Positions 1 to 64,000 of a DNA stretch of 64,000 bases are shown one piece after another. The position numbers were made by a program, and so were the translations under genes. Source of the DNA: an uncultured Candidatus Saccharibacteria bacterium. GTDB lineage: Bacteria > Patescibacteriota > Minisyncoccia > Phycocordibacterales > SIBU01. The number at the start of each line of letters is the position of its first letter. Within the stretch, counting starts at the first letter, position 1. Under the pieces are notes generated by a model. That model searched no databases and was not told where the DNA came from. It worked only from the letters and a program-made list of their open reading frames with translations. The stretch lies in the NCBI GenBank assembly GCA_964355335.1, contig CAYHDB010000001.1, positions 23,387 through 87,386 of the forward strand, written 5' to 3'.

Positions 1-237
1 TGTCTGCGATACGTCAATTATTGTACATTTCCCAGCTTCTTTCTTGGCAGAAGTGAGATATCTTCCGTCGGTAATAAGATACTGCTTATTCTTTGTGATA
101 AGTAGGTGTGAATCTGAACCCGTAAACCCCGTCAAATATCTTGTCGCAGGTTGTCCTGATTTTTCGTGATTGGGTAGCCAAAAAACATCAGCCTTGTTGG
201 CCGGAAGGAGTTTTCTGATTTTTTGCAATCGGAGACT
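1..237 (-). CDS. Xaa-Pro aminopeptidase (M24 family), N-terminal part only; the rest lies beyond the window edge.
   Basis: Minus-strand translation from the ATG at 237 gives MSLRLQKIRKLLPANKADVFWLPNHEKS...YLTGFTGSDSHLLITKNKQYLITDGRYLTSA. This is the typical creatinase/prolidase N-terminal motif (YLTGFTGS, DGRY). Confidence 0.6.
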
Positions 238-252
238 CATTAGAATAATTCT

Positions 253-340
253 TGGCGGAGGGGGTGAGATTCGAACTCACGGTGCCTTTCGGCACACCGC
301 ATTTCAAGTGCGGCACGTTAGACCACTCTGACACCCCTCC
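253..340 (-). tRNA. tRNA-Ser (anticodon TGA)
   Basis: Reverse complement: GGAGGGG acceptor, anticodon stem CCGCA/TGCGG with loop CTTGAAA, long variable arm TGTGCCGAAAGGCAC, T-arm GTGAG-TTCGAAT-CTCAC, encoded CCA. Confidence 0.85.
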
Positions 341-444
341 CTGTTATCTTTCGCCATAATAGCAAAAAAAGCTTGATTTGCAATAATATTATTATAGATA
401 TCTCGCCACAGAGATTGCAGGTCAAAATGTTGGTTTGAAAATCA

Positions 445-702
445 TTAAACCATCATTCGAAGCATTTCAAGTTCGGAGGCGATAAGAGCCTCGGTGTTTT
501 CTCCGTCCGAAGACATTTTCTGAGAAAGATTATCGAAAAAAGTGGAAGAAGCCTCCTTATCGGTAGCGACAAGCGCAAGAAGCTGGCTCAAATCTTTTTC
601 GGAATGGCGCGTCAGTACTTGTCGGATTCGCTCCTTGTCCTCGCTTGAGCAAGTCGCGAACTCCAAAAGAGTGAAAAGTTTTCCAAGAATTTCGTTTTTC
701 AT
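445..702 (-). CDS. hypothetical small protein
   Basis: An 85-aa ORF with no recognisable motifs. Confidence 0.35.
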   Translation of the reverse strand: MKNEILGKLFTLLEFATCSSEDKERIRQVLTRHSEKDLSQLLALVATDKEASSTFFDNLSQKMSSDGENTEALIASELEMLRMMV

Positions 703-703
703 A

Positions 704-1516
704 TCAGTCTTTTCTCTCCCTAACCACTAAGGAGTCATCTTGCTTTTTTACAATCACACCGGGGTGAACGTTGATTTTTACTTCCCATAGGCCGTCAGGA
801 TTTTTTTTGCTTGTAGATAGTTCGTAAGAATAGAAAGCGCGAGAGTGGACGGTGCCGATATTTTCGTCAAAAGTTTCGGCAATTGACGCCCCGTTTTTGT
901 TATCGGTAGTTTTTGATTCAAGCGACGAGTCACTTTCAACAGTCGTGCCATAAAATCCACTGGCTCCCTCAAGTCCGTTCTGTAGAGCGCTTTCTGGAGT
1001 AGCTCCGAAACCCTTAAACTCCGTTATTTCACCAGTCGGTTGGATGTCGTAATCCGGGGAAATAGCAGAAAGCGCAAAGGCACTACGCACGGAATCGTTC
1101 ATGGAGGCTACTTCGTTTGTTTGCCCTGAGTGTACGGAAGAAAACGTTCCACCTCGGACTATCACTTTTGAAGAACGTTCCGGAAGATTGCCTCTGGTAT
1201 GTTCATTTACACCGGCCGATTCATTCTTTTTGCCGTTAAAGGAACCTCCCTCATCAGAGGAAAAAATATTGCCGAATACAAGATCACCGACTGCCGATTG
1301 TTCATTTCTCTCCGTTATTTTCTTCAAAAGCTCAATGGCTTTTGCATCCAATTTGGCGGGATTGCTTGAGGTACTGAGTTCATTTGTGGCCATACCTACG
1401 AGCGCTTTGGATTCTGGAAACTCCTCTTTAGAACCACTATCGTGACATGTGATTAAGCTTGCCAGGCTGAAAAGCGCGACATATCGGGCTATTTTTTGTG
1501 ATGCTTTTTTTGTCAT
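704..1516 (-). CDS. Hypothetical lipoprotein. The ORF runs to 1852, but the likely start is the Met preceding a lipobox.
   Basis: The internal sequence MTKKASQKIARYVALFSLASLITC looks like a lipoprotein signal peptide with an L-I-T-C lipobox. The rest is Ser/Thr/Gly-rich with no known domain. The upstream part of the ORF overlaps ruvX on the other strand. Confidence 0.4.
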   Translation of the reverse strand: MTKKASQKIARYVALFSLASLITCHDSGSKEEFPESKALVGMATNELSTSSNPAKLDAKAIELLKKITERNEQSAVGDLVFGNIFSSDEGGSFNGKKNESAGVNEHTRGNLPERSSKVIVRGGTFSSVHSGQTNEVASMNDSVRSAFALSAISPDYDIQPTGEITEFKGFGATPESALQNGLEGASGFYGTTVESDSSLESKTTDNKNGASIAETFDENIGTVHSRAFYSYELSTSKKNPDGLWEVKINVHPGVIVKKQDDSLVVRERKD

Positions 1517-1731
1517 CGAGCCGATTTTTTCTCGGAGTAGTGTCGATAATTGCGAGGCTTCGCTTTCGGCAAGCATTTCAATCCCTTTTTTTGGAGATGT
1601 TTCGGTCTTTGAATAAGCTGTACTTATGTCAGGTATTTCTTTCATATGGTTTAGTATAACAAACGACACTTCGGAGGCAACATGTTCAACGGTTACTTTT
1701 TTTAATGATTGTCGCGTGTATAATGTCTCAT

Positions 1732-2169
1732 ATGCGTTATTTGGGTATTGATTATGGGTCAAAGCGGGTAGGGGTGGCGGTTTCAGATGAGGAAGGGAAG
1801 TTCGCCCTGCCTTTATTGGTGTTGAAAAATGATTCAGAGCTTCTCTCCTCATTAAAAAAGATAATCACTGACAAAGTTGTCGGGACCGTTGTCTTGGGGG
1901 AATCAAAGAACTTTAAAGGCGAGGATAATGTTATTATGTCTGATATCCGAAAGTTTAAGGATGTGTTGGAAAAAGAAATTTGTCTATCAGTGTTTCTTGA
2001 GCCGGAGTTTATGACTTCTTCAGGGGCACATCGTATGAACGAATTTGATAAAGAGCAAAGTAGAAAATCCGGTATTCGTTTACGAAAACCTGTGACTCGC
2101 AATGCTATGCTAGATGCGTCTGCTGCAGCGATTATTTTACAAGCATTTTTGGATAAAAATAAATCATGA
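1732..2169 (+). CDS. ruvX: Holliday junction resolvase-like protein RuvX/YqgF
   Basis: MRYLGIDYGSKRVGVAVSD is the classic YqgF N-terminus. Length about 146 aa. Confidence 0.85.
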   Translation: MRYLGIDYGSKRVGVAVSDEEGKFALPLLVLKNDSELLSSLKKIITDKVVGTVVLGESKNFKGEDNVIMSDIRKFKDVLEKEICLSVFLEPEFMTSSGAHRMNEFDKEQSRKSGIRLRKPVTRNAMLDASAAAIILQAFLDKNKS

Positions 2170-2609
2170 TTTCTTTTGACGATTTTAAAAAGGTGGAAAT
2201 AACGGTGGGGAAAATATTTTCCGCCGAAAAAGTGCAGGAGACGGATAAACTTTTAAAGCTCTCGGTGGACTTTGGTGCGAAGCAAAATCCCTCCACGCTT
2301 CAGAAAGCGGTGCTCCCTTTAGAAAAGGGAGAACAGGTAGATGTCACCACCCCTCAAATCCCCTCCTTAGAAAAGGAGGGGAGGCAAGAAGAAAGAGATG
2401 TTCGCCAGATTGTTTCAGGAATCTCCGCGTACTTCCCAGACCCTGCTGTTTTGGTGGGGAAGAAGTGTATGTTTGTCACAAATCTTGAACCACGTACAAT
2501 TCGCGGACTTGAGAGTAATGGTATGCTTTTTGCTGTATCGACTGAAGACGGTAAGTTTTCGTTGCTTGAACCTCAGGGAGATATTCCGGAGGGAACGAAA
2601 GCTAAGTAA
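2166..2609 (+). CDS. Stand-alone tRNA-binding domain protein (CsaA/Trbp111-like, resembling the MetRS C-terminal domain)
   Basis: KVEITVGKI...MFVTNLEPRTIRGLESNGMLFAV...GDIPEGTKA is an OB-fold tRNA-binding-domain signature. The ATGA overlap with ruvX suggests an operon. Confidence 0.7.
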   Translation: MISFDDFKKVEITVGKIFSAEKVQETDKLLKLSVDFGAKQNPSTLQKAVLPLEKGEQVDVTTPQIPSLEKEGRQEERDVRQIVSGISAYFPDPAVLVGKKCMFVTNLEPRTIRGLESNGMLFAVSTEDGKFSLLEPQGDIPEGTKAK

Positions 2610-2610
2610 T

Positions 2611-2712
2611 TTCTAATCGTCTAATTTCTAATTCACCTAATAAAATGCCAAAATTAGAATTTTTTGAATTAGGAATTTTATTAGAAATTAGGTGAATTAG
2701 GTAATTAGAAGT
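2611..2712. repeat. Intergenic palindromic word repeat, family 1 (ctaatttctaatt / aattagaaattag)
   Basis: taatttctaattcacctaataaaat ... attttattagaaattaggtgaattag is a near-perfect inverted repeat. The same word set recurs at 35507-35627. Confidence 0.8.
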
Positions 2713-2714
2713 TT

Positions 2715-3326
2715 ATGTCCATTTTTGAACTTATCGATCCTCTTTTTTTAGTAAAAACCCTTGGAACTGTCGGCGTCATTGCCATTATTTTTGCCGAGTC
2801 CGGTTTGTTTTTCGGATTCTTCCTTCCCGGGGATTCTTTGTTGTTTACCGCAGGACTTCTCTCTTCTCAAGGATATTTGAGTTTTTGGCCGTTATTGCTC
2901 GGGTCTGTCGTGGCGGCGATTTTGGGTGATTCAGTAGGCTATGCCTTTGGAAAAAAGATAGGGCCGAAGATATTTACGAAAGAGGATTCTTTTTTCTTCA
3001 AAAAAGCATATATTGAGCGAACCAAGATTTTCTACGAGAAGCACGGCAAGAAAACTATTGTACTTGCTCGTTTTGTCCCGATTGTCAGAACATTCGCTCC
3101 GATTCTGGCCGGGGTAGGGGGTATGGAGTACAAGACTTTTCTATCTTTCAATGTAATAGGGGGTGTATGTTGGAGCGCAGGTCTCATCGTATTGGGGTTT
3201 GTGCTGGGGCGCACGATTCCTGATGTTGACCGATATATTTTGCCTATTGTCCTTGCGATAATTGTCATTTCAATGATTCCGAATGTCGTCGAGTTTTTGC
3301 GTTCCCGCAACTCCACAAGTAAATAA
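2715..3326 (+). CDS. DedA/VTT-domain membrane protein
   Basis: ESGLFFGFFLPGDSLLFTAG...VLARFVPIVRTFAPILAG is a DedA family signature. Confidence 0.85.
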   Translation: MSIFELIDPLFLVKTLGTVGVIAIIFAESGLFFGFFLPGDSLLFTAGLLSSQGYLSFWPLLLGSVVAAILGDSVGYAFGKKIGPKIFTKEDSFFFKKAYIERTKIFYEKHGKKTIVLARFVPIVRTFAPILAGVGGMEYKTFLSFNVIGGVCWSAGLIVLGFVLGRTIPDVDRYILPIVLAIIVISMIPNVVEFLRSRNSTSK

Positions 3327-3363
3327 CTTTGGGCATCTACAACCAGCATAGTATAATAACAGT

Positions 3364-4473
3364 ATGATTTTATCGTCACCTCCTGACGTAAAAAAACAAC
3401 CGAAGAATTTCTTTGCGGAATTTTTCCCAGTACCAAAACTTTTGGAAATGCGTCCCGCAGGGCTTGCCATTACAGAGAGGTACGTGCACGCTGTTGAGTT
3501 TACAAAAAAAGGTTCGAGGCTATCCTTGGGCAGATTTGGTGTAAGAAGTATCCCCGAGGGCGTCATCAAAGAAGGATATGTCAATGACAAGCAGGTCGTG
3601 ATAGATTTGCTGATTTCTTTGCGTGCTGAAATCGGAATAGAGTATGTCAGCGTTGCCTTACCGGAAGAAAAGGCTTATTTGTTCAAGACTGAGGTGCCAA
3701 AAATAGCAAAGGACAATATTCGTGAAGCTTTGGAGTTGCGCCTGGAGGAAAATGTGCCGGTGCCCGCAGCCGAAGCCGTTTTTGATTATATGGTTATACC
3801 AAACGAGGCCGAGGGCGAGAGTGTCGATGTGAGCGTTGCGGTATTGCCACTTAAGGTGGTGACTACTTATCTGGACATTATAAAGTCGGCAGGCCTTATT
3901 CCTGTCTCCTTCGGAGTAGAGGCTTCAGCACTTTCTCGGGCGGTAATACCCGATGGAGACCTGGGTACCTTCATGATTGTGAATATCGGAGAAACTAGTA
4001 CCGGTCTTTCGATAATAAGCCGAGGCGCGGTTCAGTTTAGCACCACTGTTCCTATGGGAGGAGATGCGTTGACTCTTGCTTTGCAAAAACATTTTTCAGT
4101 GGGACCTGCTGAGGCAAAGAAAATAAAAGAAGAAAGGGGTTTTGTGAAAAGCAAGGAAAATATGGAGCTTTTCTTTTCCTTGATGAATACGGTTTCAGCT
4201 ATCAAGGACGAGATGAATAAATTGCTTATCTATTGGCAAACGCACAAGGCCGGTCCGGGTGTTGCTGGAGCAGAATTGAAAAAAATCATTCTTTGCGGTA
4301 AAGATGCCAACCTGGCGGGTTTTGACGAGTATCTGTCCGCGACAATGAAGGTGTCGGTTGAGGTCGGAAATGTGTGGAGAAATGCCTTTAATTCAGGAGA
4401 TAAGGTGCCTGCGATATCCTTTGTCGATTCGTTGGATTATGCGAGTGCAATCGGACTTGCGTTGCCGGAGTAA
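3364..4473 (+). CDS. pilM: type IV pilus assembly protein PilM-like (actin-like ATPase fold)
   Basis: The 369-aa product has PilM-like length and composition. It is followed directly by PilN- and PilO-like bitopic proteins. Confidence 0.6.
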   Translation: MILSSPPDVKKQPKNFFAEFFPVPKLLEMRPAGLAITERYVHAVEFTKKGSRLSLGRFGVRSIPEGVIKEGYVNDKQVVIDLLISLRAEIGIEYVSVALPEEKAYLFKTEVPKIAKDNIREALELRLEENVPVPAAEAVFDYMVIPNEAEGESVDVSVAVLPLKVVTTYLDIIKSAGLIPVSFGVEASALSRAVIPDGDLGTFMIVNIGETSTGLSIISRGAVQFSTTVPMGGDALTLALQKHFSVGPAEAKKIKEERGFVKSKENMELFFSLMNTVSAIKDEMNKLLIYWQTHKAGPGVAGAELKKIILCGKDANLAGFDEYLSATMKVSVEVGNVWRNAFNSGDKVPAISFVDSLDYASAIGLALPE

Positions 4474-4486
4474 TTGCAAATAGCAA

Positions 4487-5023
4487 ATGTTTAACCTGCT
4501 TCCAAATCAAGAAAAAAAGTTGAGAGAAAGAGAGTATCGTCTTCGGCTTGTGACGGTCAGCCTTCTTTTGTTCGGTGCTCTAGGTACTATTGCATCCGTT
4601 CTTCTTATCCCGTCTTTTGTAGTGTCGTCACAAAAGGAGAAGTTGGCGATTTTGGAAAATGAGAGTCTCAAAAAGGAGATTGCTTCACGTTCGCAGGACA
4701 ATCTGTCGGAAATCCTTAAGGTTGCCGGCGATCAGGTCAAGGCTCTTGATGTCGGTTCCAGAATCCCGTACGGGTTTGAACTGGTGTCCGATGTGGTCTC
4801 AAGTAAAACATTCAAAATAAAACTTTACGGTATGGATATTTCCAGAAGCGAGGATGCGAAAAGGGTTGTGAAGCTGACCGGGAGAGCGAGCGATCGAGAA
4901 GCCCTACTTTCCTTTGCTAGGATTTTGGAAAAGGGCACTAATTTTTCAAGAGTCGACGTTCCTGTCTCAAATTTTGCTGACGAGTCAAATATTGATTTCT
5001 TCATTTCTTTGAACGTAAAATGA
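4487..5023 (+). CDS. pilN: PilN-like bitopic membrane protein
   Basis: N-terminal short cytoplasmic tail, then a single TM (LVTVSLLLFGALGTIASVLLIPSFVV), then a coiled-coil. Sits between the pilM-like and pilO-like genes. Confidence 0.55.
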   Translation: MFNLLPNQEKKLREREYRLRLVTVSLLLFGALGTIASVLLIPSFVVSSQKEKLAILENESLKKEIASRSQDNLSEILKVAGDQVKALDVGSRIPYGFELVSDVVSSKTFKIKLYGMDISRSEDAKRVVKLTGRASDREALLSFARILEKGTNFSRVDVPVSNFADESNIDFFISLNVK

Positions 5024-5607
5024 AATTTTTTGAAACAAAAACTTCTTCAAGCACAACAGTAAAAGTATTTTACTTGTCTGTTTTTTGGGCGATTTTTATT
5101 ATTGTCATTTACGGTTTTGCTTTTTTGAAATTGGTGGGCCAGAACGAACGAACCTCTATCCTGGTCCTGGATACTGAAAATCTGACAAAAGAGAAGGTTA
5201 CTTTACTTACGCTGAAGGGGCAGGCCGTCGAGACTACGACTGCCAGAAAAAAACTCGCAGATTATTTCATTCCCCGAGATGGTGTGGTCACTTTTTTGAA
5301 TAACATTCAGGATTTGGGTAGAAGTAATAACGTTGAATTGAAAGTTGACTCTGTTCTTGTCGAAGACGAGAGTGGTTCCCCGGAACAATTTGAATATTTG
5401 AAGCTTGCAATAACAGGGTCGGGTACGTGGACTGATGTGTACCGATTTGAATCTCTTGTGGAGCTTATTCCATACAAAGTGATTGTCGATAATGTTCGTT
5501 TTGAGAAAAAACAACCCGAAGGCGATTCTGGCACTACGTCGAAGGGGAAATCCGTCGATGCAGGATGGAGGGTGAAGCTTGAGCTTAGAGTTTTGAAGTT
5601 AAAATAA
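5020..5607 (+). CDS. pilO: PilO-like bitopic membrane protein
   Basis: A single N-terminal TM followed by a periplasmic domain. Shares a 4-nt overlap with pilN. Confidence 0.5.
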   Translation: MKFFETKTSSSTTVKVFYLSVFWAIFIIVIYGFAFLKLVGQNERTSILVLDTENLTKEKVTLLTLKGQAVETTTARKKLADYFIPRDGVVTFLNNIQDLGRSNNVELKVDSVLVEDESGSPEQFEYLKLAITGSGTWTDVYRFESLVELIPYKVIVDNVRFEKKQPEGDSGTTSKGKSVDAGWRVKLELRVLKLK

Positions 5608-5614
5608 AAAATAC

Positions 5615-5944
5615 ATGAAATTTGCAAATCAAATAACCAAATGGTGGAGCGGTGGTGACGGAAGGGGGGCTCGTCGAACACATGAGGAAAGGGTGGTCTT
5701 GCACTGGGGGATACTATTAAGCGCATTTTCCGCTATTTTAATCTTCGTTTTTGCTTCCGGATATTTCATTTTTCGCAATATCGAGAGTGGGGGATTTTCT
5801 TCGGTGGGAATAAAAGCGGGAGCAGAGGAGCAAAGGGTTACGACGGCGCTACTGGAAAAAACCGTGAGTTATTTCGAGACGAAGAGGGTGACGTTTGATC
5901 AGGTGTTGAATGGGCGAGTCAGGTTCGGAGATCCTTCGCTCTGA
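5615..5944 (+). CDS. hypothetical membrane protein
   Basis: A 109-aa product with one TM helix, last gene in the pil cluster. Confidence 0.4.
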   Translation: MKFANQITKWWSGGDGRGARRTHEERVVLHWGILLSAFSAILIFVFASGYFIFRNIESGGFSSVGIKAGAEEQRVTTALLEKTVSYFETKRVTFDQVLNGRVRFGDPSL

Positions 5945-6019
5945 TTTGGAAAAAACTAGACAACTTCCGTTTTTCGCTTTTTTAGTGTAAGTTTATTGTT
6001 CCCGTGTATGGAAATGAAT

Positions 6020-6091
6020 GCCCTCGTAGTTTAATGGATAGAACTGTGGACTTCTAAGCCACTAATGGGTGTTCGATTCACCCCGAGGGCA
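6020..6091 (+). tRNA. tRNA-Arg (anticodon TCT)
   Basis: Acceptor GCCCTCG/CGAGGGC, anticodon loop CTTCTAA, T-loop TTCGATT. Confidence 0.85.
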
Positions 6092-6142
6092 CAACATAAA
6101 GCCAGTGTCTAAAGGTTTCCAAAAAACCTTTGAGTTTCTTGT

Positions 6143-6218
6143 TGGTGCGCGCTGAGGGACTTGAACCCCCGACCTTTCGCGTGTAAAGCGATTGCTCTAC
6201 CAACTGAGCTAAGCGCGC
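6143..6218 (-). tRNA. tRNA-Val (anticodon TAC)
   Basis: Reverse complement GCGCGCTTAGCTCAGTTGGTAGAGC...TTTACAC...GGGGGTTCAAGTCCCTCAGCGCGCACC. Anticodon TAC, encoded CC. Confidence 0.85.
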
Positions 6219-6267
6219 GACAAGCTTATTTATACACTAATAAATAAGGGGATTCAAGGTGTGAATA

Positions 6268-6984
6268 ATGAACCGTTGTCAATCATTCTGTATATGTTAC
6301 ACTCTACCTGTGAAAATACCTGAAAAAGAATTGGCGCGATCCTTGCGAAAGCAAGGCAAATCGATAAATCAGATTGTAAGAGAAGCGGGTCTTGTAAAAT
6401 CAAGCGTAAGTTTGTGGGTTCGAGATATTGTTCTTACAAAAAAACAAAAGATGACACTGTCGGAAAAAGGTAGAAGTGTAGAATCTGTAGAAAAAAGAAG
6501 AGTTAATCGTTTGGATAACGAGCAAAGGAAGAGGCAGATTATAATCGATAAAGCAAAAGAGGATTTTACCAATATTTCTCACGAGCAGCTAAAATTGATC
6601 GGGACCATGCTTTATTGGGGGGAGGGAGGTAAAACAGGTAATTGGACGGTTCGCGTGGCCAACAGTGACCCTGTACTTATTAAGGTTATGATGAGATTTT
6701 TTAGGGAGGTTTGTGGGGTCGCGGAACATAAGTTCCGTGTTCACATTCACACGTTTGAGAATGCGGACGTGGATAAGACTGAAAAGTATTGGTCTCAGGT
6801 TAGTGGAATACCTCGAAAGCAATTTTATAAGACATATACAAAGCCAAGTATCGCAGGTTTGCAAAAAAGGAAAACTCTACCGTTTGGGACTGTCGATATT
6901 TATGTGCATAGCACACAGCTCTTCTTAACAATCAAGGGTTGGATTGAGAAAATAAGGGAGTTGATAATTTGGAAAGCGATATAA
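6268..6984 (+). CDS. Hypothetical protein with an N-terminal HTH and a possible LAGLIDADG-like homing-endonuclease-type domain
   Basis: The N-terminus LARSLRKQGKSINQIVREAGLVKSSVSLWVRDI is HTH-like. LIGTMLYWGEGGKTGNW resembles the LAGLIDADG motif (LAGFIDGDG). The gene lies next to two tRNA genes. Confidence 0.35.
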   Translation: MNRCQSFCICYTLPVKIPEKELARSLRKQGKSINQIVREAGLVKSSVSLWVRDIVLTKKQKMTLSEKGRSVESVEKRRVNRLDNEQRKRQIIIDKAKEDFTNISHEQLKLIGTMLYWGEGGKTGNWTVRVANSDPVLIKVMMRFFREVCGVAEHKFRVHIHTFENADVDKTEKYWSQVSGIPRKQFYKTYTKPSIAGLQKRKTLPFGTVDIYVHSTQLFLTIKGWIEKIRELIIWKAI

Positions 6985-7035
6985 GAAATCATCTAGTTTC
7001 TGTATGTTCACCTTTTGCTATATAATAGTGTCGCT

Positions 7036-7332
7036 ATGTTACGTCAACTTGAATGTATTATATCTGGCCGAGTCCAAGGGATGATGTACCGAGATTTTGC
7101 TAAACGAAAGGCAAGAGGTTTGGACCTGGTCGGTATCGTGGAAAATCTGCCGGACGGAACTGTTCACGTGATAGCTCAGGGAGGTGAAGTGGAGTTGGAA
7201 CATTATCTGGGTCTGCTGAAGAGAGGCAGTATATTTTCTCGAGTGGATGCTATAGATGAGAATTGGACAAACGCAGAGCAGGCGTACAATGATTTTCAGA
7301 TTAAGTATCGCGACTTGTCTGACCGACTTTAA
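7036..7332 (+). CDS. acyP: acylphosphatase
   Basis: ISGRVQGMMYRDFA...GIVENLPDGTVHVIAQG is the acylphosphatase signature. Confidence 0.8.
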   Translation: MLRQLECIISGRVQGMMYRDFAKRKARGLDLVGIVENLPDGTVHVIAQGGEVELEHYLGLLKRGSIFSRVDAIDENWTNAEQAYNDFQIKYRDLSDRL

Positions 7333-7336
7333 AATT

Positions 7337-8005
7337 ATGACTCCAAAATGCATAGGTATAATCATGGACGGTAATCGCCGGTGGGCGAAATCCAGAAGCT
7401 TGCCGACTTTGGAAGGACATAGACGTGGGTACGAAAAGCTAAAGGAAGTTTTTCGTTGGGCGAAAGATGCTGAATTGACCCATGTTATTGTCTATGCACT
7501 TTCTACAGAGAATTGGAATAGATCAAAAGAAGAAGTTTCATATTTGTTGGATTTGTTTCGCATGGTACTGACAGCCGAGCTTGAGACATTTAAAAAAGAA
7601 GGAGGAAAAATAATCTGCATAGGTCAGAGGGATAGATTCCCTGAAGATATTCAGAAAATGATGGACAAAGCTGAGCAGGAGACCGCCTTATTCCAAGGTC
7701 CGACTTTGGTACTGGCTCTTTCTTATGGAGGAAGAGCGGAAATCGTTGCTGCGGCCAATAAAGCAATGGTCAATGGTGTAATAACCGAAAAATCTTTCTC
7801 CGATTCATTGTGGACGAATGGCATTCCTGACCCGGATTTGATAATACGAACAGGAGGGGAGATGAGGCTTTCAGGGTTTCTTCCTTGGCAGTCGGTGTAC
7901 AGTGAATTATTTTTTACTAAAACACTGTGGCCGGATTTTGACGAAGTGGAGTTTAAGAAAATGATGTCGGATTTTTCCGAGCGTGACCGGAGAAACGGTA
8001 AATGA
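7337..8005 (+). CDS. uppS: isoprenyl transferase / undecaprenyl diphosphate synthase
   Basis: HIGIIMDGNRRWA...VYALSTENWNRS...IRTGGEMRLSGFLPWQS are the UPPS motifs. Confidence 0.9.
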   Translation: MTPKCIGIIMDGNRRWAKSRSLPTLEGHRRGYEKLKEVFRWAKDAELTHVIVYALSTENWNRSKEEVSYLLDLFRMVLTAELETFKKEGGKIICIGQRDRFPEDIQKMMDKAEQETALFQGPTLVLALSYGGRAEIVAAANKAMVNGVITEKSFSDSLWTNGIPDPDLIIRTGGEMRLSGFLPWQSVYSELFFTKTLWPDFDEVEFKKMMSDFSERDRRNGK

Positions 8006-8080
8006 CCAATCACCAATAACTGAATTACTGAATAACCATAGTTGCATTCGTGGTCATTCAGTTATAAGTTATTCAGTAAT
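8006..8080. repeat. Palindromic word repeat, family 2 (ctgaattac / ttattcagtaa)
   Basis: ctgaattactgaataacc...cattcagttataagttattcagtaa. The same word set recurs at 47447-47548 and 60095-60186. Confidence 0.8.
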
Positions 8081-8908
8081 ATGTTATCAGTTCCAGTATT
8101 GTACGAAGATAGTGATGTTTTGGCTGTAAACAAGCCTGCCGGTCTTATCGTACATTCTGACGGTAAGACAAAGGAACCAGCGCTGACGGATTGGATTTTG
8201 GAGAATTATCCCGATATCAAGGGGGTTGGAGAACCCATGAGAATAGAATCAAGAATAAAGAATCAAGAATCAGGAATAAAAAACAAATCAGATTCTTCTC
8301 CAGATCTTGATTCTAGATTCGTGATTCGTGATTCTACCCAGATCGATCGACCAGGAATCGTACATCGCTTGGACCGAGAGACATCCGGCGTTTTGGTGAT
8401 TGCAAAAAATCAAAAGGCTTTTGAGGTTCTGAAAAAGCAATTTCAGGAACGGGAGATGGAAAAAACTTATCGGGCGTTTGTGTATGGAGAAATGAAGAAT
8501 GACTCTGGAATTATCGACCGACCAATCGCTCGAAGTACAGGAGATTTTCGAAAATGGACTGCGGAGCGGGGCAAGAGGGGAGAAGAACGTGAGGCGGTGA
8601 CGGAATATAAAGTGCTTGCCCGATATAACGGTTTTTCTTTTCTCGATGTCCATCCTAAAACTGGCAGGACTCATCAAATCCGTGTTCATCTTAAGGCCAT
8701 AAGTCACCCGATTGTATGCGATAAACTTTATGCTTCCAAAAAAGAATGCGCGTTGGGATTTTCTCGTCTTGCTTTGCACGCATTCTCTCTCAAGTTCAAG
8801 CTACCTAGTGGTAAGGAAATGACGGTAGAAGCACCGTATCCGGAGGATTTCAAAAATGCTATAAAAAGTTTCGATTCCAGCCTCTCTGATAGGCGAGTTG
8901 AATCTTAA
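8081..8908 (+). CDS. RluA-family pseudouridine synthase carrying an in-frame repeat-encoded insertion
   Basis: VLAVNKPAGLIVH...GIVHRLDRETSGVLVIAK...HQIRVHL are the RluA motifs. An extra segment of about 32 aa (ESRIKNQESGIKNKSDSSPDLDSRFVIRDSTQID) is encoded by a palindromic gaatcaag/gattc word repeat. Confidence 0.8.
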   Translation: MLSVPVLYEDSDVLAVNKPAGLIVHSDGKTKEPALTDWILENYPDIKGVGEPMRIESRIKNQESGIKNKSDSSPDLDSRFVIRDSTQIDRPGIVHRLDRETSGVLVIAKNQKAFEVLKKQFQEREMEKTYRAFVYGEMKNDSGIIDRPIARSTGDFRKWTAERGKRGEEREAVTEYKVLARYNGFSFLDVHPKTGRTHQIRVHLKAISHPIVCDKLYASKKECALGFSRLALHAFSLKFKLPSGKEMTVEAPYPEDFKNAIKSFDSSLSDRRVES

Positions 8909-8935
8909 ATCTACTTGTGTTAGAGTACTCCCACT

Positions 8936-9376
8936 ATGGCAACAAAGGATTATACTATTGCGCCTATTGATATTGCGACCCGCGCCACTCTCGATGTCCG
9001 AGCAGGGGACACTGTGCGTGTTTGGCAGAAAATCACCGAGCGCTTTATGGAAAAGGACAAGGTCAAGGAGAAGACTCGTTCTCAGGCCTTTGAAGGTCTT
9101 GTTTTGGCCCGAAAGCATGGTTCAGAGCCGGGTGCCACTTTCACTGTCCGTAAGGTCATCGATGGTATCGGTGTAGAGAAGATTTTCCCTTTGTATGCCC
9201 CTTCGTTAGAAAAAGTTGAGATTCTTCGACGTTCGAAGGTTCGCAGAGCAAAGCTTTATCACATCCGCGAGAAGGCAGCCAAGGAAATCCGACGTGAAAT
9301 GAGAAACTCCAGAGCTGTACGAGCAGTAGACGCACCAATCGAAGTTCTCCCTCAGGAAAAGGTTGAAGTTAAATAA
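8936..9376 (+). CDS. rplS: 50S ribosomal protein L19
   Basis: GDTVRVWQKI...TFTVRKV..GIGVEKIFPLYAP...RRAKLYHIR. Confidence 0.9.
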   Translation: MATKDYTIAPIDIATRATLDVRAGDTVRVWQKITERFMEKDKVKEKTRSQAFEGLVLARKHGSEPGATFTVRKVIDGIGVEKIFPLYAPSLEKVEILRRSKVRRAKLYHIREKAAKEIRREMRNSRAVRAVDAPIEVLPQEKVEVK

Positions 9377-9383
9377 AAAAACA

Positions 9384-9417
9384 GAAACCCCTCAAAGCAA
9401 AGCTTTGAGGGGTTTCT
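9384..9417 (+). terminator. Rho-independent terminator after rplS
   Basis: gaaacccctcaaagc-aa-agctttgaggggtttc hairpin. Confidence 0.7.
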
Positions 9418-9459
9418 CCTTGAAATATTTTCAAAATCGGGCATAATGGCAAAACAAAT

Positions 9460-9543
9460 GCGCGGGTGGTGAAATTGGTATACACGTACGCTTGAGGTGC
9501 GTATGCCGTAAGGCGTGGAGGTTCAAGTCCTCTCCCGCGCACA
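9460..9543 (+). tRNA. tRNA-Leu (anticodon GAG)
   Basis: Acceptor GCGCGGG/CCCGCGC, anticodon loop TTGAGGT, long variable arm, T-arm GGAGG-TTCAAGT-CCTCT. Followed by an aaaaatccc-aata-gggattttt hairpin. Confidence 0.8.
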
Positions 9544-9571
9544 AGAAAAAAATCCCAATAGGGATTTTTTC

Positions 9572-9697
9572 TTTGCGCGGAGTCCTCCATAGGAGGACGG
9601 AGAGGACTTGAAGACCTTGAGTATATCGCACGGAACGAAGTGAGTACGATACGAAAGGTGTACAGAATCTGTAAGATTCAAGACTCCTCTCCCGCGC
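9572..9697 (+). pseudogene. tRNA-Leu-derived tRNA-like remnant, ending in a partial copy of the tRNA 3' end plus CCA
   Basis: The segment starts GCGCGGAG (acceptor-like, one mismatch) and ends ttcaagactcctctcccgcgcacca, which copies the tRNA-Leu T-arm and acceptor 3' strand. The interior does not fold as a canonical cloverleaf. Confidence 0.5.
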
Positions 9698-9752
9698 ACC
9701 ATTGTAAGTTTTTTTGATTTGCACTTTGCGTTTTTAGCTTTATACTTTTCGT

Positions 9753-10304
9753 ATGCTCTATACTCGAAAAGGCGATACAGGTACTACCAAGACATTTGGT
9801 TGCGACCAGCGGATTTCCAAAAGTTCGGCTATTGCCGAGGCGCTCGGTTCGCTTGATGAGACGAATTCGTTTTTGGGGTTGTGTAAGGTACACCCAAAAG
9901 CTAAAAACTATAAACTAAAAACTAAAAGCTTTTCCGAAATAGTACACAGTGTTCAGCAAAATCTTTTTATCGTTCAGGCGGAATTGGCTGGCGCGCCAAA
10001 GACTATTTCAAAAGACAAGGTAGTTGAAGTAGAAACCATAATAGACACAATCGAAAAAGAATTGCCACCGATAAAAACCTTTTTTATTTCAGGAGGTACT
10101 GAATTGGCGTCATTGTTTGATTTTGCCCGTACACTTTCTCGTCGTGCTGAGAGGAGGGTAGTGGGTGTGAACGAGGAAAGTAAAATGAAAATCGGTGCCG
10201 ATACACTGGCGTACCTCAATCGTTTGTCCTCGTTGCTTTACGCTCTCGCTAGATTTAGCAACCATAAATGTGCTATAAATGAGGAGCCACCGTCGTACAA
10301 GTAG
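9753..10304 (+). CDS. ATP:cob(I)alamin adenosyltransferase (PduO/MMAB type)
   Basis: MLYTRKGDTGTT...AIAEALGSLDETNSFLG...NRLSSLLYALAR are family motifs. Contains a short repeat-encoded insert KVHPKAKNYKLKTKS. Confidence 0.75.
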   Translation: MLYTRKGDTGTTKTFGCDQRISKSSAIAEALGSLDETNSFLGLCKVHPKAKNYKLKTKSFSEIVHSVQQNLFIVQAELAGAPKTISKDKVVEVETIIDTIEKELPPIKTFFISGGTELASLFDFARTLSRRAERRVVGVNEESKMKIGADTLAYLNRLSSLLYALARFSNHKCAINEEPPSYK

Positions 10305-10319
10305 GTGGCGTAATCATAT

Positions 10320-10393
10320 GGTGACTATGGTGTAGCGGTAGCACGAATCCCTGTGGAGGATTCGGTTCGGGTTCAACTCCCGATAGTCACCCA
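10320..10393 (+). tRNA. tRNA-His (anticodon GTG) with G-1
   Basis: G-1 then GTGACTA...anticodon loop CTGTGGA...T-arm CGGGTTCAACTCCCG...TAGTCAC-C. Confidence 0.85.
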
Positions 10394-10720
10394 AATACGA
10401 CACCCGCGAGAGCGGGCTTTGTCGTATTTGGGTGACTAAGAAAGCCGGCTGACCGGCTTTCGTTCGGGAGTTGAAGACCTTCTCCTTAATTTATGAGTCA
10501 TTCTTATGGCGAATAAATAGGAAAGGTGTACTGCTCCTGTAAGGAGAAACTCCCGATATTTTTGGTGTGACTATCGGGAGTTGAAAGACGGAGGCGCGAA
10601 GCCGACTGTAGCCAGTCGTGGCCGAGTCGGGCCGTCTACAGGTGCCCATCATTGCTAGATGGGCTTCGAGAGTTCTTATGAGCAGAGCGAATTAGAAACT
10701 CGTGACCAACTCCCGATAGT
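10394..10720. repeat. Non-coding region made of strong hairpins and four direct or inverted fragments of the tRNA-His 3' end. Includes a candidate element at 10566-10718 with 17-bp inverted repeats derived from the tRNA 3' end.
   Basis: caactcccgatagtcaccc (10374-10392) is repeated directly at 10700-10718. It occurs inverted as gtgactatcgggagttgaa at 10569-10588, and as shorter fragments at about 10460 and 10545. Hairpins include caaatacgacacccgcgagagcgggctttgtcgtatttg and aaagccggctgaccggcttt. Confidence 0.6.
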
Positions 10721-10762
10721 CACCCTAAATTTGTTAGTTGAACTTGTACACTTTTCCTCCGT

Positions 10763-11116
10763 GTGCTTATATGTCTTTGGAACTTGAAACGAAAGGCAGA
10801 TATGAGCTTCTCTAATCTTGGCAATATACATAAATTGAATGGAGGGACGATGCGGTTTACATTTCAGGAGGTCGCCTACGTGGGAACTATTGGTAGTATT
10901 CAATACGTCCCCCTTGGGCCTGGAGCAGTTAACGTTGAGCTTCTGTCCCTTCAGCCGGTAACACAAGGCCCAGTTGTTCCTGACATTCCTCTCGAGTTTA
11001 CCTTTTCCTTCTTCGCGGCCGAGGTAAAAGACACTGCGCGAGAGTTAATTGTCCACTATCTGTTGGTCCCTCCGGGAGGTTTCGGTGACGTGATTTCCTT
11101 TCGGACCAAAGACTAA
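10763..11116 (+). CDS. hypothetical protein
   Basis: ORF only; start uncertain (possibly the Met at 10802). Confidence 0.3.
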   Translation: MLICLWNLKRKADMSFSNLGNIHKLNGGTMRFTFQEVAYVGTIGSIQYVPLGPGAVNVELLSLQPVTQGPVVPDIPLEFTFSFFAAEVKDTARELIVHYLLVPPGGFGDVISFRTKD

Positions 11117-11210
11117 CCTGTTAGTTCACATTTAAGCCCGCAGAAATGTGCGGCTTTTCTTTTATATAAAACTCAATTCACTCAACCCTGTCCAATAAGT
11201 GACCCAAAAC

Positions 11211-11246
11211 AAAACCCCCGCCCGATTACTATCGGGCGGGGGTTTT
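11211..11246. terminator. bidirectional terminator hairpin between convergent genes
   Basis: aaaacccccgcccgat-tact-atcgggcgggggtttt. Confidence 0.75.
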
Positions 11247-11257
11247 AGGAATTCGAA

Positions 11258-11593
11258 TTACTTAACTGTCTTTACCACAGGGGCTGCTACCTTGTCGTCA
11301 GTGGTCTGAATTATGTAGCTTCTCATCATTCCTGGGCCGTATGTGTAATCACCATTCCCGAATTGCATCATTCTTGAATATCCACCGCGCTGAAAACCGT
11401 ATCCGCTGTCAGCCTCGCCTAGGAAACGCCCAATGGCGATTCCTGTACAGAACACAACAATCAGGATGATTAAACCAAAAATCCATCTGGTAAAGAAGAA
11501 ACTTTTTCCGCAGGCAAAGCCGTGACCGCAGTGCGCTCCGCACTCTGATTCGTGCGAGGAACACTCACCACAACATTTATCTTTTTCGCTCAT
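11258..11593 (-). CDS. Small membrane protein with a Cys/His-rich, putatively metal-binding, N-terminus
   Basis: MSEKDKCCGECSSHESECGAHCGHGFACG followed by a TM helix (IFGLIILIVVFCTGIAIG) and a Gly/Tyr-rich tail. Confidence 0.45.
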   Translation of the reverse strand: MSEKDKCCGECSSHESECGAHCGHGFACGKSFFFTRWIFGLIILIVVFCTGIAIGRFLGEADSGYGFQRGGYSRMMQFGNGDYTYGPGMMRSYIIQTTDDKVAAPVVKTVK

Positions 11594-11658
11594 ATTATGA
11601 AAGTTAATATTAATCAGTCCATTATACAGTTGATTTCAATAATCAAGAAGACTTTAAC

Positions 11659-12141
11659 GTGAATATTTTATATACTTTCCTTGTGGAGAATAAAGAAAAG
11701 AAGAAGGTCGGAGTGGGTTTTGGGGTATTTGTCCTTCGTGACGGTAAAGTCTTATTGGGACAACGACACTCTGACCCGACAAAAGCAGACAGTGAGCTTC
11801 ATGGAGAAGGAACTTGGACAATGCCCGGAGGCAAGCTTGAGTTCGGTGAATCCTTTGAGGACGGTGCAGTCAGAGAGCTTGCCGAGGAGACTGGAATTAT
11901 GATCACTACGAATGATGTGCGAGTGGTCAGTCTGGCCAATGACCGTGTGCCTGACGCACATTTTGTAACTATCGGTTTGTTGTGCGAAGATTCTGTGGGC
12001 GAGCCGAAGGTGATGGAGCCGGACGAGATTACTAGGTGGCAGTGGTTTTCATTGGATGATTTGCCCTCACCACTTTTCTTCCCGAGCAAAGAAGTTATAG
12101 AAAATTATCAAGCAGAACGGTTTTATTTGGGTAATCTTTAA
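11659..12141 (+). CDS. NUDIX hydrolase
   Basis: Nudix box GGKLEFGESFEDGAVRELAEETGI. Confidence 0.85.
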   Translation: MNILYTFLVENKEKKKVGVGFGVFVLRDGKVLLGQRHSDPTKADSELHGEGTWTMPGGKLEFGESFEDGAVRELAEETGIMITTNDVRVVSLANDRVPDAHFVTIGLLCEDSVGEPKVMEPDEITRWQWFSLDDLPSPLFFPSKEVIENYQAERFYLGNL

Positions 12142-12172
12142 TCATAAATCTTAAATCTTTAATCTACCCCTT

Positions 12173-12580
12173 ATGATTCTCCAAGTCGGCGTCAAAGCGT
12201 TTTTGCGAAATAAAGAGGGAAAGTACCTGCTTATCAAACGGTCGCCGGTTAAGTACCCCGAGGTTCCAAATCCTTGGGATATTGTCGGAGGAAGAATTGA
12301 CCCAGGGAGTCCGCTTATTGATAATCTTAGGCGGGAGGTGAGAGAAGAGACAGGTTTAGAGATAACTTCCGAGCCTCGCTTGATTTCAGCGCAGGATATT
12401 CTGCGTATTGCGGATAAACACATTGTCAGACTTTCCTATGTTGCCGATGTTGCCGGGGAGCTTGTTTTGGATATGGTAGAACACACTGAATATAAATGGG
12501 TAACAGTTGAGGAGATAAAAAAACAGGACAAACTGGACATTTATGTCAGAGAAATTGTGGAGAAGGGTCTGGTTAAGTAA
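12173..12580 (+). CDS. NUDIX hydrolase (second paralog)
   Basis: Nudix box GGRIDPGSPLIDNLRREVREETGL. Confidence 0.85.
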   Translation: MILQVGVKAFLRNKEGKYLLIKRSPVKYPEVPNPWDIVGGRIDPGSPLIDNLRREVREETGLEITSEPRLISAQDILRIADKHIVRLSYVADVAGELVLDMVEHTEYKWVTVEEIKKQDKLDIYVREIVEKGLVK

Positions 12581-12596
12581 TTATTTTTTAAATCAA

Positions 12597-13286
12597 ATGC
12601 AGATAAAAATCCTATCTTGGAATATATGGTGCGATAATGACTTCGGACAGGTTAAGAATTTTTTGCTCGAATCTAAAGCCGACATTATCGGATTACAGGA
12701 AATTCTACCAGGAGATAAGAATCGCGATATTGTTTCATTTCTTTCCTCGCTCGGATATGAACACGCCGTTGCTCCGATTGGAGCGACATTTCCAGATGGA
12801 AGGATGATAACGTCAGGTATTTTCAGTAAGTATCCAATACGAGAGAGAAAGGCACACTTGCTTTCCGATGAGAGTCCGAGACAGGCGATTGAGGCCAGTG
12901 TAGATGTTGGAGACTTCAGGTTGACGATATTTTCCTTTCATTTGAAACATACACATCAACAAGATTCGGATTTACAAAATCTGCAGATGGAAAACTTGAT
13001 GCGGGTTTTGCCAAAGAAGAAGGTTGTGGTGATGGGAGATTTCAACTCAACACCTGACATGACGCCAATTAAGAGGATGCGTGAAATATATATTGATACG
13101 GACTCTGCTTCAACTCCAACTCTCAATGTCCCGCTTTTTGATTGCAAGGTTTGCGACCTAAAGGAACTTCCAAATACTCGTTTAGACTACATCTTTACGA
13201 GTAAAGATTTAACAACACATTCGTTCAAAGTTGAACCCCCGCACGGTTCTGATCATCTGCCAATCTCGGTCGTGGTGGAATTGTAG
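12597..13286 (+). CDS. endonuclease/exonuclease/phosphatase (EEP) family protein
   Basis: ILSWNIW...IIGLQE...VVMGDFNSTP...HGSDHLPISVVV. The start is taken at MQIKILSWN to avoid overlapping the upstream gene. Confidence 0.75.
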   Translation: MQIKILSWNIWCDNDFGQVKNFLLESKADIIGLQEILPGDKNRDIVSFLSSLGYEHAVAPIGATFPDGRMITSGIFSKYPIRERKAHLLSDESPRQAIEASVDVGDFRLTIFSFHLKHTHQQDSDLQNLQMENLMRVLPKKKVVVMGDFNSTPDMTPIKRMREIYIDTDSASTPTLNVPLFDCKVCDLKELPNTRLDYIFTSKDLTTHSFKVEPPHGSDHLPISVVVEL

Positions 13287-13336
13287 GTGCGTTTTCAATA
13301 TATTTTGTTTTAGAGACATTTTGCTATACTGGCCTT

Positions 13337-14329
13337 GTGGAAACAGAAATTACAATAGAGGGAAAGTCATTTCACCTTGTAAAACATAGCAAACGAAGCG
13401 ATGTCGGAGTATATAGCTCGGGCGAGCTTTTTGTGAGAGTGGGGGAGATGAGTGTGATAGACGAAATGGTCAAGCTTCACAAAAAGTTTGATGAGTTCGG
13501 TTTTCCTGTGCCGGAAATTGTTGGCCGAGGAGAGATTGCCGGTCAAGGCTATTTTCTGGAGAAATCTTTCGGAGAAAAGTGTTTTAGTTACCTATTCAAA
13601 TATGATATTGAAAAACATGGGCAGATTTCTCCCGAACTTTTCGAAAAGTTTGTGGCGGTATCAGAGAAGTTTGCTAGAGCCCAGATACGTTCTGTTTGGG
13701 ATTCTTCCTTTATAAAAGGTCGTAGTCTGCGGAGAAACGTCGGCGAGAGTACCCGAGTCTGCGAGGGGGAGGGATTTCAAAATCCTCCGTCTCATCAGAA
13801 TGAGCCACCTCCTTTTACAAAGGAGGAATTTTCCGACACTGTATCAGTCGCTGGGTTGGTAAGACCCGAGGACTTAGCAGGGGAGTTGCCGGAACACAGA
13901 GAGAAGATTTTAAAACTTTTCGATGAGTCGGTAAAAGCGATGAGTAGGTTTCCTGTCGTTCTGACTCATGGCGATTTTAATCCACATAACCTGTTTCCTG
14001 ACGGAGTAATTGATTTTGAAAAGCCGTATCATGTTTCTGTTGGGTACGATTTGGTGACTAATATTTTTCACGCGAATTACTTTCCAAGAGGGGATGAATA
14101 TTCGTATTCCAAATTGTATTTTTTCAGTCAGGAACACGAGCGCTTGTATTATGAGCGCATTGATGCTGTTTTTGTTGAGGCCGGTTTGCCGAAGTTGTCC
14201 GATTATAAAAAGCATTTTGAGTACTGTAGGGCTGTTTGGCTGACGGCTCGCAACGAAGCTACGACGGAACCCGGCAAGAAGTTTCAGCAATGGCGTTATG
14301 AACTTTTTAAAAAGAGTTATTTATCCTAA
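13337..14329 (+). CDS. Phosphotransferase (APH/choline-kinase-like) family protein carrying an in-frame hairpin-element insertion
   Basis: VLTHGDFNPHNLFPDGVIDFE is a Brenner-type kinase motif. Nt 13748-13835 encode EGEGFQNPPSHQNEPPPFTKEEFSD and form a three-hairpin element also found at 43655, 51290 and 61340. Confidence 0.6.
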   Translation: METEITIEGKSFHLVKHSKRSDVGVYSSGELFVRVGEMSVIDEMVKLHKKFDEFGFPVPEIVGRGEIAGQGYFLEKSFGEKCFSYLFKYDIEKHGQISPELFEKFVAVSEKFARAQIRSVWDSSFIKGRSLRRNVGESTRVCEGEGFQNPPSHQNEPPPFTKEEFSDTVSVAGLVRPEDLAGELPEHREKILKLFDESVKAMSRFPVVLTHGDFNPHNLFPDGVIDFEKPYHVSVGYDLVTNIFHANYFPRGDEYSYSKLYFFSQEHERLYYERIDAVFVEAGLPKLSDYKKHFEYCRAVWLTARNEATTEPGKKFQQWRYELFKKSYLS

Positions 14330-14331
14330 AT

Positions 14332-14925
14332 ATGAAATCAGATAAACCGAAGATTATTTTGGCCTCAAGCTCACCTAGGAGAAAAGATATAATGGAAAGA
14401 ATGGGCCTTGAGTTTCAAGTGGTGCCGAGCAGTTATGAGGAGGACATGAGCTTGCCAATGTCTCCATCCGAGCTTGTTAAGCATTTGGCTATGGGAAAGG
14501 CGGAAGATATCGCAAGAAGATTTTCAGACGAGCTTGTAGTCGGAGCGGATACGATTGTCGTATTGGGTGATGAAGTGTTGGGCAAGCCTCACACCAAGGA
14601 AATGGCAGAAAAAATGCTGAAGAAATTGAACGGTAAAAAGCATCAGGTGATTACCGGCTTGGCGATAATTCATAAAGACAGCAATACTATAATCAACGAG
14701 GCGATGGCGACATCTGTCTTTTTTAAAGTGTTAAATGATGAACAGATAAGGGATTATATAAATACGGGCGAGCCGTTGGATAAGGCTGGTGCCTATGCCG
14801 TGCAAGGTCTCGGAGGAGCGTTAATAGAAAAGGTGGAAGGGGATTATTGGAATCTGGTAGGTCTTCCCGCTAGTAACTTGGCCGAGCACCTTAAAGGTTT
14901 TGGAATTATCGCAAAAAGTTTGTAA
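14332..14925 (+). CDS. maf: Maf-like nucleoside triphosphate pyrophosphatase
   Basis: IILASSSPRRKDIM...VVGADTIVVL...AGAYAVQGLGGALIEKVEGDYWNLVGLP. Confidence 0.85.
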   Translation: MKSDKPKIILASSSPRRKDIMERMGLEFQVVPSSYEEDMSLPMSPSELVKHLAMGKAEDIARRFSDELVVGADTIVVLGDEVLGKPHTKEMAEKMLKKLNGKKHQVITGLAIIHKDSNTIINEAMATSVFFKVLNDEQIRDYINTGEPLDKAGAYAVQGLGGALIEKVEGDYWNLVGLPASNLAEHLKGFGIIAKSL

Positions 14926-14994
14926 TAAAAGGCCGAGAAGAGGTGTTTTAATAGAGTGCCATTTTAAGATATACTTGTTCGATAACCATATTTT

Positions 14995-15864
14995 ATGATA
15001 CAAAAAATCACGAAAGCTATTATTCCTGTCGCCGGTATGGGTACTCGTTTTTTGCCAGCCACTAAAGCACAGCCCAAAGAGATGCTCCCTGTGGTAGACA
15101 AGCCCACAGTGCAATACCTTGTGGAGGAAGCGGTTGCAGCGGGTATTACAGATATTATCTTTGTAACTGGCCGTGATAAACGTACCATAGAGGATCACTT
15201 TGATGTGGCACCAGGGCTTGAGAGGATGCTTGAAGAAAAAGGGAAGAAAGACGCGGCAAAGCTTGTGCACGACATATCGAATCTTGCTAGGTTCGCGTAC
15301 GTTCGACAAAAATATCCGAAAGGAGATGGCGATGCTATTTTGACCGCCGCACATCTAATCGGTAATGAACCGGTCGCTGTGCTTTTTGGTGATGATCTTG
15401 TTTTGAGTGATACTCCGGCTCTCAAGCAGCTTATGGAGGTGTATGAAAAATATGGAAAATCAGTTGTTGCGCTTGCGGAAGTATCTGACGAAGTGGTCCC
15501 CACAAAGGGAATTGTGAAAGGTGACAGGATTGACGATAAGGTGCTGAGGATAAGAGAGACAATAGAGAAACCTAAATTGGCCGACGCTCCTTCCAATCTC
15601 GCTGTCGTTGGAAAGTATATTATTACCCCAGAAGTTATCGAAGCACTCAAACACGTAAAAGTGAAGGAAGGTGAGGAACTTCGCCTTGCCCACGCCCTAG
15701 ATGCAGAGGCCAGGAAAGGTGATGTGTATGGTGCAAAACTTGAGGGTGAGTGGCTTGATTGCGGAAGTAAAATCGGTTTTCTTAGAGCGACTGTTCGGTA
15801 CGGGCTTTTACACCCTGAAACAAAAAAGGAACTAAGAGAATTTCTGAAGGATTTGAAATTGTAG
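14995..15864 (+). CDS. galU: UTP--glucose-1-phosphate uridylyltransferase
   Basis: KAIIPVAGMGTRFLPATKAQPKEMLPVVDKP...VAVLFGDDLV. Confidence 0.9.
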   Translation: MIQKITKAIIPVAGMGTRFLPATKAQPKEMLPVVDKPTVQYLVEEAVAAGITDIIFVTGRDKRTIEDHFDVAPGLERMLEEKGKKDAAKLVHDISNLARFAYVRQKYPKGDGDAILTAAHLIGNEPVAVLFGDDLVLSDTPALKQLMEVYEKYGKSVVALAEVSDEVVPTKGIVKGDRIDDKVLRIRETIEKPKLADAPSNLAVVGKYIITPEVIEALKHVKVKEGEELRLAHALDAEARKGDVYGAKLEGEWLDCGSKIGFLRATVRYGLLHPETKKELREFLKDLKL

Positions 15865-15870
15865 TATTTT

Positions 15871-16620
15871 ATGAAAATTACAAAGCTCGGACATTGTTGT
15901 TTAATTATAGAAATAACACCCTCCATTTTCGGAAAATCTCCCTTACCAAAGGGAGCACTGCATTCTGGTGCAGGAGGGTTGTTACAACCCCCCAAGGCGG
16001 CCCCCTTTGTTAAGGGGGATAGGGAGAATAAAACTGTACGGATAATGACCGATCCCGGAGCCTGGTCTGTGTCGCAAAATGAGGAGAAGGACATTGATTT
16101 TATTTTTATCACGCACGAACATCAAGATCATTTCCATCTTGATTCACTCAAAATAGTATTGAAAAATAATCCGAAGGCAAAAGTTGTTACCAACCGCGCC
16201 GTGGGGAAGTTGCTCGATACTGAGAAGATTCCACATGAACTTTTGGAGCACGGTGGAGAGGGGGAATACGGCGGAGTGCATATAGAGGGATTTGGAGAAA
16301 ATCACGCGACTGTATATCAGGATTTTGGACAGGTGCAAAATACAGGTTATTTATTTGCCGACAGATTTTTCTACCCCGGTGATGCGTTCTATAATCCGAA
16401 TAAACCAGTCGAGATTCTCGCTCTTCCTGTCGCGGGACCGTGGGTGAAGCTTTCCGAAGCGATTGATTATGCCAAATTGCTCAAACCGAAGGTGTGTTTC
16501 CCGGTACATGACGCTTTGCTTAAGTACAATCTTCCGGCACGGCTGGCTCCTCAAAAATTCCTTCCTCTCTCAGGGATAGAATTCGTAGATCTTCTAGAAG
16601 GTGTCACTAAGGCCTTTTAA
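15871..16620 (+). CDS. MBL-fold metallo-hydrolase with a hairpin-encoded insertion of about 40 aa near the N-terminus
   Basis: MKITKLGHCCLIIEI...FIFITHEHQDHF (HxHxDH). Between IEI and TVRIMTDPG, nt 15915-16040 form the hairpins ctcccttaccaaagggag and cccccttt-gttaa-ggggg. Confidence 0.7.
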   Translation: MKITKLGHCCLIIEITPSIFGKSPLPKGALHSGAGGLLQPPKAAPFVKGDRENKTVRIMTDPGAWSVSQNEEKDIDFIFITHEHQDHFHLDSLKIVLKNNPKAKVVTNRAVGKLLDTEKIPHELLEHGGEGEYGGVHIEGFGENHATVYQDFGQVQNTGYLFADRFFYPGDAFYNPNKPVEILALPVAGPWVKLSEAIDYAKLLKPKVCFPVHDALLKYNLPARLAPQKFLPLSGIEFVDLLEGVTKAF

Positions 16621-16689
16621 AAGGTACTCCCTAATCAGGAGTGCTCTTTACCCAAGTAAAGTTATCCCCATTGACATTTTTTAGCTATT

Positions 16690-16725
16690 TGCTACTCTTT
16701 ACTTGGGTAAAGAGTAGCAAATACG
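16690..16725. promoter_or_regulatory. Perfect palindrome of about 34 bp upstream of the trpR-like gene (candidate operator)
   Basis: tttgctactctttac-ttgg-gtaaagagtagcaaa. A half-copy ctctttacccaagtaaag lies at 16646-16663. Confidence 0.55.
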
Positions 16726-16742
16726 AATTACCCTGTATCGCG

Positions 16743-17060
16743 ATGAAAAAAACGAAAAAATCGAAGAAAACAAAGGCGAAATGGAGCATAAGCGATAGTA
16801 ACGCCTCGGCTCTTTCCCGGGCACTGCTCTCTATGAAGAGTGCTGAGGAGATGGGTATGTTTTTGCGTGATTTGCTGACAGAATCGGAAATTATCGAGTT
16901 TTCAAAGCGTTTTTATACCGCTCGGGCAATCGCTGAGAGCGTTCATTATGCAGGTATTGCGGAGGCTACGGGCTTAAGCTCTCGTACTATCGCTCGAGTA
17001 AAGCATTGGTACAATAATGGTAAGGGGGGTTACAAATTGGCCATTAAACGACAAAAATAG
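16743..17060 (+). CDS. TrpR-like / YerC-YecD family DNA-binding protein
   Basis: LLTESEIIEFSKRFYTARAI...HYAGIAEATGLSSRTIARVKHWYNNGKGGYK matches the YerC/TrpR family C-terminal HTH. Confidence 0.75.
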   Translation: MKKTKKSKKTKAKWSISDSNASALSRALLSMKSAEEMGMFLRDLLTESEIIEFSKRFYTARAIAESVHYAGIAEATGLSSRTIARVKHWYNNGKGGYKLAIKRQK

Positions 17061-17097
17061 AGTATTTTTAAATTGAATAGGAATGGATTGTATTTTT

Positions 17098-17136
17098 TTA
17101 CCCGCTACTCTTTACCCAAGTAAAGAGTAGCGGGTA
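17098..17136. promoter_or_regulatory. Second perfect palindrome, reverse-complement core of the first, between the trpR-like gene and the LOG-family gene
   Basis: cccgctactctttac-ccaa-gtaaagagtagcggg. Confidence 0.55.
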
Positions 17137-17155
17137 CAGAGAATATATAAATGTT

Positions 17156-17734
17156 ATGAAATCAAAAATTAAAAAGCGAATTAGAAACAAAAGATTGCAG
17201 ATTGGAGTCATTGGGCCTGCCGGAAGAGAGGAATATTTGGCAGGCGGTGGTGCATCTGCAGAAACATTAAAGCTTGCTCGAGAGGTCGGGCGTCTTTTGG
17301 CGGAGCAAGGGGTCACCGTGGTAACTGGAGGCAAAAGTGGAATTATGGAGTCGGCAGCGGAAGGTGCTAAAAGTGTCGGAGGAATGACTGTAGGTGTCGT
17401 AAGTGGTGGAAATCGTTTTGTCGCCAATCCATTTATTGACATTGAGATACCAACAGGTGTGTCCGCGTCTGGGTATGACGAGTTTCTTCTTGTGCTTATG
17501 TGTGATGCTTTGATTGTGCTCGGTGGGGGCGCAGGAACTTTGGAGGAGATAACCATCGCATACCGCAATAAAAAACCAATGGTCGTGCTTCAAGGTGTTC
17601 CGGGTTGGGGTAGGAAACTCCTGTCTGAAAGATATCTGGATTCCAGGAAAACAGTTAAATTAGAAAAAGCGTCTACTGCCCCTGAGGCTGTTTCGAAAGT
17701 GATTTCTTTGGCGACAGCGATATTGGTAAAATAA
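17156..17734 (+). CDS. LOG-family protein (TIGR00725-like Rossmann-fold nucleotide-binding / phosphoribohydrolase-like)
   Basis: IGVIGPAG...VVTGGKSGIMESAAEGA...LGGGAGTLEEITIA (GGxxGxMEA and PGGxGTxEE motifs). Confidence 0.7.
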   Translation: MKSKIKKRIRNKRLQIGVIGPAGREEYLAGGGASAETLKLAREVGRLLAEQGVTVVTGGKSGIMESAAEGAKSVGGMTVGVVSGGNRFVANPFIDIEIPTGVSASGYDEFLLVLMCDALIVLGGGAGTLEEITIAYRNKKPMVVLQGVPGWGRKLLSERYLDSRKTVKLEKASTAPEAVSKVISLATAILVK

Positions 17735-17940
17735 AACAATGAAAAAAAATAAATCAAAAGTTAGGGTTTTAAATAACGAAAATCACCATAACCAGCTCTT
17801 GTGGAAAGAGATTGGTTGTGTTTGAGACGGCTCAATTTTTTATACACACATTCAATCCCTTTCCAAAAGGGATTTTTCTTTTTGGGAAATGAAATCGATT
17901 GGTTCATTGACAAAAAAATAACAAACGAAAGGGTGCACAT

Positions 17941-18765
17941 ATGTACACAAATAAATTGGAGATCTCATCACGAGACAATCTGATTATATTAGATGATAGA
18001 AGCGGGGAAGTTCTTCCTTCAGACGAATTTCTGGTAGGCAAGATGAAGGAGGCTGGCTGTGCCAAAGTGTTGCACATACTTATGCAAATGAGATTGGAAA
18101 ATGATTTATACAAAATCATACAGGAAAAGTTTTTTGACCCTAGTTCAGACAAGGTTGGCCTGTGTGTTTTTCCCGGCAGAAGTGCCCATAAAATTCGTGA
18201 GAGAAACGAGGGTCAGAACAATCATTCCGAAAGTGTATTTGGTCGCAGTACTTCTGTGTCTGTCCATGCCTCTCGTCGGTTCGATGCCTTTGGTAATGCC
18301 ATAGTTACTGTCGGAGAGGTCATGCGTGGACGGATTGTTTGTCCAGAAGTAAGGATAATAATCGTGGTTGATGATGTGATTAGCTCAGGGGCAACGTGTA
18401 GGAAGCTGTGTGATCGTAACCGTTATAAGTTTCCGCGCGCTGAGTGGTATGCATGCGGATGCGTATCAAGGCAAGAAAAGATTCCTGGTTATAAAGAAGT
18501 TATTACGCCACTTCTTGTCCCGCTCGATACCCTAGGATTAAAGGTGCCCATCAATTCTCTCAGTACACTTATTGACGGGGAAGATGTTGTGGGCGGTGAA
18601 TATGCGAGAAAACATTGTTTAACCCCGGACATCTTTGTGAAGGCGCTTGCTTCCGTAAGGTCAAGGGATGAATTTTCTCAAAAATCCCAAAGACAGTCGC
18701 AGGCAAACGTGACTTCACTGCTTAATTCCTTGAGTAAAGCAACTATAAACCTATCGCCTTTTTAG
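17941..18765 (+). CDS. Phosphoribosyltransferase (PRTase type I) domain protein with N- and C-terminal regions of unknown function
   Basis: PRPP-binding motif VRIIIVVDDVISSGAT at about residue 148 of 274. No ComF zinc finger. Confidence 0.55.
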   Translation: MYTNKLEISSRDNLIILDDRSGEVLPSDEFLVGKMKEAGCAKVLHILMQMRLENDLYKIIQEKFFDPSSDKVGLCVFPGRSAHKIRERNEGQNNHSESVFGRSTSVSVHASRRFDAFGNAIVTVGEVMRGRIVCPEVRIIIVVDDVISSGATCRKLCDRNRYKFPRAEWYACGCVSRQEKIPGYKEVITPLLVPLDTLGLKVPINSLSTLIDGEDVVGGEYARKHCLTPDIFVKALASVRSRDEFSQKSQRQSQANVTSLLNSLSKATINLSPF

Positions 18766-18849
18766 TGTGCTCGCAAATTAAAGGAAGTATGTACAATGTT
18801 GTCCACCGTAGGATTATTCGGAGATCTAGTCCCGCACCTATCCACTGTC

Positions 18850-18878
18850 GTTTGCAGGCCCAAGATAAAAATCTTGGG
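18850..18878. terminator. convergent terminator hairpin
   Basis: cccaagat-aaaa-atcttgggcttttt. Confidence 0.6.
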
Positions 18879-18882
18879 CTTT

Positions 18883-19365
18883 TTATATTCTATATTCCTG
18901 TATTCTAGGTTTGATTACGTCCAGTGCCCGTCTTAATCCTGAGATTTGTCGTCGTAATGTTTCTACTTGGTTGTTGGTTTTTTTCCAACTGTCGGTATCA
19001 TTTAACCTTTGAAAGCGTGAGACCGACACCTGATGCTGTGACTCTGCTTCCGCAAGCATTTTTTCAGCGCCCGTCATTTCTTGAGAAAGTCGACAAAATT
19101 CCTTTATGTCCGCGATTGCTTCAATGGCAACGCTGACAGGCTTTTCAATGGCAAATGATCCAAAATCTGTTGTGATGTAGCCGTCGAGTGTATTAGCGTC
19201 AAATCTAGGCCTTTCGGGTATTGTCCACGTATCAATCTTGTGACTCGCGAATACCTGACCGTAGATATTTTTATAATTAAACTCAATGTGGACTTGCGGT
19301 TGAAGGGTTTCTTTTTCAGTGTCTTGTTCCGTCAACACTTTCTCATTGCCTAGATTTTCACTCAT
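18883..19365 (-). CDS. hypothetical protein
   Basis: A 160-aa ORF downstream of the ABC efflux operon. No motifs recognised. Confidence 0.4.
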   Translation of the reverse strand: MSENLGNEKVLTEQDTEKETLQPQVHIEFNYKNIYGQVFASHKIDTWTIPERPRFDANTLDGYITTDFGSFAIEKPVSVAIEAIADIKEFCRLSQEMTGAEKMLAEAESQHQVSVSRFQRLNDTDSWKKTNNQVETLRRQISGLRRALDVIKPRIQEYRI

Positions 19366-19388
19366 AGCTGTATTTTATCACTAAAATC

Positions 19389-20627
19389 TTATTCATACCG
19401 TAAGGCTTCCATGGGACTCTTTTGTGAGGCGTGACGTGCAGGGTAGATACCGAAGACTAGACCGATTGAGGCGGAGACCACAATTCCTAAAATAGCACCC
19501 AACCAAGGGAAAGTGAATGGCCAAGAGATTGAGGCGAATCTTGTAAGTGCTTCACCGATTATGAAGGCAAGTCCTACACCTAAAATGATGCCGACTGCAC
19601 CTCCGATAACTGTAAGAACAACAGCTTCAATCAAAAATTGAGTCAAAATATCTTTGTTTGTAGCCCCGATAGATTTTCGAAGTCCGATTTCCTTTGTGCG
19701 TTCCGTGACTGATACAAGCATGATGTTCATGATGCCTACACCTCCGACGAAGAGGGAAATGGACGCCATTGCCACCAGGAAAAAGGTGAGTGCCGTGGTA
19801 ATCGAGCCTAGGCGGTCTGCGAGGTCAGCCTGAGTCTGAACGAAAAAGTCGTCTTTTTCCGGGTCGTCGATGTTGTGAGAATTGCGGAGTGTAATCGTTA
19901 CGTCTTCTGCCACTTGATTTATATTTTTGTCGCTATCGGCTTCGACAATCAGACGATGAAAAAATTTTATTCCGAAAATGTATTCCTGGGCGGTTGTATA
20001 AGGAAGTATTGCGATTTCATCAAAATTGAAAAAGGAAACCTGGCCCTTTTTTGGGAGGACTCCGACGACCCGAAAACTTCTGTTCTTTATGCGTATCTTC
20101 TCTCCGGTGGCATCTCTGCTTCCAAATAATTCTTCTTTTACTTTTGATCCGATTACGACAACCTCAGTACGGCTCCTGACGTCATCGTCGTTGAAGAATT
20201 GTCCACTTTCAGGGATAAGGTCAAACATTTCAGACATAAGCTCCGTCCCTCCGAAAATTGTTAGTCTGTATGTTTCATTTTCATAGATGCTTGTTTCTCC
20301 GCCAAACACCACTGGCATAATTTTAGAAAGGTTTGGGACATTCTGTCTTTTTTTGAGTTCTATAAGATCCTTTTCCTTTAGCGAGTCGCTGAAGATTTGT
20401 GCCGAATCGCTTGGTCCTTTTGGCTCGCGTCCAGGAATGATTGCGATAGTTTTTGAACCAAGGCCTTGTACTTGTGACAAAATAAAGTTCTGAGCACCCT
20501 TGCCAAGAGACATCACTAGGATAATCGCAGTAATGCCGATGACAATGCCAAAAATCGTCAAAAACGAGCGAGTTTTGTTTGTTTTCAACCCTGTGAGGGC
20601 GTTTTTGAAACTGTAATTAATTTTCAT
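19389..20627 (-). CDS. ABC transporter permease, MacB/FtsX family
   Basis: N-terminal TM, a large periplasmic domain, then a C-terminal FtsX-like 3-TM bundle (LVAMASISLFVGGVGIMNIMLVSVTERTKEIGLRKSIGA). Confidence 0.85.
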   Translation of the reverse strand: MKINYSFKNALTGLKTNKTRSFLTIFGIVIGITAIILVMSLGKGAQNFILSQVQGLGSKTIAIIPGREPKGPSDSAQIFSDSLKEKDLIELKKRQNVPNLSKIMPVVFGGETSIYENETYRLTIFGGTELMSEMFDLIPESGQFFNDDDVRSRTEVVVIGSKVKEELFGSRDATGEKIRIKNRSFRVVGVLPKKGQVSFFNFDEIAILPYTTAQEYIFGIKFFHRLIVEADSDKNINQVAEDVTITLRNSHNIDDPEKDDFFVQTQADLADRLGSITTALTFFLVAMASISLFVGGVGIMNIMLVSVTERTKEIGLRKSIGATNKDILTQFLIEAVVLTVIGGAVGIILGVGLAFIIGEALTRFASISWPFTFPWLGAILGIVVSASIGLVFGIYPARHASQKSPMEALRYE

Positions 20628-20628
20628 A

Positions 20629-21345
20629 TTATTTTACAAAGTGTTCATGCGCTTTTCTCCGATTTGTCACCTGCTGGTCGCTGACAATAAGACCATCTTG
20701 CAATCGGATAATTCTCTTGGCGTTTTCTGCAGTATAGGTCTCGTGAGTGATGAGAATAATTGTGTGGCCCGAGTCGTTCAATTTTTGGATAATATCCATT
20801 ACCACCTGTCCCGATTTTGAGTCCAGGTTTCCTGTCGGTTCGTCCGCAAAAATAATCGAAGGTTTTTGAATCAGCGCTCTGGCAATGGCTGCACGTTGGC
20901 GTTCACCCCCGGAAAGTTCGGAGGGCTCGTGTTCAAGTCTGTGTGAAAGCCCGACAGATTCGACAGCTTCTCTGGCAAGTCTATCCCACTGAGATTCGGG
21001 AACCTGGGAGTAGAGAAGGGGAAGTTTTACGTTTTCCAAAACGGTAGTTTTTGCCAGAAGATTGAAGGTTTGGAAGATAAATCCCACTTCTTCGTTGCGA
21101 ATTTTGGCCAGTTCATCGTCGCTGTACTCGGCGACGCTTTTTCCTTTGAACAGATAGATGCCGTTTGTGTGCTTGTCCAAAAACCCCAAGATATGTAGGA
21201 GTGTGGATTTTCCCGAACCGGAGGGGCCCATAATGGCGACAAAGTCCGCAGGCTCGATTTTAAACGACACCTCTTTCAGGGCTGTAGTGGCAAGTCCTTC
21301 GTCGGTGTAGGTTTTGCTTACGTTTTTTATTTCAATCAAAGACAT
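20629..21345 (-). CDS. ABC transporter ATP-binding protein (MacB/LolD-like)
   Basis: Walker A GPSGSGKST, signature LSGGERQRAAIARAL, Walker B IIFADEPTGNLD. Confidence 0.9.
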   Translation of the reverse strand: MSLIEIKNVSKTYTDEGLATTALKEVSFKIEPADFVAIMGPSGSGKSTLLHILGFLDKHTNGIYLFKGKSVAEYSDDELAKIRNEEVGFIFQTFNLLAKTTVLENVKLPLLYSQVPESQWDRLAREAVESVGLSHRLEHEPSELSGGERQRAAIARALIQKPSIIFADEPTGNLDSKSGQVVMDIIQKLNDSGHTIILITHETYTAENAKRIIRLQDGLIVSDQQVTNRRKAHEHFVK

Positions 21346-22893
21346 TTATTTGGTTTGTCCGGATACAATGACTTTCATACCTTCCGTGAGCCCGGAAATT
21401 ATTTCTATTTCTCCGTTGGAGCCTCTGATCCCAACTACCACTTCCGTCTCCAATGTTTTCTCAGGACCGTCGAGTGTCCTCACGAATTTTTTACCATTTT
21501 TTTCGAATACAGCGCGTTGGGGCACGGACAAAGCAGATTCTCTCGTCGCGGTAATTATGGTGGTATTTGCCGTCATTCCTGAACGGATTCGGGAATCGAC
21601 TTTGTCGAACTCCAATGTTGTCTTGTATGTCGGTACTCCGTCGATGACTGTTTCGGCCGGGTCAATCTTGATTACGTGCGCTTGAAACTCCACACCGCTA
21701 CCGTAAGCATCTAAGGTGATTATTGCGCTGTTGCCGATCGCGAGTTTTGCAACGTCAACTTCGGGGATAAATGCTTCAACTTTGAAATTGTCACTTTGTA
21801 CCGAAACAAGTGTACTGTTTGCGGACGATATTTCACCAACCTTTGCGTCTTGCTTTGTAATGATTCCGCCGATAGGGGAGACAATATAGGTTTTTGCAAG
21901 CAGGGCTTCCGCATTCATTACGTTTGCCTCGGCACTTTGTATGTCGGCAAGGGCTCCGGACAATACCTCTGTTGTGGCAGGAGCTTTAGCAAGAGCTAGT
22001 TCGTCCGCGGATGTTTGCACAGTAATTTTCTGAGTCGCAATCGCCTGGATTTGATCGGTGACATTTGTTATTGCGGTATTAATATTTGTTCGCGCTGTGT
22101 TGAGGGCGTCTTTGTCTGTGGCGAGAGTAGCATCGGAAAGATTGATGGCAGAATTGAGAGCCCGATTTGTTTTTATAAGAAAATCGTTGATCGATAAAAG
22201 TTTTTCTTTGGTATTTTTCAAAGCCTCTTCTTTGACACTGTTTATACTCATATCACTTTGCGATATGTTCTTCAGCTCAGTTAGTACGGCTTCTGCCATG
22301 AATCTGCCGCCTTGGGCGTCCAGTACCGCCTGTTGGTCGCTTGAATTAAATGTGAGTTGCGGGTTGCTTGAAAGTGCGTTGCTGAAAAGTATATCGGCTT
22401 GCCTGTGGGTGGCATTGTCGGCTTTGTTGAACGCGTCCAGGATAATGTTTTGAACAGAAGCATAATAGGTGGCCAAATCTGATTTTGCTTTTGCAAGACC
22501 GGATTCTTTTACGCTGATTTCTTCCGGCCTTCCACCTGCCTTTAAGTCATCATAGTGGGCTCCCTTTGATGCCAGTTTGGCCTTGGCGTCCTCGACATTG
22601 GCAAATTCAACCGTATTTTCCTGAGAAATTAACACTTGGCCACGAGTTGCCATATTTCCCACATCCACAAAAATCTTTTTTACTTTTCCTGTTTTTTCAA
22701 ATCCCAATTCGACAGCTTCCTTGGATTTGACAGCTCCGGACACTGTAATCTCTTGAGTAAGGTCTTTGCGTTCAGTGATTGTAGTGGTGAAAGCACCCTT
22801 TCCATTACCCGAACGGAACATATACGCAGTCACGATTAAGGCAACGACGATAATCGAGATGTACACTTTTTTCTTTTTCAATGCTTTAAACAT
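21346..22893 (-). CDS. HlyD/MacA-family periplasmic adaptor subunit with a long coiled-coil hairpin
   Basis: N-terminal TM, a long Ala/Gln-rich coiled coil, and a C-terminal beta-barrel/lipoyl-like segment. Operon context with the ABC ATPase and FtsX permease. Confidence 0.7.
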   Translation of the reverse strand: MFKALKKKKVYISIIVVALIVTAYMFRSGNGKGAFTTTITERKDLTQEITVSGAVKSKEAVELGFEKTGKVKKIFVDVGNMATRGQVLISQENTVEFANVEDAKAKLASKGAHYDDLKAGGRPEEISVKESGLAKAKSDLATYYASVQNIILDAFNKADNATHRQADILFSNALSSNPQLTFNSSDQQAVLDAQGGRFMAEAVLTELKNISQSDMSINSVKEEALKNTKEKLLSINDFLIKTNRALNSAINLSDATLATDKDALNTARTNINTAITNVTDQIQAIATQKITVQTSADELALAKAPATTEVLSGALADIQSAEANVMNAEALLAKTYIVSPIGGIITKQDAKVGEISSANSTLVSVQSDNFKVEAFIPEVDVAKLAIGNSAIITLDAYGSGVEFQAHVIKIDPAETVIDGVPTYKTTLEFDKVDSRIRSGMTANTTIITATRESALSVPQRAVFEKNGKKFVRTLDGPEKTLETEVVVGIRGSNGEIEIISGLTEGMKVIVSGQTK

Positions 22894-22894
22894 G

Positions 22895-23128
22895 TTATTT
22901 TTGTTGATTTTTCTTAATTATTTTTTGAGCTGAGGACAGATATGTAGCGAATTTTTGAAGACTCGACAATTTTGAGAGACCAAGCATATCCGTGCCTTTT
23001 GAAAACACGAGAAGCTTTTCGCCGGTTTTCAAATCTAGGGATTTTCTTATGTTTGCCGGAATTACAACTTGTCCCTTTTCACCCAATGTAGTAATTCCAA
23101 AAGTATGAGGAGTGGATTTTATATTCAT
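22895..23128 (-). CDS. AbrB/MazE/SpoVT-family DNA-binding protein
   Basis: TLGEKGQVVIPANIRKSLDLKTGEKLLVF is a swapped-hairpin beta-barrel motif. First gene of the efflux operon. Confidence 0.7.
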   Translation of the reverse strand: MNIKSTPHTFGITTLGEKGQVVIPANIRKSLDLKTGEKLLVFSKGTDMLGLSKLSSLQKFATYLSSAQKIIKKNQQK

Positions 23129-23250
23129 AAAATGTTTATAAATAAGTACGAAAAGTAGGATATATCATACTTTAACAATATTGAAAGTCAAAAGGTTGTG
23201 TGTGGTATAATCGATTTGTTATGTCAGATGTCGATACAGGCACCCCCAAT

Positions 23251-24123
23251 ATGACAGGTCCGAGAATCCTTGACGGAAGGACTCTTCGTGATGCAGGTAT
23301 TTTGAAGTTGAAAAGTGCGATAGGCCTAAGAGCCGTGGTGCCTACGCTGGTTATCGTTCAAGTGGGAAATCTATCCGAATCAAACGCATATATCGAGCAG
23401 AAGAAAAAGTTTGGGGAAAAAATAGGGGCTACCGTAATTCATCAAAAATTTCCCGATACGGTCGGGGAGGAGGAGTTGGTCAGGGCAATAATGGGATTTA
23501 ACCAATCAGGTGACGTCCACGGAATCATTGTGCAATTGCCAATACCTTCCGGGCTCACAAAACAGACAATTATAGATACGATTGACCCAAGGAAAGATGT
23601 TGATGGTTTGACTACTTCGAACAAGAATTTGTTTGAAGCCGGCGACAGGCGAGCTGTCGTGCCAGCTACCGCAAGGGGCGTATTGTCACTGCTTCGGGGA
23701 TACGGAATAGGGACTGTCGGAAAAAAAGTGACTGTTGTGGGGCGTAGCGCATTGGTGGGTTCCCCGATTGCCACCCTCTTGATCAGGGAAGGGGCTACTG
23801 TGACTGTGTGCCACCGAAGCACTTCCGACATTCCGGAAAAATGTAGGAATGCGGATATACTTGTAATCGCTGTGGGTTCACCTCGTCTTATAACAAAGGA
23901 CTATGTTTCTGTGGGGCAAACCGTTGTTGATGTGGGTATTAACTCTGTGGACGGTGAGAAGCTGGACGAGGAACTTCCTAAGAAGATTTTGGTGGGAGAT
24001 GTGGATTTTGAAACCGTAAAGGGAATCGTCGGGGCCATCTCTCCTGTACCGGGAGGAGTGGGACCTATGACCGTGCTTTCTCTGTACGAAAACCTGTGTG
24101 AAGCCTCGGGGATTAATTTTTAG
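23251..24123 (+). CDS. folD: bifunctional methylenetetrahydrofolate dehydrogenase/cyclohydrolase
   Basis: ILDGRTLR...PTLVIVQVGNLSESNAYI...HGIIVQLPIP...VVGRSALVGSPIA...ILVIAVGSP. Confidence 0.9.
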   Translation: MTGPRILDGRTLRDAGILKLKSAIGLRAVVPTLVIVQVGNLSESNAYIEQKKKFGEKIGATVIHQKFPDTVGEEELVRAIMGFNQSGDVHGIIVQLPIPSGLTKQTIIDTIDPRKDVDGLTTSNKNLFEAGDRRAVVPATARGVLSLLRGYGIGTVGKKVTVVGRSALVGSPIATLLIREGATVTVCHRSTSDIPEKCRNADILVIAVGSPRLITKDYVSVGQTVVDVGINSVDGEKLDEELPKKILVGDVDFETVKGIVGAISPVPGGVGPMTVLSLYENLCEASGINF

Positions 24124-24180
24124 GATAAGGTTTGTTATAATGGTCTCCCAATTTGATTATCAGTTAAATTATTAAAATAT

Positions 24181-24978
24181 ATGAGTCAAGAAGAGAAAAG
24201 TAATTTCATAAGTTACGCGAAGTTGTTGAAGGCAGGAGGTATCGCTCTGGCGCTTCTTTCTTTATTCCTTTTTACCAAGGTTATATCTGAGGTTAAGGGT
24301 TGGAAAAACATCGGAAATGCTGTGCCTCCTCAGACCGTAATCTCTGTATCGGGAAAAGGGGAAGTCATTGTTAAGCCTGACATCGCCAATTTTTCTTTCG
24401 GTGTTCAGGAAGAGTCGTTGACTGTCGATGAAGCTCAGACTTTGGTAGCGAAGAGCGAAAACGAAATCCTGGCTTTCTTGAAAAAGAGCGGAGTTTCCGA
24501 GGATGATATAAAAGTATCCGGATATAATATTTATCCACGTTACGACTATTTGAAATCAGGTTCTTACGGTATTGGTAAGCAGGTTTTGGTAGCCTATGTC
24601 GTAAGCGAATCTGTGGATGTGAAGGTTCGTAAAATAGGGGATGCCGGCAAGCTGATCGGAAGTTTAGGGGAACTTGGCGCGACCAATCTTAGTGGATTGA
24701 CGTTTAGTGTAGACAAACAAGACGAAGTTATGAAGCAAGCACGCGAGAAAGCTATCGCGGATGCGAAGGTGAATGCCAAGAAGCTTGCCAAAGAGCTCGG
24801 GGTATCGCTTGTAAGAATTGTAAACTTTTCAGAGAATGGCGGAGGTTACCCTGCGCCAATGTATTATGGCAAGATGGAGGCCATGAGTGCTTCCAATCAG
24901 GATCGTGCTACTCCAGAATTGCCAAGCGGAACAAGTAAGATTACCTCAAACGTTTCGGTTACTTATGAGATAAGGTAG
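24181..24978 (+). CDS. SIMPL (DUF541) domain protein
   Basis: N-terminal TM, then ISVSGKGEV..KPD...EDDIKVSGYNIYPRYDY...LSGLTFSV are SIMPL family features. Confidence 0.7.
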   Translation: MSQEEKSNFISYAKLLKAGGIALALLSLFLFTKVISEVKGWKNIGNAVPPQTVISVSGKGEVIVKPDIANFSFGVQEESLTVDEAQTLVAKSENEILAFLKKSGVSEDDIKVSGYNIYPRYDYLKSGSYGIGKQVLVAYVVSESVDVKVRKIGDAGKLIGSLGELGATNLSGLTFSVDKQDEVMKQAREKAIADAKVNAKKLAKELGVSLVRIVNFSENGGGYPAPMYYGKMEAMSASNQDRATPELPSGTSKITSNVSVTYEIR

Positions 24979-25016
24979 AACCGAATCTTATAGCAGAGAA
25001 CCAAATTACTGAATGA

Positions 25017-25049
25017 AACCCCGCCTCGACTGCAGTCGAGGCGGGGTTT
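25017..25049 (+). terminator. Rho-independent terminator
   Basis: aaaccccgcctcgactgcagtcgaggcggggttt. Confidence 0.75.
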
Positions 25050-25092
25050 GCTTTTAAACAAATTATGTGTTATAAAACTGCCAGGACAAATT

Positions 25093-25470
25093 ATGAATAT
25101 GAACATCGAACGTTTAGAGGAGATCGCTTCTACTCTTCAGGGTTACCGCATTCAGGTTGGTTTTGAGGCTCTGGTGGCTCTCGAGACTGAATTTGGGCTA
25201 TTTTTTGACGAACAGAAATCTGAGCCATTGGCCCTTGAGGCGTTGCCGGATTACGTCAAGGATTGCGCCCCAGTTGGCGGAGTAGTGGAGGCCGAGCATC
25301 TTCCCAAGTATGCTCAGGCCTGTATCCAGGCACTTACCTTACCGTGCCAGATCGCATCCATAGTGACGGTACTCGAGCTTCGGGAGTTTTTCGAGAGTTC
25401 CTACTACGAGACCTTTCGGGCTATGATAATGGGTTTCTCGGAGGATTTTCCGACCGAGACCAATTATTAA
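25093..25470 (+). CDS. hypothetical protein
   Basis: ORF only; the start at MNMNIERL is assumed. Confidence 0.35.
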   Translation: MNMNIERLEEIASTLQGYRIQVGFEALVALETEFGLFFDEQKSEPLALEALPDYVKDCAPVGGVVEAEHLPKYAQACIQALTLPCQIASIVTVLELREFFESSYYETFRAMIMGFSEDFPTETNY

Positions 25471-25581
25471 GATGTGGATGTTTAGGCAGGCCTGTAAGGC
25501 TTGCCTTTTAATTTGACAAAAACACGCATTAGAGTAGTATATTAGCCAAGCGGCCGAAAGGCCTTTTTTACTAAGAAAACC

Positions 25582-25758
25582 ATGAAATTAAAGGAATATT
25601 TGCAGGAAACAAAGGCGGAATTGGCTCATGTGAGTTGGCCGTCAAGAAAGCAGGCAATCGCTTATACGGTTATTGTTATCTTTTTGTCGTTCGCAGTGGC
25701 TTTTTTTCTAGGAGCTTTTGATTATATCTTTCAGACACTTTTGGCTAAAATTATATAA
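25582..25758 (+). CDS. secE: preprotein translocase subunit SecE (below the ORF-track size cutoff)
   Basis: MKLKEYLQETKAELAHVSWPSRKQAIAYTVIVIFLSFAVAFFLGAFDYIFQTLLAKII is a canonical SecE, placed directly upstream of nusG. Confidence 0.85.
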   Translation: MKLKEYLQETKAELAHVSWPSRKQAIAYTVIVIFLSFAVAFFLGAFDYIFQTLLAKII

Positions 25759-25778
25759 GTATCGATACCGCGAAGCAT

Positions 25779-26324
25779 ATGAGCAAACAAAAAATACAAG
25801 AAGGGCGAAATTGGTACGCGATTCACACCTATGCAGGGTATGAGAATGCTGTTGCCAGAAACCTAAAACAGCGTATTGAATCTTTGGGAATGGAAGACAG
25901 GATTTTTAATGTGCTTGTGCCGACAGAAAAGAAAATAAAGATAAAGGGAGGGAAGCGCGTTGAAGAAGAGGAGAAAATATATCCAGGATACGTATTGGTG
26001 GATATGACCGTTACGGACGATTCTTGGTATGTAGTCCGAAACACTCCGCGAGTCACTGGGTTCGTGGGTTCAGGGGTCTTTCCTGTTCCTCTGGATAAAA
26101 AGGAAGTGGACATACTGTTCGGCAGGATGAACTCAGGTACTGTAAAGCATGCTATCGAGGTGGAAGTCGATGACGCAGTCATTATTACCGACGGGCCATT
26201 CAAGGATTTGGAAGGAAAGGTTGGGGAAGTGGACAGCGAGAGAGGTAAGGTGAAGGTGTTGGTGAGTATGTTCGGACGCGAAACTCCAGTTGAGTTAGAC
26301 TTTTTACAAGTTAAGAAACTATAG
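25779..26324 (+). CDS. nusG: transcription termination/antitermination factor NusG
   Basis: NWYAIHTYAGYENAV...GYVLVDM...PVELDFLQV (KOW). Confidence 0.9.
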   Translation: MSKQKIQEGRNWYAIHTYAGYENAVARNLKQRIESLGMEDRIFNVLVPTEKKIKIKGGKRVEEEEKIYPGYVLVDMTVTDDSWYVVRNTPRVTGFVGSGVFPVPLDKKEVDILFGRMNSGTVKHAIEVEVDDAVIITDGPFKDLEGKVGEVDSERGKVKVLVSMFGRETPVELDFLQVKKL

Positions 26325-26445
26325 TAATATACGAACATACGAATTAACGAAAATACGAAATAATACGAACACCGTATTGACCTCACCGAAGTTTTCGTAT
26401 ATGTTCGTATATCTGTACCCATTCGTATTTTCGTATCAAAAAATT
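26325..26445. repeat. Palindromic word cluster (tacgaa / ttcgtat) between nusG and rplK
   Basis: atacgaacatacgaattaacgaaaatacgaaataatacgaac ... ttcgtatatgttcgtatatctgtacccattcgtattttcgtatc. Confidence 0.7.
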
Positions 26446-26447
26446 TT

Positions 26448-26873
26448 ATGGCAAAAAAAGCAGTAAAAAAATTAAAATTGTTGATTGAAGGAGGAAAGGC
26501 TAACCCAGCACCGCCTATAGGCCCTGCTTTGGGTCAGGCCAAGGTAAACATCGGTGAATTCGTCACCCGTTTTAACGCAGGGACTAAGGATATGAAAGGG
26601 GATATCGTGCCTGTGGAGATATCTGTTTATGAAGACCGTACTTTTGATTTGGTTTTCAGGACCCCTCCGGCAACATCTCTGATTTTGAAGGCTATTGGTA
26701 AGGAAAAAGGGTCAGGTAAGAACGTCACCAGTAAAGCCGGTACAATCACAAAGGCCAAGATTCGTGAAATTGCAGAGAAGAAACTCAAAGATTTGAATGC
26801 GAACACAGTAGAAGCCGCTATGAAGATTATCGAAGGATCCTGTCGCTCGATGGGGGTGGAGGTGAAGGGGTAG
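26448..26873 (+). CDS. rplK: 50S ribosomal protein L11
   Basis: [21 protein letters not shown]...[22 protein letters not shown]. Confidence 0.9.
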
Positions 26874-26908
26874 AAAATAGATTAAGGGTTTTTGATTTAG
26901 GATTAAAC

Positions 26909-26942
26909 AAAAAACCGCTCTGGCATACCAGGCGGTTTTTTG
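26909..26942 (+). terminator. Rho-independent terminator
   Basis: aaaaaccgctctggcataccaggcggttttttg. Confidence 0.75.
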
Positions 26943-26973
26943 TATACATATTTCTTTCGTAACAAGGCAGGGT

Positions 26974-27522
26974 TTACTGATTCTTTAAAAGATTCGCTTC
27001 TGCGGTGCGCAATTGCTCTGTAATGGCCTGACTTCTCAACGCTGCTTCTTTTGCTTTTGCCCGCGCAGCACTCAACGAGGCTAGGACAACAGAGGAAAGA
27101 ATGCCGATGATTGCTATAACAATTAAAACAAGAAGAATTATAAATACCCAACTTCCTGCACCCCCTTTCTGGCCTACAAACACACCCTCCTTGTTTTTGA
27201 TTCCAAGAAATGTGGATTTGCACTTTGGACAACGGTATCTATGTGTTCCGACAAAATATAATAAAGTAATCATTGGTGCAAAGAAAACACAAAGCCAGGC
27301 CAGAAACACAAACAAAGGATTCCGTGCCTTCTCTGCAGGACCGATATTTCCACAGTTTCCACATTTTATTGTGACACCCTCTGCTTTTGTTGAAGTTGGG
27401 ACGAATGGACTGGTGGCAGGATTTGTAGTATTCGTGGAATGGTTCGGTTCTGCCTTTGACCCGCATTTATTGCAGAATTTGGCATCGGATGGAAGCTTGC
27501 TATTGCATTTTTTGCAGTCCAT
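26974..27522 (-). CDS. Zinc-ribbon membrane protein with a C-terminal type-IV-pilin-like hydrophobic helix
   Basis: N-terminal CxxC...CxxC zinc ribbon (MDCKKCNSK..CNKCG) and a second Cys cluster. The C-terminus VFIILLVLIVIAIIGILSSVVLASLSAARAKAKEAAL resembles a pilin N-terminal helix (VIAIIGIL..SL.SARAKA). Confidence 0.55.
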   Translation of the reverse strand: MDCKKCNSKLPSDAKFCNKCGSKAEPNHSTNTTNPATSPFVPTSTKAEGVTIKCGNCGNIGPAEKARNPLFVFLAWLCVFFAPMITLLYFVGTHRYRCPKCKSTFLGIKNKEGVFVGQKGGAGSWVFIILLVLIVIAIIGILSSVVLASLSAARAKAKEAALRSQAITEQLRTAEANLLKNQ

Positions 27523-27544
27523 ATTATAAAAAGTTAATTTTAAC

Positions 27545-28195
27545 TTATTTCCCTTCCATCTTCTTTATCACCGAGAAGTCGCTTTTGAGTTTTCGGATTT
27601 CGCCGTTCATTATAAGGCTTGCTTCTTTGCGCTTTTCACGAGCGACGCCATCGGCAATATCTTTCTTATGATATTTGCTTTTGCGAGCGCTTACCGGTTC
27701 TGAGAGTTCCTCGAAGACCACTTGGCAGACGCGTTCGCCCGGGTAAAGACGAATGCCTTGCGAGTGCGTGTTGTTGCTAATCGGCAGGGTGAGCTGGCCT
27801 TCGTAGCCGGAATCGACAATGCCGGTGAGGTCGAGGGAGAGGCCTTTGCGGTTCGTAGAAGAGCGGGGATAAAGCACCGCCATCAAGTCATTCGGCACTT
27901 TAATCGTTTCAAGTGTGGAGACGAGCACATACTCGTGAGGCAACAATTCAAAATATTGTCCTTCCTCAAGTTCAACAACATCGAAAAATTCGGCGTTACT
28001 TTTGTCGAAGTGGGTGATGTCGAGTGACTCACGGCCGTTCTTGGTCAAGTGCCAGATTTTAGGAACAAGAAAAGTGAAGCCTAGACGAAGATCGACGGCG
28101 TGTTCTTGAAGTTGAAAACTGTCGAGCGCCGGCGAGAAGCCGATGTCGCCTTTTTTAACACGCTCGAGGATTTGTTTTTTGGTGATTACGGACAT
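27545..28195 (-). CDS. dcd: dCTP deaminase (dUTPase-fold)
   Basis: VDLRLG...IVDSGYEGQLTL...GERVCQVVF. Confidence 0.8.
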   Translation of the reverse strand: MSVITKKQILERVKKGDIGFSPALDSFQLQEHAVDLRLGFTFLVPKIWHLTKNGRESLDITHFDKSNAEFFDVVELEEGQYFELLPHEYVLVSTLETIKVPNDLMAVLYPRSSTNRKGLSLDLTGIVDSGYEGQLTLPISNNTHSQGIRLYPGERVCQVVFEELSEPVSARKSKYHKKDIADGVAREKRKEASLIMNGEIRKLKSDFSVIKKMEGK

Positions 28196-28346
28196 ACGTC
28201 AGTTGAAAGTTTATATGGCTACATATAATTGGTTCGTTCGGTTGAAATGGCTTTGCAAGCAAGTCATTTCTCCCTCACTGCCAATTATAAAGTTAGTAAA
28301 GTTTATCAAGTGAGGAAGATACTTCAAGACTATAAGTCAGCTGAAG

Positions 28347-28847
28347 CTATTTTGCAATTCGTGTGTAGATTTCATAAGTGGCGTCGAATGGGTTTTTGTC
28401 GTCCTTGGGCTCAAGTTTAGAAGTTGCCAATTGCCAGTTATCAGCAGAAAGGGAAGGGAAGAAGGCGTCTCCTTCAAGAGTGGTATGGATGAGCGTTCGG
28501 TAGATTTTATCGGTTTTGGGCAGGGCTTCGGCATAGAGCTGTGAACCTCCGATAACAAAAACCTCCTCATCTTTTGGTGCAGTTTGCAGGGACTCGTCGA
28601 GTGAATGAACCACACTGCACCCCGAGGCTCTAAAGTCAGGGTTTCGAGTGACAACGATGTTATTCCGGTCAGGCAAAGGTTTACCGAGCCTTGAAAGAAT
28701 AGACTCATATGTATTTCGCCCCATTATTACCGTGTGACCTTTTGTCACCGTCGCAAAATGCTTCAAATCCCTTGGCATATACCAGGGGATTTTGTTCAGA
28801 TGCCCAATGACGTTATTTTCCGATGTTGCCACGATTAATGAAAGCAT
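28347..28847 (-). CDS. folA: dihydrofolate reductase
   Basis: MLSLIVATSENNVIGHLNKIPWYMPRDLKHFATVTKGHTVIMGRNTYESI...VFVIGGSQLY. Confidence 0.9.
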   Translation of the reverse strand: MLSLIVATSENNVIGHLNKIPWYMPRDLKHFATVTKGHTVIMGRNTYESILSRLGKPLPDRNNIVVTRNPDFRASGCSVVHSLDESLQTAPKDEEVFVIGGSQLYAEALPKTDKIYRTLIHTTLEGDAFFPSLSADNWQLATSKLEPKDDKNPFDATYEIYTRIAK

Positions 28848-28849
28848 AG

Positions 28850-28945
28850 GTAGCGATTCTAATATACGAATTCATACTAATTATACTAATCGAAGCCTGT
28901 ATCCTATTCGTATCATTAGTACCATTAGTATATTGGCATCGATAC
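28850..28945. repeat. Palindromic word cluster (tactaat / attagta) between folA and thyA
   Basis: atacgaattcatactaattatactaatcg...cctattcgtatcattagtaccattagtatattgg. Confidence 0.7.
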
Positions 28946-28948
28946 GTT

Positions 28949-29785
28949 TTACAAAACAATTTTAAGACCCTTGATTGGCTCCAACGGCTGATACTGGCTC
29001 GTCAGATTTTCCACGATTTCTTGCACTAGTTTTACATCCTGTTTTTCCGCACGGTCAAAAGCGTTTTTAGGAAGTGTCAGTGTAATTTTCTTGTGATTAT
29101 TTTTACGCTTCATCAATTCTTCTGCTGCAAAGTAGTGAGTATCATAAACGTGAGCATTGGAAATGGAATGAGAGTAAAAGCCCGGCCTGACACCAAGCTT
29201 TTGGGCCAGAATATATGCTAGGAGCGCAAAACCTGCGACATCGGAAGGAAAGCCTAGGATAACATCATTAGAGCGGACAACGTTGTGAAGGTTGAGACGC
29301 CCACCGATAATGTTTACCGTAAATGTGTAAGGGCAAGGGACATTCTTTTTGATGGCACCCCCCAGACCGTCTTGTGCTGGGTCCCATGTGATGATGACTC
29401 CGTGTCGTGAGCTGGGGTCCTCTTTTAGAAGTCTTATCAAAAGACCAAGTTGGTCACGGCCAAAGTGTTTTCGCCAACGGTAACCGTAGGCGACAGTGAC
29501 AACGTCACCAGGATTGGTAAAAATATCCCAGATTTTGGTGAATTGACGCAAGAATATTTCTGGCTTTCTGGCACCTGTGATGAACCAGACCTGCTCCGCT
29601 ACGAACATAGGAATCGGTATTTTTCGAAGTGTAAGTAAGGGGAAACCATCCTTTTCAAGGTCAACAGTAAAATGAACGCCAGGCAAAGCTTTGGTCTCAT
29701 GTTTGGTACGTTCGTTTACCTCCGCTATCCCTCGGGTCATAATGTCGCGAAGAAGTCCCTGGTATATTTCATCTAGTCTTGTCAT
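28949..29785 (-). CDS. thyA: thymidylate synthase (ThyA type)
   Basis: MTRLDEIYQGLLRDIMTRG...RKIPIPMFVAEQVWFITG...NVPCPYTFTVNI...FPSDVAGFALL. Confidence 0.9.
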   Translation of the reverse strand: MTRLDEIYQGLLRDIMTRGIAEVNERTKHETKALPGVHFTVDLEKDGFPLLTLRKIPIPMFVAEQVWFITGARKPEIFLRQFTKIWDIFTNPGDVVTVAYGYRWRKHFGRDQLGLLIRLLKEDPSSRHGVIITWDPAQDGLGGAIKKNVPCPYTFTVNIIGGRLNLHNVVRSNDVILGFPSDVAGFALLAYILAQKLGVRPGFYSHSISNAHVYDTHYFAAEELMKRKNNHKKITLTLPKNAFDRAEKQDVKLVQEIVENLTSQYQPLEPIKGLKIVL

Positions 29786-29854
29786 GTGTAGATGAATTGT
29801 AGTATAGAGAGCGAACCAAGCCAACAGGCATATGATTTATGATACTATTTCCTC

Positions 29855-30361
29855 ATGAGCGCAATACAGTATCCCTATATTCCACAGGGTAAGACGATAA
29901 AATATGTTTCCGGACAAGACCGCTTTATGCGTGCCGCCGAGGATGCCTGTAAGGAACTGTCGACCGACCGCCAGCATCCTACTGGGGCAGTGTTGGCTCG
30001 CGACGGAGTGGTGATTGCTCGCGCCGCAAATCAATCCGCATTGAAAAATCCTAAACTTTTGGCTCTACACAGGGCGGGTTGGTGTGTCCGGAGATTATTC
30101 AAGATACCTTCGGGCCAAAAATATTGGCTCTGTCCAGGTTGTGCGTCATCGAAGAATCACGCTGAGACATCGGTGGTTCGGTTGGCTAGAAAAAAAGGGG
30201 TTGAAATTGCCGGAGCCGATCTCTATCTTTGGGGGCATTGGTGGTGCTGTGAGCCATGTTGGAACTCTATGATCGAAGCCGGAATCAAAGATGTGTATCT
30301 TTTGGAAGGAAGTGAAAGGTTGTTTAATCCCAAGTTTCCTGAGAATATTGTTGGTAAGTGA
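29855..30361 (+). CDS. dCMP deaminase (cytidine/deoxycytidylate deaminase family)
   Basis: HAETSVV...CEPCWNSMIEAGIKDVY are the zinc-binding HAE and PCxxC motifs. Confidence 0.75.
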   Translation: MSAIQYPYIPQGKTIKYVSGQDRFMRAAEDACKELSTDRQHPTGAVLARDGVVIARAANQSALKNPKLLALHRAGWCVRRLFKIPSGQKYWLCPGCASSKNHAETSVVRLARKKGVEIAGADLYLWGHWWCCEPCWNSMIEAGIKDVYLLEGSERLFNPKFPENIVGK

Positions 30362-30399
30362 TGAGTTTTAAGTTTATGTTACAATTCGAATACTATGGT

Positions 30400-30503
30400 G
30401 TAAGCTCCAAACAGTTGGCAGATTTAAGATTTAAGTAAGTTATCTTTTCCCTGCCTCTAATCTTGCTTAAATCTTACTACTTTAATCTCTAATCTAAAAT
30501 CCG
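30400..30503. repeat. Word repeat, family 3 (taaatct / aatcttaaatc) upstream of glyA
   Basis: gatttaagatttaag...ctctaatcttgcttaaatcttactactttaatctctaatctaaaatcc. Confidence 0.65.
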
Positions 30504-31688
30504 ATGAAGGACAAACAAATCGAAAAATTAATAAAGGCTGAAACTGCTCGGCAGAAGAAAGTAATTAATCTCATTCCATCGGAGAACTATGCCTCTGCAG
30601 ATGTTTTGAAAGCGCTCGGTTCTATTTTTGACAACAAATACGCCGAAGGATATCCGCACAAAAGATATTACGGAGGTCAGACCTACACGGATCAGCTTGA
30701 GGATTTGGCAAAAGAAAGAGCGCTGAAGTTGTTCAAGCTCTCTCCGGAAAAATGGCACGCCAATGTTCAGCCACACTCAGGTTCACCGGCAAACCTCGGC
30801 GTTTATCTTGCCTTGGTGCCACTGGGCGGAAAGATAATGGGTATGACTCTCACGGCTGGGGGCCATCTTACCCATGGACAGAAAGTTTCAATGACAGGAA
30901 AGGCTTGGCAACAAGTCCCGTATGGTGTTGACCCTAAAACAGAAGTGCTCGATTATGACTCGCTGAAGGAATTGGCAATTAAAGAAAAACCAAATCTAAT
31001 TGTGGCTGGATTTACCGCGTACCCTCGGATGATTGATTTCAAAAAGTTTCGCGAAATTGCCGACGCCTCAAGTGCGATGCTTATGGTGGATATGTCACAC
31101 GTTGCGGGATTGGTGGCTGGCGGAGTTTACAACTCACCGTTTGAATATGCGGATGTGGTGACGACGACGACTCACAAAACCTTGCGCGGTCCAAGAAGTG
31201 CCATAATTTTCTCTCGCAAAGACAAGATGCTGGGTGAAAAAGATATCTCGACTTTAATCGATAAGGCGATTTTTCCAGGACTTCAGGGAGGTCCGCACAT
31301 GAGCCAGATAGCCGCTGTCGCAGTCGCTTTGAAAGAAGACGCGACTCCGGCATTCAAAAAATATGCGTCTCAGGTTGTGAAAAATGCTAAAGCCTTTGCT
31401 GATGAGCTGATGAAGCTTGGTTGGCATGTGATTTCCGGAGGCACGGATTCGCATTTGGTTTTGGTAGACACCTGGATGGAGGGTAAAGGTATTTCCGGCA
31501 AAGACGCTGAAGCAAAACTTGAGAAAGAAGGAATAATTTGCAACAAGAACACTATTCCAAGTGAGACCCGAAGTCCTTTTGACCCGTCAGGAATTCGTAT
31601 GGGTACTCCAGCGGAAACTACACGTGGAAAGAAGGAAAAAGATTTCAGAAAAATCGCGCAGATGATTAATGAGATTTTGCGTTCTTGA
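30504..31688 (+). CDS. glyA: serine hydroxymethyltransferase
   Basis: INLIPSENYASADVLKALGS...YPHKRYYGGQ...TTTTHKTLRGPR. Confidence 0.9.
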   Translation: MKDKQIEKLIKAETARQKKVINLIPSENYASADVLKALGSIFDNKYAEGYPHKRYYGGQTYTDQLEDLAKERALKLFKLSPEKWHANVQPHSGSPANLGVYLALVPLGGKIMGMTLTAGGHLTHGQKVSMTGKAWQQVPYGVDPKTEVLDYDSLKELAIKEKPNLIVAGFTAYPRMIDFKKFREIADASSAMLMVDMSHVAGLVAGGVYNSPFEYADVVTTTTHKTLRGPRSAIIFSRKDKMLGEKDISTLIDKAIFPGLQGGPHMSQIAAVAVALKEDATPAFKKYASQVVKNAKAFADELMKLGWHVISGGTDSHLVLVDTWMEGKGISGKDAEAKLEKEGIICNKNTIPSETRSPFDPSGIRMGTPAETTRGKKEKDFRKIAQMINEILRS

Positions 31689-31742
31689 TTATTCCTCTCT
31701 CCTCGATTACTCTTTTAACCAGAGTTCTCAATAGGTACGAAT

Positions 31743-31889
31743 ATGAAGAAATGCACATTACCACCGGCACTCGCCAGGGCCTTTAAGGCGTCTATGGCGG
31801 AGTGGAAAAAGTTGACCCCCAAACAAAAACAGGCGTACTCCGTCATGGTCCCACCTAAATCGAAAAAAAAGAAAGGGAACAGAATATGA
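31743..31889 (+). CDS. small hypothetical protein (48 aa), overlapping by ATGA with a second small ORF at 31886-32098
   Basis: MKKCTLPPALARAFKASMAEWKKLTPKQKQAYSVMVPPKSKKKKGNRI. Weak resemblance to the YdeI/DUF1801-type C-terminus. Confidence 0.3.
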   Translation: MKKCTLPPALARAFKASMAEWKKLTPKQKQAYSVMVPPKSKKKKGNRI

Positions 31890-32122
31890 AGCTACGCTTT
31901 TGGAGTAGAAGTTTGTTTGCGAGATATTTTAAGAGGAAACCCGTGCCACAGTTTATCGGAGTGCACATTTCTGAATTCAACAATGTTTGGAATCAAATTG
32001 CTCTCGAAAAAGCACGACCGAGCTTGAATCCTTTGTGGAAGGTGGACGAAGAAAAAGTCGCTCGTCTTGAGCTCAGGTTAAAGGAGCTTCGCCCTTAGCC
32101 TTCCACTGGAATATTTGTGTTG

Positions 32123-32152
32123 GGCGCGAGAGCTATCTCGCGTCTTTTTCTT
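32123..32152. terminator. terminator-like hairpin, copy 1 of an identical repeat
   Basis: tgggcgcgagagctatctcgcgtcttttt. Confidence 0.6.
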
Positions 32153-32284
32153 GATTTACTTTTAGGGGTAGTGTAATGTTTTTTATGGAGGATGTTGGTC
32201 CCTCTCGCTTTTCTGTCATCCTAGCTTGGGGAAGAAAGAAAGGTTCTTTGCAAACAACAAACAGGCATATCGGAGAAATCCAAA

Positions 32285-32722
32285 ATGAAAGAGACACCCA
32301 AAAAACTAGTCGGTTTACCGCTTCGGCAGTTTGGCTATATTCACGTCACCGGCCTACCAGCTCGTAGAAGTGAAATGCAGTACACAATCCGCCCCTCCGC
32401 AAATGATTTAGGGAAGTGGAACTGGAATAACGGTATGGTGGTTGCCGTCACTGAATCTGGCGAGGTGTGGCTCAGAACAATGTCCGAGATGGGGGTTTCT
32501 GAGAAAGAGGCAATTCTCGATCTTTGCCCTAGAGGCGTTGGTGCGACGGTACCCTGTAGCAATGGGGAAGCTGTGCCGAGTCACATGCTTATGTCGCGGA
32601 ATGTTAATCCTGAATGGGATGGAAGGGGCAAGTATCCGTGGGATATTCCTCAAGGAGAGGAAACGCTGACGGGATTTCTAGAGTTGGCGAGGATGTTCGA
32701 GGCACGAGCCGCAGCCGTTTGA
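32285..32722 (+). CDS. Hypothetical protein, flanked by identical hairpin repeats
   Basis: A 145-aa ORF; the start is not verified. Confidence 0.35.
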   Translation: MKETPKKLVGLPLRQFGYIHVTGLPARRSEMQYTIRPSANDLGKWNWNNGMVVAVTESGEVWLRTMSEMGVSEKEAILDLCPRGVGATVPCSNGEAVPSHMLMSRNVNPEWDGRGKYPWDIPQGEETLTGFLELARMFEARAAAV

Positions 32723-32741
32723 TTATTTTGCCAGTGTTTAG

Positions 32742-32771
32742 TGTGGGCGCGAGAGCTATCTCGCGTCTTTT
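32742..32771. terminator. terminator-like hairpin, copy 2 (identical to 32123-32152)
   Basis: tgggcgcgagagctatctcgcgtctttttt. Confidence 0.6.
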
Positions 32772-32789
32772 TTCTTTGTCGGGTACAAT

Positions 32790-33476
32790 GTGGACATGGC
32801 CAAAAAAGGAAAGTTTATTGTTATAGAAGGCACTGACGGCTCCGGCAAGGCGACGCAGACCAAATTTTTGGCTGAGAAATTGAAATTGCTTGGCGTTCCT
32901 TTTGAGTTGGCGGACTTTCCGCAGTATGGAAAACCCTCTGCATATTTTGCCGAGAGATATCTCCGTGGTGAGTATGGCACAGCCGAAGAAGTTGGACCTT
33001 ATCGAGGGTCGCTTTTTTATGCTGTGGACAGGTATGAAAAATCTTTTGATATTCGTAAATGGCTTGCGGAAGGGAAGACGGTGATAAGTAACCGTTATGT
33101 GTCTGCCAATATGGGACATCAAGCGGGAAAGATAAAAAATAAGGCAAAGCGGGAAAAGTTTTTGAAATGGTTGGAAGAACTTGAGTACGGTATTTTTGGT
33201 ATCCCAAAGCCCGATCTGACAATTTTATTGTATGTCCCTCCAGAAGTCGGCCAGAAATTTGTTGATCAAAAAGGTGAACGTGCCTATACAAAGGGAGCAA
33301 AACGAGATATTCATGAAGCCGACCTTTCTCATTTACAAGATGCAGCCAAGGCTTATCTCGAAGTTGCCAAAAAATATAAATGGAAAGTGATTGATTACAA
33401 GACAAAAGAAGGGATTTTGTCTCTGGATGAAGTACAAGCGCGAATTTGGGAACGGGTTTCGAAGCTGATTAAATAA
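32790..33476 (+). CDS. tmk: thymidylate kinase
   Basis: GKFIVIEGTDGSGKATQ (P-loop)...DRY... Confidence 0.85.
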   Translation: MDMAKKGKFIVIEGTDGSGKATQTKFLAEKLKLLGVPFELADFPQYGKPSAYFAERYLRGEYGTAEEVGPYRGSLFYAVDRYEKSFDIRKWLAEGKTVISNRYVSANMGHQAGKIKNKAKREKFLKWLEELEYGIFGIPKPDLTILLYVPPEVGQKFVDQKGERAYTKGAKRDIHEADLSHLQDAAKAYLEVAKKYKWKVIDYKTKEGILSLDEVQARIWERVSKLIK

Positions 33477-33571
33477 TTTTCAAAAGCATTTCTGAAGATA
33501 TTTTTGTAACAATGGATGAATAATCTGTGTTTTCTTATACGTGGAGTACTCACATAGAAAGTGTCGAAATT

Positions 33572-34537
33572 ATGAATAATAAAAATGAATCGATAGTGTT
33601 GATTGGGGGTGGAGGCGGTGTATATCGTGTCGCTCGCTTTTTGAAGCGTCTTCGAACAAATATCACTACCGTTCAAACTGTTTTTGACCACGGGCGACAC
33701 TCGGGCGAACTTCGCGACGAGAGGGGGATGCTTCCCCCGGGTGATATTCGCCAAGGCATATTGGCACTTGCGGATGATGAGACCGAACCCGTGCTCAGAC
33801 AGCTTATGGCTTTTCGCTTTTCACCAAAAAATGGTTCCTCGCTCGATGATGCGACGGTGGGCAATATTCTTCTGGCTGCTTTGACTGAAATTACAGGAAG
33901 TATAAATGAAGCTATTGGTATCTTAAGTAAATGGTGCGGTGTGAAGGGAAGAGTGCTTCCTGTCAGTCTTGATGACGCGGATTTGTGTGTGAAGCTAAGT
34001 GATGGCGAAGTCATCTGTGGGGAAGGCGATGTGGACTCGCGCTCGGTGTCAGACAACAGGACGATAGTCTCTGCTCATCTACGTCCTGTCGCTAGGATTT
34101 ATGAAGAGGCAGGGGAGGCTATCCGTCGTGCGGACAAGATAGTGCTTTGTCCTGGCGACCTTTATACCTCATTGATTCCAAATGCCCTTGTCGAAGGCTT
34201 CAAGGAGGCATTGGCGGACTCACAAGGCAAGCTGATCTTTGTCGTTAACATCATGACAAAGAAAGCTGAAACCCCAGGGTTTACCGCGTCTCAGTTTGCC
34301 AAGACTGTTCTGTCATACGTGGGGAGAGATAAGTTTGATTGTGTGATTGTGAATAATGCTCCGATTAGACCATACCTTTTGGGGTGTTATCGCAGAGAGA
34401 TGGCCGAACCTGTTAAGGTGGACTTGGATGAACTCAAGGCCGTGGCAAAGGAAGTGATTGTCGAGGATGTTGCCGATCAAACTTCGGAAATTGTACGTCA
34501 CAACGAGAAAATTGCGGAAATTATCGCGCTCATATGA
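33572..34537 (+). CDS. YvcK/UPF0052 family gluconeogenesis-factor-like protein (CofD-like)
   Basis: IVLIGGGGGVYRVARFLK...QTVFDHGRHSGELR are YvcK motifs. Confidence 0.75.
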   Translation: MNNKNESIVLIGGGGGVYRVARFLKRLRTNITTVQTVFDHGRHSGELRDERGMLPPGDIRQGILALADDETEPVLRQLMAFRFSPKNGSSLDDATVGNILLAALTEITGSINEAIGILSKWCGVKGRVLPVSLDDADLCVKLSDGEVICGEGDVDSRSVSDNRTIVSAHLRPVARIYEEAGEAIRRADKIVLCPGDLYTSLIPNALVEGFKEALADSQGKLIFVVNIMTKKAETPGFTASQFAKTVLSYVGRDKFDCVIVNNAPIRPYLLGCYRREMAEPVKVDLDELKAVAKEVIVEDVADQTSEIVRHNEKIAEIIALI

Positions 34538-35010
34538 AAGTCATCATTTTCGACCTAGACGACACGATTCTTGATACGACAGGTACAATTGTTGCTCCGG
34601 ACTATTCTTTAACAAACATAAAGCTCGTCTCAGGAGCAAATGAAGTTCTTTCTCTTCCTGATGTGAAGAATATTCTCGTAAGCTTCGGTGAAGAGGAAAG
34701 ACAAAAAGAAAAGATACGAATCTTAGGCATTGCTTCTTATTTCAGTGAGATATACGTCACAAGAAATAATGACGACAAGTTTGAGGTGTTTAAGTCTCTT
34801 TCAGAGAGATTCAGCGAATTCGCACCGGGAATGTTTGTGGTGGGCAACCGTGTGGATGCCGAGATACGTTTTGGAAACTTGTGTGGCATGACTACTGTCC
34901 TTCTAAGACACGGTAAACATCAGGTGATTGTGCCAAAAGAAAAGGCGGAACATCCTACATACACAATCAATTCACTTTTCGAACTTCCTAAAATAGTTCT
35001 TTCAAAGTAG
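34534..35010 (+). CDS. HAD-superfamily hydrolase
   Basis: MKVIIFDLDDTILDT is HAD motif I (DxD). Confidence 0.7.
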   Translation: MKVIIFDLDDTILDTTGTIVAPDYSLTNIKLVSGANEVLSLPDVKNILVSFGEEERQKEKIRILGIASYFSEIYVTRNNDDKFEVFKSLSERFSEFAPGMFVVGNRVDAEIRFGNLCGMTTVLLRHGKHQVIVPKEKAEHPTYTINSLFELPKIVLSK

Positions 35011-35074
35011 TTTTAATGGTGTGGCAGACACACCATTTTTTGTATGTGAGCATAGAACAAGCTTGTGTTAGAAT

Positions 35075-35506
35075 GTGACAATGCTCACAGTAAAGATAAA
35101 ACGGCTCAATCCCGAGGCGAAATTGCCCAGTTATGCTCATCCGGGAGATGTGGGGCTTGATTTGTATTCACTAGAAGAGATCACAGTTCCACCAGGCGGA
35201 CACCATCGATTTTATAACGGTTTTGCTTTGGAGTTTCCGGAAGGATATGCGGGAATTGTGAAGGATAAAGGTAGTATTTCAAAGGCCGGGTTGCATACGA
35301 TGGGCGGTGTGTTCGACGCTGGTTTTCGTGGGGAATATAATGTACATTTGGTAAACTTAAGCGATAAACCCTATACCTTCGAAAAAGGAGATAAGGTGGC
35401 ACAGTTGGTGATATTGCCTGTTGCTTACGCTGATATGGTTGAAGTCGAGACATTGGCCGATTCGAGTAGAGGAGGAGGGCAGTTTGGGAGTACAGGGAGG
35501 AAGTAG
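35075..35506 (+). CDS. dut: dUTP diphosphatase
   Basis: AHPGDVGLDLYS...GIVKDKGSISKAGL...GVFDAGFRGEY...GDKVAQLVI...SSRGGGQFGSTG. Confidence 0.9.
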   Translation: MTMLTVKIKRLNPEAKLPSYAHPGDVGLDLYSLEEITVPPGGHHRFYNGFALEFPEGYAGIVKDKGSISKAGLHTMGGVFDAGFRGEYNVHLVNLSDKPYTFEKGDKVAQLVILPVAYADMVEVETLADSSRGGGQFGSTGRK

Positions 35507-35627
35507 GAAACAATTTCTAATTACCTAATTCATCTAATTTCTAATGAAATCTCCAATTTTAAGTTTTAGCCGTTTGACCTTTTATTAGGTGAATTAGAAA
35601 TTAGACAATTAGAAATTTTAAACACAA
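35507..35627. repeat. Palindromic word repeat, family 1, second copy
   Basis: atttctaattacctaattcatctaatttctaatg...ttattaggtgaattagaaattagacaattagaaatttt. Confidence 0.8.
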
Positions 35628-37346
35628 ATGGTTACAGATGAAATAAAAAAATTAATACAGGAAAGTTTACACAAATTAGGCATATCTGTTGCCGAGGTTT
35701 CCTTGGAGCATCCTGATGAGATTTCTCACGGGGATTTTTCTACCAATGTAGCACTTGTTTATTCGAAGCAACTCGGAATGAATCCAAGAAAAATTGCGGA
35801 CGAGGTTGTAAAGTTTTTCGAGCAAAATAAACCTGAAGGAGTTGAAAAGGTGGAAGTTGCCGGAGCCGGTTTCATTAATTTTTTTCTTGCCAGCGGATTC
35901 TTTAAGAAAAATGTTGGAGAAGTTCTAAGTCAGGCAGAGGATTTCGGTAAAAACAAGGTTTTGGCTGGGAAAAAAGTGATGGTGGAGTATACTGACCCAA
36001 ATGCTTTTAAGCCTTTTCACATCGGTCATTTGATGGCGAATTCCATAGGAGAATCTGTTTCGAGGTTGGTTGAATTTTCAGGGGCCGGAATTATAAGAAT
36101 GTGTTATCCGAGCGATATAGGACTTCATATTGCTAAGTCTGTATGGGGTTGCTTAAAAAATAAGAAAGAATTTCCAAAAAATTCAGACACATTGATAACG
36201 AAGACGGCTTTTTTAGGGGGAGCTTATGTTGAAGGTACTAGTGCTTACGAAAGCGATCCAGAGGCCAAAATTGCAATAGACAAAATTAACAAAGAGCTTT
36301 TTGAGAAAACTAACCCGGAAGTTTTGAAAGTTTACGATCAAGGCAGATCATGGAGTTTGGAGCATTTCGAAGAGCTATACAAGAGGTTGGGGACAAAATT
36401 TGATGAGTATATTTATGAAAGTGAGGCCGGTCCTGCCGGACTCAAAATAGTACATGATTTTTTAGGCCAAGGAGTTTTTGAAAAAAGCGACGGTGCTATT
36501 GTTTACAGGGGAGATAAACACGGTCTTCATACCAGGGTTTTTGTGAATTCTTTGGGATTTCCTACATATGAAACTAAGGAAATTGGTCTTAACACAAGAA
36601 AATTTAAGGAACACAAACTTGATTTGTCGATAATCGTAACTGCTAACGAACAAAATGAATATTTTAAGGTGGTTTTGTCAGCAATTAGGAATATGTATCC
36701 GGAAATTGCCGAGAAAACTAAACACCTGTCGCACGGAATGCTGCGGCTTGCGTCAGGAAAAATGTCCTCCCGCACTGGCAACGTCATTACGGGAGAGTCG
36801 CTTATTTCCGCGGTGGAGGCAATGGTTCATAAGAAATTGGAAGAAAGGGAGCTCGAAACAAAGGAGAAAAATAAAATCGCGGAGTTGGTTGCGGTAGGTG
36901 CCATTAAATATTCAATTCTCAAACAGGCGATAGGAAGCGATATTATTTATGATTTTGATAAATCGATTTCGTTTGAAGGAGATTCGGGTCCATACCTGCA
37001 GTATTCATATGTCAGAGCGATGTCCGTACTGAAAAAGGCCGAGTCAATGAAGATTAAACCTCATGTAGGGAAGGAGGCTGATACTTTGGAAATATCTTTA
37101 TTTGAACGTTTGCTTACTCGTTTTCCCGAAACCGTCGAGAGAGCTGGGGTGGAGTATGCTCCGCATTATATCGCCACCTACCTTACCGAATTGGCCAGTG
37201 CGTTCAACGGATATTATGCCCAAAATCAGATTGCCAACGCAGAGGATAAGACTTCATCATACAAGGTGGCACTGACAACTGCTTTTGCCACGACAATGAA
37301 GAATGGATTGTGGTTACTGGGTATACAAGTACCCGAGCATATGTAG
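35628..37346 (+). CDS. argS: arginine--tRNA ligase
   Basis: VEYTDPNAFKPFHIGHLMANSIGES (HIGH) and the class I ArgRS anticodon-binding C-terminus (YLQYSYVRA). Confidence 0.9.
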   Translation: MVTDEIKKLIQESLHKLGISVAEVSLEHPDEISHGDFSTNVALVYSKQLGMNPRKIADEVVKFFEQNKPEGVEKVEVAGAGFINFFLASGFFKKNVGEVLSQAEDFGKNKVLAGKKVMVEYTDPNAFKPFHIGHLMANSIGESVSRLVEFSGAGIIRMCYPSDIGLHIAKSVWGCLKNKKEFPKNSDTLITKTAFLGGAYVEGTSAYESDPEAKIAIDKINKELFEKTNPEVLKVYDQGRSWSLEHFEELYKRLGTKFDEYIYESEAGPAGLKIVHDFLGQGVFEKSDGAIVYRGDKHGLHTRVFVNSLGFPTYETKEIGLNTRKFKEHKLDLSIIVTANEQNEYFKVVLSAIRNMYPEIAEKTKHLSHGMLRLASGKMSSRTGNVITGESLISAVEAMVHKKLEERELETKEKNKIAELVAVGAIKYSILKQAIGSDIIYDFDKSISFEGDSGPYLQYSYVRAMSVLKKAESMKIKPHVGKEADTLEISLFERLLTRFPETVERAGVEYAPHYIATYLTELASAFNGYYAQNQIANAEDKTSSYKVALTTAFATTMKNGLWLLGIQVPEHM

Positions 37347-37361
37347 TATTATTGTCAGCAT

Positions 37362-38669
37362 ATGATAAATAACGAACTCCTTAAATTTGTTCAAGAACAA
37401 CTTGCTCACAATGTTCCAAGAGAACAAATTATCGCTATTTTGAAGCCAGGAGGTTGGAGCGAGGCGGATGTGGTAGAGGCGTTACAGGCACTACAATCTT
37501 CTTCCGTGCCACTTCTAAAGACCTTACTTGTTTCCCCGGCCGGTAAGAAAAGAACGTTGATAATTTCTGTCATCGCCTTTTTCCTTGTTATTGCCGGAGT
37601 CGCCGTCTGGTTCTATTCCAGCAAGGTCAAGACACCAGCTCTCTCGACAGAAAGTCAGACAATATCTGTTCCAGCAACACCCTCCGTGGCTTCATCTACT
37701 CCAGTTTTGCCATTCGATTCTGACCTCACTGTTGTGTGGATGAAGGTTCCTGATGAGCAGAATAGCGCTTCAGCGATAATCGCGGCAAGGCAGACTATTT
37801 CTAAAGATGATTCGGCCTTCCTGTCAAAATATTTTGGAAAAGGATATATCGTTAAAGACCTTCCTGTTCTCGCGTCGGCAAATACTGTCACTTCTCGTAA
37901 TATGGGAGCACTGAAGGCTTTTGATTTGTCTTCCACTACGCCATATTTCCAATGTTCTGCAATTATGACACCTGAACAGTGCAATTATCAGTCTGTCAGT
38001 AATATCGGGCGACTCCTGCTTCTCCGTTCGTATGTTTTGGAAAAGGCAGGCAAAATACCAGAGGCGCTTTCTGTGACCACAAGTATTATTGATTTTGGAC
38101 AAAAGGTCACAAGGGAGGTGGATGATGTCATACCTTTGCTTGTCGGATGGACTTTACAAAAAGACGGTTATCAAAGGATTGTCTTGCTCAACCCAAAGCT
38201 TTCAAAACCTTTTTCTATTTCTGCCGACGAAAAGGCTAGTCGCATAAACATTCTGCGTGAGGAACACAAAAAAGTTTTCAAGTTTATTTATACAAGAGAG
38301 ACAGAAGGTTTGGAATATATGGCTGATAAAAATAAGGTACCGTCATTTCCGCAAACTGCGGAGGACGTTGCAACCGTCGATGAATATAGGAAGTCAATCG
38401 CTTTGGGAAAATTTAATTTGGAAGAAACTAAAAAGTATTTTTACGATTCTTACAAAATCGCGATTGGAAACGTCGATGTTGCTTGTGGTGGCCCGATGGT
38501 AAAAGCCCCCTATGATTTCAGTGCCGAAGTGAATACCGCGACCACCACTAGTAATCAGTCTGCGGTGGAAAATTATGTTGGCAAAATTTTGTACTGGGTG
38601 ACCTACCCAGGATTCGACGGTTTGAATGCAAAGCGGTGCGAAGTTGAGGCACTTATAAATAAGCTCTGA
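37362..38669 (+). CDS. hypothetical membrane-anchored protein
   Basis: A 435-aa product with a single TM helix near residue 70. No known domain. Confidence 0.4.
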   Translation: MINNELLKFVQEQLAHNVPREQIIAILKPGGWSEADVVEALQALQSSSVPLLKTLLVSPAGKKRTLIISVIAFFLVIAGVAVWFYSSKVKTPALSTESQTISVPATPSVASSTPVLPFDSDLTVVWMKVPDEQNSASAIIAARQTISKDDSAFLSKYFGKGYIVKDLPVLASANTVTSRNMGALKAFDLSSTTPYFQCSAIMTPEQCNYQSVSNIGRLLLLRSYVLEKAGKIPEALSVTTSIIDFGQKVTREVDDVIPLLVGWTLQKDGYQRIVLLNPKLSKPFSISADEKASRINILREEHKKVFKFIYTRETEGLEYMADKNKVPSFPQTAEDVATVDEYRKSIALGKFNLEETKKYFYDSYKIAIGNVDVACGGPMVKAPYDFSAEVNTATTTSNQSAVENYVGKILYWVTYPGFDGLNAKRCEVEALINKL

Positions 38670-38735
38670 TTTGTTGACTTATATTGTGCTGGGTGTAGTT
38701 TGTAGGGAGTTTAACCAAGAAAGGGAAAAATAACT

Positions 38736-39095
38736 GTGAACATTCTGGATGTCCTGTCGATGACGAACCCCTCTGTCACCTCGAAAGAGTTGTACAAAGG
38801 GCTTATGAATATGTCGGAAGGTGAGTATCGCGAAACATATACAAGGATGCTGGCTCAGGCAAGGAAGTTTATCGAAAGTGACGACGGTGACTTTTCTGCT
38901 CGGTTGGATTCTGGTGATGCCGCCATCTACGCATCATTTTGTGGCAAGCTTTCCGAAGCTTTTGACTTGCTTCAAGCCTATAAAGGCATGGCGAAAGGGG
39001 TACGGGCCAGTTTACTGTCCGAAGTTATGACGTGGTGTCAGTTCCTGAGCCAGGCCCGAGGCTTAGTTGAAGTAATGCTTACTTCTCGGACTTAA
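38736..39095 (+). CDS. hypothetical protein
   Basis: A 119-aa ORF. Confidence 0.35.
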   Translation: MNILDVLSMTNPSVTSKELYKGLMNMSEGEYRETYTRMLAQARKFIESDDGDFSARLDSGDAAIYASFCGKLSEAFDLLQAYKGMAKGVRASLLSEVMTWCQFLSQARGLVEVMLTSRT

Positions 39096-39148
39096 TTTCA
39101 AAAATGCTTCAACGATGCTAGAATAGCCATATTCTAGCTTTTTTATAT

Positions 39149-42100
39149 ATGTCCGAAGAAAATATCAAGAAAAGTCCAATAGCCGATAGGGAAGAGTTGA
39201 TTTTGAAGACCTGGCAGGATAACCAGATTTTCAAAAAAACTCTCGAAAAGCCGTCACCAAAAGGCGAGTTTGTTTTTTACGAAGGTCCTCCCACGGCGAA
39301 CGGAAAACCCGGGATTCATCACCTCGAAGCACGAGCTTTCAAAGATGCTATCCCTCGATACAAGACGATGCAGGGTTTCCATGTACGCAGAAAAGGTGGA
39401 TGGGATACACACGGATTGCCTGTGGAACTGGCGGTGGAAAAAGAGCTTGGATTGAAATCAAAAAAAGACATTGAAGATTATGGTGTCGCGAAGTTTAACC
39501 AGAAATGTAAGGAAAGTGTTTGGACGTACGTGGATTTATGGAAAAAGTTCACGGAACGTATTGGTTTTTGGGTTGATTTGAACAATCCTTACGTCACCTA
39601 TTCGGCAAACTATGTCGAATCATTGTGGTCAATCCTTAAACGTGCCGACGAGAAGAAACTTTTGTATAAGGATTACAAGGTTGTGCCATGGTGTCCGAGA
39701 TGTGGAACAGCGCTTTCAAGTCACGAATTGGCACAGGGGTATGAGACAGTTAAAGATTTATCTTTAACTGTCAGATTCAGGATTCAGGATTCAAGATTCA
39801 CGAAGGGGGAGAATACCTATCTATTGGCGTGGACTACCACGCCGTGGACGTTACCTGGGAATGTCGGGCTTGCTGTTGGAGCAAAAATTAAATATGTAAA
39901 AGTGAAAGTGGGGGCGGAGGTTATTATTTTGGCTAAGGAACGCACAGAAAGTGTTTTGAAAGGGAAGGAATATAAAATTCTCGAGGAGTTCACGGGAGAA
40001 AAGCTTGTGGGTTTGGAATACGAGCCTCTTTACACATTTTTGAGAGATAGTTTGACCAAAAATCCCTCCACGAATAAGAATTCGGTGCTCCCTTTAGGAA
40101 AGGGAGAATTAAGAGACGAGGCGGGAAAACTGAAAAATGCGTTTAAAGTCTACGGAGCGGATTTTGTGACCACCACCGACGGTACGGGTATAGTGCATAC
40201 AGCCGTGATGTATGGAACAGACGACTTTGAGTTGGGTACAAAAGTCGGGTTGCCAAAATACCATTTGGTAAATGAAGATGGAACATTCAAGAAAGAAACC
40301 GGATTTTTGTCAGGAAAGTTTGTGAAGGACGAGGAAACGGCTGTCGATATCATCAAGGATTTGGCGCACCGGGGATTGCTTTTTGCCAAGGAAAAATACG
40401 AGCACAGCTATCCTTTCTGTTGGCGCTGTCATACCCCGCTTATCTACTACGCGAGGGATTCATGGTATTTAGCCATGAGCAAGTTGCGTAATGTGCTGGT
40501 CAAGGAAAACAAGAAAATCAATTGGGAGCCTGCTCATATTAAAGACGGGCGTTTTGGAGAATGGCTACGTGAGATAAAGGATTGGGCAATTTCTCGTGAA
40601 CGTTACTGGGGGACACCACTACCTGTGTGGAACTGTGAATCCTGTGGAAAAAAAGAGGTGTTGGGCTCGTATGCCGAAGTCATGTCGCGTACTGGTGGAG
40701 TTCTGACCAAGATTATCCTTGTCCGTCACGGTGAAAGCGAGAAGAATATAAAGAATGTTTTCTCTTGTGTTTTCGAAGGCTATCCTTTGACAAAATTGGG
40801 AGAATCGCAGGCTCGCAATGGAGTGAAGCTTCTCGGAAAGGAAAAGGTGTCTGCAATATACGCCTCGCCTGTCTTTCGCACAAAGCAAACCGCTGGAATA
40901 TACGCGAAGAAGCTGAAGAAAGAAGTGGTGGTGGACAATCGTCTGCGAGAGGTGGACAGTGGTGTTTGGGATGAAAAGCGTTTTGACGATGAGTGGGTGC
41001 TCAAGGAACAGAAAGCATACAAGAATCTTTCGCATGAAGGTTTTTATGTGGCGCCTAGAGGAAGTACGGGAGAAAGCTGGAAGCAAGTGGAGGATAGGGC
41101 AACGGATTTTTTCAAAGAAATTATAAAGAAACATAAGGGGGAGACGGTAGTTATCGTTTCTCACGAAGGACCCTTGGCGTTTTTGATGAGATACATTCAG
41201 GACGTTCCGATTGATGATATGAAAAGTATTTTCAGAAAGGGTTTGGTCAATGGCTTTGCTGTACCGAAGCTTGTATATATCGACAATTCAACGGAGAAGG
41301 AGTTTAATCCTCACCGCCCGAGGATTGATGAAGTAGAGTTCCCTTGTAAGTGTGGAGGAAGAATGAAACGAGTAAAAGAGGTCGTGGATGTATGGTTTGA
41401 TTCCGGCGCGATGCCTTTTGCTCAGGACCACTATCCTTTCGAGAACAAGGCAATTGTTGAAAAGGAAAGATTTCCCGCCGATTATATCTCAGAGGCGATA
41501 GACCAGACTCGCGGGTGGTTCTACACACTTCATGCGATAGGGAATATCTTAGGTAAAGGATTTGCCTACAAAAATGTTATTTGTCTTGGCCATATTTTGG
41601 ATGCACAGGGTAAGAAGATGTCGAAGTCTATCGGAAATGTCGTGGATCCATGGCAGATGATAAACAAGTACGGCTCTGACGCTCTTCGCCTTTGGATGTA
41701 CTCGGTGAACCAGCCAGGGGAATCGAAGAACTTTGACGAGAAGACCGTGGACGAGATTGTAAAGAAATATTTCAATCTTGCCTCGAACGTTCTCGCTTTC
41801 TACCAGCTGTATTCTTCTTCTGCGGTCAATGGTCAAATGTCACATGTCAAAAGCTCTCATGTTCTGGACATTTGGATAATTGCTAGATTAAATCAGCTTA
41901 TTGGTGAGGTGACGAGCGGGCTGGATAATTACAAATTGCTTGAACCGACTCGCGCAATCAGAGATTTTATCGCTGATCTTTCACAGTGGTATCTTCGACG
42001 TTCACGCGAGCGAATTAAAAATGGTGGGCAAGATGGAGAAGAGGCTCTGGCTACATTACGGTTTGTGCTTTGTGAGTTATCCAAACTTATGGCTCCTATG

Positions 42101-42697
42101 GCGCCATTCTTTGCCGAATTTTTATACAAGGAGATTGGGGGAGAAAAAGAAAGTGTCCATTTGGAAGAATGGCCGGAGGTAAAAGTAAAAACTAAAAGCG
42201 AAAAACTTAAAATATTGGAAGAAATGGAAGAGGTGAGGAGAGTAGTGTCGCTTGCTTTGGAGCAACGTGCTAAGGCCAACATAAAAGTTCGTCAGCCCCT
42301 TTCTTCTCTTAAGCTTAAATCTAAAATCATAAATCTTAAATCCGGAGTGTCTGATTTGATAAAAGATGAAGTAAATGTAAAAGAAATAATTTTTGATTCA
42401 ACAATTCAGAATGAAGTGGAATTAGACACGACTATTACTCCGGAATTAAAGGAGGAGGGGGATGTTCGAGAGCTTGTCCGGGCAATTCAGGATCTGCGCA
42501 AAACTTCGGGATTTAACGCAATCGATGTTGTTAATCTTACTGTCGAGACTGATGAGAAAGGAAAAAAGTTTATAGAGAAGTATCTGAATGAATTGATGAA
42601 GGCTACACAACTGAAGAAAATTGCTCACGGCCCATCTCTAGATGGAGGGGAAGTCTTGATGGATGGATTTTCTCTAAAAATCTCGGTTTCGAAATAG
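39149..42697 (+). CDS. ileS: Isoleucine--tRNA ligase with an embedded histidine-phosphatase (PGAM-like) domain
   Basis: IleRS motifs: PPTANGKPGIHH (HIGH), WCPRCGTAL, KKMSKSIGN (KMSKS), and zinc-knuckle halves WNCESCG / CKCGG..VVDVWFDSG. Between the halves, at about nt 40690-41310, lies RHGESEKN...SAIYASPVFRTKQTA...VVIVSHEGPLAFLM, a branch-1 histidine-phosphatase signature. Confidence 0.85.
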   Translation: MSEENIKKSPIADREELILKTWQDNQIFKKTLEKPSPKGEFVFYEGPPTANGKPGIHHLEARAFKDAIPRYKTMQGFHVRRKGGWDTHGLPVELAVEKELGLKSKKDIEDYGVAKFNQKCKESVWTYVDLWKKFTERIGFWVDLNNPYVTYSANYVESLWSILKRADEKKLLYKDYKVVPWCPRCGTALSSHELAQGYETVKDLSLTVRFRIQDSRFTKGENTYLLAWTTTPWTLPGNVGLAVGAKIKYVKVKVGAEVIILAKERTESVLKGKEYKILEEFTGEKLVGLEYEPLYTFLRDSLTKNPSTNKNSVLPLGKGELRDEAGKLKNAFKVYGADFVTTTDGTGIVHTAVMYGTDDFELGTKVGLPKYHLVNEDGTFKKETGFLSGKFVKDEETAVDIIKDLAHRGLLFAKEKYEHSYPFCWRCHTPLIYYARDSWYLAMSKLRNVLVKENKKINWEPAHIKDGRFGEWLREIKDWAISRERYWGTPLPVWNCESCGKKEVLGSYAEVMSRTGGVLTKIILVRHGESEKNIKNVFSCVFEGYPLTKLGESQARNGVKLLGKEKVSAIYASPVFRTKQTAGIYAKKLKKEVVVDNRLREVDSGVWDEKRFDDEWVLKEQKAYKNLSHEGFYVAPRGSTGESWKQVEDRATDFFKEIIKKHKGETVVIVSHEGPLAFLMRYIQDVPIDDMKSIFRKGLVNGFAVPKLVYIDNSTEKEFNPHRPRIDEVEFPCKCGGRMKRVKEVVDVWFDSGAMPFAQDHYPFENKAIVEKERFPADYISEAIDQTRGWFYTLHAIGNILGKGFAYKNVICLGHILDAQGKKMSKSIGNVVDPWQMINKYGSDALRLWMYSVNQPGESKNFDEKTVDEIVKKYFNLASNVLAFYQLYSSSAVNGQMSHVKSSHVLDIWIIARLNQLIGEVTSGLDNYKLLEPTRAIRDFIADLSQWYLRRSRERIKNGGQDGEEALATLRFVLCELSKLMAPMAPFFAEFLYKEIGGEKESVHLEEWPEVKVKTKSEKLKILEEMEEVRRVVSLALEQRAKANIKVRQPLSSLKLKSKIINLKSGVSDLIKDEVNVKEIIFDSTIQNEVELDTTITPELKEEGDVRELVRAIQDLRKTSGFNAIDVVNLTVETDEKGKKFIEKYLNELMKATQLKKIAHGPSLDGGEVLMDGFSLKISVSK

Positions 42698-42964
42698 TTT
42701 CCTCGACAAATAGTGGTGGGGATAAGCGGTTGCGCAAAAACTTGCAAGTTTTTTACGTGGGTGTATATTTTGAAATGGTGTGTTTGGAGCTCTTTGTCAG
42801 GATGTTGAAAAATGGCTGCAGGTTTGGGTTTGGAGGCTTTCTCTTGTTCCAAACCTGCAGCTAGTCCGGGTTGGCTGTTGGACTTCGTCTCCCGACCGAG
42901 TGGTGGGGAATACAGGAGGGCAGAAACCCAAAACAACACCCACCTATGGTGGGAGAAAGGTACA

Positions 42965-43450
42965 ATGAACAAAATCAAATGGCGCCTCAGTGGCGCGTTT
43001 GTTGCGATCGCCTTTTTGGCGCTCGCGTTCGGCCTGGAGTCGCCGGCGCTCGCGGATCCGGGAGGGGGTCAGACAACTCTGACTGAAAATAGCCTGCTTA
43101 TTCCGGCGCCTCCGCCCCTGGCCAAGATCGTCCCGGCCACCGCGTTCAACATTGTCTCGCCCCCTACAGCCTTGGTGGCGGACAACAGCAACGCAAATAT
43201 CAACTCGAACGTGTCGCCTAGTTTTGCGAGCGTTAACTCCAAAGACGCCGAAAATATCAAGGCAACCTCATCTCCGGCCGCGATTCTGGAGAATGCTAAC
43301 ACTGCGTCGCGAAACGGGCCGACCCTGAATTCCGTCGGCATAAATAGTCTTGCGACCGTCAATACCTTGCTACCGGCACCCACGAAAGGAGTTTGCTCCG
43401 GCACGGAACTTGCCACGGCCAGCAATTTGGGCGCGAATAAAAGTGTATAA
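42965..43450 (+). CDS. secreted low-complexity (Ala/Asn/Ser/Thr/Pro-rich) protein
   Basis: Signal peptide MNKIKWRLSGAFVAIAFLALAFGLESPALA. A good SD (gagaaagg) precedes the ATG at 42965. Locally more GC-rich than the flanks. Confidence 0.5.
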   Translation: MNKIKWRLSGAFVAIAFLALAFGLESPALADPGGGQTTLTENSLLIPAPPPLAKIVPATAFNIVSPPTALVADNSNANINSNVSPSFASVNSKDAENIKATSSPAAILENANTASRNGPTLNSVGINSLATVNTLLPAPTKGVCSGTELATASNLGANKSV

Positions 43451-43654
43451 GTCGCCTTTTCGGAGAACGACGCACGGGTGAGCGTGGAATCACCTTTTCA
43501 GCATCCTGAGTACACCGGTTTTTTGTGTATGTAGAATTAACCTTACGTTTTTCTCGCCCCTCCGTGTTTGCTTACGCGGAGGGGTTCAGTGTTTCAATAT
43601 TTTTAGTATACTGTAATTTCGGCAATCTTAATTCCTCCTTTGAAAAAGGAGGTG

Positions 43655-43765
43655 CCGTCCACAGGTGCACATCATCTGCCGATGTGCCCGAGTCATCGAG
43701 GCGGAGGATTTCAAAATCCCTCGTCTCATAAGAATGAGCCACTCCCTTTTGAAAAGGGAGAATAA
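43655..43765. repeat. Modular three-hairpin element, family 4, copy B
   Basis: ggcggaggatttcaaaatccctc + gtctcataagaatgagcc + actcccttttgaaaagggagaa. Confidence 0.7.
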
Positions 43766-43780
43766 TAGATTTGTATTTTT

Positions 43781-44338
43781 ATGACCAAAAGAGTATTTCT
43801 TATCCATGGTTGGGATGGAAAACCCGATAACCATTGGTTTCCTTGGCTTACCTGGGAGCTAAAGGCTCGTGGTTTTGAGGTGCATTCATTGACCATGCCT
43901 CATGCGGACACACCAAAGGTTTCAGAATGGATTGCTGAAATGAAAAATATTGTCGGGCACCCAAACAAAGACACATTTTTTGTCGGTCATTCTCTTGGCT
44001 GTATCGCAATTGTTCGATATCTCGCACAACTACCTAAGACTGCTCGAGTGGGCGGGTGCGTGTTTGTAGCAGGATTTTCAAGTGATTTGGGTATCCCTGA
44101 GATTTCTGAATTTGTTTCTTTGCCTTTCGATATGGAAAAAGTCAAAAGTCACTGCTCGAAGTTTGTGAATATATTTTCTGATAATGATGAGTATGTTCCG
44201 ATGGTGAAAAGTTTGGAGTTTCAAAAAGCCCTTGGCGCGAAAGGTACTCTCGAAAGAGGAAAGGGGCATTTTACGAAAAGTCAGGGAGTCGACGCTTTAC
44301 CTTCAGTTTTTAAAGTCCTTATGGATATGGGCAGTTAA
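43781..44338 (+). CDS. alpha/beta-hydrolase (YdeN/RBBP9-like serine hydrolase)
   Basis: VFLIHGW...FFVGHSLGC (GxSxG)... Confidence 0.75.
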   Translation: MTKRVFLIHGWDGKPDNHWFPWLTWELKARGFEVHSLTMPHADTPKVSEWIAEMKNIVGHPNKDTFFVGHSLGCIAIVRYLAQLPKTARVGGCVFVAGFSSDLGIPEISEFVSLPFDMEKVKSHCSKFVNIFSDNDEYVPMVKSLEFQKALGAKGTLERGKGHFTKSQGVDALPSVFKVLMDMGS

Positions 44339-44444
44339 TCCTGCTACATAGGAATTGCCTTGTGATGCGGTGCTTGTGTCTGGAGACTAATTTTGTTAGC
44401 CTTTCATTGGAATTGAAACTAAACCCTTAACATGAGGAAGTCCT

Positions 44445-44705
44445 ATGAAAGTACGTTTTGTCGTTAATCGGAATGCCGGTTCAGTTGTTGTTGAACCTTG
44501 TGACCCAGACGCGACGCTCGAAAGGTCTCGAGTTGGCCAGGACATTTTGTCCAGCGAGACATTCGTCGCGGCCATTTCGACGCAGGAGTTTACACCCCAT
44601 CAACTTTCCGACCAGAATTTTCTCGATGCTCTTGCCGAGGCATTTGCTCTTGGCCAAAAATTCGAGCAAGAAGTGAGACGTGAGCGGGTAACAGCATTCG
44701 ATTGA
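44445..44705 (+). CDS. hypothetical protein
   Basis: An 86-aa ORF. Confidence 0.3.
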   Translation: MKVRFVVNRNAGSVVVEPCDPDATLERSRVGQDILSSETFVAAISTQEFTPHQLSDQNFLDALAEAFALGQKFEQEVRRERVTAFD

Positions 44706-44855
44706 AAAGTATCAATACTCCGCCAGCACAGGCCGGCGGTCCGCCCGTATCGAACCGGAATTCGTTCCATTCGTGCGGGTTTTTTTATGATAAAATATCT
44801 CTTGCGGCGTAATTTCCTTTAATTTTGAGTTTTGCGCTTTAAACTTTAAACTCTC

Positions 44856-45449
44856 ATGTCCCACCATCTCTATCACACCCCCGGATTTATCCTCGGAAGC
44901 CATGTTTCAGGAGAAGCAAACAAAGTGTTTCGTATTTTCACCAGGGATTTGGGTTTGGTGCGTGCTACGGCTCAGGGAGTGAGATATCTGAAATCCAAAC
45001 TCCGCTACAGTCTCCAAGATTTTTCATATGTCGACTTGTCGCTAGTTCGTGGACAGGAAGTCTGGAGGATTACTGGAGCGGTCAAGAAAGACGATTTGTT
45101 TAGTGTTTTTCGAGAGGATTTCACTATGTTAGCTGTTTTTGGCCGTGTATTTTCTTTGCTTGAAAGATTGTTATCAGGAGAAGAAAAGAATGAGCGTCTG
45201 TGGCAATATCTCGAAGAAGCGGTTTTGTTTGCGATTTCCAAAAAGCGTTCAGCCGAGCTTGTCCGCAATTTTGAGTACATCCTGGTCCTGAGGATTCTCG
45301 GCAGTTTGGGATATCTGGGACAGTCTCCGGAGACCTTCACTTTTGTCGAGTCACCGTATTGGAGCGAAGAACTTTTGATAGGTCTGAATGAGGCTATTCC
45401 TCTTGTAGTAGGTGAAATAAACAAATCGTTAAGAGAAACCCAATTGTAA
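44856..45449 (+). CDS. recO: DNA repair protein RecO
   Basis: HTPGFILGSHVSGEANKVFRIFTRDLGLVRATAQGVRYLKSKLRYSLQDFSYVDLSLVRG is a RecO N-terminal OB-fold pattern. Confidence 0.6.
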   Translation: MSHHLYHTPGFILGSHVSGEANKVFRIFTRDLGLVRATAQGVRYLKSKLRYSLQDFSYVDLSLVRGQEVWRITGAVKKDDLFSVFREDFTMLAVFGRVFSLLERLLSGEEKNERLWQYLEEAVLFAISKKRSAELVRNFEYILVLRILGSLGYLGQSPETFTFVESPYWSEELLIGLNEAIPLVVGEINKSLRETQL

Positions 45450-45490
45450 GCGTGTTATAATGTTGTTCTGGTATATTTGACCTTATTCTA

Positions 45491-47446
45491 ATGAAATCCG
45501 ACGATCTCCCAAATTTGAAGAAATTAGATGATTCCGATGACCCGATGAACTCTCTCGAGGAGCGTCTCTATTCTCGCGAGAATAATTTTTCTGCTGTTAC
45601 TTCAAGCCAGTCACGTCTTAAGAAGCACGACCTAGGTGTTCGAAAGGATTGGGGCAACGAAGCCCCCGGTTTTAAAAAAGTTTTTCAGGATAATACACCA
45701 CATATGCCATTTCTTAAAAAATTATTTATTTTTTCGGTAATTTTTTTCCTTATTTCTGTATCTGTTGCAGGTTACGTTTTTTTTGCCGGTGGTAATGTTA
45801 TATCTTCAAGCAATGTGGACATAAGCATCACTGGACCTGTATCCGTTGCCGGGGGAGAGATTCTTCCGCTTGAAATAAAAGTGACCAACCAAAACAATGC
45901 TGACCTTGAAGCTGCAGACTTGGTAATCGATTATCCCGAGGGCACGAGGCAGGCTGAGGATATGACCGTGACATTGAAGCGTTACCGAGAAGATTTGGGC
46001 ACAATCATCAAGGGGGGGAGTGTCACGAAGAAAGTTCAAGCCGTTCTATTCGGCCAAGAAGGAGACGTGAAGGATTTGAATATTTCGGTTGAATACCGCG
46101 TGAAAGGTTCGAACGCCATCTTGCCCAAGAAAAAAGTATACAGTGTCGCGTTGAGTTCTTCCCCTGTGACTATGACAGTTACTTCCGTTAAGGAGCTGAA
46201 CGCCAATCAAGAGGCCGAGTTCACGGTGACAGTTGTCTCCAATGCAAGTGCGGTTATTCAGAAGCTCTCATTGGCAGCTGATTATCCGTTCGGGTTTACT
46301 TTTTCAGGTTCAGATCCGAAGCCGTCGTGGAGTAATAGTTATTGGAGGCTAGGTGATTTGAAACCCGGAGTAAAACGTGTAGTGAAAGTGAGAGGTTCGA
46401 TAGCCGGACAAGACAATGAAGACCGTGTGTTTAAGTTCTCGGTTGGAACGGAAAGCGCTACAAACGACAGCGCGATAGGAACAAATTTTCTTACCGCGAC
46501 TCAGACAGTTGCCATAAAGAAGCCGTTTATCGGTACTACTTTTGCCCTAGATGGAGATACGGATGAAATCTACGCGGTACGTGCAGGAAGAACTCTTCGG
46601 GCCGATTTGGGACTTACAAACAACATTGGCGCGAAGATGACGGATATTAAAGTTGCCGTAAAAATTACTGGAAGTATTTTTGACCAGTCATCGGTTTCTC
46701 TTTCAAACGGTTTTTACAGATCATTTGATAAAACAATCATTTGGGACCAGACATTGAAGTCGCAGTTGGCTGTGCTTAATCCGGATGACCAGATTGCACT
46801 AAGTTTTTCGCTTGGTATTTTGCCTGAATCCGAGCTCAGATCCATAAATAGTCCGGAGATGACTTTGGTCGCTACTATTACAGGGAAGCGGTTGAGTGAG
46901 GCCGGACTTTCTCAGGAGGTTTCATCCAGTGTCGTCAGAAAAGTTCGGGTGCCTTCAAGTATCGGTATTTCTACACGTTCGCTGTATTATTCCGGACCTT
47001 TTGTAAATACAGGGCCGATCCCGCCAAAGGCCGACAACGATACGAGCTATACGATTGTCTGGTCACTGACGAACGGGTCTACCGATTTGTCCAATGTCAA
47101 AGTCACCGCCACCTTGCCATCGTATGTAAAGTGGCTGGCCGTCTCAGCGCCAAATTCCGAAAAGATATTGTACAATCCTGTTGGAGGGCAGGTGGTGTGG
47201 GACGTAGGAGATTTGTCAGCCGGAACGGGTTTTTCAAGTTCACCAAGAGAAGTCAGTTTCCAAGTTTCTCTCACTCCGAGTATCAATCAGGTGAAGACCG
47301 CTCCGATTTTGATAACGGAGGCCACAGCTAAAGGCGAGGACAACTTTGCTGACCAGACTGTGACGACAATATCAAGGGAGGCACTTACGACAGAGCTGGG
47401 TACGGATATAAGTTGGAAAATCGGACAGGGGAGTGTGGTGAGGTAA
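45491..47446 (+). CDS. large hypothetical membrane-anchored protein with repeated beta-sandwich-like segments
   Basis: A 651-aa product with a TM at about residue 75 (LFIFSVIFFLISVSVAGYVFF), then a Ser/Thr/Val-rich extracellular region. Confidence 0.45.
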   Translation: MKSDDLPNLKKLDDSDDPMNSLEERLYSRENNFSAVTSSQSRLKKHDLGVRKDWGNEAPGFKKVFQDNTPHMPFLKKLFIFSVIFFLISVSVAGYVFFAGGNVISSSNVDISITGPVSVAGGEILPLEIKVTNQNNADLEAADLVIDYPEGTRQAEDMTVTLKRYREDLGTIIKGGSVTKKVQAVLFGQEGDVKDLNISVEYRVKGSNAILPKKKVYSVALSSSPVTMTVTSVKELNANQEAEFTVTVVSNASAVIQKLSLAADYPFGFTFSGSDPKPSWSNSYWRLGDLKPGVKRVVKVRGSIAGQDNEDRVFKFSVGTESATNDSAIGTNFLTATQTVAIKKPFIGTTFALDGDTDEIYAVRAGRTLRADLGLTNNIGAKMTDIKVAVKITGSIFDQSSVSLSNGFYRSFDKTIIWDQTLKSQLAVLNPDDQIALSFSLGILPESELRSINSPEMTLVATITGKRLSEAGLSQEVSSSVVRKVRVPSSIGISTRSLYYSGPFVNTGPIPPKADNDTSYTIVWSLTNGSTDLSNVKVTATLPSYVKWLAVSAPNSEKILYNPVGGQVVWDVGDLSAGTGFSSSPREVSFQVSLTPSINQVKTAPILITEATAKGEDNFADQTVTTISREALTTELGTDISWKIGQGSVVR

Positions 47447-47548
47447 CTGAATTACAGATTACTTATAACTAAATGACTGAATTACAGACCCCTTTTTATT
47501 TTTGTCATTCAGTGATAGGTTATTCAGTAATAAGTTGTAAGTTGAAGG
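47447..47548. repeat. Palindromic word repeat, family 2, second copy
   Basis: ctgaattacagattacttataactaaatgactgaattacag...cattcagtgataggttattcagtaataagttg. Confidence 0.8.
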
Positions 47549-47583
47549 GGCAGAGATTATAGAAATGGATAACGCTATGTGCA

Positions 47584-48987
47584 ATGAATAAATCAAAATC
47601 CGAAAGTAGCGACATTATGGAAAAGTTGGTTTCGCTCTGTAAGCGACGCGGGTTTGTCTATCAAGGTTCCGAAATTTATGGTGGACTCGCGGGTCTCTAC
47701 GATTTTGGACCGTATGGCGTTGAACTTTTAAATAATATAAAGGCTTCTTGGTGGAAAGAAAATGTACACAAGAGGGAAAATTATGTTGGACTTGATTCCG
47801 CAATGTTTAAAGACCCTCGAGTTTGGGAAGCATCGGGGCACACCAAAGGTTTTTCCGATCCACTTTCCGAGTGTAGGAAGTGCAATACCAGAATTAGAGT
47901 TGATAAAGAACTCGAAAAGATTGGCGTCGTTGCGGATGAGAAGATGACGGAAGTCGAACTCAACACTCTTTTCACAGACAACAAATCCAAAATTAAATGC
48001 ATAAAATGCGGAAGTAAAGATTTTACGCCTGTTCGAGCTTTCAACCTCCTCGTTAAATCTAATCTGGGCGATTTTACCAATGCGGGAGAAAGTCCTGTGT
48101 ATTTGCCGGGTGAAGCTTGCCAGGGAATATATTTGAATTATAAAAATATAATCGATACGACACGGGTGAAGATACCCTTCGGCGTCGCACAGATTGGCAA
48201 GGCGTTTAGAAACGAAATATCACCACGGAATTTTCTTTTTCGAGTTAGGGAATTTGAACAGGCCGATACACAGTTTTTTGTTCGACCTAACGAAAATAAA
48301 GACGCGTACGAAAATATAAAAAAAGAGCGCTGGGCTTGGTATCTCAGTTTGGGGATACGGGAACAGAATCTAAAATGGAAGCAACATGAGAATTTAGTTT
48401 TTTATGCTTCTGATGCGTGGGATATCCTCTATAATTTCCCAACATATGGCTTCGATGAAGTTGAAGGAGTTCACGATCGTACCAACTATGATTTAACTCA
48501 GCATATGAAATATTCTGGTGTAGATTTGAATTATACCGATCCTCAAACGGGGGAGAAATTTATTCCGTGGATTTTGGAAACTTCAATGGGTCTTGGAAGG
48601 GTGTTTTTGGCGGTAATGTCAGATGCTTATTTTGAAGACGAAATTGGTGGTGAGACTCGAGTTGTATTGAAACTTGCAAAGCATCTGGCTCCAGTAAAGG
48701 TGGCGGTCTTTCCGCTTCTCAAAAACAAACCTCATCTCGTAGAAAAGGCGAGGGAGGTCTACAAAATGTTGAAGAAAGAAATGACTTGTGAATTTGACGA
48801 CAACGGTAACATCGGCAAACGCTATCGCCGTCAGGATGAAATTGGCACCCCGTATTGCGTGACGGTTGATTTTGACACCGTGGAAAAAGACCAATCGGTC
48901 ACCGTCCGCGACCGCGATACGGGAAAGCAGGATCGTGTTGCTCTACAGGAGCTTGCGGAATTTCTAAAAACCAGATTAATCGCGTGA
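47584..48987 (+). CDS. glyQS: glycine--tRNA ligase (dimeric class II type)
   Basis: MEKLVSLCKRRGFVYQGSEIYGGLAGLYDFGPYG and class II motifs. The start may be the internal Met at 47617. Confidence 0.9.
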   Translation: MNKSKSESSDIMEKLVSLCKRRGFVYQGSEIYGGLAGLYDFGPYGVELLNNIKASWWKENVHKRENYVGLDSAMFKDPRVWEASGHTKGFSDPLSECRKCNTRIRVDKELEKIGVVADEKMTEVELNTLFTDNKSKIKCIKCGSKDFTPVRAFNLLVKSNLGDFTNAGESPVYLPGEACQGIYLNYKNIIDTTRVKIPFGVAQIGKAFRNEISPRNFLFRVREFEQADTQFFVRPNENKDAYENIKKERWAWYLSLGIREQNLKWKQHENLVFYASDAWDILYNFPTYGFDEVEGVHDRTNYDLTQHMKYSGVDLNYTDPQTGEKFIPWILETSMGLGRVFLAVMSDAYFEDEIGGETRVVLKLAKHLAPVKVAVFPLLKNKPHLVEKAREVYKMLKKEMTCEFDDNGNIGKRYRRQDEIGTPYCVTVDFDTVEKDQSVTVRDRDTGKQDRVALQELAEFLKTRLIA

Positions 48988-49011
48988 TGTAAGTGTCTGC
49001 TTGTCTATTCT

Positions 49012-50403
49012 ATGAAGATGCACCAATCGTTCGATGTACCTCCACTTTCCGATGAGATCGGCGACTATGAGGCTGAAGTGGCGGAGGGAATCGAAGAAAA
49101 GAAAGGCGGTGAATCTCTGCCGGATCACCGAGCCGGTGAGCCTGAAGGTCTTCCTGTTGAGGGAGAATTCAATCCTACTCTCGAACTTGAAAAAGTCCGA
49201 GCTCTTAGAGGTGTAGAGAGGCAGAATGCCTTGCGTGTCTTTAAGGAAAAACTGACAGCTCAGAAAGAGGGAATAGCACTCATGCAAGAGCGCATTATTT
49301 CCGAGATCAGAAAGGGCCCCGATCTCTCCGAAGAAGCCATCATGACTTTTGTCGAGCCGTTCAAAAAACAATATGGCTTGACTCACGAACAGGTATCGGC
49401 GACAAGAGACGTTGTGCGTGCGTTTCATGAGAAGCACGATGCCGTAAAAGAAATGCGGGAATCATATCCCGATGATGCCCATTTATTTGAGTCTCTCTTC
49501 GGTAAAGCTCCTCTTGGCAGGGTTGAAATCATTGCTGGTCCGATAACGCTTTACACCCGCTGTTATGACGAGAGAGATTATGCATATATTTACAGGCAAA
49601 AATTTTTAAAACGCGACGAGGTTACTCAAGAAGACATCCTCGATGCTGATAAAAGTGGTGGCGTGAGCCTGGGGACAGCCCGACAGCAAGAGTTGAGAGG
49701 GTGCCTTATTGCTGAGAACGTAAAAGGGGTACCAGACGAGACAACGCATATACATGAAGAGCAACACGCTGTAAAACGTCTCTTTCAAAGTGCGATACAG
49801 GACGATGTTCCGGAGGTTTCCGTGCTTGAAAGATGGTCGCGTGGCGAACCATTGTCGGGTAATGAAGACATCAAAAAGCGTCCTTTCCAAAACAAGTCAA
49901 AGGAGGTCCCGCTTCTCCCTGTCTTAGAAGCGAAAGATGATACCGAGCGGGCAAGCTCGCTTCTCCGGTGGTTGCGTTACAAAAGGGAATCAATTGAGGA
50001 AAGTGCCAGGGATGAAATTTTCGCGTATCTTAAAACTATTCCACTGAGGACATTCAAAAACCCGGTGCTCAAGGAGGAGCCCGCCAAATTTTCACGGAAC
50101 GAAGATAATGTATATAAGACCCTCACTCGATCGGAAAAGGATGGAGGTTTGTATGATTACTACGCAGATACAAAACCGGAACTCATGAAGATGCTTCTTT
50201 CCGAGTTGGGGTCGGAAAAAACAGAGTTGGTACAGAAGTCTATGGAAAAAGTATTTGTCACCGAGTATCGTACTCTTATCCGTGATGGAATAGATACCTT
50301 TTTGACTTTGCGAAGAAGGGGAAATTCAGTTGAAAAAACTATCGGCTTACTTGTGAATGAGCCTTTGCGTAAATGGCCAAAAGTTGTTGACCGACTAGGT
50401 TAA
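49012..50403 (+). CDS. hypothetical protein
   Basis: A 463-aa acidic protein with no recognised motifs. Confidence 0.4.
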   Translation: MKMHQSFDVPPLSDEIGDYEAEVAEGIEEKKGGESLPDHRAGEPEGLPVEGEFNPTLELEKVRALRGVERQNALRVFKEKLTAQKEGIALMQERIISEIRKGPDLSEEAIMTFVEPFKKQYGLTHEQVSATRDVVRAFHEKHDAVKEMRESYPDDAHLFESLFGKAPLGRVEIIAGPITLYTRCYDERDYAYIYRQKFLKRDEVTQEDILDADKSGGVSLGTARQQELRGCLIAENVKGVPDETTHIHEEQHAVKRLFQSAIQDDVPEVSVLERWSRGEPLSGNEDIKKRPFQNKSKEVPLLPVLEAKDDTERASSLLRWLRYKRESIEESARDEIFAYLKTIPLRTFKNPVLKEEPAKFSRNEDNVYKTLTRSEKDGGLYDYYADTKPELMKMLLSELGSEKTELVQKSMEKVFVTEYRTLIRDGIDTFLTLRRRGNSVEKTIGLLVNEPLRKWPKVVDRLG

Positions 50404-50684
50404 AAGTTCACAGTTTGTATGCGGAAAGGCAAAGGCGGGATAGATAAGTCTGCCTTTGTCGTAACGTCGTATAGGGATTTGACATCTTTTTTCAAAGATG
50501 TAGCATAAGCTTTATGTACAGGAGAACAACTTCAGTCGTCTCAGTCATTCTTCTAAGCTTTTCCAGAGCTGATTTTTGAGATTGTCTGACAACAATACGA
50601 TCCCAAGAATAAGCTCTGGAAACACTCCAGAGTTTCTTCTTTGCCAAATGTGCGGTGAAGAAGTATCGGTGATAAATTAGTTCG

Positions 50685-51155
50685 TTGAAAACCCCAAAGG
50701 AAGTTATGAGGAAATATTTGAGGATCTTATGGCCTGAACCCCTGAAATTCAATGTGTTCGGACCATTTCCTGTTCACTACAGAGGAGAATCCGATGGCGC
50801 TCTGATTTTACGGAAATATCGGATTGCTTGTCCCAACAGTGCTTTGCGAACGTTCGTGGTCGGAAGTGATTTCGTTTCTCAGGTGCAATGCGATTTTCAC
50901 TTGGTGGGAGAGAAGATTCCCGGCATTGGGGCCAGGAGTGTCAAATCTCTGAAACCTGTGTCTCCGAGACATCTTCTGATTTTTGCGCTCAAACACATTA
51001 AAGTTTGTCGAGAGCATTGCATCGTCATTCCCGAAGTGTTCCAGGGTTGCCCTGTGGCGCTTGTACCCCAAGGCGACACCTTTTTGCTCTGTGCTCCTCG
51101 TGTTGATGTCCTTATGCCGGCAAACCCCAAAGTACTCGTGCAGAACGGGGTATAA
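50685..51155 (+). CDS. hypothetical ORF of doubtful coding status
   Basis: Longest ORF in an otherwise unassignable 1-kb region. Overlapping antisense ORFs exist. No motifs. Confidence 0.2.
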   Translation: MKTPKEVMRKYLRILWPEPLKFNVFGPFPVHYRGESDGALILRKYRIACPNSALRTFVVGSDFVSQVQCDFHLVGEKIPGIGARSVKSLKPVSPRHLLIFALKHIKVCREHCIVIPEVFQGCPVALVPQGDTFLLCAPRVDVLMPANPKVLVQNGV

Positions 51156-51289
51156 TTTGTTCTTTCGTTCCGCGTTAGTCCGTCAATATTCAGACGGACT
51201 TTTCTTTTGCCTTTATTCTCTGTCGTTGGTATCATTCGAAGGCAACTTTATTCTCCCTTTGATAAAGGGAGCCCGCCCGTACCGAAACG

Positions 51290-51412
51290 GCACCTGCCCG
51301 ACTACATTCAGGCGGGCGTTCGGGCGGGTACCGCATTCTGACGCGGGGGAGGGATTTAAATCCTCCGTTTTATCAAACTAAAACACCTCCTTTTATAAAG
51401 GAGGAATCAGAC
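51290..51412. repeat. Modular three-hairpin element, family 4, copy C, ending in an SD sequence for the M16 peptidase gene
   Basis: gcccgactacattcaggcgggc + gggggagggatttaaatcctcc + gttttatcaaactaaaac + cacctccttttataaaggaggaa, 9 nt before the ATG at 51417. Confidence 0.7.
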
Positions 51413-51416
51413 CCTT

Positions 51417-52685
51417 ATGAAATATAATAAAAAAATTCTAAAAAATGGTGTCCGCTTCATTACCATCCCAATGCCGGATAGTCCGACGGCCACATTTATG
51501 GTGTTGGTAGAAGCAGGTTCAAAATATGAGACGAAAAATCTTTCGGGAGTTTCGCATTTTCTTGAACATATGGTTTTTAAAGGGACGAGTAAACGGCCCC
51601 GCCCAATCGATATCTCTCTTGAGCTCGATGCTTTGGGTGCCCAATACAACGCCTTCACCAGTCAGGAATACACAGGCTATTATGCGAAGGCTCATAAAGA
51701 TAAGACTTCCACTATCATAGATATTATTTCCGATATGTATTTAAATCCGAGTCTTCCAGAAGCCGAACTTGCCAAGGAGAAAGGAGTAATTATTCAGGAG
51801 ATAAATATGTATGAAGACGAGCCGATGCGTCACGTGCAAGATTTATTTATGGAACTTTTGTACGGAACTCAGCCTGCCGGATGGAATATTGCGGGCTCTA
51901 AAGAAAGTGTGACTGATCTGATGCGTGAACATGTATTTAAATACCGCGAGAGTCACTACGTGGGGGAGGCGACAGTGGTGATTGTTTCGGGAGCATTTGA
52001 TGAAGCGAAAATTGAGAAACAAGTCAATTCGCTTTTCAAATCAATGCCGGTTTCCAGAAAGCCGGTTAAGGAAGCTGTTGCTGAAAATCAGAAAGCTCCA
52101 GCTTCGGTCATTTCTTTCAAGCAGACTGATCAAGCGCATCTTGTGCTCGGTGTTCGTGCTTTCAGTACCTATGATGCCAAAGCCCCTATTTTGCGGGTAC
52201 TGAGCGCGGTATTGAGCGGGGGAATGAGCTCGAGACTTTTTGTAAAAATGCGTGATGAACTCGGGTTATGCTACTACGTTTCTGCCAGCCCCGATTTGTA
52301 TACCGACCACGGAGTCTTTCAGGTTTGTGCAGGAGTCGATACGGCAAAGGTTCCGGTTGCTATCGAGGCAATCTTAGCCGAATTGAAATCTCTGGTATCT
52401 AAGCCAGTTCCGAAAGAAGAATTGCGCAAAGCAAAGGATTTTCTCATAGGTAATCTCTATCTTGGTCTGGAATCTTCGGATGAACTTGCGCAGTTTGTCG
52501 GTTTCCAAGAGGTGTTACGCAAGCCATTGAAAAAGGCTGAGCAAGTCGTGAAGGAAATCGAGGCGGTCACGGTTGCCGATATTCAAAAACTTGCAGGTGA
52601 GCTTTTCACGTCAGACAAATTAAATCTCGCCCTAATCGGGCCGTTTAAGGATAAAAAAGAGTTTTCGGATTTGCTGAAACTTTAG
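51417..52685 (+). CDS. M16-family zinc peptidase (insulinase-like)
   Basis: GVSHFLEHMVFKGT is the inverted zinc-binding HxxEH motif. Confidence 0.85.
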   Translation: MKYNKKILKNGVRFITIPMPDSPTATFMVLVEAGSKYETKNLSGVSHFLEHMVFKGTSKRPRPIDISLELDALGAQYNAFTSQEYTGYYAKAHKDKTSTIIDIISDMYLNPSLPEAELAKEKGVIIQEINMYEDEPMRHVQDLFMELLYGTQPAGWNIAGSKESVTDLMREHVFKYRESHYVGEATVVIVSGAFDEAKIEKQVNSLFKSMPVSRKPVKEAVAENQKAPASVISFKQTDQAHLVLGVRAFSTYDAKAPILRVLSAVLSGGMSSRLFVKMRDELGLCYYVSASPDLYTDHGVFQVCAGVDTAKVPVAIEAILAELKSLVSKPVPKEELRKAKDFLIGNLYLGLESSDELAQFVGFQEVLRKPLKKAEQVVKEIEAVTVADIQKLAGELFTSDKLNLALIGPFKDKKEFSDLLKL

Positions 52686-52721
52686 CTTCACGGGACCATT
52701 TTTTGGTGCTAACATAGCGGG

Positions 52722-53843
52722 ATGGATGGTCCAAACAAAGAAATACATATTACGGTCAAGTCCGGCTCAATAATCCGAGGGATTTTTCTTGTGATTCTTT
52801 TTGTCTTTTTGTTTTATATTCGGGATTTGTTGTTGGTTGTGCTTGCGTCTGTTGTTATCGCATCATCAATGGAGCCGTTCACAAGATGGTTCGCTAAGTA
52901 TCGAATCGGTAGGTTGCCGGCAGTATTGAGTATCTATTTGGCTGTTGCCGGAATTATTTTTGGTATATTTTATTTTTTCCTGCCAGTGCTTCTAAACGAT
53001 GCGTCTAATTTTCTTTCGACAGCGCCGAGATATCTAGAGTCCATTTCCATCTGGGACCCATTGCAAAAAGATTCAGTGGCAGAGTCACAGATGGCCGTCC
53101 AAACATTGTCGGAGAATATTACTCAATCAAAGCAGGCTGTGGCTGAGTTCAAATCCAGCACCTCACTTTCAAGTATTATTTCCAATGTCAGAGTCGCAAT
53201 CTCAAGTGTGTCCCAAGGGTTTATCGAAACTCTGAGTTTGATATTCGGAGGTGTGCTTAGTTCCATTCTTATTCTCGTTCTTTCTTTTTATCTTGCCGTA
53301 CAGGAAGACGGAGTTTCCGCATTTTTACAATTTGTAACACCGGCTAAGCATGAAAAATATATTATTGGCCTGTGGAAGAGGGTACAACACAAGATTGGAC
53401 TTTGGATGCAAGGGCAGTTGATTTTGGCTGTGGTCATAGGTCTTTTTGTCTATCTTGTACTGATGATTTTCGGCCCGGCACTTCATGTGGGCAATCCGAT
53501 GTTGCTCGCCTCGCTTGCTGCCGTGCTTGAGATTATCCCTCTTTTCGGACCGATAATCGCGGCCATCCCCGCAATTTCCGCCTCATATATCGATGGGAGC
53601 ATCGGTACGGCTCTTGCTGTGGCAGGTATCTATCTCATCATTCACCAATTGGAAAATAACCTTATTTATCCGCTTGTTGTGAAAAAAATCGTCGGGATTC
53701 CTCCGATTTTGGTAATACTGGCTTTGATAGTTGGGTTTAAGCTTGCAGGTTTTTTGGGATTGCTGTTGTCGGTCCCCGTTGCAACTATGATTATGGAATA
53801 TTTCAACGACTTGCAGAAGAGTAAGGCAGGGGCAAATATATAA
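52722..53843 (+). CDS. AI-2E family transporter (PerM/UPF0118)
   Basis: Multi-TM protein with the typical AI-2E topology and C-terminal motif (GLLGLLLSVPVA). Confidence 0.75.
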   Translation: MDGPNKEIHITVKSGSIIRGIFLVILFVFLFYIRDLLLVVLASVVIASSMEPFTRWFAKYRIGRLPAVLSIYLAVAGIIFGIFYFFLPVLLNDASNFLSTAPRYLESISIWDPLQKDSVAESQMAVQTLSENITQSKQAVAEFKSSTSLSSIISNVRVAISSVSQGFIETLSLIFGGVLSSILILVLSFYLAVQEDGVSAFLQFVTPAKHEKYIIGLWKRVQHKIGLWMQGQLILAVVIGLFVYLVLMIFGPALHVGNPMLLASLAAVLEIIPLFGPIIAAIPAISASYIDGSIGTALAVAGIYLIIHQLENNLIYPLVVKKIVGIPPILVILALIVGFKLAGFLGLLLSVPVATMIMEYFNDLQKSKAGANI

Positions 53844-53844
53844 C

Positions 53845-55305
53845 ATGAAGTCATTCTATATAACTACTACAATTCCATACGTAAACGCTGACCCCCATAT
53901 CGGGTTTGCACTTGAAATTGTGCAGGCCGATATAATTGCTCGATATAAAAAGTTGACGGGTTTTGATGTGTTTTTCAACACAGGTACGGACGAACATGGA
54001 GTGAAAGTCTATCGTAAGGCCGTGGAGCAAGGTATTACACCACAGGCATATACCGACGAGTACGCGGAGAAATATAAGAAACTTTTACCCAAATTGGGAA
54101 TTTGCGAGGATGTTAATTTCATTCGCACTACCGATAAACATCATGTGCATTCGGCCCAGGAGTTCTGGAAGAAATGTTTTGATGCGGGTGATATTTACAA
54201 AAAGAATTACAAAATTAAGTATTGTGTGGGTTGCGAGCTTGAAAAAACCGATTCTGAATTGTCAGAAGGGAAGTGTGCTATACATCCAAATTTGGAACTG
54301 GAAATTATCGAGGAGGAAAATTACTTTTTCAAGCTGTCGAAGTATACAGAAAAACTTTCGAAGCTTTTTGAGTCAGGTGAGTTTGTTGTTCCCGATTTTA
54401 GGTTAAATGAAATCAGATCGCTTATAAAGGAAAAAGGTCTCGAGGATTTCAGTGTGTCGCGGTTAAAGGACAAAATGCCTTGGGGTGTTCCTGTACCAAA
54501 TGACGATAAACACGTGATGTATGTGTGGTTTGATGCGTTTGTGAACTATATTTCGGCTATTGGTTGGCCCACCGACATGGAGAAGTTTAATAAATGGTGG
54601 CCTGTGGTCCAATTTGCCGGCAAGGACCAAGTCCGTCAGCAAGCGGTGATGTGGCAAGCAATGCTTATGTCTGTCGGCATCGCGCCCTCAAAGCAGATTG
54701 TCATACATGGTTTTATCACAAGCGGAGGAGAAAAAATGTCGAAGTCCTTGGGTAATGTCGTGGACCCGATTGCGATTGTGAACGAATATGGCACTGACGC
54801 TTTGCGTTATTATTTGGCGCGACACATTCATCCTTTTGAGGACAGTGATTTTACGATGGAGAAGTTTAAGGAGGTTTACAATGCAAACTTGGCAAATGGG
54901 TTAGGTAATTTGGTGAGCAGAATACTTAAGATGTCATCAGCGAACGGAATATCCTACGGTGACATATTGAAGTGGGATATTGAATTTGAAATGGACATCA
55001 CCTCCGAAATGAAATTTAAAAGGCGTTTTGGCGATGCTTTGGAAACTTATAACATTCAAGAAGCTACGAATTGTATTTGGGAGAAAATCTCAGGGCTTGA
55101 TCTGCGTATACAACAAGAACAGCCATTCAAGCTTATTAAAGATAATCTGACGAAAGGCTCGCAGAGCATTATGTTTCTGTTAATGGAATTAAATGGAATT
55201 GTCGCATTGCTCAAGCCTTTTATGCCGGAAACTGCTGAAAAAATCAATCAATTGTTGCAGGAAAACAAAATGCCGGATGCCCCGTTGTTTCCCAGAAAAG
55301 ATTAA
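53845..55305 (+). CDS. metG: methionine--tRNA ligase (short form, no C-terminal tRNA-binding domain)
   Basis: FYITTTIPYVNADPHIGFALE (HIGH-like), KMSKSLGNVVDP (KMSKS). Length 486 aa. Confidence 0.9.
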   Translation: MKSFYITTTIPYVNADPHIGFALEIVQADIIARYKKLTGFDVFFNTGTDEHGVKVYRKAVEQGITPQAYTDEYAEKYKKLLPKLGICEDVNFIRTTDKHHVHSAQEFWKKCFDAGDIYKKNYKIKYCVGCELEKTDSELSEGKCAIHPNLELEIIEEENYFFKLSKYTEKLSKLFESGEFVVPDFRLNEIRSLIKEKGLEDFSVSRLKDKMPWGVPVPNDDKHVMYVWFDAFVNYISAIGWPTDMEKFNKWWPVVQFAGKDQVRQQAVMWQAMLMSVGIAPSKQIVIHGFITSGGEKMSKSLGNVVDPIAIVNEYGTDALRYYLARHIHPFEDSDFTMEKFKEVYNANLANGLGNLVSRILKMSSANGISYGDILKWDIEFEMDITSEMKFKRRFGDALETYNIQEATNCIWEKISGLDLRIQQEQPFKLIKDNLTKGSQSIMFLLMELNGIVALLKPFMPETAEKINQLLQENKMPDAPLFPRKD

Positions 55306-55310
55306 CAAAT

Positions 55311-55341
55311 AAAAAAACTCCCGAATCTGATTGATTTGGGA
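55311..55341 (+). terminator. Rho-independent terminator
   Basis: aaaaaactcccgaatctgattgatttgggag. Confidence 0.55.
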
Positions 55342-55349
55342 GCGGGCCT

Positions 55350-55841
55350 TTAGGAAAACACTTTGGGTACTATGGCGGGAATCTTGAAATGGCCGCCTTT
55401 TTGAGCGGTGGCTTGCATTTCCTGAACCGCCATCTGACAGTAGGAGGTCAAATGCGCACCTACCGAAACGCAGATTGCGTGATCTTCTGGAGCGGGCGCG
55501 CCGCTTCCTCCGATTGGTATGCCACGATAGTACACACCGCCTTGGAAGATGACATCCTCTTCAACAAGCAGGGCAGGTTCGCTTGTCAGGAGGTCGATCG
55601 TGTCCATTTTTGTGCGTCTGGACACAGTAGCCTTTAGCATGGCGATTTCGTCGTAGGGTTTCGGGTATTCAGTCACCGGGCCAGCGATAGGTGCATTGAA
55701 AAACACGTCACCTTCTTCGTGGGGATTCAAGACAACAAGGTGGAAGTATTTCCGGTTGTAGAGTGCCAATGTGGCCTGGATTCCAGGTGTGAGCGCATCG
55801 ACAATGAGGTGCACAATTCTTGCGTCTAGGATTCCATTCAT
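55350..55841 (-). CDS. GlcG/HbpS-like (DUF336) protein
   Basis: GGVYYRGIPIGGSGAPAPEDHAIC resembles the DUF336 GG...GAIGVSG..D motif. The start is taken at MNGILDARIV. Confidence 0.5.
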   Translation of the reverse strand: MNGILDARIVHLIVDALTPGIQATLALYNRKYFHLVVLNPHEEGDVFFNAPIAGPVTEYPKPYDEIAMLKATVSRRTKMDTIDLLTSEPALLVEEDVIFQGGVYYRGIPIGGSGAPAPEDHAICVSVGAHLTSYCQMAVQEMQATAQKGGHFKIPAIVPKVFS

Positions 55842-55979
55842 AATTTTTCTGTGATTTCCCTTGTCAGGGGTTGTTTCGTTTCGAGGTTCATTCGACAGTA
55901 CTGCCGATGATTTAATCACAAAAGAAGTTTTCGTCAAGTTATTACTGTTTCGCCTTCTGTGATACTCTGTCCGCATTAT

Positions 55980-57260
55980 ATGGATAAAAGTTTTTTACGT
56001 TTCAAGACAGCCGTTGAATATATAGACAGTCTGGGAAACCTGCCTTTGTTTGACGACTATATGTCTGGCACCGCCAAGCCTCACCCGGAAATATTTCTCA
56101 AAAGAATGAGATATTTTTTGGATTTGCTTGGAAATCCGGAGAGAGGTTTTAAGTTTGTTCATATTACCGGCACCTCTGGAAAGGGAACTGTGGCAACAAT
56201 GGTTCACAACGGTCTGGTGGCTTCCGGAAAATCCTGTGGTCTTTTCACCTCGCCTTATGTGGTAAGTCCTCTGGAGAAAATTCAGGTAAATGATTTGTAT
56301 ATTTCTCCTGACGAGTTTGCAGATATTTTCGAGGAGATAAAACCTTTCATCGATAAGGCATATATTTCAGGTGAGTTCGGTCGTCCGTCATATTTTGAAA
56401 TCTACCTTGCAATGGCTTTTGCCTATTTCAAGAAAAAAAAATGCGAGTGGGCAGTGCTTGAAGTCGGCTGTGGGGGAAGGTATGACGCCACCAATATTAT
56501 CCCGGCTCCAGTGGCTAGCGCCATCACTTGTATTGATTATGACCACATTGAGATTTTGGGTAAAACGTTGAATAAGATAGCTTTGGACAAGGCGGGAATA
56601 ATTAAGAAAGGCTCAACGTTTTTTACTGCCGAACCGCGCCAACCATTGAGAAAGATGTTTAGAGAGGTTTGTCTCAAGGAAGGTGCTTCATGTGAGGAGG
56701 TTTCTCCGAAGGTGGGCGACGATTCCAACGCGGTACTTGCGGAAACAATTTTGCGGTCCATCGGTGTTTCAGATGTTTTTATTCAACAAGGCTTAGGTTA
56801 CACAAAATTACCTGCGCGGTTTGAGATAATGCAGAAGAAACCGCTAGTAATAATTGATGGTGCGCATAATCGTTCCAAGGTCGCACATACAGTTGCGTTG
56901 CTTAGGAAACAAAAATATAAAAAGCTGTTTTTAATTCTTGCGATTGCAAACAACAAAGACAGTGAGGACATTCTTACGCAAATCGTACCGCTTGCCGATA
57001 AAGTTTTTCTTACCAGATTTCTTTCTATGGATAGAAAGCCTGCACCTCCTGCTCGTTTAATGACGGAGCTAAAGCCCCATCTTAAACCCGGAGCCACTGT
57101 GGAGATTCTCCTCGATCCGACGGATGCATATGATAAGGCTAGGGTAAAATCCGAAAATGAAGATTGTATTTTGGTCACAGGCTCTTTTTATCTTGCGGGT
57201 GAATTGCGCAAGAAATGGTATCCCGAGGAGGTGGTCGCCCAAAGGCGAAAAAGTTTCTAG
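55980..57260 (+). CDS. folC: folylpolyglutamate synthase / dihydrofolate synthase (Mur ligase family)
   Basis: HITGTSGKGTVATM is a Mur ligase P-loop, followed by IDGAHN. Confidence 0.85.
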   Translation: MDKSFLRFKTAVEYIDSLGNLPLFDDYMSGTAKPHPEIFLKRMRYFLDLLGNPERGFKFVHITGTSGKGTVATMVHNGLVASGKSCGLFTSPYVVSPLEKIQVNDLYISPDEFADIFEEIKPFIDKAYISGEFGRPSYFEIYLAMAFAYFKKKKCEWAVLEVGCGGRYDATNIIPAPVASAITCIDYDHIEILGKTLNKIALDKAGIIKKGSTFFTAEPRQPLRKMFREVCLKEGASCEEVSPKVGDDSNAVLAETILRSIGVSDVFIQQGLGYTKLPARFEIMQKKPLVIIDGAHNRSKVAHTVALLRKQKYKKLFLILAIANNKDSEDILTQIVPLADKVFLTRFLSMDRKPAPPARLMTELKPHLKPGATVEILLDPTDAYDKARVKSENEDCILVTGSFYLAGELRKKWYPEEVVAQRRKSF

Positions 57261-57290
57261 GGTCGAGGGTCGTGATATAATTTCTCAATC

Positions 57291-58130
57291 ATGTTTGATT
57301 ACATAGACGTACATTCCCACGTCAATTTTGTTGCTTTTGACGCTGATAGAGAGGAGACGATAAAACGTGCTTTGGACAACGGTGTTTATGTGATAAATGT
57401 TGGGACCCAAGTAGATACTTCAAAGAAGGCCATAGAAATGGCGGAAAAATACGAAAAGGGTGTTTATGCCATTATTGGTCTTCATCCTGTTCATACCGAC
57501 AAATCTTTTCATGATGAAAAGGAGCTAGGAGAAGGCGGAAAGGAGTTCACGAGTCGAGGAGAAGTGTTTGACGAAAAAGCTTATCTAGATATGGCTAAGC
57601 ACCCGAAAGTTGTCGGTATAGGGGAGTGTGGTTTGGATTACTACCGGTTGGAACTTGAAAGTGAAAGAAAACAACGCGAGGCTTTTTCTACGCAAATTAA
57701 TGTTGCAAATGAATCAGGAAAACCTCTAATGCTTCATGTAAGAAATGGTTCAGACAAATCCGCATACCGCGATGCGCTGGCGATTTTAAAGTCTGAAGCC
57801 AAGGTGAAGGGCGACTTTCATTTCTTTGCCGGAAATTGGGATGAGGCGAAAGAGATTTTGGATGCCGGGTTTAATCTTTCATTTACCGGTGTTATCACTT
57901 TTGCCAGAAATTATGACGAGGTGGTGAAAAATGTCCCTCTAAACAGGATTATGTCGGAGACAGATTGTCCCTATGTGACCCCGGCACCATTTAGGGGAAA
58001 GAGAAATGAGCCAATGCATGTGAGGGAAGTGGTAAAAAAGATAGCTGAGATAAGGGGAGAAAATTTTGAAATCGTCAGGAGACAACTTGTGCAAAATGCC
58101 AAGGATTTTTTCAGTCTTTCTTCCGAATAA
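57291..58130 (+). CDS. tatD: TatD-family metal-dependent hydrolase
   Basis: IDVHSHVNF...GECGLDYY...MLHVRN...ETDCPY. Confidence 0.85.
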   Translation: MFDYIDVHSHVNFVAFDADREETIKRALDNGVYVINVGTQVDTSKKAIEMAEKYEKGVYAIIGLHPVHTDKSFHDEKELGEGGKEFTSRGEVFDEKAYLDMAKHPKVVGIGECGLDYYRLELESERKQREAFSTQINVANESGKPLMLHVRNGSDKSAYRDALAILKSEAKVKGDFHFFAGNWDEAKEILDAGFNLSFTGVITFARNYDEVVKNVPLNRIMSETDCPYVTPAPFRGKRNEPMHVREVVKKIAEIRGENFEIVRRQLVQNAKDFFSLSSE

Positions 58131-58207
58131 ACTGTTTTTAGCTCTAAATTAGGAATAATCTATTTATTAGTGTCAAACCCTTGATTTGGCTGTGGCACCG
58201 TGTTAGT

Positions 58208-58708
58208 ATGCTCCTCATGACTTTAAACGATAGTAATGAACAGGCAGAGAACCGTATTTACGAAATCGGTTTTCATCTTGTGTCTTCCATACCGGAAGAG
58301 AAGCTTTCTGCGGAAGTAACGATTATTAAAGACGTGTTGGAGAAGAATGGTGCGGTATTTATCTCGGAAGAGTTTCCTAAGTTGAGACCTCTCTCGTACA
58401 TGATGACCAAGGTAATTGGTCCTCGCCATCTCCGATTCGATACGGCTTATTTTGGTTGGGTTAAGTTTGAAATGGATCCTGCATCCATCGATACCGCAAA
58501 GAAGATTTTGGAGAGAAATGACAACGTCCTTCGATTTTTGATAGTAAAGACGGTTCGTGAAAGTACTCTTGCTGTCATCAAGCCACCGACATTCCGCACA
58601 GAGGAGAAGCCTATTCCCGGAATTGATGTTGTAAAAGACGCCCCAGTGAAAAGCCCAATGTCAGAAGCTGAGATGGATAAGACAATTGACTCACTTATAG
58701 TAGAATAA
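58208..58708 (+). CDS. rpsF: 30S ribosomal protein S6
   Basis: YEIGFHLVSS...RFLIVKT, in the rpsF-ssb-rpsR operon context. Confidence 0.8.
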   Translation: MLLMTLNDSNEQAENRIYEIGFHLVSSIPEEKLSAEVTIIKDVLEKNGAVFISEEFPKLRPLSYMMTKVIGPRHLRFDTAYFGWVKFEMDPASIDTAKKILERNDNVLRFLIVKTVRESTLAVIKPPTFRTEEKPIPGIDVVKDAPVKSPMSEAEMDKTIDSLIVE

Positions 58709-58712
58709 AAGC

Positions 58713-59174
58713 ATGTATCTCAATAAAGCAATTATCATAGGAAATTTGACACGCGACCCGGAAATGCGGGCGCTTCCATCCGGGATACAAGTTTGCAGTT
58801 TCAGTGTAGCGACTAATCGAGTTTTTAAAGATAAAGAGGGCAATAAGAAAGAGCAGGCAGATTTTCACAACATAGTGGTATTCGGAAGACAAGCGGAAAC
58901 AGCGGGACAGTATTTGAAGAAAGGACAGTCAGTGTTGATAGAAGGTAGAATACAGACAAGAAGTTGGGATGATAAATCAAACGGAGAGAAGAAGTATCGA
59001 ACAGAAATTGTCGCCGATCGAGTGCAGTTTGGTCCTAAGGCTGGGGCAGGTGGGGGAAGTGGAGCTTTTAGTGGTCCGAAGTCAGAATCCAAAGCTTCTT
59101 CAGGTCCCGCAGAGCCGGCTGGAGGTATCGAGTATCCAACAGACGAAATTAACCCGGAAGATATACCTTTTTAA
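58713..59174 (+). CDS. ssb: single-stranded DNA-binding protein
   Basis: [19 protein letters not shown]...[12 protein letters not shown]...acidic tail ending DIPF. Confidence 0.9.
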
Positions 59175-59185
59175 ACATTAATTAT

Positions 59186-59389
59186 ATGACAAAACAGTGT
59201 TACTTTTCACAAAATAATATCAAGTTTATAGACTACAAGGATGTAGAGCTTCTTAAGAAGTTCCTTAATCCTCACTCTCGTATGCTTTCTCGTAAGAAGA
59301 CAGGCGTAACTGCCAAGAACCAGCGTAAGCTTGCCGAGGCGGTCAAACGTGCGCGGTTTATGGGACTCTTGCCATTCGTTTCTCGATAA
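59186..59389 (+). CDS. rpsR: 30S ribosomal protein S18
   Basis: [13 protein letters not shown]...[27 protein letters not shown]. Confidence 0.9.
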
Positions 59390-59395
59390 TTTAAA

Positions 59396-59432
59396 ACAAA
59401 AAACTCCCGAGGATAATCCTCGGGAGTTTTTT
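59396..59432 (+). terminator. Rho-independent terminator
   Basis: aaaaaactcccgaggataatcctcgggagttttttg. Confidence 0.8.
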
Positions 59433-59464
59433 GTTATTTAAATCTTTAATCTTAAATCTGCCAA

Positions 59465-60034
59465 CTAGTTCACCCTCTCCACATACTCTCCAGTTTCCGT
59501 ATTGATACGGATCATTTCTCCTTGATTGATGAACATCGGGACGTTTACTGTCGCTCCGGTTTCGAGTGTGACGGTCTTTGTCCCGCCCTGAACTGTGTTG
59601 CCTTTGACGGCATCCACCGCCTCAGTCACTTTGAGCTCAACCTTGACTGGGAGTTTGAAACCGACATGGCGTTCCTGAAAAGACAGGATTTTCACTACCG
59701 TGTTTGGTTTTAGAAATTTCCCTTGTGGTCCGACAAGTTCTTCTTTCATGGCATAGCGTTTTGTTGGGTCAGCAGGGTCTGAGAACCAGAACTCGCCACG
59801 ATTGCTGTAAAGGAATTTTGCGTCTCGTGAGTCAATCTCCGCTTCCTCCACCTTTTCTGATACGTGAAAAGAGATTTCTTTCACCGAGCCGGTAATAAGG
59901 TTCTTCAATTTGGTGGCGTTGACGGGTTTTCGCTGTTGTTTGCGGAAAACGTGGGACGTCAAAACTTCATATGGCTCGTTCTCGTAAATGATGTACTTTC
60001 GCTCTTTTACTTCGTTGTATTCCAATAGAGACAT
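59465..60034 (-). CDS. efp: elongation factor P
   Basis: KLKNLITGSVKEISF...KVEEAEIDSRDAKFLYSNRGEFWF...VTLETGATVNVPMFINQGEMIRINTETGEYVERV. Confidence 0.85.
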   Translation of the reverse strand: MSLLEYNEVKERKYIIYENEPYEVLTSHVFRKQQRKPVNATKLKNLITGSVKEISFHVSEKVEEAEIDSRDAKFLYSNRGEFWFSDPADPTKRYAMKEELVGPQGKFLKPNTVVKILSFQERHVGFKLPVKVELKVTEAVDAVKGNTVQGGTKTVTLETGATVNVPMFINQGEMIRINTETGEYVERVN

Positions 60035-60094
60035 GGGTTTATAACACCTAAACAATAATAGGGGACATTCTAGCCGAGAGAAGGCCGAAAGGCA

Positions 60095-60186
60095 AATCTA
60101 AAATTACGGAATGACAAATTACTTATAACTGAATAACCGATAACATAAAGAAAAAGTAATTCAGTGATTCAGTTGTCAGTCATAAG
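60095..60186. repeat. Palindromic word repeat, family 2, third copy
   Basis: atgacaaattacttataactgaataaccg...gtaattcagtgattcagttgtcagtcataagttattcag. Confidence 0.8.
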
Positions 60187-61308
60187 TTATTCAGCGCCAT
60201 CTTCACCGGCACTTTCACCTGCGCCAGCGTTGCCTGATGTGTCGCCATCTTTTAGACGTTTCTTGATTTCTTTGAGTACCTCGTCAGCAACTTTTTTGTT
60301 TTCCTTTAGGAATTGGCGGGTAGCATCATAGCCACGGCCCAATTTGACGGTTTCTCCCTTTATCCCTTTTTCACCCTTTTCTCCCTTTTTATCTACCGGT
60401 ACATACTCATATGACTGGCCAACTTTTTTTACAAGGCCCATTTTTTCTCCGAGAGCAATGATTTCACCTTCACGGGAAATACCCTCGTTGTACATAAGGT
60501 CGAACTCTGTTTGCTTGAACGGAGCGGCCACTTTGTTCTTGACCACTTTCACACGGATGCGTCCTCCCATAATTTCTTCACCTTTTTTGATTTGAGCAAT
60601 TCGGCGGATATCGAGACGTACAGATGTGTAGAACTTAAGGGCTTTGCCCCCTGGAGTTGTCTCAGGGTTTCCAAACATCACACCGATTTGCATACGGATT
60701 TGGTTGATGAAGATGACGATGGTCTTCGACTTGGCGACAATGGCCGTGAGCTTTCGAAGAGCCTGCGACATAAGGCGTGCCTGCTTTCCGACGTGGGACT
60801 GTCCCATATCGCCCTCAATCTCGTCCTTGGGGGTCAGGGCTGCCACTGAGTCGATAACTATCACGTCTATCTTTCCGCTTCTTACAAGCGATTCTACGAT
60901 TTCCAGCGCCTGCTCTCCTGTGTCCGGTTGGGATATGAGAAGCTCGTCAATTTTTACTCCAAGTCGTTTGGAATATTCTGGGTCCATTGCGTGTTCGGCA
61001 TCAATGAAAGCGCAAATACCGCCTTTCTTTTGTGCCTCTGCAATGACATGAAGACAGAGAGTTGTTTTGCCAGATGATTCAGGTCCGAATATTTCGATGA
61101 TGCGTCCGCGGGGGAGACCTCCGACACCGAGTGCTGAGTCGAGACCGATCGAGCCAGTCGAGACAGCATTGATATCCACGTGAGGCTTCTCTCCGAGCTT
61201 CATTATCGAGTCCTCGCCGAATTTTGTTTTGATGGCGTTTAAAGTGTCCTCAATGCTTGAGCTTGTTGTCTTCAATTCTTTTTCCTTTTTTGGTTTTCCG
61301 AAGGCCAT
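60187..61308 (-). CDS. recA: recombinase RecA
   Basis: [17 protein letters not shown] (Walker A), [17 protein letters not shown]. Has a Gly/Glu-rich C-terminal extension. Confidence 0.95.
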
Positions 61309-61339
61309 AAAATTAGTTTTTAAAGTTAATAAAGTTTCA

Positions 61340-61483
61340 TTTATAATTCTCCCTTTCCTAAAGGGAGGGGACCGCTTGCGGTGAGGGATTTAAATCCTCT
61401 GTCCTCGCCCGCCAAAGTTTTGTTTTGCAAAATTTAGGCGGGCGAGCCGATTCGGCCACCTCCTTTAGGAAGGAGGAACATGA
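61340..61483. repeat. Modular hairpin element, family 4, copy D, upstream of recA
   Basis: cctttcctaaagggagggg + ggtgagggatttaaatcctct + cgcccgccaaag...ttaggcgggcg + cacctcctttaggaaggaggaa. Confidence 0.7.
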
Positions 61484-61488
61484 CACTG

Positions 61489-61824
61489 TTACGTTGATAA
61501 TTTTTTATATCTTTTTAATTTGCCGTAGAGCCAGCCTAGAAGAGCGCCAATTAAAAAGTATGCGAGTGCCGTTATTAAAATTAAGGATATTCCTTCACGG
61601 AAGATTTCTTGAAAACTTGGTACTGAATCTCTCATTCCCAAAAACATTGTAAATGGGGAGAAGGATACAATTATTAGGCCAAATAAGTCACCAAAAAATT
61701 TTCCAAGGTGGGGATCTTTCACAGTCCCGCTTATCATTAATAGAATGAGAATGCTTGCAAGAAAACTCAATACTGAAAATAGTACGGCTCCTCTCATCCA
61801 GTATGGCCACGATTCTTTGTTCAT
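61489..61824 (-). CDS. hypothetical multi-TM membrane protein
   Basis: A 111-aa product with three predicted TM helices. Confidence 0.45.
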   Translation of the reverse strand: MNKESWPYWMRGAVLFSVLSFLASILILLMISGTVKDPHLGKFFGDLFGLIIVSFSPFTMFLGMRDSVPSFQEIFREGISLILITALAYFLIGALLGWLYGKLKRYKKLST

Positions 61825-61833
61825 TTTCTTTAA

Positions 61834-62226
61834 TTAATTTGTTAGTGGGGTAGAACTCGCTGAGGTGTTTCCCCCTTGTTTTTTGTACACCAACTCCAAC
61901 GTCTTTTGTGTTTTCTTTCCGAACCTGTCCTCCGCCTTAATCGTAAGTATATTATAGCCAGGGAGGAGGAGCAATTTCTCACTAAAAACACCCTTTTTGT
62001 CGACGAATATAGCCCCATCGTTTAGGGTTATAAAGGCGATATTTTCTGCTGTACCCTCAATTATTACCGGGTTTTCGGTTACGAGAGACCCATTTACGGG
62101 TGAGGTAATGGTAATTTCAGGACCATGCAAATATTGCCTTGACTGAATATATGCATATATTCCTATTGTCAGAGCAATTAAGATTGCAATCGCTAGCCCG
62201 AGGAATAATTTTGCGTTACGTTCCAT
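61834..62226 (-). CDS. hypothetical membrane-anchored protein
   Basis: N-terminal TM (LFLGLAIAILIALTIGIYAYI), then a beta-rich domain. Confidence 0.45.
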   Translation of the reverse strand: MERNAKLFLGLAIAILIALTIGIYAYIQSRQYLHGPEITITSPVNGSLVTENPVIIEGTAENIAFITLNDGAIFVDKKGVFSEKLLLLPGYNILTIKAEDRFGKKTQKTLELVYKKQGGNTSASSTPLTN

Positions 62227-62254
62227 TTAAGTAGTTCGGTGGGGGAAGAGTAGC

Positions 62255-64000
62255 CTATGGCTGAGGTTGCACAGGCTCTTCTTGTTCTGGCTGGGCTTCG
62301 ATTTCGCTTCCACCGCCCATTACCTCACGAGGTTTCGCTCCGTCAGCGGGTCCGATAACTCCGCGTTCTTCCAGCACGTCCATGAGCCGAGCCGCTCGGG
62401 CGTATCCGACACGAAGCTTGCGCTGAATGTAGGAAGTTGAAGCCTTCCCAGCCTTCATTACCTCGTCTTTGGCTTGTTCATAAAGGTCGTCATCTATTTC
62501 CTCGTCATCTCCAAAGCTTGATTCAAAAATCGCATTTTTATCTGCCACGGCTTCCGGTGTCAGATTCAATTCTGATGGAATACCACCGTCGTAATTTTCT
62601 CTGAGATAATTTACGACTTTTTTGAGTTCGGATTCGCTTATGTATGCGGATTGAATACGCTGTGGCTTAGACATCTCACTTCCAAGGAAGAGCATGTCTC
62701 CTGCACCTAATAGTTTTTCCGCACCTCCGGTATCAAGAATCGTGCGGGAGTCTATTTGGGACGATACCTGCAAGGCGATTCTTCCAGGGATGTTTGCCTT
62801 GATGAGACCTGTAATGACGTTTACCGAAGGTCTTTGCGTACTAAGAATGAGGTGAATACCGACGGCGCGACTCATTTGGGCTAGTCTGACGATTGCGGAT
62901 TCAAGTTCGCGGGGATAGGTGGACATAATATCCGCAAGTTCGTCGATGACGATCACGATATAAGGCATAAGTTCCGGGATTTTGCCGTCAGCCTCGCGTT
63001 CCTCCGGAGATTTTTTCTCGAGTTTCTTAAGTTCAGGTTCCAATACCGTCTTGTGGTACGACTCTATGTCACGAACCGATTCGGATTCCAGTATGTCGTA
63101 GCGTCTATCCATTTCCTTAGCCGCCCATTTGAGCGCAAGGATGGCCTTCTTGGCTTCCGTTATTACGGGCGTGAGTAGGTGGGGGATTTTGTTATAAAGA
63201 GTAAGTTCGACTCGCTTCGGGTCAATCATTATGAACTTAAGGTTTTCTACTGAGTTCCTGAACAAAAGGGATGTGATGATTGTGTGAATGGTCACTGATT
63301 TTCCTGAGCCTGTAGTACCGGCAATAAGAAGGTGAGGCATTTTCGCAAGGTTGGCAAAATGTGATTTGCCAGAAATGCCTTTGCCAAGTGATACGAGAAG
63401 GGGTTTTTCTGAACTCTGATATTCTTCCGCAGATAGGAGCGTCGCAAGTCCGACAGTGGATTTGGTCGTGTTCGGTATTTCGATGCCCACAAGTGATTTT
63501 CCCGGGATAGGAGCTTCAATACGAAGCGGGTGGGCAGCAAGTGCCAGTGATAGATCGTTTTGAAGTGCGACGATTCTGGATAGTTTGACTCCCTCGGCCG
63601 GCTTTAAAGCATAGCGCGTGACTGACGGTCCGATGGATATCTCATCCATCTCTACGTTGATACCGAAATTGGCGAGCGTTCTTTTGATTATATTCTTGTT
63701 GGCGTTGATATCCCCGACAACAGGTTTCCCCTTGTCTCTCTCAAGAAGAGTGAGTGGGGGAGGAGTGAAGGCTTTCCCGATGTTTTTAAAAGAAAAAGGT
63801 TGAGTTTTTTTGTTGATTGCGAGTGCGTCAATTTCGTTTGCCTGGATAGGTAAGGCCTTAGTTTTTTCTGATTTTTGAGATTCCTTTTTGTCGTTGCTCT
63901 TTTCTTTTTCCTCTTCACTTTCTTCGTCGGCTTCCTCGGACGTGTCCTCCTGCACATCATATTCTTTCTCGTCCTCAGAGTCGGATGTTTTTTCCTTTCC
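62255..64000 (-). CDS. ftsK: DNA translocase FtsK/SpoIIIE (C-terminal motor and gamma domain; the N-terminus lies beyond the window)
   Basis: LLIAGTTGSGKSVTIHTII (Walker A), IVIVIDELADIM (Walker B), and the winged-helix gamma domain YEQAKDEVMKAGKASTSYIQRKLRVGYARAARLMDVLEERGVIGPADG. The reading frame stays open to nt 64000. Confidence 0.9.
   Translation of the reverse strand, partial: GKEKTSDSEDEKEYDVQEDTSEEADEESEEEKEKSNDKKESQKSEKTKALPIQANEIDALAINKKTQPFSFKNIGKAFTPPPLTLLERDKGKPVVGDINANKNIIKRTLANFGINVEMDEISIGPSVTRYALKPAEGVKLSRIVALQNDLSLALAAHPLRIEAPIPGKSLVGIEIPNTTKSTVGLATLLSAEEYQSSEKPLLVSLGKGISGKSHFANLAKMPHLLIAGTTGSGKSVTIHTIITSLLFRNSVENLKFIMIDPKRVELTLYNKIPHLLTPVITEAKKAILALKWAAKEMDRRYDILESESVRDIESYHKTVLEPELKKLEKKSPEEREADGKIPELMPYIVIVIDELADIMSTYPRELESAIVRLAQMSRAVGIHLILSTQRPSVNVITGLIKANIPGRIALQVSSQIDSRTILDTGGAEKLLGAGDMLFLGSEMSKPQRIQSAYISESELKKVVNYLRENYDGGIPSELNLTPEAVADKNAIFESSFGDDEEIDDDLYEQAKDEVMKAGKASTSYIQRKLRVGYARAARLMDVLEERGVIGPADGAKPREVMGGGSEIEAQPEQEEPVQPQP

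Follow-up and report, generated by a model that had tools for sequence, protein, structure and literature searches.

Integrative elements whose tyrosine integrases cross over in the T loop make use of tRNA and tmRNA gene ends. The identity block typical of such integrases starts in the T loop and extends as far as the gene's 3' terminus, and an integrase element has a single, fixed attP. Integrase-less derivatives, namely cis-mobilizable elements and tRNA gene fragments, are also described (the fragments are the subject of PMC9897764). The modules reported below have in common with all of these a direct repeat of the tRNA 3' end starting in the T loop, an intact upstream tRNA, the use of tmRNA genes, tandem insertions, and occasional cargo (locus L128). 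In contrast to them, the modules have no integrase in the window or near 83 related loci, combine one core with arms for at least 24 tRNA species, and add a perfect inverted copy of the tRNA 3' end (T') and a strand-specific, covarying interior. The integron attC sites with their gene cassettes and the folded attP of CTX phage likewise have imperfect palindromes with structure kept over sequence, strand-specific folding, arrays beside a fixed site, and a hairpin that reproduces the duplex target. In the modules, however, the palindrome arms copy the adjacent tRNA, and a structured core of roughly 70-120 nt takes the place of the ORF; by inspection, the palindrome base is TTCGAAT / ATTCGAA-like, unlike the RYYYAAC ... 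GTTRRRY of attC, and no integrase was found in the window or recurring near the modules, where attC has IntI.

MITEs and REP/BIME sequences (Correia elements, RAYT-associated REPs) are also small, non-coding, non-autonomous, intergenic, and hairpin-rich, with many copies in some genomes and none in relatives. The terminal repeats of the modules, in contrast, are target-specific, their orientation is fixed, and they occupy tRNA and tmRNA 3' ends only; nor do they have the short target-site duplication of fixed length expected of a MITE (the repeat is 18-21 nt or longer, with a variable right end). RNAs with a tRNA-like handle (tRNA-like domain of tmRNA, MALAT1 mascRNA, permuted tRNA genes) have a helix of acceptor/T-stem geometry built from both RNA ends, as is predicted for the modules, and an arm at the 7/49-equivalent junction; the order of T1-hp1-T' (3' strand, linker, 5' strand) recalls the permuted tRNA genes. 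The modules differ from these RNAs in that they form no T loop, the helix continues into the core, the G.U identity pairs are erased, and there is no Rfam match. The omega RNA guides of TnpB/IscB and the R2 retrotransposon (co-transcribed with 28S rRNA) draw their targeting sequence from flanking DNA or from a host RNA gene. The modules resemble them in a conserved scaffold (the core) with some 18-20 nt of the neighbouring target's own sequence (T2) directly after it, and in co-orientation with a host structural RNA gene, whereas they have no TnpB, IscB, or reverse transcriptase ORF and no Rfam omega-RNA match, and carry a second, antisense arm (T') inside the unit. As for the group I introns at position 35/36 (anticodon loop) of Patescibacteria tRNAs (PMC13011429), the tRNA-His gene studied here is uninterrupted, no group I Rfam match was obtained, and the modules lie 3' of the gene. 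A likeness to the IS91-type GTTC target and to the REP GTAG motif was inconsistent across modules. In the published literature we found no description of such modules, the nearest reports being PMC13011429 and PMC9897764; they appear to form a family, so far undescribed, of small, folded elements that encode no protein and stand downstream of tRNA and tmRNA genes in Paceibacteria (candidate phyla radiation).

Modules behind tRNA-His and tRNA-Leu

The window, that is, the whole stretch of DNA analysed, comprises 64 kb from an uncultured Candidatus Saccharibacteria bacterium (GCA_964355335.1, contig CAYHDB010000001.1, 23,387-87,386, forward), in which five tRNAs were the only Rfam matches at gathering score. 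The exact 16-mer AACTCCCGATAGTCAC is present at 10375 (+), 10708 (+), and 10567-10582 (-) and is absent from the rest of the window; the chance expectation was 0.39 matches at up to 3 mismatches, and 3 matches were reached in only 1 of 100 shuffles. The first-pass annotation of this DNA had derived these repeats from the tRNA-His 3' end, and the 16-mer at three places on two strands bears this out. The 19-nt direct copy and the 20-nt inverted copy described there are real (CAACTCCCGATAGTCACCC and TGTGACTATCGGGAGTTGAA) but lie at 10707-10725 and 10566-10585, instead of 10700-10718 and 10569-10588; the shorter fragments, put at about 10460 and 10545, also exist (TCGGGAGTTGAA, 10464-10475; AACTCCCGATA, 10548-10558), and overall the coordinates had been 3-7 nt off. 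The copies had been called scrambled, whereas their order was shown to be fixed: tRNA, hp1, T', core, T2, repeated twice behind tRNA-His. Positions 10393-10725 are two tandem modules, one of type A (His-A, 10393-10558) and one of type B (His-B, 10559-10725), and a third module of the same kind (Leu-A, 9543-9699), beyond the interval described in the first-pass annotation, stands behind tRNA-Leu(gag). The parts are as follows.

9460-9542 (+): tRNA-Leu(gag)
9543-9612 (+): Leu-A, hp1 (9543-9573), T'a (9574-9580), hp2 (9581-9599), and T'b (9600-9612)
9613-9699 (+): Leu-A, core A (9613-9684) and T2 (9685-9699)
10321-10392 (+): tRNA-His(gtg) (ARAGORN; Rfam tRNA, 61.5 bits)
10372-10392 (+): T1, the last 21 nt of tRNA-His from T loop to discriminator, template of all the repeats (from the coordinates)
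10393-10429 (+): hp1 of His-A, an A-run, a CCCGC-GAGA-GCGGG hairpin, and a T-run (inverted repeat; terminator-like match)
10430-10438 (+): T'a of His-A, GGGTGACTA, reverse complement of the acceptor 3' strand and discriminator
10439-10463 (+): hp2 of His-A, AG-AAAGCCGG-CTGA-CCGGCTTT-CGT, set exactly between the acceptor and T-stem parts of T'
10464-10475 (+): T'b of His-A, TCGGGAGTTGAA, reverse complement of the T-stem 3' strand and T loop (inverted repeat)
10476-10547 (+): core type A of His-A, GACCUU, a long hairpin, GAAAGGUGUAC, then hp4 with the conserved loop UGUAA
10548-10558 (+): T2 of His-A, truncated, AACTCCCGATA, tRNA positions about 57-67 (direct repeat)
10559-10565 (+): linker TTTTTGG
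10566-10585 (+): T' of His-B, TGTGACTATCGGGAGTTGAA, contiguous, without hp2 (inverted repeats)
10586-10706 (+): core type B of His-B (match of covariance model R1; covariation)
10707-10725 (+): T2 of His-B, CAACTCCCGATAGTCACCC, exact copy of tRNA-His from C56 to the end (direct repeat)

T1 and T2 of His-B have 19 exact nucleotides in common. The hp1 of His-A is the centre of a long palindrome, T1-hp1-T', and the final 9 nt of tRNA-His belong to an inverted repeat with perfect 19-nt arms (10384-10402 / 10420-10438); this hp1 is kept in locus L003, the differences between the two being confined to the loop. Matches to a -10 element within hp1 were uninformative because the composition is AT-rich. 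The truncated T2 of His-A (10548-10558) pairs with 10572-10582, and comparison with the intact arrays in L137, L033, and L123 suggests that the rest of this T2 and the hp1 of His-B have been lost through deletion of the palindrome centre. Core B of His-B contains P2 (GAC with GUC), a variable arm P3, a conserved P4 hairpin (...CGAGAGUUCUUAUGAGCAGAGCGAAUUAGAAACUCGUGAC), and an extra hairpin, GCCCAUC-AUUGCUA-GAUGGGC, that is specific to this lineage. For Leu-A, an acceptor-like stem, hp2, a T-stem-like helix, and the core were predicted. The region was folded as RNA, a check that the first-pass annotation had proposed: 10321-10780 gave -214 kcal/mol, compared with -141 +/- 6.6 for shuffled sequences (z = -11.1). 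The region is no assembly artefact, since it recurs on two contigs, one with a single difference over 7149 nt and one with none over 2115 nt, that come from two further assemblies of this organism (ERZ4201063 and ERZ4201064).

Arms and cores in the wider family

The fragments are not unique to this spot, and the pattern recurs widely. With the core-B pattern, 83 metagenome loci were obtained and reduced to 45 non-redundant modules behind 24 tRNA (anticodon) species, every one of them lying 96-145 nt past the tRNA and on its strand; modules on the same strand were found behind tmRNA genes as well. Genomes of this kind come from groundwater and lake samples (e.g., ERZ4201063/4, Hainich, Rifle). 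This set was gathered with a 27-nt P4 pattern, and conservation inside that stretch is partly by construction. The same grammar was seen behind tRNA-His in L003, L033, L041, L049, L053, and L060 and behind other tRNAs in the window, L003, L014, L020, L033, and L082, and the type A core of His-A occurs also behind tRNA-Leu in the window and in L003, L005, L018, L044, and L123. Besides A and B there are two more core types. When viral contigs were scanned, the core-B pattern gave no match and the core-A pattern a single chance match inside an ORF (L083); blastn against phage and plasmid collections gave none.

T' is a perfect Watson-Crick reverse complement of the stretch between T loop and discriminator on the tRNA 3' strand (alignments typically of 17-21 nt), and T2 copies the tRNA directly, beginning at C56 and ending with the discriminator. 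Throughout the family this start at C56 comes at a constant distance past P4; the left end of the direct repeat is fixed and its right end varies. The acceptor 8-mer of the module's own tRNA was found as T2 in 22 and as T' in 13 of the 45 modules, the rates for 8-mers of other tRNAs being 1.0% and 0.5%, respectively. In 13 of 13 positive informative tests T' was the reverse complement of the 3' strand, and in none did it represent the 5' strand; G.U pairs of the tRNA are erased in T' (e.g., G3.U70 of tRNA-Ala), and T' is thus no faithful identity mimic. We rejected on the same ground a degenerate second (tandem) tRNA pseudogene, since T' fits the complement of the 3' strand and not the 5' strand with its G.U pairs (13:0). 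A T-loop intron with T':T1 as a P1-like helix was also rejected, the upstream tRNA being complete and the alternative fold one that would lose T54 and T55.

In some modules T' is split at the acceptor/T-stem junction by the conserved hp2, homologues of which (AG, stem, CTGC-like loop, stem, CG) stand behind many other tRNAs and tmRNA. Among modules in which the acceptor complement was found, 13 of 21 with hp2 were flush at the 72/73 boundary and none was bulged, while 8 of 14 without hp2 had a 1-nt bulge there. Near-identical cores bear differing arms. Insertions with an intact T2 and a duplicated hp1, which look very recent, are seen in L112 and L033. T2 is degenerate in 23 of the 45 modules, and T' is still matched where T2 is truncated or decayed.

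Core B was shown, by comparison of the aligned modules, to be a three-way junction that folds on the tRNA-sense strand, as indicated by strong covariation and a conserved G.U pair (kept in 40 of 45 modules). The P2 pair 35:110 is GC in 17 modules, CG in 12, AU in 11, UA in 3, and unpaired in 1; two base pairs of P3 covary (40:106 and 41:105), and the P4 pair 124:146 is AU in 38 and UA in 6. The covariation score was 0.268, compared with 0.107 +/- 0.007 for shuffles (reached in 0 of 500), and 87% of cells were paired in the true register, compared with 30-40% in slid registers. The ratio of G.U to A.C was 48:8 in T1-hp1-T' and 61:0 in the core. In type A, the hp4 stem covaries beneath its conserved loop. 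Covariance model R1, built without the window, found 10564-10728 as its sole match in the window (72.4 bits, E=6e-24) and gave 9 matches at E<1e-4 among 80 unbiased genome loci. Searches with Rfam 15 (including tRNA-like RNAs, ribozymes, omega RNAs, riboswitches, and T-box) at gathering thresholds on the whole window yielded nothing beyond tRNAs, and at E up to 10 on 10250-11300 nothing credible over 10393-10760 (only tRNAs and terminator-like noise near 11210).

Three further candidates were considered for the core and rejected. The P4 loop (CUUAUGAGC...GCGAAUUAG) resembles the CUGAUGA...GAAA of the hammerhead ribozyme; it has U at the essential G5 and another junction topology, and no Rfam ribozyme matched. 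GGA/GA and UGA/GAA loops suggested a kink-turn and have no 3-nt bulge. The variable codon of a 5-codon frame through the P4 loop is the predicted GNA loop nucleotide, and we read the frame as structural.

Nature and origin of the modules

With some reserve, we favour the reading that the modules are a structured element that proliferates without being autonomous, and that it is probably an RNA bearing a handle like a pre-tRNA; the tRNA-derived mobile hairpin element that the first-pass annotation had offered among its readings comes close to what the comparative data show. The family would quite likely spread within and between genomes as selfish DNA, with its arms re-templated on each new host tRNA; we take as signs of this the uneven occurrence of T' among tRNAs and genomes, the empty and remnant-bearing tRNA-His sites, the arrays, the degenerate T2 copies, and the differing arms on near-identical cores. 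A module would probably be expressed as a tRNA-sense RNA, presumably through read-through of the tRNA transcript; hp1 resembles an intrinsic terminator and as such would limit co-transcription of the module with the tRNA. More tentatively, T' may pair with T2 into a 17-21 bp helix with the sequence of the acceptor and T stems of the host tRNA, whose irregularities would coincide with landmarks of the tRNA, either the 65/66 junction (hp2) or the 72/73 boundary (a 1-nt bulge), and RNase P, RNase Z, and the CCA-adding enzyme might excise and stabilise the module by this putative pre-tRNA-like handle, leaving the upstream tRNA intact. The T':T2 helix as a functional handle is hard to square with the state of the arms, since roughly half of the modules have a truncated or degenerate T2 beside a T' that still matches. 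We know of no mechanism by which T'a, T'b, and T2, each specific to its target, could be written in among hp1, hp2, and core segments that are themselves conserved. It is possible, though open to considerable doubt, that the modules are genetic elements of a new class: small cassettes of structured RNA or DNA that colonise any tRNA or tmRNA 3' end and acquire there, templated on that gene, a bipartite antisense arm and a sense arm. Such an element would be target-templated and programmable without encoding any protein of its own, and in the reduced Paceibacteria cell it might spread by means of tRNA processing, repair, or competence functions.

A host function is the first alternative to be weighed, and we regard it as unlikely. 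The modules would then be cis-acting RNAs, conserved 3' companions of tRNA genes with a role in controlling 3' processing, read-through, or termination; in transcripts that read through, T' would keep the 3' strand of the tRNA sequestered, selection or gene conversion would keep the cores alike, and the arms would co-evolve in place, so that no re-templating is needed. The constant position directly downstream on the tRNA strand, the perfect match of T' even beside a decayed T2, and the tolerance of G.U pairs in T1-hp1-T' are all as such a function would have it. Orthologous modules, moreover, are shared by the window and L003 (253 nt at about 85% identity, the flanking PduO protein being 73% identical) and by L084 and L105, hp1 showing compensatory changes, and this conservation could mean host function instead of selfishness. 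Most tRNAs and most related genomes, however, have no module: modules are present in some genomes and not in others, many genomes have no T' at all, and 165 of the 181 tRNAs of the unbiased loci are without T' (16 have it). In L003 it is found at 4 of 4 tRNAs and in L033 at three directly and at tRNA-Val via a direct repeat. Four tested orthologous tRNA-His sites are empty and without hp1, and four others have remnants. Some modules are truncated or fused, some stand two or three in a row in an order that varies, and some have arms that belong to another tRNA (L089, L041, L143), all of which looks like turnover; the orthologous tRNA-Leu(gag) genes carry differing core types (A in the window, B in L087).

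The proliferating element that we favour also has to be set against classical att scars, which we consider improbable here. On that account, small integrative elements, or remnants of larger ones, entered and left an att site in the tRNA T loop, T1 and T2 are attL and attR, the core is arm-type protein-binding DNA, and the tyrosine integrase responsible is encoded elsewhere in the genome. A direct repeat from the fixed C56 to the tRNA 3' end or a few nucleotides past it, the targeting of tmRNA genes, the tandem arrays, and L128, where 0.8 kb of cargo lies between repeats that reach 14 nt beyond the tRNA, are what it would predict, and the window encodes FtsK with a gamma domain, so that a Xer system probably exists. 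The first-pass annotation had likewise seen scars of integration at one attB, and the gene content argues against this: Pfam scans of about 60 window ORFs revealed no integrase, transposase, or reverse transcriptase, and no recombinase recurs within 4 kb of the modules in 83 loci, where clustering of 389 ORFs returned only housekeeping neighbours (L19, RluD-like, and PduO-type proteins). Furthermore, one core family serves at least 24 tRNA species and tmRNA, duplex DNA that binds protein would not be expected to covary or to have G.U pairs specific to one strand, and neither T' nor an hp2 or bulge placed at structural landmarks of the tRNA is predicted.

Strand-specific folding fits RNA and folded single-stranded DNA alike, and the modules might be recombination cassettes of single-stranded DNA, a possibility that we think remote. 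Here the T1-hp1-T' hairpin mimics the duplex end of the tRNA gene and is recombined by a host enzyme, as are integron attC, CTX phage attP with XerCD, and IS200/IS605 or REP-RAYT ends, the cores being the cassette content. Palindromes with variable centres, conserved geometry, and sometimes an extrahelical base agree with it, as do the cassette-like arrays beside a fixed site and the folding asymmetry. DNA palindromes are prone to loss of their central part, and such a deletion would account for the junction at 10548-10585 in the window. Yet no IntI, HUH, or RAYT gene was seen in the window ORFs or recurring near the modules, the T-loop sequence is by inspection off the attC R-box consensus, the core contains a conserved three-way junction besides any palindrome, and the 65/66 and 72/73 landmarks belong to the tRNA as RNA and not as DNA.

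An ordinary MITE whose fixed terminal inverted repeats resemble the tRNA by accident, or a chance or assembly artefact, is effectively refuted: 10566-10725 is indeed, as the first-pass annotation had it, a discrete element without an ORF and bounded by inverted repeats (of 19-20 nt), but these repeats vary with the adjacent tRNA while the interior stays constant (the same core stands behind 24 tRNA species and tmRNA), AACTCCCGATAGTCAC has no other copy in the window, two other assemblies contain the region, and an independently built covariance model finds it.

If the proliferating-element reading is true, a widespread, uncatalogued element of bacteria with very small genomes joins a folded core to arms rewritten to match the adjoining tRNA or tmRNA gene, which poses the question of what copies a tRNA 3' end into antisense and sense arms round a scaffold that stays the same. 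Genome dynamics and RNA processing would become easier to approach in organisms that cannot be cultured, and a naturally re-targetable scaffold would be of engineering interest. The terminator-like hairpins and tRNA-end fragments of the modules will mislead the annotation of tRNAs, terminators, and genomic islands. The first-pass annotation had described the genes downstream of the His modules as accessory in appearance. A recently acquired island is not supported there, the GC content being flat (0.40-0.50) and no recombinase having been found, but gene content does differ from that of the closest relative, L003, which lacks the NUDIX, EEP, and APH genes found downstream or has them only in fragments.

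Layout of the repeats downstream of tRNA-His

The recurrence of the tRNA-His 3' end described in the first-pass annotation was real, and the coordinates assigned to the copies were wrong by 3-7 nt. Exact matches to the 16-mer AACTCCCGATAGTCAC were found at 10375 (+), 10708 (+), and 10567-10582 (-), where 0.39 matches were expected by chance (<=3 mismatches permitted). The parts were assigned in the following order (T1, tRNA 3' end; T', its reverse complement, composed of T'a and T'b; T2, direct copy; hp1 and hp2, hairpins; core, conserved folded interior of type A or B).

Features of the tRNA-His region of the window
10321-10392 (+), tRNA-His(gtg)
10372-10392, T1, tRNA-His 3' end
10393-10429, hp1, between the tRNA and T'
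10430-10438, T'a, GGGTGACTA
10439-10463, hp2, splitting T'
10464-10475, T'b, TCGGGAGTTGAA, the shorter inverted piece
10476-10547, core A
10548-10558, truncated T2, the shorter direct piece
10559-10565, linker
10566-10585, second T', a contiguous inverted copy of the tRNA-His end
10586-10706, core B
10707-10725, full T2, the full direct copy CAACTCCCGATAGTCACCC

The reverse complement of T1 equals T'a plus T'b, cut exactly where the acceptor and T-stem parts meet. The last 9 nt of tRNA-His lie inside a perfect 19-nt inverted repeat (10384-10402/10420-10438), and the RNA fold of 10321-10780 gave z = -11.1 against dinucleotide shuffles. The region is no assembly artefact, because it was near-identical (1 and 0 differences) in two contigs of two other assemblies from the same organism. 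The same grammar was seen downstream of tRNA-Leu(gag) in the window (9543-9699, core type A). This tRNA-Leu gene (9460-9542) is followed by a complete module ending 53 nt before the PduO-type gene; with the CA after its T2, the module reads ...GCGCACCA, an encoded A73-CCA end, unlike the tRNA-Leu gene itself, in which no CCA end is encoded. The arrangement AACTCCCGATA-TTTTTGGTGTGAC-TATCGGGAGTT in the window may be the T-hp1-T' palindrome with its centre deleted.

A module family with a fixed grammar and gene-specific arms

Modules with this fixed grammar form a family. A search pattern of 27 nt, drawn from the hairpin conserved in core B, matched 83 metagenome loci, and the non-redundant matches with a tRNA <=160 nt upstream (45 modules, 24 anticodon species) were analyzed; in these, the core-B hairpin shared the strand of the tRNA gene and was located 96-145 nt 3' of it. 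In core B, P1 is the T':T2 pairing, followed by a short A-rich joiner (derived layout); P2 pairs G-N-C with G-N'-C and leads to an internal loop of GGA opposite GA; next come the variable arm P3 and GG; and P4 is a long conserved hairpin with the end ...GUGAC, abutting T2. Since the search pattern fixed the P4 loop, the invariance of that loop carries no evidential weight; P2, P3, and outer P4 lie outside the pattern. Pair 35:110 was GC in 17, CG in 12, AU in 11, UA in 3, UG in 1, and unpaired in 1 (n = 45); pair 41:105 was CG in 14, GC in 14, UA in 3, and AU in 2 (n = 45); pair 124:146 was AU in 38 and UA in 6 (n = 45); and 118:153 was a G.U pair in 40 of 45 core-B sequences. Paired cells amounted to 86.8% overall, compared with 30-40% for slid registers (core B, n = 45), and the core-B covariation score of 0.268 (versus 0.107 +/- 0.007) was reached by 0 of 500 shuffles. 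Counts of G.U pairs versus A.C mismatches were 48:8 for the T1-hp1-T' hairpins and 61:0 for the cores; therefore, the tRNA-sense strand carries the fold, and the folded molecule is either RNA or a specific one of the two DNA strands.

Trained on 44 modules with the window left out, a covariance model matched the window once in 64 kb (10564-10728, 72.4 bits, E = 6e-24), and gave 9 matches at E < 1e-4 in an unbiased set of 80 loci fetched only for encoding a PduO homologue. Core B of the window has an extra lineage-specific hairpin (GCCCAUC-AUUGCUA-GAUGGGC) between P2 and P4; in L003 (L-numbers denote related loci compared with the window) the 5' arm of this hairpin and the beginning of its loop are shared, and the similarity stops at window position 10652. 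Type A cores have in common GAAGACCUU, a hairpin, GAAAGGUGUAC, and a hairpin (hp4) with a freely covarying stem and a conserved UGUAA loop.

Arm sequence depends on which gene lies next to the module. T2 spans C56 of the T loop to the discriminator and starts at a fixed offset past the core. The acceptor 8-mer of the adjacent tRNA was found as T2 in 22/45 modules and as T' in 13/45 (a count depressed by hp2 and bulges), compared with 1.0% and 0.5%, respectively, for the 8-mers of other tRNAs. Informative tests were provided by tRNAs whose G.U pairs make the 5' strand distinguishable from the reverse complement of the 3' strand: T' equalled this reverse complement in 13 of 13 positive tests and the 5' strand in none. 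T' thus copies the tRNA 3' strand in antisense and is not a decayed tRNA's 5' half. In most modules T' was matched across 17-21 nt, and T2 was degenerate or truncated in 23/45; T' may outlast T2 because it is corrected within the palindrome or because modules that still have intact direct repeats are lost preferentially.

Distribution and turnover

The distribution is patchy. In the 80 loci of the unbiased set, the layout was found after tRNA-His (L003, L005, L009, L033, L049, L053, and L060), tRNA-Leu (L003, L020, L033, and L061), tRNA-Arg (L003 and L033), tRNA-Val (L003 and L014), and tRNA-Ser (L082). In the 80 unbiased loci, T'b was present within 200 nt of 16/181 tRNAs: at 4/4 in L003, at 3 in L033, and at none in most genomes. 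The tRNA-Val of L033 has its own 3' end directly repeated just downstream. Both tRNA and tmRNA genes are targets: in L110 (6085-6660), L122, and L147, which had first appeared to lack a tRNA, a core B module follows the tmRNA gene. In L110, the one read, T'a, hp2, T'b, and T2 reproduce the tmRNA 3' end, which makes any gene that has a T arm and an acceptor end a target.

The same T'/T2 frame also occurs with at least two other core types (L049 6663-6818 and L053 3813-3984; L003 6763-6907, L144, and L120); one contains GGGGTCGGG...GTGGAGGAAGGATTGGGAAAACCGTGGGTTTCCCAG, and in the other P4 is replaced by GGUGCCCAGAC, a hairpin, and then AGUCGNGGG. L003 has three modules after tRNA-His (6645-7163), one more than the window, and a further, degenerate copy about 0.7 kb downstream (7860-8040), which possibly brackets inserted DNA.

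At the empty orthologous tRNA-His sites (L019, L039, L045, and L075), the tRNA runs directly into the next gene; hp1 is missing there and is thus part of the inserted unit. Decayed forms are found as remnants alone (L017, L043, L061, and L067), and modules are often fused or truncated. Arrays of 2-3 modules vary in order (B-A-B in L137; A-B in L123 and the window; B-B in L125 and L149), and orthologous tRNA-Leu(gag) genes carry type A in the window and L003 and type B in L087. L085, L161, and L164 have near-identical cores, including P3, with unlike arms, behind tRNA-Ser and tRNA-Tyr. T' fits another tRNA rather than its neighbour in L143, and both T' and T2 fit a different tRNA in L041. In L089, T' fits a fragment of another tRNA and T2 fits tRNA-Pro; in L128, 0.8 kb with two small ORFs separates tRNA-Ala from core B, and the direct repeat includes 14 nt beyond the tRNA end. 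The latter two arrangements are possible intermediates of movement or rearrangement. The tRNA-His genes of L003 and the window show 9 differences, all in the 5' two-thirds, and no differences between the start of the T arm and the module; a G4.U69 pair results in L003. The L003 gene looks chimeric (own 5' part, window-like 3' part), which suggests a recombination breakpoint inside it and hence an exchange of the module between lineages. That the modules are host cis-regulatory RNAs is unlikely.

tRNA landmarks and genomic surroundings

The form of hp2 (AG, stem, CUGC-like loop, stem, CG) is conserved behind unrelated tRNAs, always between the complements of 66 and 65. In the 35 modules with a locatable acceptor complement, the 72/73 boundary was flush in 13 and bulged in 0 of those with hp2 (n = 21), and those without hp2 (n = 14) had a single extra base between the N73 and N72 complements in 8 and were flush in 1. 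Such positions are meaningful in folded tRNA, not in duplex DNA, and mainly because the arm irregularities sit at these landmarks, we prefer an RNA-level reading, in which T' and a T segment would pair into a pre-tRNA-like helix. The modules probably proliferate as selfish elements and are probably transcribed together with the tRNA or after it, and the T':T2 helix may serve as a handle for tRNA-maturation enzymes.

The modules contain no cis-encoded protein, and Pfam scans of the ~60 window ORFs gave housekeeping genes plus RecA, RecO, and FtsK, and no integrase, transposase, HUH enzyme, or reverse transcriptase. It is very unlikely that the modules are classical integrase scars, one of the two readings first proposed, and similarly improbable that they are single-stranded-DNA hairpin cassettes. 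The nearest analogues, all of them partial, are the T-loop att duplications of tRNA/tmRNA-targeting integrases, integron attC and CTX phage hairpin sites, MITEs and REP elements, RNAs matured via tRNA-like ends, and elements taking their targeting sequence from their own flank; for each of these five systems, at least one tested defining feature was absent from the modules. Nothing describing the element was found in Rfam 15, phage and plasmid collections, or the literature, and from these negative searches of limited libraries we rate the module as a new kind of element.

The window comes from a genome of the Paceibacteria (Parcubacteria, candidate phyla radiation); the best relatives of the flanking PduO-type adenosyltransferase are in Taylorbacteria, Nomurabacteria, and Paceibacterota bins (identity <=74%), and the closest relative is L003 (ribosomal protein L19, 88% identical). 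The GC content of the window is flat (0.40-0.50). When window 11659-14329 was compared with L003 9690-10700, L003 lacked NUDIX 1, the APH-like kinase, and the EEP nuclease and kept just short fragments of NUDIX 2 and Maf; gene content downstream of tRNA-His thus differs between close relatives, with no recombinase present. The 117-aa ORF directly after the modules (10763-11116, +) had no Pfam match, its portion from ATG-10850 had no homologue in 80 related loci (tblastn), and this ORF is possibly no gene at all; on the opposite strand, a 96-aa ORF overlapping core B (10676-10966, -) is almost certainly spurious. A strong, possibly bidirectional, 17-bp GC-rich hairpin with A/T runs on either side (11210-11247, + strand) directly follows the minus-strand gene (11258-11593) for the Cys-rich membrane protein and explains all weak Rfam matches near 11200.

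Follow-up and report, generated by a model that had tools for sequence, protein, structure and literature searches.

An in-frame palindromic repeat in an APH-like phosphotransferase gene of Patescibacteria and its relationship to DUF559 gene-bearing repeats

Rickettsia palindromic elements (RPEs) are palindromic repeats of about 100-150 nt that occur both between genes and in frame within conserved genes, where they are translated as harmless surface segments. To our knowledge, no transposase has been identified for them, and in-frame palindromic insertions have so far been discussed mainly for Rickettsia. The small dispersed repeats of Nostoc are hairpin units of 21-27 nt in cyanobacteria, which insert into other repeats and have no associated gene.

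In REPIN/REP-RAYT systems an inverted pair of palindromes makes up a long hairpin, and many gene-less copies coexist with a few enzyme loci flanked by repeats (PMC3116915, PMC3337134). REP ends bear a GTAG or CGTC tetranucleotide tag (PMC3733652). Bacterial MITEs located in frame in ORFs include the enterobacterial RU/ERIC-type units (PMC2759123) and the Coxiella MITEs (PMC5896051). In addition, Vsr-like homing endonucleases (EDxHD, I-Bth0305I-type) are small nucleases driving selfish DNA into conserved genes (PMC2677866, PMC3239194).

The insert and its host gene

The DNA analysed here is a 64-kb stretch (the window), in which an earlier note had described a three-hairpin element of 88 nt lying in frame inside an APH-like ORF. 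The gene and the parts of the insert are as follows.

13337-14329, plus strand: APH-like phosphotransferase, the host gene (ORF of 330 aa; PF01636 match; 55 homologs)
13706-13831, plus strand: net in-frame insertion of 126 nt, i.e. 42 codons (SFIKGRSLRRNVGESTRVCEGEGFQNPPSHQNEPPPFTKEEF; ortholog alignments, codon-level comparison, pLDDT)
13701-13719, plus strand: left terminal inverted repeat and T1 hairpin, decayed (ATTCTTCCTTTATAAAAGG; canonical ATTCTCCCTTTnnnAAAGGGAG; full-element regex, left-half HMM)
13720-13749, plus strand: extra 30 nt splitting the 3' arm of T1, without counterpart in the 16 other full-length copies (direct sequence reading)
13750-13767, plus strand: X module TACC-CGAGTCTGCGAG-GG, an imperfect hairpin with loop TCTG (alignment with 43615-43775 and locus L001; DNA fold)
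13768-13788, plus strand: central hairpin GGAGGGATTT-CA-AAATCCTCC (GGGATTT/AAATCCC; repeat match, hairpin search)
13789-13805, plus strand: Y module CTCAT-CAGA-ATGAG, a hypervariable-stem slot (filled by 51 distinct hairpins across genomes)
13806-13829, plus strand: right terminal hairpin T2 and inverted repeat (CACCTCCTTTTACAAAGGAGGAAT; hairpin search, right-half HMM)

The host ORF matches the Pfam family APH (PF01636, E 6.4e-7) with 29.8 bits, above the curated cut-off of 23.2, and retains the catalytic loop HGDxNxxN as HGDFNPHN on the 3' side of the insert, which together place it among the APH phosphotransferases and agree with the initial description of an in-frame insertion with an intact motif downstream. 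Residues G212, D213 and N218 are invariant across 54 orthologs, which are typically 285 aa long, as opposed to 330 aa in the window. The nearest named homologs are Patescibacteria or Ca. Taylorbacteria-like; the bacterium itself is tiny and of the groundwater type (Patescibacteria).

The insert turned out to be larger than the 88 nt originally proposed, as the codon-level comparison gives 126 nt and its terminal inverted repeats delimit an element of 129 nt (13701-13829). The sequence modules that had been quoted were located, namely GGAGGGATTTCAAAATCCTCC at 13768-13788 and CCACCTCCTTTTACAAAGGAGGAA at 13805-13828, the latter with relatives at 43632-43655 and 51383-51406, while 0 matches are expected by chance in either case; they belong to an element of five modules and not three. 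The junction peptides predicted for the insert include VCEGEGFQNPPSHQNEPPPFTK. In the AlphaFold2 model of the host protein (pLDDT 86.9), only residues 126-166, which correspond to the insert, fall below 50. The insert, being the sole low-confidence loop of a confident model, is thus predicted to be a disordered, floppy loop of 42 residues that leaves the kinase catalytic core untouched, and on the same model it is tolerated by the kinase-like protein.

The earlier note had pointed to ortholog alignment as the way to recognize an ancestral peptide. The segment was found to be missing from 52 of the 54 APH orthologs, and the two carriers sit in different clades of a neighbour-joining tree (built on 283 columns only), each with empty sister sequences: P0002, the sister of the window protein, is 70.7% identical and empty, and so are P0007 and P0008, which are 79-80% identical to the second carrier, P0003. 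Since the carriers belong to separate clades and their nearest relatives are empty, the segment is, judging from the alignments, an insertion and not an ancestral feature.

A single old gain in the APH gene with many precise losses, or recombination between the two lineages, might also be considered, given that palindromes readily undergo precise deletion and that the carriers have in common the right-hand codon boundary (..GAA TTT | TCN GAN ACT) and the module order. Such a history, however, would take some six or more precise losses, where two gains suffice (our count on the neighbour-joining tree), and the X and Y modules of the carriers are of different sub-types (CTCAT-CAGA-ATGAG vs. CCTCGGAGACTCGG). 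Furthermore, the divergence of the flanks is ordinary and gives no sign of recent transfer. We thus regard a shared origin of the two inserts as very unlikely. A repeat-induced chimera from assembly or binning is a negligible concern: metagenome assemblers can be misled by short repeats, and the near-identical strains L252 and L253 do not have the same number of tandem left arms, which could reflect assembly collapse, but 2702 nt spanning the insert were recovered in an independent assembly (L244, ENA ERZ4201064) at 99.96% identity with one mismatch, two further copies of the window (tRNA_bind and RecA-proximal, see below) were likewise reproduced independently, and the reading frame is kept in 4/4 genic copies.

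Architecture and distribution of the repeat

By its sequence, the APH insert belongs to a family of dispersed palindromic repeats. The element is an imperfect palindrome of 93-158 nt with 11-nt inverted ends (ATTCYYCCTTT...AAAGGRGGAAT) and five hairpin modules, two of which have stems that are hypervariable yet still paired; equal ends and equal module order were observed in 17 full-length copies from many genomes. A full copy is built from a pair of arms, each of roughly 48 nt and inverted relative to the other, in the order ATTCYCCCTTT-loop-AAAGGGAG / X hairpin / GGAGGGATTT ... AAATCCTCC / Y hairpin / CACCTCCTTT-loop-AAAGGAGGAAT. The arms are reverse-complement related, and the left-half HMM matches right halves on the opposite strand. 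In the APH gene the left-half model matches 13701-13777 (E 3.7e-5) and the right-half model 13780-13829 (E 8.8e-14). The extra 30 nt at 13720-13749 look nested or duplicated, because a second GTAGTCTGCGGAG motif resembles the X module. The DNA fold of the element has a z-score of -3.3, with 0/200 shuffles folding as well, and perfect stems of at least 5 bp are present in the Y slot of 37 of 123 copies vs. about 3.6 expected, the slot being filled by 51 different sequences overall. Variable yet perfect stems could come from template switching within palindromes and not from selection. Neither a target-site duplication nor a conserved flanking motif was detected in the 17 full copies.

In silico analysis of the window by HMM revealed seven loci of the family, four of them intragenic, while the three full-length copies in the list below are intergenic. 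The other copies, together with a solo hairpin, are the following.

2286-2399, plus strand: in-frame 38-aa insertion in a tRNA_bind protein (ORF 2166-2609; structure-sequence alignment, HMM, hairpins)
15913-16023, plus strand: in-frame insertion of ~37 aa in an MBL-fold hydrolase (ORF 15871-16620; syntenic ortholog, hairpins, HMM)
17854-17874, no strand given: solo T-like hairpin AATCCCTTTCCAAAAGGGATT, intergenic (hairpin search; weak HMM match, E 0.0028)
40046-40129, plus strand: in-frame 28-aa insertion in isoleucyl-tRNA synthetase, IleRS (ORF 39149-42697; structure alignment, HMM)
43631-43763, minus strand: full-length intergenic copy of 133 nt, upstream of the serine hydrolase gene 43781-44338 (alignment, regex, HMM)
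51250-51407, plus strand: full-length intergenic copy of 158 nt with extra nested hairpins (alignment, regex, HMM)
61346-61478, plus strand: full-length intergenic copy of 133 nt, between RecA and a small ORF (alignment, HMM)

The three intergenic sites named at the outset were all recovered as full copies, while the in-frame copies at 2286-2399, 15913-16023 and 40046-40129 had been left out of that list. A repeat finder linked 13772-13829 to 43706-43763 (84% identity) and 51350-51407 (76%), and 13779-13828 also to 2284-2333 and 40059-40108; it returned no pair of window copies more than 88% identical. The tRNA_bind insertion combines a half element at 2285-2333 (left-half model, minus strand; E 8.2e-10) with a T-type hairpin at 2359-2382, and residues 41-78 of the query are unmatched against the contiguous Trbp111 structure 1pyb_A. 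Similarly, the IleRS half element (40060-40109, E 6.9e-10) lies where query residues 300-327 drop between residues 292 and 293 of 8c8w_A. The MBL-fold copy represents a sister sub-family with the central hairpin GGGTTGT/ACAACCC and T hairpins at 15938-15955 and 16001-16018; it is matched by the HMM at 15937-15978 (E 2.6e-5), and the insertion is missing from the syntenic ortholog in L121. With respect to the RecA-proximal copy, the equivalent FtsK-GlucodextranB...RecA neighbourhood of a Taylorbacteria relative contains a DUF559 element of the gene-bearing form. That the two occupy exactly the same site was rejected, as the neighbourhood is common to both and the junction is not.

The element architecture recurs across many phyla. 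Among metagenome loci, a position deep inside an ORF was observed for 9% of copies vs. 52% of random positions, an about five-fold depletion within genes. In-frame copies therefore look like survivors of selection and not like the outcome of a preference of the element, so that of the earlier proposal, that the element tolerates or selects for in-frame insertion, tolerance is consistent with the low-confidence loop and selection for the frame is not supported, given the genic depletion. Eleven further in-frame copies were found in metagenome loci, and in-frame copies elsewhere affect PolA-like, YchF-like, MurD-like, TsaE-like and HsdS-like proteins, names that come from reading translated ORFs and not from Pfam. 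One preferred frame or orientation was considered and rejected, as both orientations and several frames occur. Finally, 2.9 million viral contigs contained only one match, and phages are therefore no obvious vector.

The DUF559 gene-bearing form and the proposed origin of the insert

Thirteen DUF559 ORFs were present in 1.75 Mb of loci, and all five that were run against Pfam match PF04480 (E 1e-26 to 1e-33). T hairpins lie on both flanks of 11 of the 12 assessable DUF559 ORFs, compared with 14 of 2924 background ORFs (0.5%), a contrast to be read with the selection bias that most of these loci were found by scanning for the right arm itself, which a protein-based sample removes in part only. 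At an independent locus obtained by protein search, left arms precede the ATG, the ORF and a right arm, and gene-less copies come next. The ORF lies between the central-hairpin halves GGAGGGATTT and AAATCCTCC. In several copies the left arm stops a few bases 5' of the DUF559 ATG, and its GGAGGG would be placed as a putative ribosome-binding site. The C-terminal tail of the enzyme, ~16 residues long, is encoded by the right arm together with the stop codon, and arm-encoded C-terminal peptides are present in 91 of 117 full-length homologs retrieved with a tail-less query. These peptides include EILRL..SPPPLxKEE, KSSGSSE and NPSxHKNxxLPLGKGE, the last of which matches peptides of the APH and IleRS inserts.

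Based on PF04480 and the conserved acidic and His residues, the gene-bearing ORFs are assigned to the DUF559 / Vsr-like PD-(D/E)XK endonuclease family. Among the putative catalytic residues (D, ExD, H), no variation is seen at D73, E84 and D86 and hardly any at H91, and 3hrl, an 'endonuclease-like protein', is the nearest match among solved structures (E 1.3e-11). Pfam analysis of 59 window ORFs revealed no transposase, RAYT, Y1 transposase or DUF559, and a DUF559 HMM found nothing in the six-frame translation of the window and flanking loci, which were reached through RecA and the tRNA_bind protein and extend about 10 kb beyond it. Gene-less arm doublets of about 100 nt far outnumber the gene-bearing form. 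As the arms flank DUF559 genes and the right arm encodes the tail, the copies of roughly 100 nt are MITE/REPIN-like derivatives devoid of the gene.

We believe, with a probability of about 0.7, that the APH insert derives from a small palindromic mobile element with a DUF559 gene in its autonomous form, and that it is itself a decayed copy without that gene. That form would consist of a gene for a 110-130 aa DUF559 (Vsr-like PD-(D/E)XK) endonuclease between two arms, and the gene-less copies would spread in trans, by analogy with MITEs or REPINs. The right arm is natively coding and the element is therefore open in several frames, yielding Pro/Gly/Lys/Glu-rich peptides; this native coding state would also help to explain translation without stop codons. 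Most copies would persist between genes, whereas a genic copy would survive only if it kept the frame, had no stop codon and fell in a tolerant surface loop, and in the APH case the copy would be translated as a disordered 42-residue kinase loop. DUF559 may be the mobilising nuclease, movement may proceed by hairpin or cruciform recognition without target duplication, and the one APH site may have been hit twice through target preference. We know of no case in which a PD-(D/E)XK nickase alone drives transposition.

Two other explanations concern the nature of the hairpins. According to one, which we consider unlikely, no unit transposition takes place: tiny hairpin modules build up locally by nested insertion, template switching or slippage, and the DUF559 association is incidental, e.g. 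through a common preference for hairpin-rich spacers. The extra hairpins nested in T2 or in the left half (L060, L067, 51250-51407, 13720-13749), the half elements in IleRS and the tRNA_bind protein, the variable number of tandem left arms in L252 and L253 and the missing target-site duplications are all compatible with it. Local build-up does not, however, readily explain five modules in fixed order with fixed 11-nt ends in 17 full copies of many genomes, or the gain of the whole composite in one step in the APH and MBL-fold proteins when compared to empty orthologs, and the arm-gene-arm layout is highly non-random (11/12 vs. 0.5%). According to the other, to which we give slightly less credit still, the hairpin array is a selected functional nucleic-acid element, such as an mRNA stability, translation or protein-binding site. 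T2 pairs the anti-Shine-Dalgarno-like CACCTCCTTT with the Shine-Dalgarno-like AAAGGAGG and could sequester or mimic ribosome-binding sites, the copy at 51250-51407 stops 9 nt before the ATG of an M16 peptidase gene, and such a role would also suit the fold z-score, the stems that differ yet stay paired, and the framework modules, which are identical in the window and L001 although the coding DNA on either side agrees at only about 60-65%. Recent copying from family masters would account for the identity of the modules just as well, and a functional role is difficult to reconcile with an element missing from 52 of 54 orthologs, the closest relatives included, and occurring at heterogeneous positions, in both orientations and in several frames. 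Moreover, the corresponding hairpin in other phyla reads CCCCCTTT/AAAGGGGG, which is unlike an anti-Shine-Dalgarno sequence. A gathering-threshold Rfam search of the whole window returned tRNAs only, and a known RNA family was rejected for the element, since a permissive search of two element regions yielded a chance-level RAGATH-19 match at best (22.5 bits vs. a gathering score of 85.6).

We are more hesitant, and somewhat short of even odds, regarding the further proposal that DUF559 is the arm-recognising nuclease of an unrecognised class of mini mobile elements, with gene-less derivatives in many phyla, RPE-like behaviour and some target-site preference. If so, the element would consist of an arm, a roughly 120-aa PD-(D/E)XK gene and a second arm, in about 0.45-0.6 kb, DUF559 would recognise the hairpins or cruciforms of its own arms, and gene-less derivatives of ~100 nt would persist in frame in essential Patescibacteria genes (IleRS; PolA-, MurD- and YchF-like), giving an RPE-like phenomenon a candidate enzyme for the first time. 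DUF559 is among the most widespread uncharacterised small endonuclease families, and the concrete hypothesis that could be offered for it is a role as nuclease in a REPIN-like system. This would also account for the unusual N-terminal extensions and Pro/Gly/Lys-rich tails carried by many annotated DUF559 and 'hypothetical' proteins. Full-text literature searches returned no account of such repeats in Patescibacteria and no description of DUF559 as repeat-associated or mobile, the coverage of these searches not amounting to proof of novelty. It appears that streamlined Patescibacteria genomes carry selfish palindromic DNA even inside essential housekeeping genes, where the element is a possible route to new protein loops. 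With regard to annotation, such repeats lengthen proteins and give rise to spurious ORFs, and the alignment of orthologs and the assembly of metagenomes can be misled by them.

Comparison with known systems

The very small hairpins and nested structures of the Nostoc repeats may be taken as a lead by analogy, but those repeats are 21-27 nt long, cyanobacterial and without a gene, whereas the element described here is larger and DUF559-associated. Homing is brought to mind by the single APH codon boundary hit in two separate clades. Nevertheless, there are many unrelated sites per genome and no nuclease gene in the gene-less copies, and DUF559 is a Pfam family distinct from the Vsr-like homing enzymes. 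The latter ride introns, inteins and split-intein loci that splice out, whereas the DNA here stays in frame; no Rfam intron match and no intein domain were found in the host ORFs, and the APH insert has only 42 codons.

The element resembles MITEs in being small and non-autonomous, in having 11-nt terminal inverted repeats and in adding peptide segments within ORFs. It differs from them in that no target-site duplication accompanies the 17 full copies, in the hypervariable stems of its modular hairpins and in its cognate gene-bearing form, which has the same arms and encodes a nuclease of roughly 120 aa and not a DDE transposase. As in REPIN-RAYT systems, two inverted units form a long hairpin, tandem repeat clusters lie beside the gene and there is no target duplication. 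The flanked gene, however, encodes a PD-(D/E)XK DUF559 protein (PF04480) and not an HUH Y1 transposase, the ends are ATTC...GAAT without GTAG or CGTC, and copies are not strictly extragenic (4/7 in the window are intragenic).

The behaviour of RPEs, which the earlier note had invoked, is a fair description of the in-frame copies: a dispersed palindrome of ~129 nt with a hairpin fold and seven window loci, inserted in frame in conserved genes at structurally tolerant positions and absent from orthologs. The element probably does not belong to the RPE family as such, from which it is set apart by host and by its own sequence and module architecture. The host belongs to the Patescibacteria and not to the Rickettsiales, related copies occur in many phyla, and the element has a gene-bearing DUF559 form, whereas none is known for RPEs.

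The insertion in the APH-like kinase gene

The window has a G+C content of 43.8%, a coding density of about 85% and a housekeeping gene content typical of Patescibacteria. The gene under study encodes a protein whose closest named homolog is from 'Candidatus Taylorbacteria'.

ORF 13337-14329: APH-like phosphotransferase, 330 aa, Pfam APH above the curated cut-off
13706-13831: insert, 126 nt

The insert size was obtained by codon-level comparison with orthologs lacking the segment, and the approximately 88 nt proposed in the earlier note was too small. The sequence modules quoted there were found and are non-chance matches. A repeat finder applied to the window linked 13772-13829 to 43706-43763 (84% identity) and 51350-51407 (76%), and the insert region also to 2284-2333 and 40059-40108. 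The region was recovered at 99.96% identity in an independent ENA assembly, and the insert is thus not an assembly artefact.

That the segment is an insertion was borne out by the alignment of 54 orthologs, mostly of about 285 aa, 52 of which are empty at this position. Residues are found there only in the window protein (42 extra) and in the ortholog P0003 (39 extra). A neighbour-joining tree placed these two carriers apart: the window protein pairs with the empty ortholog P0002 (70.7% identical; 200/200 bootstrap triplets agree), while P0003 clusters with P0007 and P0008 (79-80% identical, both empty). The two inserts share the same right-hand codon boundary and differ in their X and Y modules, the variable-stem hairpins of the element. 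Given that the carriers are separated and their sisters are empty, two gains are more parsimonious than a single gain, which would require about six precise losses by our count on the tree. Two independent hits at one site of the APH gene are therefore likely but, since the tree is a simple one, not proven.

Structure prediction by AlphaFold2 with the 54-sequence alignment as input gave a confident model (pLDDT 86.9, pTM 0.83). Its sole low-confidence segment (residues 126-166) coincides with the insert (residues 124-165), which is placed between two helices, upstream of the catalytic loop; the kinase motif is intact downstream, as had been noted from the sequence. Regarding surface loop or core, the insert is most likely the former, as a disordered loop.

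Copies in the window and anatomy of the element

HMMs made from full-length copies detected seven element loci in the window, four of them genic and in frame, every one being an insertion relative to homologs.

Element loci in the window
APH-like kinase: 42-aa insert, from ortholog alignment and codon-level comparison
tRNA_bind protein: 38-aa insert, between contiguous residues of Trbp111
Isoleucyl-tRNA synthetase (IleRS): 28-aa insert, between residues 292 and 293 of 8c8w
MBL-fold hydrolase: insert of about 37 aa, missing in the syntenic ortholog in the retrieved locus L121
43631-43763: full intergenic copy
51250-51407: full intergenic copy
61346-61478: full intergenic copy

A peptide-motif scan of all 64 window ORFs returned the same four genes and two NUDIX matches, which appear to be native sequence. 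The IleRS and tRNA_bind copies were half elements in the HMM search. The repeat finder revealed no pair of window copies above 88% identity and thus gives no sign of recent activity in this genome.

Modules of the element in order, from 17 full-length copies in the window and other genomes
T1 hairpin (left terminal), first: ATTCTCCCTTT-nnn-AAAGGGAG
X hairpin, second: between T1 and the central hairpin
Central hairpin, third: GGAGGGATTT-(0 to 30 nt)-AAATCCTCC
Y hairpin, fourth: between the central hairpin and T2
T2 hairpin (right terminal), fifth: CACCTCCTTT-nnn-AAAGGAGGAAT

All 17 copies have 11-nt inverted ends and a single module order. The two halves are approximate reverse complements of each other, and the element is therefore a doublet of ~48-nt arms in inverted orientation. 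In the X and Y slots the stem sequences vary among copies and pairing is kept; perfect stems of at least 5 bp occur in 37 of 123 Y slots, compared with about 3.6 expected from shuffles, and these slots hold 51 distinct hairpins. Such varied-but-paired stems fit selection on structure, and they also fit template-switch 'correction' within palindromes. Neither a target-site duplication nor a conserved flank is visible around full-length copies. In the APH copy the right arm is well preserved, and the left one is decayed and contains 30 additional nt. Copies at retrieved loci L060 (2062-2187) and L067 (6864-6989) and at window 51250-51407 are canonical apart from extra small hairpins nested in T2 or the left half, suggesting that modules still smaller than the element can be added.

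Several other features of the window were recorded. Pseudouridine synthase (8042-8908), dCMP deaminase (29855-30361) and a double-zinc-ribbon protein (26974-27522) span 25-43 residues more than their Pfam profiles; this may reflect either ordinary variation or insertions too old to be recognised. The IleRS ORF (39149-42697) contains a complete histidine phosphatase domain (His_Phos_1; aa 522-693, about nt 40712-41227), an unusual domain fusion or insertion. Two 38-nt perfect palindromes (16686-16723 and 17099-17136) with identical 17-bp stems and mutually reverse-complementary loops flank a Trp-repressor-like ORF (16641-17060), and identical 29-nt terminator-like hairpins (TGGGCGCGAGAGCTATCTCGCGTCTTTTT; 32121-32149 and 32744-32772) bracket ORF 32285-32722 (145 aa, no Pfam match). 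An AT-rich repeat family (ACTGAATTACAGATTACTTATAACT...) unrelated to the hairpin element lies at several gene ends (7997-8092, 47446-47543, 60106-60140). The tRNA-His 3' end (10367-10395) is repeated about 330 nt downstream (10700-10728, 86% identity), which could be the scar of an integration event.

Distribution across genomes and association with DUF559

A degenerate right-arm pattern, with about one chance match estimated, identified at least 118 stretches in species-representative genomes of many lineages. The matches listed include Patescibacteria (Parcubacteria, Saccharibacteria, Peribacteria, Gracilibacteria), Bacteroidota, among them the isolate Algoriphagus antarcticus, Beta- and Gammaproteobacteria, Omnitrophota, Elusimicrobiota and others; most listed copies outside Patescibacteria carry G5/C5 motifs, e.g., GGGGGATTT or CCCCCTTT..AAAGGGGG. 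A Patescibacteria-type pattern was present at no fewer than 120 metagenome loci. Among viral contigs there was only one match. When genic copies were defined as in frame and flanked on both sides by 50 or more open codons, 11 of the 119 assessable metagenome copies listed (9%) qualified; for positions drawn at random from these loci the share was 52%. Most copies of the element thus lie between genes, and those in frame within genes form a minority that has survived. Genic metagenome copies occur in both orientations and several reading frames, and in-frame hosts in the genome-scan loci are PolA-, YchF-, MurD- and TsaE-like ORFs, as named from their translations. In L018, from a Gallionellaceae MAG, a G5/C5 copy lies in frame at residues ~110-147 of an ORF that is HsdS-like (type I restriction specificity) by translation, and hence in-frame survival is not confined to Patescibacteria.

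Clustering of the ORFs adjoining copies across all retrieved loci revealed a single family recurring in unrelated genomes, and all five members run against Pfam are DUF559 (PF04480; E 1e-26 to 1e-33). The 1.75 Mb of retrieved loci contain 13 DUF559 ORFs, all among arms; T hairpins flank 11 of 12 assessable ones on both sides, compared with 14 of 2924 background ORFs. The left arm in several copies stops a few bases before the DUF559 ATG, where we read its GGAGGG as a putative ribosome-binding site. At its other end the ORF extends into the right arm, which supplies the final residues and the stop codon. Since the first scan had selected for right arms, the test was repeated from the protein side with a tail-less query. 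This returned 730 homologs, including Taylorbacteria, Harrisonbacteria, Jorgensenbacteria and Kapabacteria, and among those listed 91 of 117 full-length proteins have arm-encoded C-terminal peptides; one tail type, ...NPSxHKNxxLPLGKGE, matches the peptide carried by the IleRS and APH inserts. The homologs have conserved D, ExD and H residues that are putatively catalytic, and the nearest solved structure is 3hrl, an 'endonuclease-like protein'. The protein-search locus L253 presents three tandem left arms followed by the gene, the right arm and gene-less copies. Among strains 99.6-99.96% identical, L252 has two tandem left arms of 48 nt upstream of the DUF559 gene and L253/L254 have three (~2340-2500), reflecting either recent gain or loss or assembly collapse.

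In the window the FtsK-GlucodextranB...RecA neighbourhood holds a gene-less copy, and in a Taylorbacteria relative a gene-bearing one; an identical insertion junction was ruled out, as the junctions differ. In the Ca. Taylorbacteria locus L249 (GCA_002795925.1; 2451-2888 and 3375 onward) a DUF559 element lies just upstream of a RecA gene with an intein and LAGLIDADG endonuclease, while the window RecA (60187-61308) is without an intein. In addition, an ORF beside the RecA-proximal element of L245 (9512-9820) has no Pfam match. Gene calling appears to generate or lengthen ORFs over element copies (L245; the N-termini of DUF559 ORFs), giving peptides like ...PPFxKGG..., a systematic annotation artefact to be expected in these genomes.

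Proposed mode of spread and relation to known systems

The data show an arm-gene-arm cassette and dispersed arm doublets that lack the gene; judged against empty orthologs, these doublets enter genes as whole units. DUF559 may recognise the arms as hairpins or cruciforms and mobilise its own cassette and, in trans, gene-less copies, without target duplication. Genic copies would persist only where they preserve the frame, contain no stop and fall in tolerant loops, and the already coding right arm would help their survival. Counting against mobilisation by DUF559, its gene is absent from the ~75 kb accessible of the source genome, no young copies were found there, and we are aware of no case in which a PD-(D/E)XK nickase by itself acts as a transposase.

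A literature search found no account of repeats of this type in Patescibacteria, and none that associates DUF559 with repeats. The likeness to Rickettsia palindromic elements (RPEs) drawn in the earlier note holds for behaviour, but on the features testable the element falls outside the RPE and also the REPIN families. Its organisation resembles that of REPIN-RAYT systems, whereas its enzyme class, DUF559, is different, and it agrees with a MITE except for the target-site duplication. We see a substantial chance that the element represents a new enzyme class of mobile element.

Follow-up and report, generated by a model that had tools for sequence, protein, structure and literature searches.

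The 64-kb stretch of DNA analysed here (hereafter, the window) raises the question of how a metallo-hydrolase gene came to carry, in frame and near its 5' end, a segment of hairpin-rich DNA. The gene (15871..16620, + strand) encodes a 249-aa MBL-fold metallo-hydrolase, UPF0173/UlaG-like, identified from the ORF list, Pfam, AF2 and Foldseek. It matches PF13483 (Lactamase_B_3) at 6e-20, its top Foldseek match is the MBL TM_1162 (3x2y), and the class assignment is borne out by the Lactamase_B_3 domain, the HxHxDH motif and the alpha-beta/beta-alpha fold of an AF2 model with a mean pLDDT of 85. The ORF reads MKITKLGHCCLIIE, then ITPSIFGKSPLPKGALHSGAGGLLQPPKAAPFVKGDRENKT, then VRIMTDPG..., in agreement with a preliminary description of this DNA, which had the MBL N-terminus interrupted. 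The 14 conserved codons 5' of the insert (15871..15912, +) keep the frame in alignments A1 and A5 and contain modelled strands 2-5 and 11-15. Lactamase_B_3 profile positions 16-160 pair with host residues 55-213, which leaves the 15 positions at the start of the profile split off. The HEHQDH metal-binding motif, also described previously as intact, lies 3' of the insert at 16114..16131 (+), in the invariant columns H82, E83, H84, D86 and H87; the catalytic core is untouched by the insert.

Alignment to MBL orthologues shows that most (211 aa) pass directly from ...LxIEExG to VRIMTDPG, with an empty site in 62 of the 76 parsed orthologues and in 74 of 80 metagenome orthologues; the segment is therefore an insertion. 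It spans codons 15-55 (ITPS...RENKT; 15913..16035, +) by orthologue comparison, contains no stop codon, has a length that is a multiple of three and replaces a three-residue beta-turn of the empty orthologues, the turn joining two N-terminal beta-strands, thereby lengthening the gene by a net 38 codons relative to the 211-aa orthologues. The extent given earlier, 15915-16040 and about 40 codons, is thus revised, while the insertion itself stands. In the AF2 model the core exceeds pLDDT 90 and the N-terminal strands lie within the fold; the insert, at a pLDDT of about 48 and without secondary structure, is placed between strands 11-15 and 56-60. The predicted read-through product would have the junction peptides ...LIIEITPSIFGK and ...ENKTVR (DRENKTVR). 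Across 14 occupied orthologues and six metagenome ones, the inserts are likewise stop-free multiples of three behind 14 conserved N-terminal codons, and none of the 80 metagenome loci has an out-of-frame insert. The best homologue is 71% identical, and no close relative of the source genome offers an empty site, so the recency of the insertion is judged only from sequence conservation.

The inserted DNA is built from small hairpins. Pairwise DNA alignment (A2) and codon statistics define a block, TAACACCCTCC...GGGAGAATAA (15914..16031), that is near-identical to the insert of the orthologue at L001, with both flanks diverged. Within it lies AACACCCTCC (15915..15924, +), a 3' arm of the central-hairpin type which, by comparison with the occupied sites L118-L121, corresponds to the left end of a half element, followed by the small variable hairpin ATTTTCGGAAAAT (15925..15937, +; DNA fold and sequence). 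A hairpin search located the two hairpins of the preliminary description, both terminal-type: CTCCCTTACCAAAGGGAG at 15938..15955, read as S-P-L-P-K-G, and CCCCCTTTGTTAAGGGGG at 16001..16018, read as P-F-V-K-G and identical to the terminal hairpin of the L128 insert. These two match each other across strands with three mismatches, where shuffles are expected to give 0.00-0.03 matches. Between them, DNA folding and sequence comparison identify the variable hairpin CTGCA-TTCTGG-TGCAG (15958..15973), with TGCA(C/T)AAGAATGCAG at the matching position in the L014 and L047 elements, and fold, family alignment and covariance model identify the central hairpin GAGGGTTGT-TA-ACAACCCCCC (15974..15993), a B-type variant of GGAGGATTTnAAATCCCTCC; this GGGTTGT/ACAACCC variant is found in L092 and L105 too. 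The right end, ATAGGGAGAATAA (16019..16031, +), combines the remnant of a terminal-hairpin 3' arm with the canonical right end GGGAGAAT(AA), as judged against L118, L119, L127 and the family consensus. Folding of 15900-16050 beats shuffles only moderately (DNA z -2.66, 2 of 200 as good; RNA z -1.72, 11 of 200), and membership in the repeat family described below is the stronger statistic.

That family was modelled by a covariance model (R1) built from 27 full-length copies, all in other genomes. R1 finds a full-length match in the MBL insert at 15935..16021 on the - strand (38.9 bits, E 1.7e-7; nhmmer 22.3 bits), and the + strand scores nearly as high (35.1 bits) because the element is palindromic. 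The insert contains the terminal hairpins C[CT]CC[CT]TT-loop-AA[AG]GG[AG]G and a central GGAGGATTT/AAATCCCTCC-type hairpin, with variable hairpins between them. A canonical element of about 95-105 nt runs ATTCCTCCTTTnnnAAAGGAGG, variable hairpin, GGAGGATTTnAAATCCCTCC, variable hairpin, CTCCCTTTnnnAAAGGGAGAAT and amounts to two inverted halves of about 45 nt each. Single halves occur as well: 55 of 153 nhmmer matches span only about half of the model, with the break at position 49/50. Hairpins H1, H3 and H5 are conserved in the family consensus; the variable hairpin exists in 174 distinct sequences and still folds (MFE -6.4 vs -2.2 in shuffles, P 2e-26). Terminal inverted repeats, ATTCCTCCTTT... 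and ...AAAGGGAGAAT, have a weak extension TCTTA/TAAGA, and the hairpin feet in alignment A3 are GTG-CTCCC, GTA-CTCCC or CCA-CTCCC. The MBL insert is probably a composite copy of this family.

The family is widespread. Among the matches listed, the terminal hairpin pattern occurs in more than 116 genome stretches, about 79 of which bear a CPR lineage label, and a single genome contributes as many as 12; 153 elements were found in 930 kb from 127 sequences. Of these elements, 34 (22%) are embedded in ORFs of 150 codons or more, 19 in one orientation relative to the mRNA and 15 in the other; the ORFs include PolA, UvrA, MurB, a Mur ligase, a UvrD-like helicase-nuclease and glycosyltransferases. 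The family has no match in Rfam 15, where only tRNAs in the window reach the gathering threshold and the best sub-threshold matches over two window elements have E 0.095 or worse, and the terminal hairpin pattern has none in viral contigs. A metagenome scan for the exact insert composite, GGAGGGTTGTTACAACCCCCC, was empty, a word-indexed protein search with the insert peptide gave zero candidates, and 13-mer sharing among 200 loci was restricted to L001 and generic hairpin arms. A literature search returned Rickettsia palindromic element (RPE), REP and MITE precedents and no account of such elements in Patescibacteria.

The window carries seven elements, four of them in frame within genes. The six copies besides the MBL insert score 32-81 bits with R1. 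E1 (2216..2384, +; 35.7 bits) lies with an open frame in a tRNA-binding-domain ORF (2166-2609) and splits its Pfam tRNA_bind match in two. The full-length copy E2 (13701..13829; 59 bits) forms a 42-aa in-frame insert in an APH-like kinase ORF (13337-14329), and the syntenic orthologues L123 and L126 are without it; phmmer with the E2 peptide against 1.84 billion representatives gave only two matches, the query being too short for power. The half copy E4 (40053..40109, +; R1 and nhmmer) leaves open the frame of an IleRS-like ORF (39149-42697), as judged from the window ORF alone. Three copies are intergenic: E5 (43631..43763, +), the top window match at 81.5 bits and E 1e-17; E6 (51250..51407; 55 and 21 bits), in which the sequence has extra hairpin modules; and E7 (61346..61479; 58 bits). 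The resemblance of the MBL insert to family 4 element modules, noted previously, is borne out: the insert and the other window elements form one repeat family. The in-frame habit noted with it also holds, but the count of three cases becomes at least four.

The history of the insert differs from that of its gene. Between the window and the L001 orthologue, the insert is 95% identical at the nucleotide level and 92.5% at third positions, whereas the rest of the gene is 63% identical and 36% at third codon positions (P ~1e-16 against the insert). The junctions are sharp, the immediate flanks being as diverged as the remaining gene. A second unit, shared by L118, L119 and L127 at identities of 50/51 and 46-47/51, behaves similarly, third-position identity among its hosts being 43-48%. 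Near-identical units are found in hosts with saturated synonymous sites. Insert position and orientation are constant, yet the occupied orthologues are dispersed among empty ones. The orthologue tree is a neighbour-joining tree of 211 columns. Of the 14 occupied orthologues, only one is nearest to another occupied one (random expectation 2.0), and P0002 ranks only 44 of 89 in closeness to P0001. The preliminary description had named a segment shared by homologues as a sign against insertion. P0002 does carry a near-identical insert and 12 others carry different family members, but the occupied orthologues are not mutual closest relatives, which supports insertion over an ancestral segment. Since the insert is 95% identical within a gene at 63% and the occupied genes are scattered among empty ones, the history of the element is decoupled from that of the gene. 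This pattern suggests a site-specific, horizontally spreading insertion, and the same codon position appears to have been entered repeatedly in distant relatives.

The alternative that survives best is a single ancient insertion that was inherited, kept by nucleotide-level purifying selection on an RNA or DNA hairpin signal, for example one that controls how the MBL gene is translated or how stable its mRNA is, with the empty orthologues representing many precise losses. The architectures at the MBL site vary (B-type half, A-type half, tandem halves, half plus extra module, and the window composite), and A-type and B-type halves occupy the identical position. All occupied sites nevertheless have common junctions, GAR|RTAA...ATAAR, and one orientation, a pattern also compatible with one old insertion and later turnover of its modules. 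Hairpin potential is strongly kept across the family, and four of the five differences between L118 and L127 fall in hairpin loops. Against this alternative, loops and spacers left free by pairing are near-identical too (window vs L001, L118 vs L119), other family copies vary freely there, and in one population whose core gene is 100% identical the sole substitution lies inside the insert. Besides the dispersal of the occupied orthologues, all 62 parsed empties have an intact turn of equal length, which imprecise loss would not restore. Embedded copies lie in both mRNA orientations, and the insert contains no terminator or promoter signal. We regard a single ancient insertion as unlikely.

A second alternative keeps the insert out of the protein, either because translation starts at the Met of RIMTDPG, leaving the insert in a 5' leader, or because the segment is removed or bypassed at the level of the RNA or ribosome, as in T4 gene 60 and mitochondrial byp elements. 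Bypassed, hairpin-rich in-frame inserts are known from yeast mitochondria, and for about 30 of 120 homologues the start chosen by gene callers is this internal ATG. The 191-aa calls that were inspected (3 of about 30) proved, however, to be empty genes whose N-terminus is intact and in frame and whose start was miscalled. Neither bypass nor a downstream start requires inserts to be stop-free multiples of three or the N-terminal codons to be conserved, the N-terminal strands are part of the fold, and out-of-frame inserts number zero among the 80 metagenome loci. A downstream start, raised in the preliminary description, is unlikely given that the 14 N-terminal codons are intact, in frame and near-consensus in 14 of 14 occupied orthologues; exclusion of the insert from the protein by any of these routes seems to us quite improbable. 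The 191-aa homologues had also been considered as a sign of frame-disrupting inserts, which was rejected on the same miscalled empty genes, L187 likewise.

Less probable still is a lineage-specific functional loop under protein-level selection, such as a new binding surface, rather than selfish DNA. Between P0001 and P0002 the peptide shows 92.5% conservation, and in the model it sits on the protein surface. Yet it is predicted to be disordered, and synonymous conservation equals amino-acid conservation: 3 of 37 codons for identical residues differ within the insert, compared with 84 of 141 in the remainder of the gene. The same DNA family also occupies intergenic regions and unrelated proteins in both orientations. 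Finally, repeats are a known source of chimeric joins in metagenome-assembled genomes, but a repeat misjoined into the gene during assembly is hardly credible given same-position inserts in independent NCBI, ENA, JGI and Logan assemblies, continuous reading frames and flanks that both come from the same diverged orthologue.

We return to a non-autonomous modular hairpin repeat, abundant in Patescibacteria (CPR), horizontally spread and read through in the MBL gene, as the probable explanation. Under this explanation, the element would spread among co-occurring CPR genomes and integrate at a preferred target. By analogy with REP/RAYT or IS200/IS605 systems, mobilisation would probably depend on a hairpin- or single-strand-directed enzyme acting in trans, and modules may be shuffled between copies afterwards. 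In-frame copies would be the survivors of selection. The insert is probably translated along with the rest of the gene and presented as a disordered Pro/Gly/Lys/Ser-rich loop at the surface of an enzyme that presumably still works.

More tentatively, the element may be a homing-like, geneless hairpin transposon that moves horizontally among distantly related CPR bacteria sharing a habitat, integrates with nucleotide precision and fixed orientation at a recognisable target, in this gene the codons of the MBL beta-turn, and repeatedly rewrites surface loops of essential proteins across the CPR radiation; we consider this possible but doubtful. Such movement might rely on a single-strand or hairpin-guided mechanism, or on a class of enzymes with no established link to elements of this kind. 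As points against the main explanation, none of the 40 ORFs scanned in the 64-kb window is a transposase or RAYT-like gene, and no target-site duplication recurs consistently in the flanks of 28 full-length copies. The MBL insert is flanked by (A)AT/ATAA repeats with a spacing of 115 nt. Since this number is not divisible by three, a clean insertion would change the reading frame, which speaks against a simple target-site duplication; the repeats may belong to the element. Half elements have purine- or AAT-rich left flanks, with no fixed target word or motif found. Two further candidates were set aside: the element does not appear to be built for coding compatibility (1.43 open frames of six in full-length copies vs 1.44 in dinucleotide shuffles), nor does its outer arm AAAGGAGG/AAAGGGAG, an ideal-looking RBS, act as a Shine-Dalgarno donor, long ORFs starting 4-14 nt downstream in 1.6% of cases vs 3.1% at random positions.

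The genomes of CPR bacteria are very small, and unexplained lineage-specific insertions are frequent in the proteins they encode. A hairpin repeat inserted in frame into PolA, UvrA, Mur enzymes, aminoacyl-tRNA synthetases and an MBL hydrolase could explain some of these insertions. It can confuse gene callers, homology searches and metagenome assemblers alike, and would illustrate selfish DNA making new surface loops. Near-identical units at the same codon of non-sister orthologues make target-specific, horizontal, non-autonomous spread directly testable.

Among known systems, the closest analogy is with the RPEs of Rickettsia or with REPIN/MITE-like repeats. RPEs (Ogata et al. 2000, summarised in PMC10969869) are palindromic repeats of about 100-150 bp in a reduced-genome, host-dependent lineage; they have many in-frame copies in unrelated housekeeping genes, where they add peptide sequence at sites that tolerate it, and they carry no transposase themselves. 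The MBL insert is likewise an in-frame palindromic repeat at a tolerated surface position of a coding gene. The hosts of the CPR family are, however, Patescibacteria, its elements are mosaics of five or more small hairpins from two inverted halves, and near-identical units occupy the same codon in non-sister orthologues; the likeness to RPEs claimed here is one of in-frame habit. We know of no report of same-codon occupation with a decoupled history among RPEs.

REP/REPIN elements (RAYT, IS200/IS605-like Y1 HUH) share with the CPR family hairpin singlets and inverted doublets of about 100 nt, high copy number, tandem mosaic clusters, conserved structure with varying stems, and the lack of a transposase inside the element; the consensus halves of the CPR family are inverted repeats, and singlets are present. 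REPs are essentially extragenic, with a GTAG or CGTC head (PMC3733652), whereas the CPR family has GTG/GTA-CTCCC hairpin feet without such a head, is 22% intragenic and has no RAYT gene among the 40 window ORFs. Set beside the subterminal hairpins, lack of duplication, insertion 3' of a fixed short target and strand-specific orientation of IS200/IS605-derived elements, the CPR family has hairpins and, at the MBL site, a single orientation, and its half elements gave no fixed target word. Intragenic bacterial MITEs (ERIC/RU-1, Nezha and Correia/NEMIS; PMC2759123, PMC10969869) are similarly non-autonomous, with terminal inverted repeats and occasional in-frame fusions; the CPR family differs in having terminal repeats that are hairpins and in spanning several CPR class-level lineages, with neither a target-site duplication nor a parent IS found for it. 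Mitochondrial GC-cluster, double-hairpin and byp elements and coding palindromes (PMC6649704) resemble it as mobile hairpin modules in coding genes, sometimes at recurrent sites, but are organellar, in some cases bypassed rather than translated, and without sequence relation to it. What goes beyond the RPE, REPIN and MITE analogies is the constant position and orientation of the insert amid empty orthologues, together with its 95% identity in a gene that is 63% identical.

The MBL-fold hydrolase gene (15871–16620, + strand) encodes a protein of 249 aa that runs from MKITKLGHCCLIIE through ITPSIFGKSPLPKGALHSGAGGLLQPPKAAPFVKGDRENKT to VRIMTDPG. Residues 55–213 correspond to positions 16–160 of the Pfam Lactamase_B_3 profile, so that profile positions 1–15 are cut off on the upstream side of the insert (codons 15–55). 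The closest solved structures are TM_1162 and 3kl7. In an AlphaFold model based on 74 orthologues (mean pLDDT 85; core >90), the MBL fold of which was confirmed by Foldseek, residues ~16–55, which are located between strands 11–15 and 56–60, have a pLDDT of ~48 and form no secondary structure. The host is a real MBL-fold enzyme carrying an insertion, which sits at a surface turn with the catalytic core intact. An antisense ORF of 305 codons (15195–16112, − strand) overlaps the NTP-transferase gene as well as the beginning of the MBL gene and stays open across the insert. Most likely it is a shadow ORF, and its presence means that the region contains long spurious ORFs able to mislead ORF-based context calls. 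Directly downstream of the MBL gene lies a TrpR-like gene (16743–17060) bracketed by three copies of the palindrome CTCTTTACCCAAGTAAAG (16644–16661, 16695–16714 and 17108–17127; 0.03 copies expected), which look like operator sites of the putative TrpR-like repressor.

Most of the best 120 homologues (Parcubacteria, Taylorbacteria and similar) are 211 aa long, and in 62 of the 76 whose N-terminus could be parsed, the stretch that takes up 46 residues in the window protein is exactly eight long (LxIEExGV). Further orthologous loci from metagenomes comprise 74 empty and six occupied sites, with no out-of-frame insert among the 80; homologues of 191 aa, annotated from an internal Met, proved at the four loci inspected to be empty genes with a wrongly called start codon. 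These counts bear out the insertion proposed in the preliminary description, and the catalytic HEHQDH motif that it reported as intact is unbroken at 16114–16131. Within a neighbour-joining tree of 90 orthologues (76 with a parsed site), 14 carry an insert at exactly the same turn and are dispersed across the tree: the nearest neighbour is occupied for one of the 14, versus 2.0 expected at random, and several are 82–84% identical to an empty orthologue and only 73–77% to the best occupied one. By closeness to the window protein, P0001, the orthologue with the near-identical insert, P0002, comes only 44th among 89. All occupied sites have common DNA junctions (start GAR|RTAA, end ATAAR|), with a terminal hairpin on the 3' side.

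The two hairpins noted earlier in the insert are present (15938–15955 and 16001–16018) and match one another on the opposite strand (0.00–0.03 matches expected by chance). Their suspected kinship with other hairpin elements of the window also stands: R1, a covariance model built on 27 copies from other genomes, matches 15935–16021 (38.9 bits, E 1.7e-7) and scores the six other window elements at 32–81 bits. Some twelve hairpins that fit C[CT]CC[CT]TT-loop-AA[AG]GG[AG]G make up these seven elements. The repeat is multi-copy, structurally conserved, modular and widespread in CPR genomes, often in frame in genes. A scan with the pattern CTCCCTTTNNNAAAGGGAGAAT, one genome per species, returned at least 116 stretches; of the 116 listed, about 79 have CPR labels (Saccharibacteria, Parcubacteria, Taylor-, Nomura-, Harrison-, Lipton-, Gracili-, Moran-, Uhr- and Portnoybacteria), eleven are unlabelled "bacterium" and about 26 bear other labels, mainly Dehalococcoidia/Chloroflexi, with up to 12 stretches from single genomes among the matches listed. 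Rfam 15 holds no family matching the repeat.

The consensus of ~98 nt, from 27 full-length copies, reads ATTCCTCCTTTnnTAAAGGAGG-TG-[variable hairpin]-GGAGGATTTnnAAATCCCTCC-[variable hairpin]-CTCCCTTTnnnAAAGGGAGAAT; both terminal hairpins and the central hairpin are conserved in the alignment, and each half is an inverted repeat of the other. Across 174 distinct sequences, the right-hand variable hairpin folds at −6.4 kcal/mol, versus −2.2 in shuffles (P 2e-26). Using nhmmer, we found 153 elements in 930 kb from 127 sequences, 55 of which are half elements broken at the tip of the central hairpin. Extra modules, such as CCCGCCCG...CGGGCGGG and CCTGCCTACCGGCAGGCAGG, occur alone or within elements. 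The former stands alone and in frame at a second loop of the MBL orthologue L207:1342–2070 (aa 52–64), and is also found inside the beta-turn insert of orthologue L208:1829–2542 and in window elements (51272–51335 and 11215–11242). At the protein level, LP..RQAG inserts at a third MBL site (P0024, P0048 and P0029) seem to be built on the CCTGCCTACCGGCAGGCAGG module. A different repeat in Dehalococcoidia/Chloroflexi (L007, L009, L015, L018, L019, L058, L074, L075, L083 and L086) consists of CCCCCTT...AAGGGGG hairpins, then the CTCCCTTTnnnAAAGGGAGAAT hairpin, then GAGAGGGATTT; this hairpin design therefore recurs outside CPR.

The insert region folds as a row of small hairpins with z-scores of −2.66 (DNA) and −1.72 (RNA); by itself, such a folding energy is no more than moderately unusual. 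From left to right, the MBL copy comprises a central-hairpin arm AACACCCTCC (15915–15924), a small hairpin (15925–15937), the first terminal-type hairpin (15938–15955), a variable hairpin (15958–15973), a central hairpin of the GGGTTGT/ACAACCC variant (15974–15993), a degenerate spacer (15994–16000), the second terminal-type hairpin (16001–16018) and a remnant ATAGGGAGAATAA (16019–16031). Set against simpler same-site inserts of other orthologues, this arrangement suggests an L118-type half plus an acquired complete inverted element, the terminal palindromic hairpin being common to both. The composite occurs in the window and at locus L001; other MBL loci carry B-type halves (L120/L128, L121/L131), an A-type half (L207), an L118-type half (L118, L127), two tandem halves (L119) or a half with an extra module (L208).

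The distribution and conservation of the element are decoupled from the host gene. Between the window and L001, the composite has 95% nucleotide and 92.5% third-position identity, versus 63% and 36% for the rest of the gene (binomial P about 1e-16), and codons for identical residues differ in 3 of 37 cases in the insert versus 84 of 141 outside. The block has sharp edges: bases just outside are as diverged as the remaining gene, and this speaks against exchange of a gene segment by homologous recombination. A second unit, in hosts with 43–48% third-position identity, matches at 50 of 51 positions between L118 and L119 and at 46–47 of 51 between these and L127. Two Hainich groundwater contigs (L120:10001–10726 and L128:613–1293) have 100% identical MBL core codons, and their single base difference (CCCCCCTT versus CCCCCTTT) falls inside the 54-nt insert, which does not suggest unusually strong constraint on it. 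A single ancient insertion, held by nucleotide-level selection and followed by many precise losses, would account for the common junctions; however, it leaves unexplained the scatter of occupied orthologues, the ancestral turn intact in every empty orthologue and the identity at unpaired positions, and we consider it unlikely.

In-frame residence is a habit of the repeat family. Four of the seven window elements lie inside ORFs, all four stop-free: in a tRNA-binding protein (its Pfam match is split), an APH-like kinase (a 42-aa insert, missing from two syntenic orthologues), the MBL hydrolase and an IleRS-like protein (half element 40053–40109, in an open frame within ORF 39149–42697). The last ORF (1182 aa) also has a complete His_Phos_1 histidine-phosphatase domain (aa 522–693) embedded in its class I tRNA-synthetase catalytic region. 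Of the 153 elements, 34 (22%) lie within ORFs of at least 150 codons, in orientations of 19 versus 15, and Pfam domains identify nine of ten element-bearing ORFs as real genes. Such genes encode DNA polymerase I, a UvrD-like helicase-nuclease, UvrA, a Mur ligase, MurB, glycosyltransferases and an intein-containing protein, and the frames in use yield peptides that recur: SSFxKGG...EDLNPS...LPLxKGE for one orientation, SPFxKG...PPLxKEE for the opposite one. Elements have 1.43 open frames each, versus 1.44 in shuffles; there is no intrinsic richness, and in-frame copies are therefore best seen as survivors of selection. The peptide of the kinase element E2 (13701–13829) has one significant match, the 1000-aa library protein P0121, in four separate stretches, so one protein may carry several copies.

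A downstream start codon, or removal of the insert before the protein is made, is improbable, as the inserts are invariably open and in frame and the N-terminal strands are conserved. Still less credible is a functional loop under protein-level selection, given that synonymous sites are conserved and the same DNA is also intergenic and in unrelated proteins. An assembly artefact can be practically dismissed, with independent assemblies from four sources.

We propose instead that the repeat is a non-autonomous mobile element that moves between genomes and would integrate preferentially at the MBL turn position, probably with the help of an enzyme acting in trans and specific for hairpins or single strands; a scan of 40 window ORFs detected no transposase domain. 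Modules may have been swapped among copies afterwards, and the enzyme would accommodate the translated insert as a disordered loop. Elements are often arranged head to tail or abut another's GGGAGAAT end (L115:2700–3150, L045:4261–4351, L076:5038–5144 and L119:76–807), and ...GAGAAT or ...AAT frequently stands just before half elements, which hints that new units join next to sequences like the element's own end. One codon repeatedly occupied in fixed orientation by near-identical units, in diverged orthologues, is worth follow-up.

No account of such elements in Patescibacteria came up in a search of open-access papers and bioRxiv, and the family and its host clade appear new. The repeat recalls the doublet-of-hairpins architecture of REPINs, but the GTAG/CGTC tag of REPs (PMC3733652) is absent from it. 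ERIC and other intragenic MITEs are precedents (PMC2759123), and the Rickettsia palindromic elements, selfish palindromes in frame within housekeeping genes, behave in the same way (PMC10969869).
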